The notes beneath the pieces were generated by a model. The model worked only from the letters and a program-made list of their open reading frames with translations, made no database searches and was not told the DNA's origin. Shown here one piece after another: positions 1 through 30,917 of a stretch of 30,917 nt of DNA. Position 1 is the stretch's first letter, and every line of letters starts with the position of its first letter. Location of the stretch: sequence record SRR31156797_4649. One strand, 5' to 3'. A program made the translations under genes and the position numbers.

Positions 1-192
1 CCATCGAATAGCAAAAAGAAAATACTTTACAGGGTTATTCAATAAAAAGATAAGCACCAAAAACAGGGAAGCCTCCTTCAATATTCCAGGTAATGTTGAA
101 TAGTCAATCCTCGAAAAAATATAACCGAGAAGTGCTATGGGCAGCAAATACCGTAAACTAAACCTCAATATTTTACGTATTAATTTGGTCAT
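1..192 (-). CDS. Partial (5' end only) membrane protein, probably UPF0104 / lysylphosphatidylglycerol-synthase-TM (flippase-like) family
   Basis: Manual translation from ATG at 192 gives MTKLIRKILRFSLRYLLPIALLGYIFSRIDYSTLPGILKEASLFLVLIFLLNNPVKYFLFAIRW, open to the window edge. Basic N-terminus, TM helix, 'ID', second TM and 'RW' match the family pattern. The start overlaps the upstream stop (TAATG). Confidence 0.7.
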   Translation of the reverse strand, partial: MTKLIRKILRFSLRYLLPIALLGYIFSRIDYSTLPGILKEASLFLVLIFLLNNPVKYFLFAIRW

Positions 193-1451
193 TACTTTTC
201 AACTTCAATGTTTTTAAATTTACCTGATTTATTATTGATGGGCAACTCATCCAGAAATTCAACCAGTGGAGGTTCAGCATTAAAATGACTTTTCCAAATT
301 CCAATTATTTTTGATTTAACCTGCTCCTCAACAAAACCTTCTTTGAGTATTGCCTGAAAAAATATTTGCCCGGTTTTCTTTTGCAAAAGTCGGAATTGCC
401 TACATTCGGTAAAATCTCTATACACACTCCAAACTTGTTGGCGATATAGTTTCTCACCAGATTTTAACTGTATTACATCTTCTACACGCCCAATAATACG
501 GCCCATTTTATTGTAGTTTTTGTCAAGGATTTTCACATGGTCACCGATCTTGTATCGTATAAAAGGCATGGTTTTGTTTACCAGATTAGTAATAACAAGC
601 TCGCCAAACAATTCACCATCTATTTCTATTGGGTTTACATATTCCAAAATGATTGAATTCAAAGGATAGTTATATTTTTGCGCTCCGGGATTTGTCCAGG
701 CCAGAGTTGGATGTTCCATACATCCATAAACATCAATTATTTGAGCTTGCAACCTTGATTCAATGCCATTACGTACGTCCTGAAAAAGTGTTTCCCCAAA
801 AAGTACTACGTATTTCACATTCAGCTTCATGTTTCGCCTATACAATTCATCTGTCAAAATTTTCAGATAACTTGGAGTAGACGAAAGGATGTAAATTTTA
901 CGGCCTTGAAGCTTTTCAATTATTTCATCAGTTTGTGTAAATACAGTATAAGCCTCACGGCGGAACAAACCAAGGTATTTTTGCGCATAGTGCATAAATG
1001 ATTTTCTTTCAATTTGTTCTTTTTGATGAAAAACACCTATAAGTAGGAATCTCTTAAACGGGTTGTATTTTTTTAAAGAAAAAAAAGTACGAAAATAACT
1101 TGTAAAATACTCCTTCTTATTCAAATAGGTATCAAACGGCTTTCCTGTGGAACCACTCGTTGATCGCTTAATTAACTTTGTAAAATCCGGGCGTGTAATA
1201 ATTTGCTCAGGTGTATAATTCCGCATATCATCTTTTGAGATAACAGGCAGTTTTTTCAAATCATCAATGGAATGAATATGCAAATCATCTGCCGGGACAT
1301 TTTTGTATATTTCCCTGTAAAAATGGGATTTGGTTAACGCCCTGTTCAATAGCTTATTAAATTTCTTAACCTGAATTTTCTGAACCCGTTTTACAGGCAA
1401 AACCTTTGTAAAATAGTATTCAAGTGTATATCGAAGTAAATAAAATATCAT
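192..1451 (-). CDS. Phenylacetate-CoA ligase-like / CapK-like adenylate-forming enzyme
   Basis: 419 aa. AMP-binding motifs STSGSTG, YGCME, RYKIGD, GRVED and C-terminal SGKFK. Lies in a polysaccharide operon, as CapK-like proteins do. Confidence 0.85.
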   Translation of the reverse strand: MIFYLLRYTLEYYFTKVLPVKRVQKIQVKKFNKLLNRALTKSHFYREIYKNVPADDLHIHSIDDLKKLPVISKDDMRNYTPEQIITRPDFTKLIKRSTSGSTGKPFDTYLNKKEYFTSYFRTFFSLKKYNPFKRFLLIGVFHQKEQIERKSFMHYAQKYLGLFRREAYTVFTQTDEIIEKLQGRKIYILSSTPSYLKILTDELYRRNMKLNVKYVVLFGETLFQDVRNGIESRLQAQIIDVYGCMEHPTLAWTNPGAQKYNYPLNSIILEYVNPIEIDGELFGELVITNLVNKTMPFIRYKIGDHVKILDKNYNKMGRIIGRVEDVIQLKSGEKLYRQQVWSVYRDFTECRQFRLLQKKTGQIFFQAILKEGFVEEQVKSKIIGIWKSHFNAEPPLVEFLDELPINNKSGKFKNIEVEK

Positions 1452-1468
1452 TTCTTTTCAAGGGTATA

Positions 1469-2581
1469 TTAAATTTCAGCGCTATTTACAATTTTGATAA
1501 TCTTTGAGGTCTCCTCATTGCTTTGGACCGGGCTCATTGGCAAACTTAGAACCTCATTGTGAATTTTTTCTGTAATTGGAAATTCCATATTACTCCATTC
1601 CTTATAAGCCTCTTGCTTATGAGGTGGAATTGGATAATGGATAAGTGTTTGTACGCCTTTTTGTTTGAGAGACTCAATCAACTTTTCCCTTTTCGCATGG
1701 CGAATAGCAAAAATATGCCATACATGTTCTTTATAATCATAAGTCTCATTCATTTCGGGCAAAAAAATCTCTGGATGATTAATTTCTTGTATATATCTCT
1801 TAGCAATTTCTCTTCTAATGGCATTTTCACGGTCTATATACTTGATTTTCACAGATAAAAAAGCTGCTTGTATCTCATCCATTCGGCTGTTCAATCCTTT
1901 GTACTTGTTCACGTATTTTTTATGTGATCCGTAATTGGAAATAGCCCTAATCGCTTTTTCGTGATCTTTGGATTTGGTTGTTACTGCACCGGCATCTCCT
2001 AAAGCACCCATATTTTTCCCTGGATAAAAACTGAATCCGGCAGCATCGCCCAAAGCACCGGATTTTACACCCTTCCATTGGGCGCCAAATGCCTGGGCAT
2101 TATCTTCCACAATTTTTAGATTGTAGTTTGTAGCTATCTTTTCCAGTTCTTCACTCCAACAAATTCTCCCATACAAATGGACAACCATAATTGCTTTAGT
2201 TTGCTCTGTTATAGCTGCTTCAATTTTATCAATATCAATGTTATATGTACCTATATCTGGTTCGATTAAAATCGGTTTTAAACCATTATCGCTTATGGCT
2301 AAAATACTGGCAATGTAAGTATTGGCCGGAACAATAACCTCATCGCCAGGTCTCATATCACCTATTTCAATATATGCACGAAAAATCAACCGCAGCGCAT
2401 CTAAACCATTGGCTACAGCAATAGCATTTGATGCCCTTGTATATGTTTTTAATTCTTCCTCAAACAATTTTACATACTCTCCAAGCAAATACCAACCGGA
2501 ATCGATTACTTCTGCAGCAACTTGCTTTAGTTCATCAGCATATTGCTGATTAATTTTCTGTAGATCAAGAAACTTTATCAT
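1469..2581 (-). CDS. fdtB: DegT/DnrJ/EryC1/StrS PLP aminotransferase, FdtB/QdtB-like (dTDP-3-amino-3,6-dideoxyhexose transaminase)
   Basis: MIKFLDL start, [27 protein letters not shown] (PLP lysine), [18 protein letters not shown]. Two FdtA-like isomerases are in the same operon. Confidence 0.88.
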
Positions 2582-2584
2582 GTA

Positions 2585-3253
2585 TCAATCCATTTTTACT
2601 TTTTTCATAAACTTAGCTGGAGTTCCCACATGAATTTCATAGTCGGGTATATCTTTAGTAACCAACGCACTTGCCCCTGCCACAGCATAATTTCCTAATG
2701 TGACTTTTTCAATAACTCTGGCTCCAAGGGTTACATCAGAAAACTTACCTATTTTCACATATGAGCTGGTTATAGATCCCACAGAAAAATGACAACAATG
2801 ACCTACCGTAGTATTATGACCAATTAATGCGTTAGCCATAACCAAAGAACATTTTCCAATATGAGCTGCAGGACCAATATAACTATTTGACATAATAAAA
2901 ACGCCGGGTTCCAGCACAGCATTGTCGGCAATAAAAGCCGTTTTATGAACTATGGTTGCATACCTATCATCTGGTATATTCAAAGATAAATAAACCTCTT
3001 CACTTTTCACATTCCTTCCGATCATATGAATAGCAAACATAAAGTAGTAATCTTCTTTAAGGAACTTTTCTATTTCACCTGTCCCGCCTAAAACAGGATA
3101 TCCATTAATAGATTTTCCTTTTTCAAAATCATTTAAGAAACCTGCAACCTCCCATTCAAGATCGTTAAATCTATTTCGATTATCTTCAATGCATGAGGCT
3201 ACCACTCCGCCATTTCCTTCTCCACCTATAATAATTACTTTCTTACTTGCCAT
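2585..3253 (-). CDS. NeuD/PglD-family hexapeptide-repeat sugar N/O-acyltransferase
   Basis: N-terminal IIGGEGNG Rossmann-like segment, left-handed beta-helix repeats, IGHN histidine, C-terminal VGTPAK. Confidence 0.85.
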   Translation of the reverse strand: MASKKVIIIGGEGNGGVVASCIEDNRNRFNDLEWEVAGFLNDFEKGKSINGYPVLGGTGEIEKFLKEDYYFMFAIHMIGRNVKSEEVYLSLNIPDDRYATIVHKTAFIADNAVLEPGVFIMSNSYIGPAAHIGKCSLVMANALIGHNTTVGHCCHFSVGSITSSYVKIGKFSDVTLGARVIEKVTLGNYAVAGASALVTKDIPDYEIHVGTPAKFMKKVKMD

Positions 3254-4139
3254 TATTCTTCTTATTTGAAATTAAATTTGCTTTGTTTAATACGTTTTTA
3301 GCTGTTGCTACCATTGGTGGTCCAATAAATTTACCATTCATAATGGCCACTCCTTTCCCATCTTTTTCTGCTTGTTCGGATAACTTAAGCATTTCTGAAG
3401 CAGAATCTATTTCTTTTTGTGTTGGACTAAAATACTGATGTGCTAATGTTATTTCTTTTGGGTGAAGTACCAGCATTCCTTCAAAACCTAATTTTTTAGC
3501 TGTTTGTAAGTTGTTCTCAAGATCTTCAAGGTCATGAACATTAATATGAACAGTATCAATAGGTATTACTTTATTGGCACGAGCTGCCATAGCAATCATT
3601 GCACGTGGAGTAAACAAACTTTCATGTTCCGCATCATGGATTCCCTGTAAATCAGTGATAAAATCCTCTGAACCATAAGCTATTCCAACTACCCTATCTG
3701 AAGCCTGAATAATCTCCTGGGCATTAAGCACAGCTGCTGCCGTTTCAATCAATGGAATAATTTTGAACGTATTCTTAGCTATACCTTTCTCATATTCAAT
3801 TGTTTCCAACAACTTATCAAAGAAATAAACATCCTGACCTGTTGTGCTCTTTGGATACATAAATCCATCAACACCCTCAACAGTTAACTGATGTACATCT
3901 TTTAACAAATGTCCACTTTCACGGTCATTTACACGAGGAAACACAAGATGATTTTTAAATGCTCCGGAACCTACAAATTTCAATATTTGATCTCTCGCAA
4001 TTTGCTTATTTGTATTCGGTTGGACTGAGTCCTCAATATCAAGAAGCAACACATCAGCTTGTGATTTAGCGGCACTTATCATGAGTTTCTCATTATGTGC
4101 CGGCACAAACATCAAACTCCGCATTAAGTATTTATTCAT
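3243..4139 (-). CDS. CitE / HpcH-HpaI family acyl-CoA lyase (citryl-/malyl-/citramalyl-CoA lyase-like)
   Basis: RSLMFVP, LDIEDSV, PRVN, PLIET, YGSED, GFEG..VLHP motifs. No citD or citF in the window. Confidence 0.88.
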   Translation of the reverse strand: MNKYLMRSLMFVPAHNEKLMISAAKSQADVLLLDIEDSVQPNTNKQIARDQILKFVGSGAFKNHLVFPRVNDRESGHLLKDVHQLTVEGVDGFMYPKSTTGQDVYFFDKLLETIEYEKGIAKNTFKIIPLIETAAAVLNAQEIIQASDRVVGIAYGSEDFITDLQGIHDAEHESLFTPRAMIAMAARANKVIPIDTVHINVHDLEDLENNLQTAKKLGFEGMLVLHPKEITLAHQYFSPTQKEIDSASEMLKLSEQAEKDGKGVAIMNGKFIGPPMVATAKNVLNKANLISNKKNNGK

Positions 4140-4596
4140 TGACTTTCCTTTTTATTAATACCTTCCTTCTAAAGCTTAGGACATCTTCATTGTTTTGATT
4201 ATACGCAATTGTTTCTACATACACAATTCCTCTGTCTTTTTTGGATTTTGAAGGTATTACGTCTAATACCTTTGTTCGTGCATATAATGTATCATTGATA
4301 AAAACAGGTCCTAAGTGTTTCACTTCCTCATATCCTAAATTTGCAATTGCCTTTCCACTAATGTCCGGAACAGTTATTCCAACAACAATACTAAAAACCA
4401 GGGTCCCAACCACAAGCACCTTTCCATGCTGATTTTTAGCAGCATAGTCTATATTAGTATGCACAGGATGATGATTCATTGTCAAAAGAGAAAAGAAATT
4501 ATTATCGCTTTCAAAAATGGTTTTTGACAATTGGTGTTCTATAATCTGACCTTTTTTAAAATATTCGAAGAAGTTTCCAAGATTTGATCCTTTCAT
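4132..4596 (-). CDS. MaoC-family (hot-dog fold) acyl-CoA hydratase/dehydratase
   Basis: 154 aa. FFEYFKKGQ, TMNHHPVH, ANLGYEEV..PVFINDTL, RGIV. Overlaps the CitE-like gene by 8 nt. Confidence 0.88.
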   Translation of the reverse strand: MKGSNLGNFFEYFKKGQIIEHQLSKTIFESDNNFFSLLTMNHHPVHTNIDYAAKNQHGKVLVVGTLVFSIVVGITVPDISGKAIANLGYEEVKHLGPVFINDTLYARTKVLDVIPSKSKKDRGIVYVETIAYNQNNEDVLSFRRKVLIKRKVNE

Positions 4597-4605
4597 AGAC
4601 TATAA

Positions 4606-5016
4606 TTATTTATATTCAATATAATCTTTATATTCTCTTATATAATCTGCCTCATCATATTTGTGGGAAGCTAAAACCAGGCATATTGCTCCAGATGAAA
4701 AGCTTTTCTCAGCTGCCCATATTCCGGGTGGAATATGCAAACCAAAATATGGCCGATTTAACATTACAGTTCGTTTTGTAATGCCATCATCTAACTCTAC
4801 TTCGAAGCTACCACTTGCAGCAACCAAAAATTGATGACACTCCTTATGGGCGTGGGCTCCCCTGTCCTTTCCGCCTGGTATATCATAAATATAAAATATC
4901 CGATTTATATCGAATGGAATTTCCTTTGAATTACTAACTGGGGTAATATTTCCTGCTCTATTCTCTATTTTAGGTAGTTCGATTATACTGCAATCATATA
5001 CTGACATCTTATTCAT
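4606..5016 (-). CDS. fdtA: FdtA/QdtA-family cupin, dTDP-4-keto-6-deoxyglucose 3,4-ketoisomerase
   Basis: RAGNI, RIFYIYD, RGAHAHK (both catalytic His), GLHIPPGIW, LVLAS..YDEADYIR. The real start may be the ATG at 5007. Confidence 0.87.
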   Translation of the reverse strand: MNKMSVYDCSIIELPKIENRAGNITPVSNSKEIPFDINRIFYIYDIPGGKDRGAHAHKECHQFLVAASGSFEVELDDGITKRTVMLNRPYFGLHIPPGIWAAEKSFSSGAICLVLASHKYDEADYIREYKDYIEYK

Positions 5017-5407
5017 TTACTTTATATTTTAAAAAATCATCATAGCTTCTAATATAGTCCAGTTCATTATAATCGGTAGAGCTTAATATAAGCGCTAAAG
5101 AATTTGTTGAAAAGCTCTCAATTTGACGCCAATATCCTTCTGGAATATATAACCCATAATAACTGCGATTCAGAGCAAATTTTCTTTTTTCTTTTCCATC
5201 ATCAACCACCACATCGAAGCTCCCTGATAGTGCAATAATCAATTCTTTTTGTTCTTTAAATGCATGTCCTCCTCTTTTTTCACCACCGGGAACATCATAT
5301 ATCCAATAGCACCTTTTAATTTTGAAAGGTATGTGATTATTTCCTTCAAGAAACGACAAATTACCTCTTATGTCTTCAATCTTAGGAAGTTCAATTAGCT
5401 TTATCAT
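5009..5407 (-). CDS. Second FdtA/QdtA (WxcM-like) cupin with HAF in place of HAH
   Basis: DIRGNL, RCYWIYDVPGG, RGGHAFK, GLYIPEGYWR, DYIR. The ORF-track start at 5416 is TTG; I prefer the ATG at 5407. Confidence 0.85.
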   Translation of the reverse strand: MIKLIELPKIEDIRGNLSFLEGNNHIPFKIKRCYWIYDVPGGEKRGGHAFKEQKELIIALSGSFDVVVDDGKEKRKFALNRSYYGLYIPEGYWRQIESFSTNSLALILSSTDYNELDYIRSYDDFLKYKVNE

Positions 5408-5428
5408 GTAATTCAATCAATTTTATTG

Positions 5429-5436
5429 CAAATCTA
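5429..5436 (-). promoter_or_regulatory. Bacteroidota sigma70 -7 element (TAGATTTG) for the glycan operon
   Basis: Exact TAnnTTTG match about 21 nt upstream of the 5407 ATG. No well-spaced -33 TTTG. Confidence 0.6.
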
Positions 5437-5541
5437 TAATTAATAATTAGTTTTTTCAGTCACAAATGTATACCGAATTCAATTTGCCATTTTTTAAACC
5501 AAACTTTTGGATGATAATAAGGTCGAATTATTAAATATTTA

Positions 5542-5549
5542 TATTTTTG
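5542..5549 (+). promoter_or_regulatory. Bacteroidota -7 element (TATTTTTG) for the GH lipoprotein
   Basis: TAnnTTTG followed by C, 35 nt upstream of ATG 5585. Confidence 0.6.
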
Positions 5550-5584
5550 CGTTAATTTAAAAAATATTAACAAATCTCCCATTC

Positions 5585-7198
5585 ATGAAATATTTAATTA
5601 TTTCTTTATTAACCTTTGTCTTTCTGGGTTCATGTAAAACTGAAAAGGTAAAAAAAGATTTATCTAAAACAGATTTCATCTACTTAAGTAATCAAAAATT
5701 TAAGCATAAAGATTCAACGTTTTTCCCATTAATGCTTAATTATCCTATATGTTTTAGAAAAATTGGTAACGAATATGTTGTTTCACCTTTCCATGATTAT
5801 GAAATAGAAGGACATTTTGAGGGGAGCACAAAAGACAGCGCACTTCATCAAATTAAAGGTCACATGAAGTTAATCAAAGAGATGGGATTCAATACCATAC
5901 GCTTAGTTGCAGATCAAAATCTTTGGAGTATTGGGGATACAGAAACTTATGATATCGTAGTTTATAAAAAACACGATGAGTTTGAAAGATTGAGATTAAT
6001 AGATAATTACCAAATGTATTTTGACGGGATACATGAATTTATTGATATTGCCCAAGAGTTGGATCTTAGAATTATGCTTCTAATAAATAAACCATTTGAT
6101 GACGAAATAAAAGACTTTACAGAAGCCTTATTAAAAGAATTCAGTGATGAACCTACGATATTTGCATACGACTTTTTTAATGAACCATTATATTTTGACA
6201 ACAATAAAAAGGATAAAAACAGATCCAAAGAAGATGCATACAATATAGTTTCAGAATGGAAAACAATGATGGATGAAAATGCTCCAAATCAGCTACTTAC
6301 CATCGGATACTCTGAACCTATTGAGGTGCTTGAATGGGACCCATCAATTTTACCGGTCGATTTTGTAGCATTTCACACCTATCACCCTCTGAGAGTACCT
6401 AATGAAATTTACTGGTACAGCAAATACATAGGCAAGCCCTGGATGTTAGGAGAAACCGCCCTCCCTTCAGACGATGATTCAATTAAATATTCTGATCAGG
6501 TAATGTTTATGAAAGAAGCTTATCAAAGAACAATTGATTGTGGCGGAGCAGGTTTTGGTTGGTGGGCCTTTCAGGATGTAAACTGGGGAGGCGCGGGACA
6601 TGACATAACAAGCTTACTCAATAGAAAAGGTATTACCTGGACTAAGGATAAACAGCACAAAATAGTTGGAACTATGAAGCCTGCGGCAAAAGTAGTTAAA
6701 GAGCTAAAACATATGAAATCTACCCATGAATGCCCGTGTTGGGAAAACTATCAGAATATGTTAGGATATAACAACATGGTAATTAAAGGTAAAATCATCA
6801 ATGGAAACACACAAAAACCGATTGAAGGTGCTGTTGTAAGAGGATGGACAAAAAATTGGGCGGTTGGTTCACATACATTCACTGATAAAGAAGGAAACTT
6901 CATGTTATTTACTAACGCTCCATATTTTAACTTTGAAATTTCGGCCCCCGGAATGACTAAAATAAAATTCAATCAAGAAATCGAATACAAATCAAGGGAT
7001 GAAAACTCCCCACCGTTCGAATCATTGAAAAATGCAGACCTTGAATACCAAAGTATTTCTTACAAACCATTCTTGCAAAGAGATACAACAGGCAATTATG
7101 AAAAGATTTTTGATTTCAAAAACGATGCGTTTAAAAAATACCACTATATTGGTCATATGGAAGATAAAATCCTTTATCGTTTAGATTTTTTAGATTAA
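5585..7198 (+). CDS. Lipoprotein with a clan GH-A (GH5/GH2-like) TIM barrel and a C-terminal carboxypeptidase-regulatory-like beta-sandwich
   Basis: Signal peptide II (..FVFLGS-C17). MGFNTIRL, YDFFNEP (acid/base Glu), FHTY, WMLGET (nucleophile Glu), GFGWW. C-terminal IKGKIING.TQKPIEGAVV...TDKEGNF...ISAPG. Confidence 0.75.
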   Translation: MKYLIISLLTFVFLGSCKTEKVKKDLSKTDFIYLSNQKFKHKDSTFFPLMLNYPICFRKIGNEYVVSPFHDYEIEGHFEGSTKDSALHQIKGHMKLIKEMGFNTIRLVADQNLWSIGDTETYDIVVYKKHDEFERLRLIDNYQMYFDGIHEFIDIAQELDLRIMLLINKPFDDEIKDFTEALLKEFSDEPTIFAYDFFNEPLYFDNNKKDKNRSKEDAYNIVSEWKTMMDENAPNQLLTIGYSEPIEVLEWDPSILPVDFVAFHTYHPLRVPNEIYWYSKYIGKPWMLGETALPSDDDSIKYSDQVMFMKEAYQRTIDCGGAGFGWWAFQDVNWGGAGHDITSLLNRKGITWTKDKQHKIVGTMKPAAKVVKELKHMKSTHECPCWENYQNMLGYNNMVIKGKIINGNTQKPIEGAVVRGWTKNWAVGSHTFTDKEGNFMLFTNAPYFNFEISAPGMTKIKFNQEIEYKSRDENSPPFESLKNADLEYQSISYKPFLQRDTTGNYEKIFDFKNDAFKKYHYIGHMEDKILYRLDFLD

Positions 7199-7299
7199 TC
7201 ATTTTAAAAAAATCAAAGGAGGATAGAAACAAACAAAAAGGCTTTTATTCCAACAATATAAATAAAATGAATATTTATCTAAATGAATAATAAATAACT

Positions 7300-7452
7300 A
7301 TGATTAACTTATACATCGGACCCGGACTGGGCATTGGAACCATTGTATTGATTTTTATTATTGGAGGTATTGTGCTTTTTGCTTTTGGCTATATTTTTTG
7401 GCTGAAATTCAAAAAATTCTTCCGTAAAAAAGACAATAAAAAAAACGATTAA
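7300..7452 (+). CDS. 50-aa single-pass membrane protein with an N-terminal YIGPG motif (below the ORF-track length cutoff)
   Basis: Manual translation: MINLYIGPGLGIGTIVLIFIIGGIVLFAFGYIFWLKFKKFFRKKDNKKND*. A-rich leader, long hydrophobic stretch and strongly basic tail, in an otherwise empty intergenic gap. Confidence 0.75.
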   Translation: MINLYIGPGLGIGTIVLIFIIGGIVLFAFGYIFWLKFKKFFRKKDNKKND

Positions 7453-7573
7453 CAGCAAATTAATTAACTTACATGATTAGCATGCCTAGCTATGCATGTC
7501 ATTTCATCTGTTCAATCCATTTGAACTAATCAAATTTTTAGTTTGTTTCTAAAACTTCAAAAAACAAATTTAA

Positions 7574-8865
7574 ATGAAAAAGATACTGACAGTTTTTTCA
7601 ATAATTGTTATTTCATTGTTTATACTATCGCTTTTTGGCTGGATGGTTTATCAGATATCAAATAAAGATAAAAAATTTGGAGTTTTCACGGAACCGATCA
7701 AGTTTATGTACACTTTTCCAGACCTTTTTAAAAAGTCAGTTAAGGACGTAAAGACCCTACCCAAAACTTTTATAAAAACACCTAAAGACTTCAAACCAAT
7801 AAATAAACTTGAAAAAGATGTATTTGTGTTATCCACATATACTGACAAAAAAAATCCAGAGCTATTGTCCTAAGGAATCTTAAAAATGACTCAATTATTA
7901 AAAAATGGACTTTTGAAAATCCCTTCAATGAGGTTGCAAGAATTGTAAACCCTATTCTTCATCCAGATGGTTCATTAATTTATAACTTTTGGTATAAACC
8001 CTTTTATGGATTAAGAAAAATTGATACAGCAGGAAACTTAGTATGGAAACAGAATAAAGTAACATTTCATCATGGAATGAATTTAAATAAGGATGGAGAT
8101 ATTTGGGCATGTTCAAAAACTATCGGATGGGATGCAACAGGTAAATATAATACGGGTTATAGAACAGTATTTTATGATGATTATTCTATTACCAAAATTG
8201 ATAACAAAACTGGAAAAATACTTTTTCATAAATCCGTATCCCAGATTTTACATGAAAACAACCTTTCTAATTATTTATTAAAATCACCATACCCTAAAGA
8301 TCCAATTCACTTAAATGACGTTCAACCTGCACTAAAGACTACACCTTATTATATGGAAGATGATGTTTTCTTAAGTATGAAAAATATATCATTAATCATG
8401 CACTATAGACCTTCTACAAATGAACTAATTGAGTTAATCGAAGGGCCTTTTATAAGCCAGCATGATGTTGATATTATTAACGACAGCAGTATAGTGCTCT
8501 TTAATAATAATGTTTATGTCAAATGGACAGATGAAACAAAAAAACCACCAACGGATAATAGTCAACTATTAAATGTTGGGAGTTTCTATTCTAATATAGT
8601 AAGTTATGATTTAAAGAATAAAAAATACACTTTTATTGGAAAAGAAGCTTTTATAAAAAACAAAATCCGCACCTTCACAGAAGGTCTACAAGAATTTATT
8701 GACCCAACAACTTATTTCGTTGAAGAGCAAAACGCCGGAGAGAAAAACCCGGGCGTATTATGGGTATTTAAAGATGATAAAGTCATTTACAAAGATGTGT
8801 TTAAATCACAACACGAAGGATACCATCATTTACCAAACTGGACAAGAGTAATTAAAGAACATTGA
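7574..8865 (+). pseudogene. Frameshifted arylsulfotransferase (ASST-like) paralogue; the 7574-7873 and 8077-8865 ORFs are one gene
   Basis: Adding one A to the A8 run at 7847-7854 gives TDKKKSRAIVLRNLKNDSIIKKW, colinear with TNKSKTRDIVLMNLKNDSILKKW in the 9133 paralogue. The frame from 7855 has no stop until 8865. Restored length is 430 aa. Confidence 0.88.
8800..8849 (+). repeat. 50-nt direct repeat (49/50 identical) shared with 10342-10391 at the 3' ends of the ASST paralogues
   Basis: tttaaatcacaacacgaagga[t/c]accatcatttaccaaactggacaagagt in both copies. Confidence 0.9.
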
Positions 8866-9035
8866 TTATTCCTAACCTAAACACTAATTATAACTGATGA
8901 AACCATACTTTATATAACTTAGATTTTTTTTGAATTCAATTTATTAGAAAATATTACAAACAAATGACTACCAATATTTTGGTGTAGTAATATTCGTTTT
9001 ACAATGAATTTCTTTAAGATTCTACATTTTTAAAT

Positions 9036-9043
9036 TATTTTTG
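9036..9043 (+). promoter_or_regulatory. Bacteroidota -7 element (TATTTTTG) upstream of the second ASST
   Basis: TAnnTTTG followed by C, with TTTA 19 nt upstream. Shares the 12-mer TATTTTTGCGTT with the 5542 site. Confidence 0.55.
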
Positions 9044-9132
9044 CGTTCCAACATTTAGGTTATTAATGTATAAAATCAAATAAATATAGAATATAAAACC
9101 ATTTTCTCTTTATATAATAAAGTCTCAGAAAA

Positions 9133-10410
9133 ATGAAAAAACTACTAACTATCTTATCAATAATCGTAATTTCTCTTTTTCTATTATCCATGTTTGGATG
9201 GATGGTTAATCAAGTATCTAATAAGAATAAAAAATTTGGAATTTTGACAGAACCAATCAAATTTATGTATTCTTTCCCCGACCTATTTAAGAAATCAGTT
9301 AAAGAAGTGAAAGGGTTTCCCCAAACTTTTGTTCCTACACCAAAAGATTTTAAGCCAATAAATAAGTTAGAAAATGATCTTATAGTACTCACAGCCTACA
9401 CAAACAAAAGTAAAACAAGGGATATAGTACTGATGAATCTTAAAAATGATTCGATATTAAAAAAATGGGTCATTGATAAACCATTTAAGTACCATACCAG
9501 AATTAAGCACTCTATTCTACATCCTGATGGATCACTAATTTACATGCTTTTCAGTGCACCTCATAATGGGCTATACAAAATTGATTCAGCAGGGAATCAA
9601 ATATGGAGACAAACTGGATTAACATTTCATCATGCCTTAAATCTTGACAAAGATGGAAATATCTGGGCATGTACGATGAATCATCCATGGAAAACTACCG
9701 GAAAATATCTACTAGGAGATTTTTTCGTTTATTATGAAGATCATTCTATCACGAAAATTGACCACAAAACGGGCGAAATTTTATTTAATAAATCTCTAAC
9801 AGAACTCTTTAAAGAAAACGATCTGACCAATCAAGTTCTAAAATCTTCGAAACCAAAAGATCCATTCCATTTGAACGATATTCAACCTGCTTTAAAAACT
9901 ACACCTTATTACAAAAAAGATGACCTCTTTATCAGTTTAAGAAATCTCCATATGATATTGCACTACAGGCCCTCCACAAACGAACTTATAAATGTTCTTA
10001 CCGGGCCTTTTGTAAACCAGCATGACATTGACATATTAAATGACAATACGTTGGTAATGTTTAACAATAACACTTTTGTGGATGTAACACGAGACAAAAA
10101 CAATACTCCATTAGAAAACGAATTGGTGGACCTTGGTCATCTCTCTTCTAATATTGTCAGCTACAATTTCAAATCAAACAGCTATTCGGTCATTGGTGAG
10201 GAAATCTTCAAAAAAAATATCATCTATACTTATACTGAAGGATTGGTCGAGTTTATTGATCAAAATACCTATTTCGTAGAAGAGCAGAACACAGGAATAC
10301 TCTGGGTAATTAAAGATGATGAAGTAATCTACAAAAACGTATTTAAATCACAACACGAAGGACACCATCATTTACCAAACTGGACAAGAGTTATAAAAGA
10401 TTATAATTAA
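9133..10410 (+). CDS. Arylsulfotransferase (ASST / Arylsulfotran_2-like beta-propeller), N-terminally anchored and probably periplasmic
   Basis: 425 aa. MKK plus hydrophobic anchor. FHH, DPFHLND, ISLRN and QHD motifs match the His/His-Asn/Arg/His active-site set of PAPS-independent ASSTs. Confidence 0.8.
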   Translation: MKKLLTILSIIVISLFLLSMFGWMVNQVSNKNKKFGILTEPIKFMYSFPDLFKKSVKEVKGFPQTFVPTPKDFKPINKLENDLIVLTAYTNKSKTRDIVLMNLKNDSILKKWVIDKPFKYHTRIKHSILHPDGSLIYMLFSAPHNGLYKIDSAGNQIWRQTGLTFHHALNLDKDGNIWACTMNHPWKTTGKYLLGDFFVYYEDHSITKIDHKTGEILFNKSLTELFKENDLTNQVLKSSKPKDPFHLNDIQPALKTTPYYKKDDLFISLRNLHMILHYRPSTNELINVLTGPFVNQHDIDILNDNTLVMFNNNTFVDVTRDKNNTPLENELVDLGHLSSNIVSYNFKSNSYSVIGEEIFKKNIIYTYTEGLVEFIDQNTYFVEEQNTGILWVIKDDEVIYKNVFKSQHEGHHHLPNWTRVIKDYN

Positions 10411-10452
10411 TTTCAATCTTAAGTCAAGATTTATAAATATGGGGTTGATAAT

Positions 10453-10460
10453 TATTTTTG
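10453..10460 (+). promoter_or_regulatory. Possible -7 element (TATTTTTG) upstream of the sulfotransferase
   Basis: TAnnTTTG with TTTA 19 nt upstream, 59 nt before ATG 10520. Confidence 0.45.
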
Positions 10461-10519
10461 GTGAAAGTCTGTCAATTGAATTTGTTGACGATTAAATATT
10501 TATTAAAGGTAATAAGCAT

Positions 10520-11914
10520 ATGATCATTTATTACTCAATACTTGTTATTAGTTTTTTTATTATTGGTATAGTTTTACGCCTAAAAAGATTTATTTTTCAC
10601 AGGCTCGCAGAAAATAGTGTTGGGTTAGTCGATGGTTTAATTTCCCAAATTGAAGATGATGAGAAAATAAAATATGTGCAACAAAAAACCAATAGGTTAA
10701 TTACAGCTCTGTTCAAAATGTTTCTATTAATTATTATTGCTTTTGCCTTAGGAAGTATACCAATATTTATCTATGCAATATCAACAGGAACAACCTATCA
10801 GGAACTTGACTTCTCTTCATTTTATGCTATACTGTTCCTCTCGCTTGGCGCAACTTTGCCTTTCTTAATACCCATTGGTAAGAAAAAAACCTCGGAATAT
10901 TCTGAGCTATCGCAGCTATTGCACAGGATGGCACTCAATAATTACAATATCTCTTATCGTTTATTCAAGAGAGAACGTAAAAAACTTAGCAAAAAAGAAT
11001 TTAAAAAACGACCTGATTTTGTCATTATTTCAGGACTTGCCCGGGCAGGCACGACCAGTTTAATGAATGATTTATCAGAGGTTGATGGATTTGTATCACT
11101 CAATTATGCCAATATGCCCTTTCTAATGGCACCAAATACCTGGCGTAAGTTCTATAAACCAAAAACCGATAAGCTTAAGGAAAGAAGCCATAAAGATGGT
11201 ATTATGATTGGCTATAATTCCAACGAAGCACTGGAAGAGTATTTCTTTAAAGTAAAATCCCATGATAATTTTATCAAAACAGATTACTTAACAGAATACA
11301 CGGTTACAGAAGAGATATATAACGATTATATTGATTACCACAATATCATAAAACATGATGATAAAAGAACGTATCTGGCTAAAAACAACAACTTCATTTT
11401 ACGATACAATTCCATGCGGAACTTTAATGAGGAGTTTATAATGGTTCTAATGTTCCGTGACCCACTTACCCATGCGGCATCGCTAATGGAAAAACATATC
11501 GAATATCAAAAATTACAAAATGAAGACCCATTTGTACTTGAATACATGAATTGGCTTGGGCACCATGAATTTGGGTTAAACCAAAAACCGTTTGTTTTTA
11601 ATAACCATACGTATAACAATAAATTTGATAAAACCAGCTTAGACTATTGGCTGAAAAACTGGACTTATTACTATCAATACATACTAGAAATTGACCATTC
11701 CAACACGCTGTTGATTAATTATGATGATTATTGTGAAAAACCTGGATCTGTCATAGCGAAAGTATTACAAAAAATAAATATATCTGCTGACATACCTGAT
11801 TATAAAGCATTCATCAATTCGAGAAAAACAAGCTGGGAATTCGACATTAACCTTTATGAGGAGGCAAAGGAAGTTTATGCAAAACTTATTGAAAAGTCGA
11901 CTGAAATTCAATAA
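10520..11914 (+). CDS. PAPS-dependent sulfotransferase with three N-terminal TM segments
   Basis: 5'-PSB loop IISGLARAGTT, 3'-PB MFRDP, KNN and INYDD motifs. Hydrophobic segments at about aa 1-18, 62-86 and 100-117. Confidence 0.85.
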   Translation: MIIYYSILVISFFIIGIVLRLKRFIFHRLAENSVGLVDGLISQIEDDEKIKYVQQKTNRLITALFKMFLLIIIAFALGSIPIFIYAISTGTTYQELDFSSFYAILFLSLGATLPFLIPIGKKKTSEYSELSQLLHRMALNNYNISYRLFKRERKKLSKKEFKKRPDFVIISGLARAGTTSLMNDLSEVDGFVSLNYANMPFLMAPNTWRKFYKPKTDKLKERSHKDGIMIGYNSNEALEEYFFKVKSHDNFIKTDYLTEYTVTEEIYNDYIDYHNIIKHDDKRTYLAKNNNFILRYNSMRNFNEEFIMVLMFRDPLTHAASLMEKHIEYQKLQNEDPFVLEYMNWLGHHEFGLNQKPFVFNNHTYNNKFDKTSLDYWLKNWTYYYQYILEIDHSNTLLINYDDYCEKPGSVIAKVLQKINISADIPDYKAFINSRKTSWEFDINLYEEAKEVYAKLIEKSTEIQ

Positions 11915-12050
11915 TAATAAACTTATGTATAAGCATTTAGCACAAACTATAATCTTCAAATACTCAAGTTTCCAAAACTTTACTTAATTGTTTTAAATCT
12001 TAGAATATTATATATTAAAGAAAAAAATAATATCAGTAAAAATTGATTAT

Positions 12051-14387
12051 TTACTCTTTTAAACCCTTGAGTAGTTTAACATAAAAATTAGTTCCTGATT
12101 CAGACTCTTCAATACCTAATTCACCTTTATTAAGATGTACTAACTCATTGATAATTTGTAATCCCAATCCTGTTCCTTTTTCTCCATCTGTACCCTGCTT
12201 ATTCATATTTGGTTTGCCTGAAAGAATTTCGTGTAAAGTATCGGGTTTTAAGCCTACTCCTGAATCTTTTACATTTAGTTTAAGATAATTGCCAATTTGC
12301 TGAGTAGAAATAACAACATAACCCTCAGTAGGAGTGAATTTTATGGCGTTTGAAATTAAATTACGAACAATAGTATGAAGCATAGACTTATCAGCAATTA
12401 CCATTGTGTGTTTTTCTAGTTTATTCTCAAGCTTAATTGATTTAAAATTAGCATTATGAATAAAATGATTTACATTATACTCTACCACTTCGCATAAATC
12501 AATTGTTTCAGAGTGAGTTTTAAGAACCTGGGTTTGAGAACGAGACCATGCAAGTAAGTTTTCAAGCAACTCAGTTAATGTAGTGGATGATTGGTAAATA
12601 GCATTAATGTATTTTTTATTTCTTGAGTTAAAATTAGGATCCATATTTTGCTCAAGCAAATAGACAAATCCATTAATATTATTCAATGGGTTTCTTAAAT
12701 CATGTCCAATAATAGACAACAATCTATTTTTAGTATAATTTAGTTTTTCTAATTGTGCCTTTTTATCTTTTAACTCTATTTCGGCCATTTTTCGTTCATG
12801 AATATCCTGAGCAAAAACCAAATCAGCTGGTACTCCCTGCCAATCTATTTTAACCGCATTAATTATAGCCCATCTATATTCACCATTTTTAGTTAATATT
12901 CGAACATCATAGGCTGGAATTAACTCTCCTTTTAATCTTTCCTCATAATTTTTCTTAACAAACGCACGGTCATCAGGATGAACAATTTCATAAAAAGATA
13001 ACCTATTCTCCTCTTTATATTTATAACCAGAAAATTTCTCAACTGCCTCATTGGCAAATAGCACATAACCATCTTTTGCAACAAAAACTCCTTCAGAAGT
13101 ATTTTCCAGAACTGTTCTATATTGATAATTACTGTGTTCTAATTCTTTTTCAGCTTCTTTTTGGGCAGTAATATCTCTAAAAAAAGCAAGTGTACCTATA
13201 ACTTCACCTTTATTATTGATATTTGGAATTGCATGAACAAAAAGATTTACTTCATCTCCATCTGGTCTTAAAATGTCTAATTCATAACCTGAAGTCTCTC
13301 CTTTTGAACGTTTTTTTGTTTCTTCAAGAACCAACTTCTTTTGCGATTTGCTTAAAAAACTCTTTAAAGATTTTCCAATTAATTCGCCTTCTGACACACC
13401 AAAAATACTTTCTGCTGCACGATTTGCAAAAGTAAAATTCTCATCTTTATCACTTATCGCTACACCATCCAGTTGATTTTCGATAAGTAACTTATACTTA
13501 TCTTCACTTTCAGCAAATGCTTTTTGGGTATCCTTTAAATCCTGAATATCAATGACAACACCTACACTATATAAAACCTCCCCAACTTCATCTCTAACTA
13601 CATTTGAAGACAAATTCACCCAAAAAACCTCTCCGTTTTTCTTAATATATCTTTTATCAATATTATATTCATCGAGCTTTCCTGCAAAGATCTTTTTAAT
13701 ATATTCTTTCTCCTCCACAAGCTCCTCATCATAAGAAAAATCTGTAATTTTTAATTCCAAAACTTCATTTACACTATAGCCTAACATATCAGCAAATTTC
13801 TGATTCGCTTCTATAACCTCATATTTGCTGTTAGCGATGGCTATTCCGGCACTGGACTGCGTAAAAATACTTTTAAAAAGCTCTTCACTTTTATGCAGCT
13901 CATCTATTGCATTCTTCTTTTCCCCAATATCCCTTGCAATTACCTGGCATCCTATCAGCTCATCATTTTCGTTGCAAACAGGAATATAATCAGCTTCATA
14001 CCATGATTTTCCATACTTGGTTTGATTCAACTCTTCATATTTAATTAACCTTTTTTCAGATAATGCTTTTTGCATTCTGGCATAAAAAAGATCAGCTTGC
14101 TTTTTCTCAAATACATCCCAAACTGATTTGCCAATTAGTTCATCAGGTGAAAGACCAACCTCATCTGAGGCAATTTTATTGTAAGCAACAATATCTCCAT
14201 TAGGCTTGTAAAATGCCACATAAAAATTTGTATTTCTAAAAACCAACTCATAATCAACGCGCAATGCTTCAAGTTCTGCATCGTTAGCTTTAACAATATA
14301 ATCACGTGATTCAATTTGGCGCAATCGAAACTCTAATTCCGCCACCCTTTTTTGCAGGTCATCGTAGGTTGGTTTGTCTTTAAGCAT
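12051..14387 (-). CDS. Cytoplasmic multi-PAS sensor histidine kinase
   Basis: About four PAS/PAC repeats ending RDIG, IDIQ, RDIT and QDIH. H-box IGHDLRNP, N-box NLISNAIKFT, DSGVG, GTGLGL. No TM segment. Confidence 0.93.
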   Translation of the reverse strand: MLKDKPTYDDLQKRVAELEFRLRQIESRDYIVKANDAELEALRVDYELVFRNTNFYVAFYKPNGDIVAYNKIASDEVGLSPDELIGKSVWDVFEKKQADLFYARMQKALSEKRLIKYEELNQTKYGKSWYEADYIPVCNENDELIGCQVIARDIGEKKNAIDELHKSEELFKSIFTQSSAGIAIANSKYEVIEANQKFADMLGYSVNEVLELKITDFSYDEELVEEKEYIKKIFAGKLDEYNIDKRYIKKNGEVFWVNLSSNVVRDEVGEVLYSVGVVIDIQDLKDTQKAFAESEDKYKLLIENQLDGVAISDKDENFTFANRAAESIFGVSEGELIGKSLKSFLSKSQKKLVLEETKKRSKGETSGYELDILRPDGDEVNLFVHAIPNINNKGEVIGTLAFFRDITAQKEAEKELEHSNYQYRTVLENTSEGVFVAKDGYVLFANEAVEKFSGYKYKEENRLSFYEIVHPDDRAFVKKNYEERLKGELIPAYDVRILTKNGEYRWAIINAVKIDWQGVPADLVFAQDIHERKMAEIELKDKKAQLEKLNYTKNRLLSIIGHDLRNPLNNINGFVYLLEQNMDPNFNSRNKKYINAIYQSSTTLTELLENLLAWSRSQTQVLKTHSETIDLCEVVEYNVNHFIHNANFKSIKLENKLEKHTMVIADKSMLHTIVRNLISNAIKFTPTEGYVVISTQQIGNYLKLNVKDSGVGLKPDTLHEILSGKPNMNKQGTDGEKGTGLGLQIINELVHLNKGELGIEESESGTNFYVKLLKGLKE

Positions 14388-14550
14388 TCTTTAATTAACC
14401 TTATTTTTAAGGCATTTGGTTCAAAAAAAATCAGTTTGTAATATATCCATAAAATACATATGAAACAACCGTATTTTAACCTGCTATTTACCATTTTCCA
14501 CTTTTAGTTTTTTAACTATGAGGCAATTATTAAAGTTTTATTATTTTCAT

Positions 14551-14574
14551 AAAAAAGAGCGCCGAAGCGCTCTT
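14551..14574 (-). terminator. Rho-independent terminator after groES
   Basis: Minus strand reads AAGAGCGC-TTCG-GCGCTCTT-TTTT: a perfect 8-bp stem, cUUCGg tetraloop and U tract. Confidence 0.9.
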
Positions 14575-14663
14575 CAATTACTCAACCAATGATGTGGAAA
14601 TATAATGTCAATTTATTGTTCAACCATTAAAAAAATCAATCTGACTTGAACTGAAATCAGAAG

Positions 14664-14948
14664 TTAAATAGATTCTGTTTCTATTATTTTGCCAAGAATA
14701 TCAGCGTAAGGAATCATCAGATATTTCTTACCTTCAAAATCTAATTCCTCACCACTTCGCAGTTTAAACATCACAGTTTCGCCCACAGCGATTTCCGGAT
14801 TTTCAATCTGACTAATAGCAGCTACAACTCCCGTATTATCTTGTTCTTTAGCAGAATCAGGAATAATAATACCACTTGCGGTTTTTTGCTTTTCCTGTTC
14901 TTTTAATGCTACTAAAACGTGTTGATTGATTGGTTGTAATTCTTTCAT
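14664..14948 (-). CDS. groES: Co-chaperonin GroES (stand-alone)
   Basis: 94 aa. LQPINQHV, mobile loop KTASGIIIPDSAKE, G.VVA, DILG. Confidence 0.88.
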   Translation of the reverse strand: MKELQPINQHVLVALKEQEKQKTASGIIIPDSAKEQDNTGVVAAISQIENPEIAVGETVMFKLRSGEELDFEGKKYLMIPYADILGKIIETESI

Positions 14949-14971
14949 ATAACTTTTAATTTAATGGTTAA

Positions 14972-15538
14972 TTATTCAATATTGAGTAACTGATTTATTT
15001 TATTTCTGTCGAATCCCATCACTACCTGTCCATCAATTAGGGTCTGAGGCACACCTTGCTGTCCACTTCTTTTTACCATTTCCTCAGCTGCTTGTTGATC
15101 TTTTGATACATCAATTTCAGTAAACTGCACATTTTTATCGTTCAAGTAGGATTTTAAACTTGTACAATACGTACATGTTGGAGTTGTGTACATTATTACA
15201 GAACTACCACCTCCGGCTGAAGCACTTCCGAAAGAAGTAAAACGCTCGCCAGAGAATAATATCCGGTAAAAACTTTCATTCTGACAACCTTTTACTTGTT
15301 GAATGGCTTTCCCGTTTGATATCTTTAATAAAGTTGGCGCACTGGTTACACTCAAAGCTTTGTGTACCTCTTTTGTTTCATTTACATCAGCAATATAAAT
15401 TGCCGTATCAAGCTTGGCAGTTGCCTTTTGCAAGTTTTTAAGAGCACAATTACTTTGCTCACTATCAGATTTATAGATGAAAATATAATATTCTGAACCT
15501 GAATTCTTAATGTCTTGTAAACTACTTATTTTTTTCAT
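14972..15538 (-). CDS. Thioredoxin-fold plus glutaredoxin (NrdH-like) fusion
   Basis: C-terminal domain YTTPTCTYC, IDVSKD, SGQQGVPQ, GFD. N-terminal Trx-like domain (DV, VTSAPTL) lacks CxxC. Confidence 0.85.
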   Translation of the reverse strand: MKKISSLQDIKNSGSEYYIFIYKSDSEQSNCALKNLQKATAKLDTAIYIADVNETKEVHKALSVTSAPTLLKISNGKAIQQVKGCQNESFYRILFSGERFTSFGSASAGGGSSVIMYTTPTCTYCTSLKSYLNDKNVQFTEIDVSKDQQAAEEMVKRSGQQGVPQTLIDGQVVMGFDRNKINQLLNIE

Positions 15539-15625
15539 AACTTAAATATTCATATTGACATATCCATATAATCCAATATCATACCAAATAAATCAAAATG
15601 TCAACATGTCAGAAAGCAAATAAGT

Positions 15626-16147
15626 TTAGCCCATAAGCAATTTTATAAACTCGGGAACATACACGTGTAAATCGTTTGGATTACGACTCGACACTAAATT
15701 ATCATCTACTACCACAGGTTCATCCATCCAACTAGCCCCGGCATTTCTCATATCGTCTTTGATAGCAGGCGTGCTTGTAACTTTTTTACCCTGAAGAATA
15801 TTGGCCGAGATCAATACCCAACCGGCATGACATATCTGACCAATTGGTTTTTTTGCCTCATTCATTTGCTGAATAAAATGCAACACATAGCTATATCTAC
15901 GTAATTTGTCCGGAGCAAATCCGCCGGGAACCAAGACACCATCAAAGTCTTCAACCTGAAGATCAGAGTAGGCCATGTCGGCAGTTGCTTTCACTCCATA
16001 TTTACCCGTATACTCTTTACCAGCCTCTTCGCCGACAATCATCACCTCAATATTCTCTTCACGTAATCTTATTATTGGATACCATAATTCAAGGTCCTCG
16101 AATATTTCATGAACCAGGGTTACAACTCTAATTTTATTGGGTTCCAT
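15626..16147 (-). CDS. pfpI: PfpI/DJ-1 family (type 1 glutamine amidotransferase-like) protease/deglycase
   Basis: FEDLELWYP, VPGGFAPD, ICHAG nucleophile elbow, VVDDNLVSSR.P.DL. Confidence 0.92.
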   Translation of the reverse strand: MEPNKIRVVTLVHEIFEDLELWYPIIRLREENIEVMIVGEEAGKEYTGKYGVKATADMAYSDLQVEDFDGVLVPGGFAPDKLRRYSYVLHFIQQMNEAKKPIGQICHAGWVLISANILQGKKVTSTPAIKDDMRNAGASWMDEPVVVDDNLVSSRNPNDLHVYVPEFIKLLMG

Positions 16148-16152
16148 GTCTT

Positions 16153-16161
16153 CCTCCTTTT
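16153..16161 (-). promoter_or_regulatory. Canonical Shine-Dalgarno site for pfpI
   Basis: AAAAGGAGG, 5-nt spacer, then ATG at 16147. Confidence 0.7.
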
Positions 16162-16166
16162 AAAAA

Positions 16167-16592
16167 TTAATAAACACAAGGGATAATTCTATATGTTTTA
16201 AAAAACTCAACTTCATATTCTTCAAAATGTGTACTAAGATGCTTCTCCTCAAAATTCATTTTAAACAAGAGCACTATCACTATACCTAAAAAATATAATC
16301 CGAACATCCAATTAGGATTATCAATAAAATAGGATAGCGCAAACAGTATAACTGAAGTATACATAGGATGCCTCAAATACCTGTAGGGCCCACTCCGTAT
16401 AATAGTAGATCCATCTCTTAAATAAGGAAATACGTTAATTTTAGTATGTCGAAATACATATATTGACCATAGTCCAAGAACAACTGAAAGAATTAGAATA
16501 ACCTGCCCTAAAATAGATTGAGGTAAAAACGGCGGTGTAAAAATGATTAGCCCTATTCCTGCAAATTGTAAAAATGTATAAATGTATCCCAT
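16167..16592 (-). CDS. Isoprenylcysteine carboxyl methyltransferase / PEMT-family membrane protein
   Basis: GPYRYLRHPMY, EEKHL, RIIP..Y motifs and several TM helices. Confidence 0.88.
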   Translation of the reverse strand: MGYIYTFLQFAGIGLIIFTPPFLPQSILGQVILILSVVLGLWSIYVFRHTKINVFPYLRDGSTIIRSGPYRYLRHPMYTSVILFALSYFIDNPNWMFGLYFLGIVIVLLFKMNFEEKHLSTHFEEYEVEFFKTYRIIPCVY

Positions 16593-16653
16593 ACTTTTTA
16601 TGGTATGACATTTATAGTCTCAAATTGTTTGTGAAGCCAATAGAATAAAAAAA

Positions 16654-18465
16654 CTATTTAATTTTAATTCCAAAGATTGTAATGTCATCAAGCTGCTCCT
16701 CATCGCCCCTCCAATTTTGATATTCATCAATAAGAAATTCTTTCTGTTTACTCATAGCTTTTTCAGAAATGTTATGCAATAAATCAAAGAATCTTCTGGA
16801 CTGATATTTTCGACCCTTTTCACCACCAAACTGATCTTTATAACCATCAGAAAAAAGATATATTTTATCGCCTGGCACTACATCATAGGATTCGGCATTA
16901 AATTCTCTTTCACTCATATAATAACCAATTGGATTGTAAACAGGTTTCAATAGTTTAAATTCTCCATTAGAAATAAGTAAGGCACTTAAATTTGCACCGG
17001 CATAATGTAATTTGTAATCATTCTTATCATACACGCATACAGCCATATCCATACCATCATGATGTCGCGATTCACTAAATACAGACTTGAACTGAACCCT
17101 CAATTTTTCCAAAATACGATTTGGTTTAGATAAATCTGTTGTAGCTATTACTTCTTGCAATAATTTAACTCCTAACATTGTTAAAAAACCACCTGGAACA
17201 CCATGGCCTGTACAATCTGCAACCGCAAAAATGGATAAGTCATCAGTCTCTTTGTAATAATAAAAATCACCTGAAACAATATCCTTAGGTTTAAAAATTA
17301 CAAAGTTCTCATAGTGCTCGTTAATATTATCGCTAATTCTCAGTACAGCTTCCTGAATTATTCGCGCATACTCAATACTATCCATCATATTTTGATGGGT
17401 TTCTTCAATGCGTTGGTTTTTAACCGCAACCTCCTCAAGTACAGCCTTTAACTCATCAGCATAGTCCTGTAATTCTCGCTGATTTTCATCCAATTCCAGA
17501 TTTTTTCGCTTAAGTTCATCATTAAACTGTGACTGAAGTTCATTTTTTTCAATGAGCGTTTTAGCTTGCTCATTCATCATATCCTCTTGTTGTTTTCTGG
17601 CAGTGATATCTACTAAAAATATTAGTATTGCAGGCTTTCCATCCCATAATAAAAATACAGCATTGATTTCGATCCAAATAACCTCGCCATTTCTCTTTAC
17701 TACCCGGAAAGAATACTTAGTTGGCACCTCCTCACCACGCATTCTTTTGGCATAATTATTCATCACAAATTCTTTGTCTTGATGATAAATAATTTTTTCA
17801 AACTTCGATTCAAAAAGCTCCTTTTGACTATAACCTAAGACGTCATACGTAGCAGGATTGGCATATTTGATGCGTTGGTCCTGAAGAATAAAGATAGCCT
17901 CAACACTATTATTTAGAATACTATCAAGTTTATATTTGCTTTCAAGAACTTCTCTCTCGGCAATTTTACGCTTGGTTACATCCATCATAATAGAAAATGA
18001 TTGCAATGGTTCTCCATTTTGATCATATGAAACTTCTGAGGATATTAAAACAACAATTACTTCACCATTCTTTTTAATCATTTCCGCCTCAAACTCACTT
18101 AAGTAACCATTCTTGAGCAATTCATTATATTTTTCCCTATACCTCTCACGCAAATTACCAGCAAAAAAGTTTTCAGACTTCTTTCCCAATACCTCTTCCT
18201 CTGTATAGCCTAAAATTTTTAACCAAAAATTATTTACAAATAATAATTTTCCTTCCAGATCAATGCTATGCATCATTATAGGGGAATTATCAAATAGCTT
18301 CTTGAATATTGCATCGCCCTTCGTGCAAATATCCTTACTTAATTGCCGATTGCGCTTAATAATGAGTAACGAAAAAACAATTAAAATCAATACGAAAATG
18401 GCCAATAAAGAAATTACTAGCAAATCATTTCTATGCAACCAATCTATTTTAGTTAATATGAGCAT
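16654..18465 (-). CDS. Membrane-anchored PAS-PAS / coiled-coil / SpoIIE (PP2C, RsbU-like) phosphatase
   Basis: N-terminal TM and two PAS/PAC domains. PKDIVSGDFY, ADCTGHGVPG, DGMD, FSDGYKDQFGG, QLDDIT motifs. Confidence 0.92.
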   Translation of the reverse strand: MLILTKIDWLHRNDLLVISLLAIFVLILIVFSLLIIKRNRQLSKDICTKGDAIFKKLFDNSPIMMHSIDLEGKLLFVNNFWLKILGYTEEEVLGKKSENFFAGNLRERYREKYNELLKNGYLSEFEAEMIKKNGEVIVVLISSEVSYDQNGEPLQSFSIMMDVTKRKIAEREVLESKYKLDSILNNSVEAIFILQDQRIKYANPATYDVLGYSQKELFESKFEKIIYHQDKEFVMNNYAKRMRGEEVPTKYSFRVVKRNGEVIWIEINAVFLLWDGKPAILIFLVDITARKQQEDMMNEQAKTLIEKNELQSQFNDELKRKNLELDENQRELQDYADELKAVLEEVAVKNQRIEETHQNMMDSIEYARIIQEAVLRISDNINEHYENFVIFKPKDIVSGDFYYYKETDDLSIFAVADCTGHGVPGGFLTMLGVKLLQEVIATTDLSKPNRILEKLRVQFKSVFSESRHHDGMDMAVCVYDKNDYKLHYAGANLSALLISNGEFKLLKPVYNPIGYYMSEREFNAESYDVVPGDKIYLFSDGYKDQFGGEKGRKYQSRRFFDLLHNISEKAMSKQKEFLIDEYQNWRGDEEQLDDITIFGIKIK

Positions 18466-18570
18466 TTGTATAAATGCAGAGTGTAATATTCAATGGTTAA
18501 AAATTCCTCTAAGATAATCCAACGTGTTTAAAATGATATTATTCTACATAACCAACACGATAATTACACT

Positions 18571-18601
18571 CAAATGTAATTTAATTGCTAATAATATGCA
18601 A
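18571..18601 (-). promoter_or_regulatory. Bacteroidota promoter (TTG-N20-TACATTTG) for the SpoIIE gene
   Basis: -7 box at 18571-18578 and TTG at 18599-18601, with canonical spacing. Confidence 0.6.
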
Positions 18602-18668
18602 TCTTGAAATAAAAAAATATATGGGTAAATTAACCTGAATTTGAAGTCTAAATCAGTGTTCCCTGATT

Positions 18669-19580
18669 TTATATACGGTATATTGTTAAATTATTGCTCT
18701 CCACATAGTTTAATAACTCACTATTATTCAATGCAAAAACCATCAAAAATCCACCACCACCGCTACCACACAATTTCATTATCCAACCATTTCGATTTAA
18801 TCCAGTTTCCCAATGCTTTTTCATTGATTCCGGAATCATCTCACTCAAATTTGCGTATTGCCAAAGCGACAATTCTTTTAATAACTTTTGAAAGTTGGGA
18901 TCATTTGATTTGTATATGGAGTCAATAACCTTATTAACCAATGTGGAATATTCGCGATGATTTAATACGCCCTGATCAACTTTAGCCAGATAAGACTTAA
19001 CCAGAGGAGCTGTTTCTGACACCTGACCTGTATCAATCAGATAAACGCCACTTACTCCATTGTGCTCAAAATCTGGATGTTTCACCTCTACAAATGAATT
19101 ACTTTCAAATAGTAAAGGTTGGTTAAAAAATGCTACCAGGGGATCAATACCAGATGATTTTCCGTGAAAAAAGCTCTCCATAGCAGCTAATCTTTCCCTT
19201 ATATTTAAATCCCCTTCATTATAAACATATTTATCATAAATAGCGGCAATTAAAGCTCCGGAACTACCTACACCATAGCCCTGTGGAATATTTGAATCAA
19301 AGAATAATCCTGATTCAATATCATTCAAGAAACGATCAGTTTCAATTTTAAATTCCGAAAGGTGAGCACCAAAATTCTGAGATAGGAAACCAGCGTAATT
19401 TTTCAGATTCCTATTGGAAATAACTGCAGCTCTATTTTCATTTGATTTTAAATATTTAAACTGTCCACTATATTTTTTCAAAGGAATTGCCAACGCTTTT
19501 GATTGATGAATAATACTATACTCCCCAAAAAGCATCAGTTTGGCATAAAAAGATTTGTTATTTAGGTCTTTACCTATCAC
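18669..19580 (-). CDS. Mevalonate-kinase-family GHMP kinase (Bacteroidota type)
   Basis: GTG start overlapping the mvaD stop. KLMLFGEY, IPQGYGVGSSGA, FHGKSSGIDP, KLCGSGGGG. Confidence 0.88.
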   Translation of the reverse strand: MIGKDLNNKSFYAKLMLFGEYSIIHQSKALAIPLKKYSGQFKYLKSNENRAAVISNRNLKNYAGFLSQNFGAHLSEFKIETDRFLNDIESGLFFDSNIPQGYGVGSSGALIAAIYDKYVYNEGDLNIRERLAAMESFFHGKSSGIDPLVAFFNQPLLFESNSFVEVKHPDFEHNGVSGVYLIDTGQVSETAPLVKSYLAKVDQGVLNHREYSTLVNKVIDSIYKSNDPNFQKLLKELSLWQYANLSEMIPESMKKHWETGLNRNGWIMKLCGSGGGGFLMVFALNNSELLNYVESNNLTIYRI

Positions 19581-20659
19581 TCAAAAAGTTGTTTTGGTCC
19601 CATTCCTGTCTCATCATCAATAACATCCATATCCAATTTGGAGTCCATAACCCAATTACTGATGAAATCCTGTATTATTGAACGATGAGCTTCGGCGTAA
19701 AGTAAATGAATATTTGGACCTGCGTCAATGGTATAGGCAGCCATTAGCCCCTTTCCTTTGCGAAAATCATCAAAGTCATTTAAAAATTTAATAGTAGAAG
19801 GAGCCAGCAATAAAACCGGACTTGCCGATGCCATCATTAAACCATGCAAAGACATAGCCTCATTCTCAGTTACCTGCTGCCAAGTCTCAAAATCACCATG
19901 TTCCATTGCCGGGAGTAACCTTTTCATATTTTCCTCAACCTGAGCAATGCGACCTGCTCTGTAAGGATGGGTATTCATTAGGGAATGACCGGCAGTACTT
20001 CCAACTTTCTTTGGTTTCTTACTAAATATCAAAATACTATCATAAACATTTAAGAAGTCATTATGAGGTTTAAAAGGTACAGCAAATTCATCTTGCCCCA
20101 ATCCATTTGCTCCTTTGCCCCAAATTGCATAAGGACCATATACAGATCGACATGCGCTACCTGATCCAAGACGTGCAAAATGAGATGCTTCTTGGATAAA
20201 TCCATCATAATCGGATTCAAAATACCCCATTTCTTTAATTACTGAAAGAAGACTCAGAGCTAATGCACTCATTCCACTAGCCGAGGAGGCTATACCTGTT
20301 GAATGAGGAAAAGTATTGATACTGTTTATCTTAAAAAACAATTCGTTGATAACTGGATATTTTTCAGCAAATCGATTGATTAACGCAGTAACTTTTTTCT
20401 CAAAGCCCTCACTAACTTTATTTTGAGATAGGTAAAAATCAAAATTCTTCGAATTAGGATGCTCTCTTAGTGACCATTGAATTTCAGTTTGTGTAAAAGC
20501 ATATTTCAATGTCATACTGATGGAAGGATTCATTGGGATCTGGTCTCCACTTTTACCCCAATATTTAATCAATGCAATGTTAGATGGACTTCTCCACTCT
20601 AACTTTCCGCTATATTTATGGGCTCCGGCATTTATCTTTATATCCTTAAATCCATTCAT
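19577..20659 (-). CDS. mvaD: Diphosphomevalonate decarboxylase
   Basis: SPSNIALIKYWGK, NPSISMTL, GIASSASG, ARLGSGSACRS, TIDAGPNIH. Confidence 0.93.
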   Translation of the reverse strand: MNGFKDIKINAGAHKYSGKLEWRSPSNIALIKYWGKSGDQIPMNPSISMTLKYAFTQTEIQWSLREHPNSKNFDFYLSQNKVSEGFEKKVTALINRFAEKYPVINELFFKINSINTFPHSTGIASSASGMSALALSLLSVIKEMGYFESDYDGFIQEASHFARLGSGSACRSVYGPYAIWGKGANGLGQDEFAVPFKPHNDFLNVYDSILIFSKKPKKVGSTAGHSLMNTHPYRAGRIAQVEENMKRLLPAMEHGDFETWQQVTENEAMSLHGLMMASASPVLLLAPSTIKFLNDFDDFRKGKGLMAAYTIDAGPNIHLLYAEAHRSIIQDFISNWVMDSKLDMDVIDDETGMGPKQLFE

Positions 20660-20661
20660 TA

Positions 20662-21579
20662 CTATTCTCCTTTATGCTTCACGATTTCTAACCAATTAAA
20701 CATTGTCGGCCTTCCTTTGCCTTCAAAATATGATATGACATCAGCGCCTGACATTGGACTTACTGCCAACATAAAATCACCTCCCCACGCACCTAATGAT
20801 TTCACCTCACCATCAAAATCCTTATATTCGTCGGCTATGGTTTTCATATCTAAACACTTACTCATCAATTTTTCATGTTCTTTCATGAGTTTCATTATCG
20901 TATCTATTGAGTCAGCTTTAATCCATTCATTGCTAATTTCAGTGATTCGATTTATCACTTTATCATCAACTCTTTTACTTCTGAAACCACGTATTGCATC
21001 AGCAGTATTCATTTTATTCTCTTGAAATATAAACCACATATTTTTTCGATAATCAGGCTTATAGTCGACCTCTTCATATTCAGGAAGATTACTTTCATTT
21101 TTATAGAGAATACCTTTTTCGGCATTGGCACAAGCGATATCGTAACCAGAACCTCCTCCCACTTTCATGTTCACCCAAAATGGATTTACATCTGCCCATT
21201 TGCACAAGTTTGCAATAAAAGAAGAGCTACTTCCCCATCCATAATTCATTGGCAAATCAATAGTTGCAGAAGCCTCAGCTCCTTCACCAACTAAGAAATC
21301 ACTTTTTTGATCACGAATGGCTAAAAATACCGATTTGATCCAGTCAGATTTTTCCTTATCACTTGTTTCCAGGACATTGAAAGTTTCAGTTTCAAAAATG
21401 GCATGAAAAATAATATTATCTTTAAACAGTGTGCGCCAATAAACCAGCGGATGTGATACAGATTCAATTTCTAGCTCCTGACCAAAAATTAAGGGTACTG
21501 CAAATGTTGTAGCACCCTGCAAAGCCAGATATTCTCCTGTAAGCATCAATTTCCCATTTGACCTATATTTTTCTGACAT
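20662..21579 (-). CDS. GYDIA-family GHMP kinase (second kinase of the mevalonate pathway)
   Basis: SNGKLMLTGEY, GWGSSS, GSGYDIACA, KSLGAWGGDF. Lies directly after HMG-CoA reductase. Confidence 0.88.
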   Translation of the reverse strand: MSEKYRSNGKLMLTGEYLALQGATTFAVPLIFGQELEIESVSHPLVYWRTLFKDNIIFHAIFETETFNVLETSDKEKSDWIKSVFLAIRDQKSDFLVGEGAEASATIDLPMNYGWGSSSSFIANLCKWADVNPFWVNMKVGGGSGYDIACANAEKGILYKNESNLPEYEEVDYKPDYRKNMWFIFQENKMNTADAIRGFRSKRVDDKVINRITEISNEWIKADSIDTIMKLMKEHEKLMSKCLDMKTIADEYKDFDGEVKSLGAWGGDFMLAVSPMSGADVISYFEGKGRPTMFNWLEIVKHKGE

Positions 21580-21630
21580 ACACTACCTTATTTGTTGTTT
21601 TGTTTAAAGATAAGAAATTTAAAGTTAATG

Positions 21631-22929
21631 CTAATTCTCTTGCAGAAAATCACGAACTGCTTTCACTGAAACAGTTCTATTCTCAAAATAAATCTTAGCA
21701 GCTTTCTTTTGCTTCTCATTGGCGTTCTCAGCAATTAAAATATTATCAAGGTGCAATTTCATATGTCCTTTTTGAATTCCTGTGGTAATGAGTGAACCCA
21801 CAGCAGCAAAGTTATTGGCCAATCCGGCAGCTGTGGCTATTTTCATTAGTTCATCGGCAGATGGATTGCCCAACATCTCCAAAGCTAAAGAAGCTGTTGG
21901 ATGTACTTTTGTCAAACCTCCCACTGTACCTAGTGCATATGGCAATGTGAGTTTCATCCAGAATTCACTATTTTCAATACCCGCTGATGATAATGATCTG
22001 TACTGACCTGATCTTGCCGCATAAGCATGCACTGCCGCTTCTGCTGCTCGAAAATCATTACCTGTAGCTAAAATCACAGCATCAGAACCGTTCATTATTC
22101 CTTTATTATGGGTCACAGCTCTACTCACATCCAGCTCTGCTAACTTAACAGCCTTTACAAACTTTTTCGCAAAATCCTCAGGGTTCATTTCTTTATCCCA
22201 TGTCAATTGATCAATTGGACAACGAACCTCTAATGTTACGTAGTTTTTAGGTGTGTAATTAGATAATATGGCCATCAAAATTTCAGGGACTGACTTACCA
22301 TGTTTATCGGCAAAATTAGAGATTTGTCCGGCCATTTCTTCCAACACAGAATTAATGAAATTAGCACCCATTGAGTCCACTGTATTCACAAAAACCGATA
22401 ATTTCATAGAAGTAGATGACAGTTCATTTAACTGCTCCAATTCAAGATGATCAATACCACCTCCCCGCTTTTCCATATTGGCTGTAAGAGGCTTTACTTT
22501 ATCTGTTAGATATGAAAAAAAATCTTCTTTATGAGCAAGTAACCAATCAATGCTATCCAGCCACTCAAAGTAAACCTGACCGTTTTTTAAACTTTGCTGA
22601 TTTACTGTTTTAAACCCTCCACGGGCTTGCCAAAATGATGCTGCTTTAGATGCAGCTGCCACAACTGAACTCTCTTCAATTACAGCCGGCACATGATAAA
22701 TTTGGCCATCAATACTCATGTTAGGAATTACACCAAACGGCAGTGCGTGATTCGTAAGTGTATTTTCGCTAAAACCCTCAAATTGCTGCTGAAGATTTGT
22801 ATCGTTAAAATGAAATTTATTAAAATCTCTCACACGAGATTGGTCCCCAAAGCATTCTTTCGCAATAATCTCTCTTTTTTGCGAGGGGCTCTTCTTTGAG
22901 AATCCTGACAATTTGGGTTTGGGCTTCAT
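21631..22929 (-). CDS. mvaA: Class II HMG-CoA reductase
   Basis: SEN, EESSVVAAAS, DSMGAN, AILSN, THNKGIMNG, GNDFRA, GTVGG, GIQKGHMKLH. Confidence 0.95.
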   Translation of the reverse strand: MKPKPKLSGFSKKSPSQKREIIAKECFGDQSRVRDFNKFHFNDTNLQQQFEGFSENTLTNHALPFGVIPNMSIDGQIYHVPAVIEESSVVAAASKAASFWQARGGFKTVNQQSLKNGQVYFEWLDSIDWLLAHKEDFFSYLTDKVKPLTANMEKRGGGIDHLELEQLNELSSTSMKLSVFVNTVDSMGANFINSVLEEMAGQISNFADKHGKSVPEILMAILSNYTPKNYVTLEVRCPIDQLTWDKEMNPEDFAKKFVKAVKLAELDVSRAVTHNKGIMNGSDAVILATGNDFRAAEAAVHAYAARSGQYRSLSSAGIENSEFWMKLTLPYALGTVGGLTKVHPTASLALEMLGNPSADELMKIATAAGLANNFAAVGSLITTGIQKGHMKLHLDNILIAENANEKQKKAAKIYFENRTVSVKAVRDFLQEN

Positions 22930-22945
22930 AAATGATGCGAGATAA

Positions 22946-24100
22946 CTATTTCAATCCAATATGTCTACCAATAACTAATTTAAGTATTTCAGAGGTTCCT
23001 TCACCAATTTGCAAAATGCGCTGATCACGGTAAAAGCGCTCAATATCATATTCCTCCATCAAACCGTAAGCACCAAATATTTGCACAGCCTCGTCGGCAA
23101 CTTCTTTAGCAGCCTCACTACAATAATACTTGGCCATAGCAGCCTGCTTACCAAATGGTTTACCCTTATCTTTCAACCAAACGGCATTATAAAGTGTATT
23201 ACGAGCTAACTCAATTTTAGTGGCCATTTCAGCTAATTTGAATGCTGTATTTTGGAACTTTGCAATTGGGCGGCCAAACTGTTCACGTTTTTGAGCATAT
23301 GCCATAGCCATTTCAAATGCTCCTTGAGCTAATCCAAGACCCATTGCACCAATGGTTAAACGACCTGAATCCAGTGTCTCAAGCATCATATTGCTTCCTT
23401 TACCTCGTTCTCCCAAAAGATAATCCTCCGGCACTTCTACATTGTCAAACATGAGTTTACCAGTATCTGCAGCACGCCACATCATTTTCGTATTGATCTT
23501 TTCGCGTGTAAATCCATCGCGAGCAGTCTCCATGAGAATAATGGATAATTCTTTCTTACCATCTTTTTCACCGGTAATAGCCTGAACGGTAGCACCTAAA
23601 GTTAATGGTCCACCTCCATTACTGATATAAATTTTATCGCCGTTTACAATCCATTTGCCATCTTTTAATTCAGCGCGTGTTTGTGTTCCCCGACTATCAG
23701 AACCTGCGTTTTCCTCAGTCAAAGCAAATGCCCACACATTATCGCCATTGATTAACTGGGGTAACCACTTCATTTTTTGCTCTTCAGTACCAAAATAATA
23801 TATTGGTCCAAGTCCCAAACTGTTATGACTGGCCACTGTGGATGCCTGCGAGCCATCGATCCTGGCAACTTCTTCCACTGTTATAACCAATGATAGATAA
23901 TCTAATCCCTGTCCACCATACTTTTTAGGTAGAAACTGACCAAAAAATCCGGCTTGTCCCATTTTTTTTGTCAAGTCAACAGAGAATTCTCTATTTTGAT
24001 CAAGGGTACGAGCCACAGGCTTTATTTCTTTTTCGGCAAATTCACGAACTTTCATTCGTAAAGCTTCGTGATCTTGATTTGTAAAAGGCGTTATCATCAT
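22946..24100 (-). CDS. Acyl-CoA dehydrogenase, probably acting on isovaleryl-CoA from context
   Basis: FALTEENAGSD, NGDKIYISN, REQFGRPI..FQ, QIFGAYG, IGEGTSE. The ORF-track start at 24106 is TTG; I prefer ATG at 24100 or 24097. Confidence 0.9.
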   Translation of the reverse strand: MMITPFTNQDHEALRMKVREFAEKEIKPVARTLDQNREFSVDLTKKMGQAGFFGQFLPKKYGGQGLDYLSLVITVEEVARIDGSQASTVASHNSLGLGPIYYFGTEEQKMKWLPQLINGDNVWAFALTEENAGSDSRGTQTRAELKDGKWIVNGDKIYISNGGGPLTLGATVQAITGEKDGKKELSIILMETARDGFTREKINTKMMWRAADTGKLMFDNVEVPEDYLLGERGKGSNMMLETLDSGRLTIGAMGLGLAQGAFEMAMAYAQKREQFGRPIAKFQNTAFKLAEMATKIELARNTLYNAVWLKDKGKPFGKQAAMAKYYCSEAAKEVADEAVQIFGAYGLMEEYDIERFYRDQRILQIGEGTSEILKLVIGRHIGLK

Positions 24101-24110
24101 AATCAATTTT

Positions 24111-26045
24111 TTATTCGAATTCCATTAAAATCTGGCCATCAGAAACTTGTTCACCTTCCTTAACCAGTATATTTTTAACTTTAGCATTTCCGGTAGCATG
24201 TAAATGGTTTTCCATTTTCATGGCTTCTATTACCAACAGGGTATCACCTTCTTTAATATCTGCTCCCATGGGCGCATTGATACTTAATACTTTGCCAAAC
24301 ATTGGCGCTTCAAGGGTTACTTGCCGACCACTTACAGCCTGATTCTTTTTACCCGACTTAGGTAACAACCTTTCTATACGTATTGTTTTACCTTTGTCAA
24401 ATATCCACAATTTGCCTTTGTGTTTGTATACAAAAAGCTCCACTTTATTTCCATTCAAATCAAATCCAACTGTATTGTCTTTCCATTGAATTTCATCCAC
24501 CTCAAAAAAGCCTCCTTGATACTCAAAATTAAGCTTTTTATTGACTTTTGACCATTTAATATTGTAGTTATCGTCATTGATCTGGATTTTCCAATTGACA
24601 GGAATTTGTCTAAAGTACCCTGTATTCCATGCATTATTTTCTTGATTTAAGTTAAGAAAACTGTCAGAAATTAATGCTGCTATATATTTCTCAGGATTTT
24701 CATTTTTTGTTTCGTATTGATAAGATTCTTCAATAAACCGGGTATGAAAATTATTGCCTATAAACACTTCAGAATTAGCTAACTCTCTAAGAAAATGTTT
24801 ATTCGTTTCTACTCCTGCTAACCTTGTTTCATCAAGAACCAAACTCAACCTTTGAATAGCTTCATTTCTGTCATTTCCCCAAACTGAAATTTTCGATATC
24901 ATAGGATCAAAGTTAGGACTTGCAAACCCTCTATTTTCAATGGAAGAATCAATCCTTAACCAATCGTAATGAGGAAAGCTCAAATGATAAACCGGACCTG
25001 CATCCGGAAGAAAGTCTTTATGTGGTTTTTCAGCGTACAAACGCGCTTCTATGGCATGACCATTAAAAGTAATTTGATCCTGGGAAAAGGTAAGTGGTTT
25101 ACCTGCCGCTATTTCAATTTGCAACCTCACAATATCCCTCCCTGTAATCATTTCTGAAACAGGATGTTCTACCTGTATTCGGGTATTCATTTCCAAAAAC
25201 CAGAACTTTCCACTTTCATCAAATAAAAATTCAACAGTTCCAGCACTCCGATACTTCATCGCTTTGGCTAATTGCACTGCATATGATGTTACTTCCTCTC
25301 TTTGTTCTTGCGTTAAAATAGCAGCTGGCGCTTCTTCTAACACTTTTTGATGGCGACGCTGCATAGTACAATCACGTTCTCCCAAATGAATGGCATCACC
25401 GTTACCATCACCAATTACTTGTACTTCAATATGTCTGGCACTAGTCACTAATCGTTCCACATATACATCATCATTTCCAAAATAAGCTTTCGACTCTCGT
25501 GCAGTTTGAACTAATGCCTGCTCATAATTTTCAGCCTTGTACACCTTCTTCATTCCTTTTCCACCACCTCCGGCAGCAGCCTTTATAAGCACAGGATAGC
25601 TTAATTGATCTTTAAGTTTAAGTAATTCGTCTTTGGAACCTTTATGCATTTTTTGAACAGGGATTCCTGCTTTTTCTGCATAAGCAGAAGCGTTCAACTT
25701 ATTTCCCATGGCCTCAATGGATTCAGCTCTTGGTCCAACAAATGCCATTCCTGCTTCTTCTACTTTCTCGGCAAAAAGTGCATTCTCAGACAAAAATCCA
25801 TAACCGGGATGAATCGCATCAGCTTTGCATTGCAAGGCGAACTCAACTATTTGGTCTATATTTAAATAGCTCTGACTTAATTCTGATTCGGCAAATTTGA
25901 ATGACTCATTTGCTTCTTTCACCCAGGGAGCATTTTCTTCCTCAGCAGTGCACAACGCAACTGTTTCAATTCCCATTTCACGGGCTGTTCGAATTACCCT
26001 TCTGGCAATTTCACCACGATTTGCTATAAGTATTTTCCTAATCAT
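24111..26045 (-). CDS. liuD: Biotin carboxylase / biotin-carrier (alpha) subunit, 3-methylcrotonyl-CoA carboxylase-like
   Basis: ILIANRGEIA, HPGYGFLSEN, GGGGKGM, RDCTMQRRHQK, EMNTRIQVEHP, EAMKM biotin site. Confidence 0.88.
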   Translation of the reverse strand: MIRKILIANRGEIARRVIRTAREMGIETVALCTAEEENAPWVKEANESFKFAESELSQSYLNIDQIVEFALQCKADAIHPGYGFLSENALFAEKVEEAGMAFVGPRAESIEAMGNKLNASAYAEKAGIPVQKMHKGSKDELLKLKDQLSYPVLIKAAAGGGGKGMKKVYKAENYEQALVQTARESKAYFGNDDVYVERLVTSARHIEVQVIGDGNGDAIHLGERDCTMQRRHQKVLEEAPAAILTQEQREEVTSYAVQLAKAMKYRSAGTVEFLFDESGKFWFLEMNTRIQVEHPVSEMITGRDIVRLQIEIAAGKPLTFSQDQITFNGHAIEARLYAEKPHKDFLPDAGPVYHLSFPHYDWLRIDSSIENRGFASPNFDPMISKISVWGNDRNEAIQRLSLVLDETRLAGVETNKHFLRELANSEVFIGNNFHTRFIEESYQYETKNENPEKYIAALISDSFLNLNQENNAWNTGYFRQIPVNWKIQINDDNYNIKWSKVNKKLNFEYQGGFFEVDEIQWKDNTVGFDLNGNKVELFVYKHKGKLWIFDKGKTIRIERLLPKSGKKNQAVSGRQVTLEAPMFGKVLSINAPMGADIKEGDTLLVIEAMKMENHLHATGNAKVKNILVKEGEQVSDGQILMEFE

Positions 26046-26821
26046 GATGTAATATTTTTAGTTTCCAAAAAACTTCTAATTCTGGATTGAGCCGACTCAC
26101 TGGCCCGTGCTTCTGCAATTACATTGGCAGTATAACTTTCTTCAGTATCAGCATCCATATTTTCTGCTATGTCATGAATCAATTTCTTGGTTGATTGCAC
26201 TGCATTCATATCATTGCCGCTTACAGATTCAACCAAATAAGCAAGCTTTTCAGGTAATGCCTCAGCTGTTACTATTTCATCAGCAAAACCCGCACTTAAT
26301 AACTCATCTTCACCTAACATTTTACCTGTTAGCATCCACTGCCTCGCTTTAATTTCTCCAATTCTTTGAATTACTACAGGAGCAACTGTAGCAGGCACTA
26401 AACCAAGCTTTACTTCACTAAAACGGATTTTCACATCTTGGTCAATCCATACAAAATCAGCTCCGGCAACTAGTCCTAAAGCACCACCAATAGCAGCACC
26501 ATGCACCCATGCAACAGTTATCATTGGCAATGTACTGAACAATTTAAAAACCCTATATAACTTGCGACTTTCCTCTACATTCTCCTCATGTGTTGCATTA
26601 ATCGCAGAAGCCATCCAATTTAAATCAGCACCAGCGCTAAAAACATCTCCTTCTCCTCTCACTAGTAAAAATTTACATTGTTTTTCCTTGTGAGCATGTT
26701 CCAGAAAGTAAATCAACTCATCCAGCATCAAATCATTCATTGCATTGCGGACTTTAGGTCTGCTCAATCTAAGTACTGAGTGATTTTTGTATTTGTCGAT
26801 ATTTATGGTTTGGTATTGCAT
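26042..26821 (-). CDS. liuC: Enoyl-CoA hydratase, 3-methylglutaconyl-CoA hydratase-like
   Basis: RPKVRNAM, FSAGADLNWM, AIGGALGL, FSEVKLGLVPA. The likely start is MQYQTI at 26821, 4 nt after the upstream stop. Confidence 0.85.
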   Translation of the reverse strand: MQYQTINIDKYKNHSVLRLSRPKVRNAMNDLMLDELIYFLEHAHKEKQCKFLLVRGEGDVFSAGADLNWMASAINATHEENVEESRKLYRVFKLFSTLPMITVAWVHGAAIGGALGLVAGADFVWIDQDVKIRFSEVKLGLVPATVAPVVIQRIGEIKARQWMLTGKMLGEDELLSAGFADEIVTAEALPEKLAYLVESVSGNDMNAVQSTKKLIHDIAENMDADTEESYTANVIAEARASESAQSRIRSFLETKNITS

Positions 26822-26825
26822 AACT

Positions 26826-28433
26826 TTACATTCTATATACACCGCTTTTGGGTTCACCCCACAACTTATTTCTACTCGCTTCAATTCCAATTGCCAGATA
26901 CAATCGCGTTTGCAATGGATCTATAATTCCATCATCCCAAACACGAGAAGTACTGTAGAGAGCTGAACTCTCATTTCTATATTTGGCTAAAATTTCGTCA
27001 TATATCTTTTGATGTTCCTTTTCATCAGGCTTATGCCCATGCTTTTTCATGGCTGACTCTTTTATAGCTGTTAAAACACCTGCTGCCTGCTCGCCTCCCA
27101 TTACGCCTATTTTAGAGGTTGGGTACATCCATAAGAAGTTTGGATCGTAAGCACGTCCGGCCATAGCATAGTTTCCTGCGCCATAACTACCTCCTGTTAT
27201 GACAGTAAATTTAGGCACATTGGCATTAGCTACAGCATGAATCATTTTAGCTCCATCACGTGCTATACCTTCATGCTCATATTTTTTACCTACAATAAAG
27301 CCTGTTATATTTTGTAAAAATACGATGGGCACTTTTCTAAAATTACACAACTCTATAAAATGAGCTGCTTTTCTCGCTGTTTCTGCGTAAATAATACCGT
27401 TATTGGCAATAATACCAACGGGATAACCCATAATATGAGCAAACCCTGTCACAATAGAAGGCGCATAATCAGCTTTAAATTCATGAAATTCACTTTCATC
27501 AACCAATCGTGCAATAATTTCTCTGGCTTCAATTGGCTTATGACCTTCTAATGGTAAGATTCCATAAAGTTCCTCCGGGCTATATTTAGGTTCTTTGGAT
27601 TCCTTAATATCCAAAGGTTGTTTGGATGGCTTCGGTAATGTTGAAACAATATCGCGACAAATTTCCAATGCATGTTCATCATTTTTTGCCAAATGATCGG
27701 CCACACCGGAGATTTTTGCATGCACATCGCCACCGCCAAGCTCTTCATCAGTAACTTCCTCACCTGTAGCAGCTTTTACCAAGGGTGGACCACCAATAAA
27801 AATAGTTCCCTGATTGCGCACAATAATGGTTTCATCGCTCATTGCAGGCACGTAAGCTCCACCGGCAGTACATGATCCCATCACGACAGCAATTTGTGGA
27901 ATTCCAAGAGCTGATAATTGAGCCTGATTGCTAAAAATCCGTCCAAAATCATCTCTATCCGGAAAAACTTCTGATTGCACAGGTAAAAATATACCACCAC
28001 TATCTACCAAATAGACACAAGGAAGATTATTTTGCATAGCAATTTCCTGCGCACGAATATGTTTACGAATGGTTTCTTTCACATAGGTACCACCTTTAAC
28101 AGTAGCATCATTAGCCACAATCACCACTTCACGTCCATGCACAATTCCTAACCCGGTTACAACTCCACCTGAAGCAAATGCATCATCATATTGTCCATTT
28201 GCAGCTAGTGCAGTGAACTCAATAAACGGCGTATTCTCGTCCAATAAAAGCTCAATCCTTTCACGAGCCAAAAGTTTACCACGCTCTTTATGAATTGTAA
28301 CAGCCTTTTCACGACCTTCTTCAGGTAAAGCTGCAAATCTTTTGTTTAAGTCATTAACAGCTTCTGAAACTTTTTCAAACCGAAGTTTAAAATCGTCGTT
28401 ATTAACTAGTATGTTTGATTTTATATGTTTCAA
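26826..28433 (-). CDS. liuB: Carboxyltransferase (beta) subunit, 3-methylcrotonyl-CoA carboxylase-like
   Basis: TTG start. RGKLLARERI, ANDATVKGGTY, MGSCTAGGAYVPAMSDE, FLQNITGF, GSYGAGNYAM, WDDGIIDP, GVYRM C-terminus typical of MCC-beta. Confidence 0.9.
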   Translation of the reverse strand: MKHIKSNILVNNDDFKLRFEKVSEAVNDLNKRFAALPEEGREKAVTIHKERGKLLARERIELLLDENTPFIEFTALAANGQYDDAFASGGVVTGLGIVHGREVVIVANDATVKGGTYVKETIRKHIRAQEIAMQNNLPCVYLVDSGGIFLPVQSEVFPDRDDFGRIFSNQAQLSALGIPQIAVVMGSCTAGGAYVPAMSDETIIVRNQGTIFIGGPPLVKAATGEEVTDEELGGGDVHAKISGVADHLAKNDEHALEICRDIVSTLPKPSKQPLDIKESKEPKYSPEELYGILPLEGHKPIEAREIIARLVDESEFHEFKADYAPSIVTGFAHIMGYPVGIIANNGIIYAETARKAAHFIELCNFRKVPIVFLQNITGFIVGKKYEHEGIARDGAKMIHAVANANVPKFTVITGGSYGAGNYAMAGRAYDPNFLWMYPTSKIGVMGGEQAAGVLTAIKESAMKKHGHKPDEKEHQKIYDEILAKYRNESSALYSTSRVWDDGIIDPLQTRLYLAIGIEASRNKLWGEPKSGVYRM

Positions 28434-28477
28434 AACTTAATCAATTTGTATATAAATACCGAACATCAATAAAGATA

Positions 28478-28513
28478 TTTTGTTTAACCAAGAATAAAAT
28501 TAGTTAAACAAAA
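28478..28513. repeat. Perfect 11-bp inverted repeat TTTTGTTTAAC-N14-GTTAAACAAAA
   Basis: Arms at 28478-28488 and 28503-28513, about 45 nt upstream of the liuB start. Confidence 0.8.
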
Positions 28514-28633
28514 ACAATAGATAAAGTTACTAAAAATATCATTTCAAGACTACTGCACGTTTTAGTTTTACACTTTTCTTAAACAATTGCTTTGTTAGGC
28601 TGTATGTTTTTATGAATAGTCAAAACATGAAAT

Positions 28634-28664
28634 TTTGCTTTGGAATAAATATCCCTTAACTTCA
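28634..28664 (+). promoter_or_regulatory. Possible promoter for the otsA-otsB fusion (TTTG-N19-TAACTTCA)
   Basis: -33 TTTG with canonical spacing to an imperfect -7 box, 18 nt before ATG 28683. Confidence 0.4.
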
Positions 28665-28682
28665 TAGAAAATTTAAATAGAC

Positions 28683-30890
28683 ATGAGTAAAACAATTATT
28701 ATATCTAACAGATTACCGCTGCAAATAAGTATCGAAAAAGATATCATCAAAGCCACACCCAGTGTGGGAGGATTAGCCACGGGAATGAAATCTGTTCACA
28801 AATCAGGTGATAGTGTATGGATTGGTTGGTCTGGATTAACCGAAGAAACCATTCCTGATCATTTAAGAACTAAGGTAGACGAAGCTTCAGCAAAAGAAGC
28901 TTGTATCAATGTTCCTCTAACAGAAGAGGATATTGAAGAATACTATTACGGTTTTAGTAACAAAACCATATGGCCCTTATTTCATTATTTTACTGAATTT
29001 GCAGAATATCATAATCACTATTGGGAAAAATATAAAGAAGTCAATCAAAAGTTTGCCGATGTGGTGGCCAAACATATAAAACCCGGTGATAAAGTTTGGG
29101 TTCATGATTACCAACTATTGCTCCTGCCCCAACTCATCAAAGATCAATTTCCGGATGTAGCTATTGGGTTTTTCTTACATATTCCATTCCCGTCTTTCGA
29201 GGTTTTCAGAATTTTACCATGGCGTAATGAATTATTGGAGGGAATGCTTGGAGCCGACCTAATTGGCTTTCACACATACGATTACGAACGTCACTTTTTC
29301 AGTTCTGTGCGTCGATTACTGGGTCATGAATTGAATTTTAATGAGATTTTAGTTAACAACCGAATCATTCGGGCAGACATATTCCCCATGGGAATTGATT
29401 ACGATAAATTTTACAATGCATCGGCAAATCAACAACGCAAATCTGTTACCGACAGAACTCAATTGCAGCAAGAATTAGATAAACACCAATTAGTGAACCG
29501 TGAGGTAAAATTCATCCTTAGTATTGATCGGTTAGATTATACCAAAGGAATTCAAAACAGGCTGCGTGCATTTGAACATTTCCTTGAAAAATATCCTCAA
29601 TATATTGGTAAAGCTACACTTATTATGCTTTGTGTGCCATCTCGCCAAAATGTGGACATGTATCAGCGCATGAAAAGTGAAATTGACGAGTTGGTAGGTC
29701 GAATAAATGGAAATTACAGCACAGTAAACTGGACACCTGTTTGGTATTTTTACAGATCAATGCCTTTTGAAAACCTCATCGATTTGTATTCTTCAAGTGA
29801 TGTGGCATTACTTACGCCTATTAGAGACGGAATGAACCTGGTAGCCAAAGAATACGTGGCTTCACAAATTGACAGCAAAGGAGTGCTTATTTTAAGTGAA
29901 ATGACCGGTGCTGCCAAAGAGATGAGTGAAGCTTTGATTATCAATCCGAATAACATGGATGAAATCGCAGATGTAATTCATGAAGCACTTTCTATGCCTG
30001 ATGAAGAACAAATTCAGCGCATAGAAACCATGCAAAACCGCTTGAAACGTTATAATGTGGAGAAATGGGCTGCAGATTTCTTTGAAGACCTCAACGAAGT
30101 GCAAGAGCTTCAATCACAAAGTAGTACTAAAAAATTGACCAGCAAAGTTATCAAAAAAATTACCGATAAATATCATCAAACTAAAAAACGTATTCTATTT
30201 GTTAATTACGATGGTACATTGGTAGCATTTAAAGAGAATCCGAAACGCGCGGTACCAACCGAAGAAGTAATTGAAATACTAGACAAATTAGCCTCTGATG
30301 AGAAAAACCAAATTGTAATTGTAAGCGGCCGCGATAAATCCACTTTTGACAAATGGTTTAAAGATAAAAACTACTATTTTATTGCAGATTATGGTTCAAC
30401 CACAAAAGCGCCCGGTGAGAACTGGAAAGAAACTGAAGACATTGACACTTCATGGAAAAAACTGATGTTACCAATCATGGAATTTTATGAAGACAGAACA
30501 CCCGGTACTTTTTTAGAAGAGAAAAACTACTCATTAGTTTGGCATTATCGCAAAGCTGATCCCGATTTAGGTCTCGGTAGAGCCAACGAATTGAAAGATC
30601 AGTTAACCAGTCTCATTGCCAATCATGACCTGGAAATTATTGATGCCAATAAGTCCATTGAGATAAAAAACTCAACTACAAGTAAAGGCAAGGTTGTGCA
30701 CCAAATGCTTCAAAATGAAGGTTATGACTTTGTTTTAGGAATAGGTAATGACTGGACCGATGAACAAATGTTCCGTGAAATGCCAGATGATGCCTGCACA
30801 ATTAAAGTTGGAAAAACCAATACAGCTGCAAACTTTAATACAGGCACATATCGGAATGTATTGGATTTTTTGAAGAATATGGTCAATTAA
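28683..30890 (+). CDS. otsA: Fused trehalose-6-phosphate synthase (GT20) / HAD trehalose-phosphatase-like protein
   Basis: SNRLP, GGLATG, WVHDYQL, HIPFP, DRLDYTKG, RDGMNLVAKEY are intact. The C-terminal HAD domain has NYDGTL, VSGR, WHYR, KG and GNDWTDE. Confidence 0.93.
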   Translation: MSKTIIISNRLPLQISIEKDIIKATPSVGGLATGMKSVHKSGDSVWIGWSGLTEETIPDHLRTKVDEASAKEACINVPLTEEDIEEYYYGFSNKTIWPLFHYFTEFAEYHNHYWEKYKEVNQKFADVVAKHIKPGDKVWVHDYQLLLLPQLIKDQFPDVAIGFFLHIPFPSFEVFRILPWRNELLEGMLGADLIGFHTYDYERHFFSSVRRLLGHELNFNEILVNNRIIRADIFPMGIDYDKFYNASANQQRKSVTDRTQLQQELDKHQLVNREVKFILSIDRLDYTKGIQNRLRAFEHFLEKYPQYIGKATLIMLCVPSRQNVDMYQRMKSEIDELVGRINGNYSTVNWTPVWYFYRSMPFENLIDLYSSSDVALLTPIRDGMNLVAKEYVASQIDSKGVLILSEMTGAAKEMSEALIINPNNMDEIADVIHEALSMPDEEQIQRIETMQNRLKRYNVEKWAADFFEDLNEVQELQSQSSTKKLTSKVIKKITDKYHQTKKRILFVNYDGTLVAFKENPKRAVPTEEVIEILDKLASDEKNQIVIVSGRDKSTFDKWFKDKNYYFIADYGSTTKAPGENWKETEDIDTSWKKLMLPIMEFYEDRTPGTFLEEKNYSLVWHYRKADPDLGLGRANELKDQLTSLIANHDLEIIDANKSIEIKNSTTSKGKVVHQMLQNEGYDFVLGIGNDWTDEQMFREMPDDACTIKVGKTNTAANFNTGTYRNVLDFLKNMVN

Positions 30891-30917
30891 ATTTGTCTCA
30901 AGCCGACGGGCTCTTCA

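Follow-up and report, generated by a model that had tools for sequence, protein, structure and literature searches.

A widespread cassette of a Tyr-headed membrane peptide, ASST-like beta-propellers and a PAPS-type sulfotransferase, and a proposed trans-membrane sulfuryl relay

The window, a stretch of 30,917 nucleotides from sequence record SRR31156797_4649, carries at positions 7300-11914 on the + strand one copy of a widespread, autonomous and previously undescribed cassette with four elements, namely a small membrane peptide, two paralogous ASST-like beta-propellers and a PAPS-type sulfotransferase (ST). The peptide, both ASST-like genes and the 3-TM ST were all found on the + strand where the first-pass annotation had placed them. 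The features are as follows.

7300-7452, + strand: 50-aa single-pass membrane peptide (ORF; relatives in 68 protein clusters)
7574-8865, + strand: ASST-a, a membrane-anchored ASST-like beta-propeller with its frame broken once (ORFs 7574-7873 and 8077-8865; PF14269)
7847-7854, + strand: A8 homopolymer at which the frame of ASST-a is lost (sequence and translations)
9133-10410, + strand: ASST-b, an intact 425-aa ASST-like protein (PF14269, E = 9.7e-32; AF2 model; Foldseek)
10520-11914, + strand: ST gene, 464 aa (three hydrophobic spans, then GKKK; PF13469)
10520-10879, + strand: predicted 3-TM membrane domain of ST (alignment A1, AF2 helices, loop charges)
10880-11914, + strand: predicted cytoplasmic PAPS-type sulfotransferase domain (PF13469, Foldseek, GLARAGTTS and RDPLTHAAS motifs)

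The window copy, with the order peptide-ASST-ASST-ST and gaps of 121, 267 and 109 bp, is atypical compared with the usual order ASST-peptide-ST, and the frame of ASST-a is disrupted; this copy may be partly decayed. ASST-a is split into ORFs of 99 and 262 aa where a single base was gained or lost within the A8 run, with the frame-shifted continuation starting at about 7846, and this indel represents a sequencing error, slippage or a recent pseudogene. The break had gone unrecorded in the first-pass annotation. The 262-aa part matched PF14269 with E = 7.1e-24, and the product read through shares 59% identity with ASST-b over 335 aa and retains the HH, HLND and QHD motifs.

A sugar operon at 192-5416 (DegT, PglD-like, two FdtA, MaoC, HpcH and CoA ligase) adjoins the cassette. 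ORF clustering of 80 genome and 79 metagenome loci revealed no conserved neighbour outside the cassette, the next-best cluster being present at 15/80 and 4/79 loci, respectively, and because no further neighbour is conserved, the adjacency of the operon is incidental. The tie to an envelope polymer or glycan operon, drawn on first reading, is not supported by these loci. The operon lies on the opposite strand.

With ST as the sole seed, 80 genome loci were fetched, of which all carried the peptide and 79 an ASST in a compact ASST-peptide-ST arrangement. At more than 50% query coverage, ASST was found at 76 of the 80 loci, and the remaining four have no more than 1455 bp 5' of the peptide. The gap from peptide stop to ST start was at most 15 bp in 76/77 loci, and that from ASST stop to peptide start at most 30 bp in 75/76. 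ST, ASST and peptide were also searched for in 401 evenly sampled Bacteroidia genomes. ST occurred in eight, each time with an adjoining ASST (8/8), while ASST occurred in nine, namely the same eight and one with a weak partial match (Fisher p = 6e-16 for co-occurrence of ST and ASST). The peptide was detected in seven of the 401 genomes at E <= 5e-8, always next to ST, and the eighth was spotted by eye in L083. Metagenome loci, whose GC contents range from 24 to 68%, were fetched with peptides of the signal-peptide type as sole seed and counted where there was room: ASST lay immediately upstream of the peptide in 41/44, ST immediately downstream in 33/35, and both in the same order in 25 of the 28 loci with room on both sides. 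Co-occurrence of the three families, which the first-pass annotation had named as a check on its reading, is thus near-perfect in ST-, ASST- and peptide-side searches. Peptide, ASST and ST are linked well above chance and genetically inseparable, being at times one polypeptide, as seen in natural fusions of peptide-ASST (L057), peptide-ST (P0372) and peptide-ASST-ST (P0323, 1010 aa, with PF14269 at 204-470 and PF13469 at 711-878). APS kinase was non-discriminating, occurring in 9/10 module genomes vs 236/371 background genomes (p = 0.07; the genomes compared include the unpublished G185).

PF13469 matched the window ST marginally, with 28.1 bits vs a cut-off of 27, and its relatives with 56-69 bits. 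The residues of the motifs GLARAGTTS and RDPLTHAAS are invariant in alignment A1 and in 37 split STs; their general forms GxxRxGTT, which is P-loop-like, and RDPxxxxxS are presumably motifs of PAPS sulfotransferases. All Foldseek matches of the ST model at E <= 1e-3 were PAPS sulfotransferases (Stf1, Stf9, an Alicyclobacillus sulfotransferase and TPST1/2), with TM-scores of 0.24-0.36 over the whole query and TPST1/2 weaker than Stf1 and Stf9, while no PDB chain was matched at the sequence level. As judged from the model, ST has the fold and the nucleotide-binding motifs of PAPS enzymes. The mycobacterial Stf1/Stf9 and TPST1/2 are its best fold matches and share the two conserved motifs, but unlike the cassette ST none of them has a 3-TM domain, Tyr peptide or ASST as part or partner. 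The 3-TM domain, with AF2 helices at 2-21, 46-89 and 101-116, is a separate protein of ~125 aa in most non-Bacteroidota cassettes, and this split form, for which no Pfam or NCBIfam family was matched, was found in 46 metagenome loci. Its separateness in most lineages is an addition to the first-pass annotation.

ASST-b consists of a TM helix (2-31), an amphipathic helix (36-60) and a beta-propeller, modelled by AF2 with pLDDT 88.6. Across the ASSTs, PF14269 was matched with E = 1e-31 to 1e-43, and relatives also matched PF05935. The best Foldseek match of the model was Cpz4 (9kf4/9kf6, E = 2.6e-10), followed by E. coli ASST (E about 4e-8 to 2e-7), although TM-scores to both were only about 0.5-0.56, identity to Cpz4 was about 13%, and many unrelated propellers scored just behind. 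Neither protein was found among PDB chains by profile or sequence searches from the window ASST. Judged by its model, ASST-b is folded like Cpz4 and E. coli ASST, and the caprazamycin analogy drawn on first reading is strengthened, since Cpz4 is the nearest solved structure. H167, H246, N248, Q296, H297 and D298 are invariant in 81/81 aligned relatives, and such invariance of His, His-x-Asn and Gln-His-Asp across GC contents of 24-68% is the pattern expected for a conserved active site. A Cys pair is conserved in 47/49 ASSTs of the wide family. R279, considered as the counterpart of Arg374 of E. coli ASST, was weakened as a candidate, since 23 of these 49 have Asp at the position and 19 have Arg.

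The peptide reads MINLYIGPGLGIGT, followed by one TM helix with Gly-rich packing motifs and a Lys-rich tail, predicted to be cytoplasmic. Its N-terminal motif LYIGPGLG contains Tyr5, and relatives fall into 68 protein clusters with E down to 5e-21; no Pfam or NCBIfam family was matched. The motif Y[IV]GP[GS] with its invariant Tyr is present in every copy from the 80 ST-seeded loci (Y5, G7 and P8 being invariant in alignment A3), and in 40/40 chosen signal-peptide forms Ala occupies position -1 and Tyr position +1 of the AxA cleavage site. The peptide also belongs to a wider family, which the first-pass annotation did not describe, with a sister branch that bears a Y-x-x-P-G-x-G head and serves a module other than a sulfotransferase one, its partners being an enzyme of the cytoplasm and a Sulfatase-family protein anchored in the membrane. 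The peptide is therefore not sulfate-specific.

Charge statistics and the TM parity of the fusions point to a cytoplasmic ST domain, with ASST and the Tyr motif across the inner membrane from it. The 3-TM domain is predicted to be N-out, with loop 1 in (K+R 7.0), loop 2 out (K+R 0.6) and C-in, and the peptide averages a K+R of 0 in the N-flank vs 6.4 in the C-tail (n=78). P0323 has two TM spans between its Tyr motif and its ASST domain, and three more between ASST and ST. The cytoplasmic ST domain that the first reading had deduced from KKK after TM3 agrees with both lines. The outward orientation of ASST rests mainly on the fusions, because the charge bias of its anchor is modest (N-flank K+R 1.96 vs 2.1). 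The invariant Tyr is thus predicted on the periplasmic side together with ASST, and this, with its position in signal-peptide forms as first residue after AxA cleavage, speaks against its crossing the membrane and fits its meeting ASST.

Caprazamycin biosynthesis offers the closest precedent: in the account given in PMC4257720, the PAPS sulfotransferase Cpz8 makes phenolic sulfate donors for the ASST Cpz4 (cited there as Tang et al. 2013), and Cpz6 is a type III PKS. Like the cassette, this pathway encodes a PAPS-dependent ST together with a PAPS-independent ASST-type enzyme, and its ST-made phenolic sulfate is the ASST donor, as proposed here. The Cpz enzymes, however, are soluble in one compartment and need the dedicated carrier synthase Cpz6, whereas the cassette domains are predicted on opposite faces of the inner membrane, no equivalent synthase is conserved, and two small membrane parts that lack a family name, the Tyr-headed peptide and the 3-TM domain (or separate protein), are additional. 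For E. coli ASST, a review describes a ping-pong reaction by way of a transient sulfo-His436, near which lie His252, His356 and Asn358. The periplasmic AssT of uropathogenic E. coli CFT073 (PDB 3elq/3ets/4p05), a six-bladed propeller, resembles the cassette ASST, whose invariant His, His-x-Asn and Gln-His-Asp follow one another as they do in AssT. AssT differs in being soluble, dimeric and about 570 aa long with an N-terminal beta-sandwich, and is partnered by the DsbL/DsbI disulfide system rather than an ST, while the cassette ASST is about 425 aa, TM-anchored, without a sandwich domain and always accompanied by a PAPS-type ST. In Dlt D-alanylation, a group activated in the cytoplasm is used outside, and DltX, a very small protein that spans the membrane once, has a conserved Tyr. 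The likeness is one of logic only, since DltX has a C-terminal Tyr, an acyl group and the MBOAT channel DltB, in contrast to the N-terminal Tyr and proposed sulfuryl group of the cassette peptide; ORF clustering of the 80 genome and 79 metagenome loci showed no MBOAT in the cassette.

We infer sulfuryl transfer, use of PAPS and formation of a complex for the cassette, and by analogy it probably performs a trans-membrane version of the two-step relay from Cpz8 to Cpz4. Its products would assemble as an inner-membrane complex with catalytic domains on both faces, in which the cytoplasmic ST would spend PAPS to sulfate a phenol at the inner leaflet, giving an aryl sulfate. The sulfate ester would reach the outer face via, or along, a small TM bundle in which the helix of the peptide and the anchor of ASST join the 3-TM domain. 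Periplasmic ASST would accept the sulfuryl group, with His297 as the probable site in analogy to His436 of the E. coli enzyme, and hand it to periplasmic or envelope acceptors, on the side of the membrane that lacks PAPS. Since the cassette has no conserved gene for carrier synthesis at the 80 genome and 79 metagenome loci, our guess is that the membrane-crossing carrier would be a housekeeping lipid-soluble phenol. The peptide would be an indispensable subunit of the complex, its N-terminal Tyr at the membrane interface docking at ASST or relaying sulfate to it. Five of the eight module genomes in the Bacteroidia sample have 2-4 ASST matches, with a single ST match in 8/8; ASST being often duplicated and ST and peptide single suggests one donor supply and several acceptor specificities. 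If true, the cassette may be a bacterial route to sulfating molecules beyond the reach of PAPS.

In a different reading, which we regard as unlikely, the peptide itself carries the sulfuryl group, its O-sulfated N-terminal Tyr being the aryl sulfate donor or obligatory intermediate for ASST. The Tyr would be sulfated before N-tail translocation, for single use, or the Gly/Pro-rich uncharged tail would be threaded back through the 3-TM domain. Invariance of the Tyr in both peptide sets is consistent with such a role, as is its being the sole phenol encoded by a cassette with no conserved carrier-synthesis gene; according to a review, ASSTs accept tyramine, tyrosine methyl ester and N-terminal-Tyr peptides (Leu-enkephalin, kyotorphin and dermorphin), and the peptide-ASST fusions bring the Tyr beside ASST. 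However, the Tyr and the ST domain are predicted on opposite membrane sides, a Sec-exported form cleaved by signal peptidase could hardly meet a cytoplasmic enzyme, and spending one single-use carrier of 50-90 aa per sulfate would be costly. TPST1/2 are among the fold matches of ST, though weaker than Stf1/Stf9, and Sulfotransfer_3 is a broad family. The sister family, with the same head, presents a parallel group-transfer layout, yet an interfacial Tyr with a Pro-Gly turn could be structural only. A periplasmic relay or subunit is more likely for the Tyr than a membrane-crossing carrier.

Quite improbable, in our estimate, is a pathway with no donor relay, in which ST sulfates a lipid-linked or membrane molecule at the cytoplasmic face that is then flipped, with ASST and peptide acting later, for example in moving sulfate between positions, trimming or handing on the product; or else the cassette would work backwards, sulfuryl groups being salvaged from external aryl sulfates to PAP. 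Any joint pathway would be compatible with the observed linkage and topology, ASST reactions are, in the same review, exchanges between phenols, and the named cassette hosts come, by their record titles, from marine or saline habitats, where sulfated phenolics and sulfate abound. Nevertheless, the one ST and ASST gene pair known to be characterised consists of a donor-maker and a transferase, ASSTs require a phenolic leaving group, which generic sulfated lipids or sugars lack, and neither flippase nor glycan genes are conserved beside the cassette in the 80 genome and 79 metagenome loci. For the salvage direction, we know of no physiological precedent in bacteria for PAPS synthesis in reverse. 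That the ASST-like propeller is a binding, scaffold or other catalytic domain, with ST acting alone on a cytoplasmic-face substrate in a function unrelated to periplasmic sulfation, is highly improbable: although beta-propellers are versatile, unrelated ones score close behind Cpz4 and ASST, R279 is not conserved and PDB chains, searched by profile and by sequence, gave no residue-level active-site match, the Pfam matches, the 81/81 invariant motifs and the two solved ASST types as best structural matches argue against it.

Within the peptide gene, a related contig (run X2) was compared with the window over 7357-7419, where 8/10 differences fall at third codon positions.

The cassette at 7300-11914 of the window encodes a single-pass micro-protein with an LYIGPG motif (the peptide, with its Tyr at position 5), two paralogous membrane-anchored proteins resembling PAPS-independent aryl sulfotransferases (ASST-a and ASST-b), and a PAPS-type sulfotransferase (ST).

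7300-7452, + strand: peptide, 50-aa ORF
7574-7873 and 8077-8865, + strand: ASST-a, two ORF pieces, PF14269 (Arylsulfotran_2), E = 7.1e-24
9133-10410, + strand: ASST-b, intact, 425 aa, PF14269 (Arylsulfotran_2), E = 9.7e-32
10520-11914, + strand: ST, 464 aa, three N-terminal hydrophobic spans, PF13469 (Sulfotransfer_3), 28.1 bits against a cut-off of 27

The peptide has no Pfam match, and none of the four cassette genes in the window matches an NCBIfam family. The ASST-a pieces are separated by a one-base frame change in an A8 run (7847-7854) of an otherwise intact gene, and the protein read through this position is 59% identical to ASST-b with its motifs retained. The indel could stem from misassembly, from phase variation by slippage or from recent loss of the gene; among Logan contigs, only short pieces fitted the window. 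One DNA sequencing run contains the stretch and may be where it comes from, and no RNA run is listed for it. This copy of the cassette is atypical, with the peptide placed first, gaps of 121, 267 and 109 bp between the genes and one ASST out of frame. The nearest relatives with a name lie in Salinivirga cyanobacteriivorans, where L21SP5_00939 (ASST), 00940 (peptide) and 00941 (ST) directly follow one another. A scan for promoters and terminators gave counts not above those of shuffled sequences, and the peptide as a query of the ESM Atlas retrieved only unnamed small clusters with scores of at most 0.87.

The association of the three families was tested from the side of the ST, of whole genomes and of the peptide. 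The ST alignment led to 80 loci in species-representative genomes of Bacteroidales and Flavobacteriales, in which the peptide was found by tblastn in 80/80 and an ASST in 79/80; the ASST match exceeded 50% coverage in 76, and in the remaining four loci the sequence before the peptide spans no more than 1455 bp. The genes follow one another as ASST-peptide-ST on a single strand except in four loci: peptide-ASST-ST (L057), ASST-peptide-ASST-ST (L002) and two ASSTs at the front (L026 and L075). Spacing is tight, as the distance from the peptide stop to the ST start is 15 bp or less in 76/77 loci, overlapping or abutting in 62, and that from the ASST stop to the peptide start is 30 bp or less in 75/76.

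Of 401 evenly sampled Bacteroidia genomes, eight were matched by the ST query and nine by the ASST query, namely those eight and one further genome with a 64-residue partial match (Fisher's test of ST versus ASST, p = 6e-16). Seven genomes were matched by the peptide query at E <= 5e-8, every time adjoining the ST, and the eighth carries a divergent cassette (L083) whose peptide was found by reading ORFs, where a cleavable signal peptide and an internal Met as start both fit. Searching 1.84 billion representatives with the peptide profile gave 399 clusters at E <= 1e-3. Forty of the matches listed were picked for longer N-termini, and all carry a signal peptide. As the sole seed, these led to at least 532 confirmed stretches in metagenomes, from which 79 loci were taken. 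Where the locus left room, an ASST lay directly upstream in 41/44, the ST directly downstream in 33/35, and both in 25/28; the exceptions are L109 and L122 without ASST, L125 and L184 without ST, and L127 with its ASSTs on the other strand. The last of these bears three to four ASST-like genes opposite to the peptide, transmembrane and ST genes, an ASST expansion next to a single donor unit that no other locus surpassed. Altogether, the cassette is common: it was confirmed in 180 stretches of species-representative genomes and in at least 532 of metagenomes, the metagenome loci ranging in GC content from 24 to 68%. Salinivirga, Winogradskyella, Xanthomarina and Formosa are among its cultured hosts.

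The co-occurrence for which the first-pass annotation had proposed a neighbourhood check was thus confirmed from all three sides. Its suggested link to the adjoining surface-glycan operon was not borne out: no further neighbour family is conserved, the next best occurring in 15/80 genome loci and 4/79 metagenome loci, so that the position of the operon, which lies on the opposite strand, is incidental.

192-5416, - strand: sugar-modification operon (DegT, PglD-like, two FdtA, MaoC, HpcH, CoA ligase)

The operon is one for an acylated amino-deoxyhexose and encodes two FdtA/WxcM-like isomerases in tandem, a MaoC dehydratase, an HpcH/citrate-lyase-like aldolase, a PglD-like hexapeptide acyltransferase, a DegT aminotransferase and a PaaK/FlxY-like CoA ligase, a set of enzymes that points to on-site synthesis of an unusual acyl donor. 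A 537-aa lipoprotein-like protein (5585-7198, + strand) combines a NEP-containing, TIM-barrel-like N-terminal part, GH5-like by eye, with a CarboxypepD_reg-like domain; it was rejected as a cassette partner, relatives within 8 kb being found in 5/80 loci, which is too few. A multi-PAS histidine kinase (12051-14387, - strand), encoded convergently to the ST, and a PAS-SpoIIE phosphatase (16654-18465, - strand) were placed outside the cassette because their relatives occur in 4/80 and 3/80 loci. Further along the window (18669-22929 and 22946-28433, both - strand), a mevalonate-pathway cluster (GHMP kinase, diphosphomevalonate decarboxylase, GYDIA-family GHMP kinase and HMG-CoA reductase) adjoins leucine-catabolism-like genes for acyl-CoA dehydrogenase, biotin carboxylase, enoyl-CoA hydratase and carboxyltransferase.

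The profile match of the window ST to PF13469 is marginal, and relatives score higher (L083, 68.9 bits; fusion protein P0323, 56.4; split ST of locus L169, 41.4). The AF2 model of the ST has a pLDDT of 87.9, and all 11 Foldseek matches at E <= 1e-3 are PAPS sulfotransferases, namely Stf1, Stf9, the Alicyclobacillus ST 3rnl and TPST1/2. GLARAGTTS (G172-S180), R313, P315 and S321 are invariant in 23 aligned sequences, as are the equivalent G58, L59, R61, G63, T65, R205 and S213 in 37 split STs. The P-loop-like GLARAGTTS and the RDP...S element correspond to the 5'-phosphosulfate and 3'-phosphate binding motifs of PAPS sulfotransferases. By profile, fold and motifs the ST is of the PAPS type, and its use of PAPS is predicted. 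APS kinase was found in 9/10 module genomes versus 236/371 in the background (one being the unpublished genome G185), a difference that is not significant (p = 0.07).

For ASST-b, the AF2 model (pLDDT 88.6) comprises a transmembrane helix and an amphipathic helix in residues 1-60, followed by a propeller from about residue 66. Foldseek returned Cpz4 first (9kf4 and 9kf6, E = 2.6e-10), then a Bacteroides protein of unknown function and the E. coli ASST; relatives also match PF05935 (E = 3.7e-10 and 8.3e-8). The N-terminal beta-sandwich of the E. coli type, a feature of the subfamily and not of PF14269, is missing from ASST-b. H167, H246, N248, S268, Q296-H297-D298 and N312 are invariant in 81/81 aligned family members. 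Passages of a 2026 review describe transient sulfation of the E. coli ASST at His436, which is surrounded by His252, His356, Asn358, Arg374 and Thr501. By their order along the chain, H167, H246, N248 and Q296-H297-D298 are candidate counterparts of the E. coli His/His/Asn/His set. PDB chains were searched by sequence and by profile with A1 (the ST alignment), A2 and the L169 ASST, and no ASST or ST chain was found. R279 was ruled out as the equivalent of Arg374, as this residue is not conserved in the wide ASST family.

The two enzymes lie on opposite faces of the membrane. K and R are absent before the helix of the peptide and average 6.4 after it (n=78), and for the ST, in 56 sequences with three spans called, mean K+R is 0.14 N-terminally, 7.0 for loop 1, 0.6 for loop 2 and 3.8 directly behind TM3. 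The bias is weaker for the ASST anchor, with 1.96 K+R and 0.2 D+E in the N-flank against 2.1 and 1.3 behind the helix. A conserved Cys pair in 47/49 wide-family ASSTs is expected of an exported protein. P0323, a peptide-ASST-ST fusion of 1010 aa (PF14269 at 204-470, PF13469 at 711-878), has two spans between the Tyr motif and the ASST domain and three between the ASST and ST domains; hydropathy called four windows in the latter stretch, two of them contiguous with a one-residue gap and corresponding to one long helix (46-89) of the AF2 model. Since an odd number of spans separates them, the ASST and ST domains sit on opposite membrane faces, and a PAPS enzyme belongs inside the cell. Both the charge statistics and the span parity support the cytoplasmic placing of the ST domain put forward earlier from the KKK after TM3. 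Among signal-peptide forms of the peptide, Ala occupies -1 and Tyr +1 in 40/40, indicating that the mature peptide very probably starts with Tyr in the periplasm. A predicted complex of ST, ASST-b and peptide, for which alignments were not used, scored 0.01 and is neutral with respect to binding.

In most cassettes from beyond Bacteroidota, the membrane sulfotransferase is divided into two genes. One encodes a ~125-aa protein of three transmembrane helices (46 loci), which has an invariant Glu within the membrane, ISDHWKEK as its loop-1 motif, and Tyr and Arg C-terminally. The other encodes a soluble ~350-aa ST that lacks a signal peptide (45 loci). Functionally, the system is thus made up of four parts, two of which are fused in Bacteroidota. 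Neither the peptide nor the 3-TM protein matches any Pfam or NCBIfam family. In addition to P0323, the peptide and ASST are joined in one frame of 486 aa in L057 (6544-8004), and P0372 (620 aa) consists of the peptide, extra transmembrane helices and then the ST.

Cpz8 and Cpz4, the only ST-ASST gene pair known to have been characterised, work as donor-maker and transferase according to a passage of PMC4257720 that cites Tang et al. 2013. Read by parsimony, the cassette is probably, with somewhat better than even confidence, a relay of this type built across the inner membrane. The linkage, the fusions, the opposite-face topology and the family memberships are observed, and for every chemical step we infer a conditional order of events: PAPS would be spent inside the cell on a phenolic carrier, the aryl sulfate would reach the outer face via the small transmembrane bundle, and the ASST would hand the sulfuryl group onward. 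As in Cpz8/Cpz6/Cpz4, a PAPS ST and an ASST are encoded together. Unlike in the cassette, the Cpz enzymes are soluble and share one compartment, whereas the ASST and ST domains here are three transmembrane spans apart by P0323 and the charge statistics. The dedicated phenolic-carrier synthase of Cpz, a type III PKS, likewise has no counterpart family conserved in the 80 genome and 79 metagenome loci. Because the cassette encodes no carrier synthase, the carrier would be a housekeeping phenol or the Tyr of the peptide.

The peptide resembles DltX of the Dlt system in being a small single-pass peptide with an invariant Tyr. The Tyr motif of DltX is C-terminal and its partner is an MBOAT; the Tyr of the cassette peptide, in contrast, is N-terminal, and the cassette contains no MBOAT. 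An obligate subunit or a periplasmic relay is favoured for the peptide over a membrane-crossing carrier, since its Tyr lies across the membrane from the ST domain and is well placed for the ASST, and since ASSTs are reported, in passages of the 2026 review, to accept tyramine and N-terminal-Tyr peptides. The bolder alternative, that the peptide is itself the true membrane-crossing carrier, is unlikely. The main reason for keeping it is that the Tyr head recurs in a second, sister module.

L081, 6347-9337: sister module
L082, 6233-9306: sister module
L188-L201 (other genomes): sister module

The peptide query also matched 50-aa peptides with the motif LY[IL]DPG[STI]GS, and a query with one of these matched 24/401 Bacteroidia genomes, four of them as cross-hits to the sulfation cassette. 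The sister peptide has ~50 aa, one transmembrane helix and a basic tail, in some cases with a signal peptide ending just before the Tyr. In the 16 loci examined, a ~456-aa cytoplasmic protein with a weak class I methyltransferase signal is present in 15, mostly immediately downstream or overlapping; its start, reading ..PGSFRDPSGF.., is overlapped by the peptide stop. A ~494-aa multi-TM protein is found in 12/16 loci, and two of three members scanned reach PF00884 (Sulfatase; 1.2e-10 and 1.6e-9), while three scanned earlier matched no family. A Tyr-x-x-Pro-Gly-x-Gly head is thus common to two modules that pair a cytoplasmic enzyme with an extracytoplasmic ester-handling enzyme, which argues for a general role of the peptide.

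Taken furthest, the peptide would be a ribosomal, membrane-tethered sulfo-carrier whose reversibly O-sulfated N-terminal Tyr is the physiological donor for periplasmic ASSTs, a proposal to which we give a similarly small chance. The peptide would then be one member of a larger superfamily, without a name so far, of single-pass peptides headed by Tyr (Y-x-x-P-G-x-G, the Tyr being +1 once the signal peptide is cleaved). Their task would be to bring activated groups from nucleotide-dependent enzymes of the cytoplasm to transferases beyond it. As a second example, the sister module would offer its Sulfatase-family membrane protein and an enzyme resembling a methyltransferase or a kinase. If true, such peptides would be a general protein-borne answer to the missing PAPS and ATP outside the cytoplasm.

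Since PAPS stays inside the cytoplasm, the means by which Gram-negative bacteria might carry out sulfation outside the cytoplasmic membrane are an open problem. Under the favoured reading of a relay across the inner membrane, the cassette offers a concrete answer, in which a dedicated membrane complex would turn PAPS into an aryl-sulfate donor for periplasmic ASSTs. Two of the four parts of the cassette lie outside any named family. A search of literature titles and abstracts found none describing such an ST-ASST-peptide membrane cassette. The natural substrates, donors and roles of bacterial ASSTs are still called unknown in passages of the 2026 review; if confirmed, the relay would supply these enzymes with a physiological context, reveal a new kind of small-protein function and make available a device for periplasmic sulfation, fed by PAPS, that is of interest to biotechnology.

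Extra ASST copies stand beside a single ST in 5/8 module genomes, likewise in the window, which suggests that several acceptor specificities are fed from one donor supply.

Follow-up and report, generated by a model that had tools for sequence, protein, structure and literature searches.

An eight-gene cluster in the window (the whole 30,917-nucleotide stretch of record SRR31156797_4649) joins leucine utilization (liu) genes to lower mevalonate (mva) genes, and it quite likely represents a complete route from isovaleryl-CoA to isopentenyl diphosphate (IPP), in which the leucine pathway would act as the "upper" mevalonate pathway. The host of the cluster is a marine Bacteroidota, with Salinivirgaceae among its relatives. 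Such a leucine-fed isoprenoid route had been proposed in a first-pass annotation, and this interpretation is supported by comparative genomics, with every check that could be run on relatives' genomes favoring it. The joined cluster probably explains isoprenoid supply without HMG-CoA synthase in many of these relatives. A leucine-to-mevalonate shunt is known by labelling elsewhere; an operon devoted to it, in which the reductase occupies the lyase's position, is new.

Gene content and layout of the cluster

Our data show eight open reading frames (ORFs), all on the minus strand from 28433 to 18669, in the order liuB, liuC, liuD, acyl-CoA dehydrogenase (acad), HMG-CoA reductase (hmgr), GYDIA kinase, mvaD, and a mevalonate-kinase-like gene (mk), with junction gaps of -4 to 51 nt. 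The features are as follows.

28434..28682, no strand assigned: divergent intergenic region liuB/otsAB, 249 nt, AT-rich, putative promoter region of the cluster
26826..28433, minus: liuB, methylcrotonyl-CoA carboxylase (MCC) beta (carboxyltransferase), 535 aa, TTG start; PF01039 (Carboxyl_trans), 503 bits
26042..26821 (longest ORF to TTG 26890), minus: liuC, crotonase, putative 3-methylglutaconyl-CoA hydratase; PF00378, 122 bits
24111..26045, minus: liuD, MCC alpha, 644 aa; Biotin_carb_N, CPSase_L_D2, Biotin_carb_C, Biotin_lipoyl
22946..24106 (start TTG 24106 or ATG 24100), minus: acad, putative isovaleryl-CoA dehydrogenase; three ACAD domains
22930..22945, minus: spacer between the liu and mva halves, 16 nt, no hairpin; bridged by one RNA-library contig
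21631..22929, minus: hmgr, class II HMG-CoA reductase, 432 aa; PF00368, 272 bits
20662..21579, minus: GYDIA-family GHMP kinase, putative phosphomevalonate kinase; NF040656, 279 bits (cut-off 225)
19577..20659, minus: mvaD, diphosphomevalonate decarboxylase, 360 aa; TIGR01240, 185 bits (cut-off 171); PF22700, PF18376
18669..19580, minus: mk, mevalonate-kinase-like GHMP kinase, 303 aa; TIGR00549, 74 bits (below the cut-off of 163)

The first-pass annotation had placed eight co-oriented genes at these positions, and Pfam, NCBIfam, and solved-structure comparisons agree with the identities that it gave them. Its spacings (~4, -4, 10, 16, 51, 2, and -4 nt) are also those read from the sequence, the value of 10 nt at liuD/acad holding if acad starts at ATG 24100. 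At the liuB/liuC junction, the TAA stop at 26826 is followed after 4 nt by ATG 26821, the likely start of liuC; the TTG-started ORF (from 26890) would overlap liuB. A 4-nt overlap joins liuC to liuD, whose stop at 24111 lies 4 nt from TTG 24106 or 10 nt from ATG 24100 of acad. Gaps of 16 nt (acad/hmgr), 51 nt (hmgr/GYDIA kinase), and 2 nt (GYDIA kinase/mvaD) follow, and mvaD and mk again overlap by 4 nt. Since the identical eight-gene order recurs in two Salinivirga loci (L002 and L046) and, in an extended version, in many diverged relatives, the arrangement is not a matter of chance. As had been claimed, neither an HMG-CoA synthase nor an HMGL-family lyase was found among the 27 window ORFs by Pfam scan.

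A hairpin scan of positions 16000-29000 revealed no terminator-like hairpin in the seven junctions, in line with the earlier remark that no internal terminator was obvious; its eight minus-strand matches all fall within coding sequence. RNA-library contigs span the liuB/liuC, liuC/liuD, liuD/acad, and acad/hmgr junctions, where a contig reaching across a pair of genes is no proof of a single transcript, and acad/hmgr is bridged by one contig (X5 record 13, 22897-23060, depth 3.25) from a library that may contain DNA. We infer that the cluster is co-transcribed as one unit. It is possible, albeit somewhat unlikely, that genes with the same leucine-to-IPP function form two or more transcription units, for example if an internal promoter lies ahead of hmgr or within the 51-nt spacer preceding the GYDIA kinase gene. 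The 16-nt and 51-nt spacers are the sole ones able to hold signals; Bacteroidota promoters lie outside the coverage of our sigma-70 scan, which was uninformative (47 matches vs 49.3 expected); and in a close relative (L001) hmgr and liuB are transcribed divergently, which gives hmgr a promoter of its own. Such a split is opposed by five of the seven junctions, which are ≤10 nt or overlapping, by the lack of intergenic hairpins in the scan, and by the contig that bridges acad and hmgr.

Predicted enzymes and the proposed route from leucine

The best solved relative of LiuB is the P. aeruginosa MCC beta chain (3u9r_B, 650 bits over residues 14-535), compared with 454 bits for geranyl-CoA carboxylase beta and ~260 bits for propionyl-CoA carboxylase (PCC) beta. 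Among solved relatives, LiuD scores 440 bits with the human MCC alpha chain, 437 with that of P. aeruginosa, and 418 with PCC alpha; it has a full ATP-grasp biotin carboxylase, and therefore it is an ATP-driven carboxylase. Among NCBIfam models, LiuC scores highest with PRK07468 and PRK05674, both of the gamma-carboxygeranoyl-CoA hydratase type (164 bits, below either cut-off), and its putative role as 3-methylglutaconyl-CoA hydratase is assigned from context. Neither LiuC nor the mevalonate-kinase-like protein reaches any curated cut-off, a weakness of the proposal. The nearest solved chains of the dehydrogenase are short-chain/butyryl-CoA dehydrogenase-like (7szv, 341 bits), with isovaleryl-CoA dehydrogenases at 219-232 bits, a placement that speaks against the leucine route. 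The same dehydrogenase is retained at 57-81% identity in linked clusters and at 63% in liu clusters without mva linkage.

In the mva half, the reductase scores 253 bits against TIGR00532 (under the cut-off of 260), and its closest match of solved structure, 7n7s (352 bits), aligns with it through the EESSVVAAASK, DSMGANFIN, THNKGIMNG, GNDFRA, and QKGHMK blocks. The GYDIA kinase gave no Pfam match and no solved sequence relative; its AlphaFold model (pLDDT 93) is nearest in fold to mevalonate kinases (1kkh, TM 0.70) and S. pneumoniae phosphomevalonate kinase (3gon, TM 0.71), and of the 62 loci inspected in relatives, 57 have its gene beside hmgr. MvaD matches the solved 3lto at 131 bits, and mk matches S. 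aureus mevalonate kinase (2x7i) at 31 bits. In 52 of the 62 loci, namely those with all four genes, mk is the last gene of the mva block. MvaD and the kinases set the direction of the pathway as biosynthetic.

HMG-CoA reductase sits where ordinary liu clusters have HMG-CoA lyase, and therefore the leucine pathway would replace thiolase and HMG-CoA synthase at the head of mevalonate synthesis. Entry would be by isovaleryl-CoA, the CoA ester of the leucine/2-ketoisocaproate skeleton, which the acyl-CoA dehydrogenase would convert to 3-methylcrotonyl-CoA. The biotin carboxylase LiuB/LiuD would add CO2 to yield 3-methylglutaconyl-CoA, the crotonase would hydrate this to HMG-CoA, the class II reductase would form mevalonate, and the two GHMP kinases together with MvaD would lead from mevalonate to IPP. 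By standard chemistry, the carboxyl that the carboxylase introduces would become mevalonate C1 and leave at the decarboxylase step, and therefore all five IPP carbons would derive from leucine C2-C6. We infer which substrates the dehydrogenase, hydratase, and GYDIA kinase accept, as well as the carbon flux.

Linkage and gene content in relatives

We searched relatives in a sample of 301 genomes from the order to which the window's Salinivirgaceae relatives belong; most are MAGs whose completeness is not established, and absence here means "not found." This reductase is present in 92 of the 301, and our data show that linkage is conserved: liu genes lie directly upstream of hmgr on the same strand in 38 of the 92 (23 of 62 fetched loci by tblastn, plus 15 more from shared-contig coordinates). 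Among the 62 loci examined, 21 carry liuB orthologs (56-76% identity) upstream of hmgr. The synteny survey suggested in the first-pass annotation thus found the arrangement kept across lineages with reductases 44-51% identical to that of the window. On the reductase tree, the linked state occupies many deep, long branches and needs at least 3-4 changes, a number as low as which was reached in 0 of 500 label shuffles. In the other 54 genomes the two halves are non-adjacent, and 45 genomes without the reductase carry the carboxylase too; the liu genes clearly also serve plain catabolism. Orthologs of the carboxylase beta subunit (≥58% identity) were found in 86 of 92 reductase-positive vs 45 of 209 reductase-negative genomes (Fisher p = 6e-34, uncorrected for phylogeny).

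The phyletic patterns of synthase and lyase genes, which had also been put forward as checks, favor the proposal. HMG-CoA synthase was not found with the PF01154 profile in any of the 92 reductase-positive genomes (3 of the 301 gave matches, all weak at ~30 bits and all reductase-negative), nor was it found in either of the two closest MAGs or in G262, a 4.81-Mb single-contig Salinivirga-like genome. In 9 or 10 key genomes, including G262, TIGR01835 and the archaeal-type TIGR00748 yielded nothing but FabH-like partial matches. The cut-off of the HMG-CoA lyase model NF004283 was reached in 0 of 301 genomes. Full-length HMGL-like genes (141-204 bits) occur in 79 of the 301, and at least 37 genomes have one no farther than 15 kb from liuB; among reductase-positive genomes they occur in 0 of 38 liu-mva-linked vs 38 of 54 unlinked ones (p = 2e-13, uncorrected for shared ancestry).

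MEP genes, also among the proposed checks, are present in the nearest relatives of the window, and therefore the route would be an additional supply in this clade, one that supplements MEP and does not supplant it. Some relatives appear to have it as their sole supply. IspH, IspG, and Dxr are all absent in six reductase-positive genomes, so synthase-less mevalonate is the only detectable route there; MvaD was found in all five of these six that were tested. Among 151 genomes sampled across the class, 13 that carry the reductase lack both IspH and the synthase, and all 13 contain a carboxylase-beta-like gene.

Alternative readings and related systems

The two halves could be independent neighbors, with liu catabolism running through an unrecognized lyase and the mva genes fed by an unrecognized, non-homologous HMG-CoA synthase. 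This is unlikely, even though the unlinked genomes and reductase-negative carboxylase carriers fit it, the RNA contigs do not prove co-transcription, and the accessible part of a 2025 Flavobacterium study (PMC12016392) suggests a non-homologous replacement for the absent synthase. That part leaves the absence unexplained and does not mention leucine. Across 26 unlinked loci, no candidate gene is conserved beside the mva block, and hmgr is recurrently preceded by IDI-2, GroEL/GroES, and unrelated genes. In addition, linkage is retained across deep lineages, and the lyase-like gene is absent in exactly the linked genomes, where leucine catabolism would dead-end if the halves were independent.

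Bacteroidota build iso-branched fatty acids from isovaleryl-CoA, which would suit a liu half running backwards: HMG-CoA would be dehydrated, decarboxylated, and reduced to an isovaleryl-CoA primer, with the mva half sharing the HMG-CoA pool. The dehydrogenase resembles butyryl-CoA dehydrogenases, which are able to act reductively, and a myxobacterial route of this kind is described in the part of PMC5389471 available to us. We nevertheless consider this very improbable: it requires an HMG-CoA source and the synthase was not found in relatives, the full ATP-grasp biotin carboxylase domain is unlike decarboxylases, and no AibA/AibB-like gene was seen among the window's scanned ORFs. Hardly to be expected at all is mevalonate salvage, in which, as in Pseudomonas mevalonii, the reductase would turn external mevalonate into HMG-CoA by oxidation. 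Its best NCBIfam model, TIGR00532, is indeed named "degradative"; however, biosynthetic class II reductases of Gram-positive cocci match the same family, no lyase to consume HMG-CoA is found among the window's scanned ORFs or, as an HMGL-like gene, in the 38 linked genomes, and the reductase stands beside two kinases and MvaD, a biosynthetic set, in 52 of 62 loci.

The proposed leucine-to-IPP cluster shares parts with several known systems. Pseudomonas liuRABCDE is a leucine/isovalerate utilization cluster that includes the LiuE lyase and the LiuR regulator. Our cluster is predicted to reach HMG-CoA from isovaleryl-CoA by the same four steps (dehydrogenase, carboxylase beta and alpha, hydratase), whereas LiuE and LiuR give way to the reductase and lower mevalonate genes, the order is B-C-D-dehydrogenase, and the dehydrogenase falls outside the classical isovaleryl-CoA dehydrogenase clade. 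With mevalonate operons (mvaS, mvaA, mvaK1, mvaD, and mvaK2 of Gram-positive cocci; the Flavobacterium MVA genes) the cluster shares a class II reductase, mevalonate kinase, MvaD, and a second GHMP kinase, and in most relatives IDI-2 as well, which is present in most linked clusters and absent from those of the window and Salinivirga, an absence that counts against the proposed route. The cluster differs from these operons in that none of the 92 reductase-positive relatives yielded an HMG-CoA synthase, its second kinase is a member of the uncharacterized GYDIA family and not of the canonical phosphomevalonate kinase family, and liu genes are fused to it.

In the sections available to us, labelling documents the flow of leucine into mevalonate, the leucine shunt, for both Leishmania and Halobacterium salinarum, and the shunt is inferred in myxobacteria and the archaeon Calditenuis (PMC8791446 section 3.1.2; PMC12979851). 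The chemistry proposed here is alike, with leucine reaching HMG-CoA in five steps and then mevalonate. Those organisms have normal acetyl-CoA entry alongside and scattered genes, unlike the single cluster described here, with synthase and lyase missing and MEP also missing in some relatives. Yamauchi 2010 is said to be a further reference on this shunt. The AIB pathway of Myxococcus xanthus (MvaS, LiuC, AibA/B, AibC), as far as the available part of PMC5389471 describes it, likewise joins HMG-CoA and isovaleryl-CoA via 3-methylglutaconyl-CoA and a crotonase. It runs in the opposite direction, its HMG-CoA synthase and CoA-transferase-like decarboxylase were not found here, and our cluster has an ATP-dependent carboxylase instead. 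Finally, Pseudomonas mevalonii mvaAB combines a class II reductase with HMG-CoA lyase for mevalonate catabolism. Both systems place such a reductase in one operon with other HMG-CoA-handling enzymes; that of P. mevalonii is catabolic and ends in the lyase, whereas the present cluster has no lyase and contains kinases and a decarboxylase.

Gene content and junctions of the cluster

Comparison with Pfam, NCBIfam, and solved structures confirmed the eight co-oriented genes of the first-pass annotation, which are consecutive ORFs on the minus strand running from 28433 to 18669: liuB, liuC, liuD, an acyl-CoA dehydrogenase gene (acad), an HMG-CoA reductase gene (hmgr), a GYDIA kinase gene, mvaD, and a gene for a mevalonate-kinase-like protein (mk). 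The product of liuB is a methylcrotonyl-CoA carboxylase beta chain of the MCC type (650 bits with 3u9r_B versus 454 bits with GCC beta and ~260 bits with PCC beta). The liuD gene encodes a carboxylase alpha chain with biotin carboxylase and biotinyl domains (Pfam), the subtype of which is blurred (437-440 bits with MCC alpha chains versus 418 bits with PCC alpha). The crotonase fold of LiuC is certain (Pfam); its best curated models score 164 bits, which is under their cut-offs, its solved relatives are unnamed crotonases, and it is a putative 3-methylglutaconyl-CoA hydratase, with the specificity taken from context. The dehydrogenase, a fixed member of the liu clusters of the order regardless of whether these are linked to mevalonate genes, scores higher with short-chain/butyryl-CoA dehydrogenases (341 bits) than with isovaleryl-CoA dehydrogenases (219-232 bits). 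We also observed that two chains deposited as "propionyl-CoA carboxylase beta" (PDB 9tps_A) and "biotin carboxylase" (9tps_G) match liuB at 648 bits and liuD at 456 bits, i.e., equal to or above the named methylcrotonyl-CoA carboxylases, and the depositors' name may be wrong on the subtype.

In the mevalonate half, hmgr encodes a class II HMG-CoA reductase (PF00368, 272 bits) whose motif blocks are conserved in the 7n7s alignment, and mvaD encodes a diphosphomevalonate decarboxylase (TIGR01240, 185 bits versus a cut-off of 171; 3lto, 131 bits). The mk product reaches 74 bits with TIGR00549, the cut-off being 163, and 31 bits with 2x7i. The GYDIA GHMP kinase passes the cut-off of its own family and matches no canonical phosphomevalonate kinase family. 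It has no sequence relative among solved structures at E <= 0.01, and the fold of its structural model (pLDDT 93) resembles those of mevalonate kinase and phosphomevalonate kinase to the same degree (TM 0.70-0.71); by elimination, we assign it as a putative phosphomevalonate kinase. No IPP isomerase gene was found within the cluster. In agreement with the earlier annotation, neither HMG-CoA synthase nor an HMGL-family lyase was found with Pfam among the 27 scanned ORFs of the window.

The junction gaps read from the sequence are, in cluster order, 4, -4, 4 or 10, 16, 51, 2, and -4 nt, and the values first reported are reproduced when liuC starts at ATG 26821 and the dehydrogenase at ATG 24100. 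The reported lack of an internal terminator also held, as no terminator-like hairpin lies in any junction; the scan returned 16 terminator-like hits versus 6.7 expected, and all eight on the minus strand are inside coding sequence. Sigma-70 hits (47 versus 49.3 expected by shuffling) were uninformative, and the model used does not cover Bacteroidota promoters.

Five marine metatranscriptome runs share 21-39% of the region's words, and contigs from four of these runs, belonging to two studies, were placed on the region. These RNA-library contigs bridge the liuB/liuC junction (X2 record 6, X3 record 11, and X5 record 19), the liuC/liuD junction (X5 record 18), the liuD/acad junction (X2 record 3, X3 record 9, and X5 record 15), and, once, the acad/hmgr junction (X5 record 13, 22897-23060, depth 3.25); X7 record 21 was excluded as a bridge, as it enters hmgr by 18 nt only. 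Since RNA libraries can hold DNA, and a two-gene contig does not prove one transcript, these bridges are weak evidence. Contig cover is almost nil at 18400-21500 (mk, mvaD, and most of the GYDIA kinase gene), from which we draw no conclusion on expression because contigs cannot rank it.

Linkage among relatives and the distribution of lyase and synthase genes

Two matches to the window's reductase were found in the species-genome collection, one in the closest relative, a Salinivirgaceae MAG (locus L001, 72% identity), and one in a Salinivirga sp. MAG (locus L002, 68%). The same eight genes occur in the same order in L002 and in L046, a locus from the 4.81-Mb single-contig genome G262. L001 retains hmgr, the GYDIA kinase gene, mvaD, and mk, and has no dehydrogenase gene; its liuB and liuC, as well as a liuD-like gene of reduced length (496 aa, 37% identity), are divergent from hmgr (L001 1-7000). 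The mevalonate block of L001 occupies the position held by HMGL-like genes in many genomes without the linkage.

One set of 301 genomes, drawn from the order to which the relative G002 belongs, was used in all order-wide searches, and the window's reductase matches 92 of them (E <= 1e-20). Up to 9 kb on each side of the reductase was taken from 60 of the 92 and, together with L001 and L002, yielded 62 loci, which were searched with the window's proteins. The genes hmgr, GYDIA kinase, mvaD, and mk occur together in 52 of the 62 loci, and 6 of the other 10 end at a contig edge. In 23 of the 62, liu genes lie directly upstream of hmgr on the same strand (i.e., are linked), and 21 of the 23 include liuB, the exceptions being L086 (dehydrogenase only) and L096 (liuD and dehydrogenase). 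For the remaining 32 reductase-positive genomes, coordinates were compared, and in 15 liuB shares contig and strand with the reductase gene and lies 4-7 kb upstream of it. Collectively, 38 of the 92 reductase-positive genomes of the order are linked (some of the 54 unlinked ones are perhaps misclassified because of short contigs), and the synteny survey suggested in the first-pass annotation finds the liu-mva linkage conserved.

In a tree built from 63 reductase rows, many deep, long branches carry the linked state, which argues that the linkage is old and retained and does not reflect near-copies; the unlinked state falls mostly in one derived clade (~30 rows). The distribution of the linkage on this tree takes at least 3-4 changes, and none of 500 label shuffles gave so low a number. 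In one linked cluster (G299:C10:55844-57082), the reductase frame has five in-frame stops (1 TGA, 2 TAG, and 2 TAA), and liuB, 5 kb upstream of this broken frame, is intact. The mevalonate half of that cluster may be decaying.

A carboxylase beta ortholog (>= 58% identity) is present in 86 of the 92 reductase-positive genomes versus 45 of the 209 reductase-negative ones (p = 6e-34, a value that ignores shared ancestry); in four of the other reductase-positive genomes the only match is a paralog of 47-49% identity, and the last two yield no carboxylase beta at E <= 1e-100. The HMG-CoA lyase model reached its cut-off in none of the 301 genomes. Full-length HMGL-like genes scoring 141-204 bits are found in 79 of them, and in at least 37 genomes such a gene is no more than 15 kb away from liuB, often as its divergent neighbor. 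None of the 38 linked genomes has an HMGL-like gene, versus 38 of the 54 unlinked reductase-positive ones (p = 2e-13, again ignoring shared ancestry), and 35 of the 45 reductase-negative genomes with the carboxylase have one. As the first-pass description of a reductase where a lyase is expected predicts, the lyase-like gene is missing wherever liu genes are fused to mevalonate genes. L001 fits this pattern, as its liu genes run in the opposite direction to hmgr and a tandem pair of HMGL-like genes (L003 and L004) lies elsewhere in its genome. Searches for the lyase found none in G002 (E <= 0.001) and none in G262 (E <= 1e-40).

The HMG-CoA synthase family PF01154 matches 3 of the 301 genomes, each at ~30 bits and each reductase-negative, so that in another proposed check, that for synthase absence, the synthase was found in none of the 92 reductase-positive genomes of the order; genomes with a known synthase served as positive controls and were detected. 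The bacterial (TIGR01835, nine key genomes) and archaeal (TIGR00748, ten genomes) synthase models returned only FabH-like N-terminal partial matches, at 17-63 bits versus cut-offs of 353-360. Two 383-aa frames in genomes that lack the MEP pathway (TIGR01835, 55 and 41 bits) were rejected as candidates, the 338-aa ORFs inside them being FabH (ACP_syn_III domains). The matches to TIGR00748, up to 63 bits, are likewise of the FabH type and occur also in the E. coli and B. thetaiotaomicron controls.

MEP pathway genes and leucine as a proposed entry

DXS and IspH are present in the window's nearest relatives, and a leucine-mevalonate route would therefore be additional there. Across the order sample, IspH occurs in 279 of the 301 genomes, and 12 of the 22 IspH-less genomes are reductase-positive. 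Six of those 12 (G096, G126, G153, G165, G224, and G246) are also without IspG and Dxr; they occupy at least three places on the reductase tree, HMG-CoA synthase was not found in them, and MvaD is present in all five that were tested. Our data suggest that the MEP pathway has been lost repeatedly among reductase-positive genomes. Given that these six genomes have the lower mevalonate pathway and neither MEP nor synthase, a source of HMG-CoA other than the synthase must exist in them.

Some linked loci have a 1-kb gap between the dehydrogenase and reductase genes, and in 19 of 19 such loci it holds a same-strand ORF of 329-345 aa. A family check of one of these genes and of one from an unlinked locus matched only type 2 IPP isomerase (TIGR02151, 203 and 178 bits, cut-off 281) and points to a divergent IDI-2. 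The same IDI-2-like family lies upstream of hmgr in 10 of 26 unlinked loci and is missing at that place in the window, L002, L046, L060, and L096. Genomes of the Salinivirga clade have IDI-1 elsewhere (three of three) and no IDI-2.

In a class-wide sample of 151 Bacteroidia genomes, the reductase is found in 36 and a real synthase in 7 (69-82 bits), all within the 36. With G002 left out, 20 of the 35 reductase-positive genomes have no IspH, and 13 of these 20 have no synthase either; 34 of the 35 have a carboxylase-beta-like gene (42-51% identity), which lies apart from the reductase. Some Bacteroidia reductases score far higher on PF00368 (426-437 bits, open frames of 523-612 aa), and a second reductase copy with open frames of 765-853 aa is found in some; examples of such reductases are in G354, G402, G372, G395, G431, G446, and G303, all of which have IspH. 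The class Bacteroidia has at least two reductase types.

Isoprenoid precursors are usually viewed as entering the mevalonate pathway from acetyl-CoA via HMG-CoA synthase with leucine seen as a side entry of minor weight for which, to our knowledge, labeling studies are the only source. The most likely reading of the cluster, which we consider probable, is that it leads from isovaleryl-CoA to IPP, with leucine catabolism standing in for thiolase and synthase. The proposed leucine-fed mevalonate operon is supported as an interpretation by comparative genomics, and the observation itself is confirmed. The isovaleryl-CoA would derive from imported leucine or from self-made 2-ketoisocaproate, and a possible candidate for its formation, a fused E1 alpha-beta 2-oxoacid dehydrogenase, is encoded in G002. 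The ATP-grasp carboxylase, together with the irreversible kinases and decarboxylase, would set the direction of the route. Since, in the textbook reactions of these enzymes, the CO2 fixed by the carboxylase is the carbon that the decarboxylase later removes, the isoprene unit would consist of leucine C2-C6. The weak points are the butyryl-like dehydrogenase and the crotonase and mevalonate-kinase-like protein, both below curated cut-offs.

A bolder reading, which we advance tentatively as a near-even prospect, is that a large part of Bacteroidia has a mevalonate pathway without acetyl-CoA entry, with leucine carbon as the sole isoprenoid entry where both MEP and synthase are missing. HMG-CoA would then arise only via the leucine/2-ketoisocaproate skeleton, from isovaleryl-CoA through ATP-dependent carboxylation and hydration. 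Lineages that are also without MEP amount to 6 of 92 reductase-positive genomes in the order and 13 of 151 in the class (judged by IspH alone).

Relative to the Liu cluster, the window shares the MCC-type beta and the carboxylase alpha chains, but the last step, the LiuE lyase, is missing. Relative to the classical bacterial mevalonate pathway, it has the reductase and MvaD, whereas the synthase was not found in relatives. The myxobacterial AIB system differs in that HMG-CoA synthase was not found here, nor was a CoA-transferase-like gene (AibA/AibB type) among the scanned ORFs of the window. According to a 2021 review, the leucine-to-mevalonate shunt is established by labeling in Leishmania and Halobacterium and had not yet been rebuilt in E. 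coli (PMC8791446), and a 2026 paper infers it for the archaeon Calditenuis (PMC12979851). Given these labeling precedents, the chemistry is already known. A 2025 paper reports that Flavobacterium sedimentum and other Flavobacterium species have no synthase yet use the mevalonate pathway; it asks what replaces the synthase, and the word "leucine" is absent from its main text (PMC12016392). Full-text searches in a collection with few subscription journals turned up no account of a liu-mva operon, nor of leucine replacing the synthase in Bacteroidota; the fused operon, the joint loss of synthase and lyase, and the wide distribution are the elements for which no earlier description was found.

This cluster and those of the relatives suggest that the leucine skeleton may serve an entire bacterial group as a regular, sometimes sole, entry. 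If so, every isoprenoid unit in MEP-less lineages (undecaprenyl phosphate, menaquinone, and carotenoids) would come from leucine carbon, imported or self-made, and the fused operon would document a third "upper" mevalonate pathway at the genomic level. This would also assign a function to the uncharacterized GYDIA kinase family and account for the missing synthase in mevalonate-dependent Flavobacterium (PMC12016392). In marine and gut-related Bacteroidota, synthesis of the cell-wall carrier lipid and quinones would be coupled to the metabolism of branched-chain amino acids, and isotope tracer data on leucine and lipids from sediments and microbial mats would have to be interpreted differently. 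Moreover, the cluster would provide a compact, naturally occurring operon with which terpenoid precursors could be produced from isovalerate or leucine.

Flanking genes

The following genes were annotated on either side of the cluster:

1469-5416: a sugar-modification set of two tandem FdtA/WxcM-like isomerases, a MaoC-like hydratase, an HpcH/HpaI (citrate-lyase-beta-like) aldolase, a PglD-like hexapeptide acyltransferase, and a DegT aminotransferase
8077-11914: two arylsulfotransferase-like (ASST) genes and a Sulfotransfer_3 gene, consecutive
16167-18465: a PAS-PAS-SpoIIE/PP2C phosphatase and a PEMT/ICMT-family methyltransferase, following the cluster after a 203-nt gap
28683-30890, divergent from liuB: OtsAB, a fused trehalose-6-phosphate synthase/phosphatase (PRK14501, 1025 bits)

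Downstream of mk, L001, L002, and L046 all retain the phosphatase gene, and L001 retains the methyltransferase gene as well; a regulatory link may exist. The presence of CoA-ester enzymes within the amino-sugar cluster at 1469-5416 hints at an unusual N-acyl group, and OtsAB is consistent with a salt-adapted organism.
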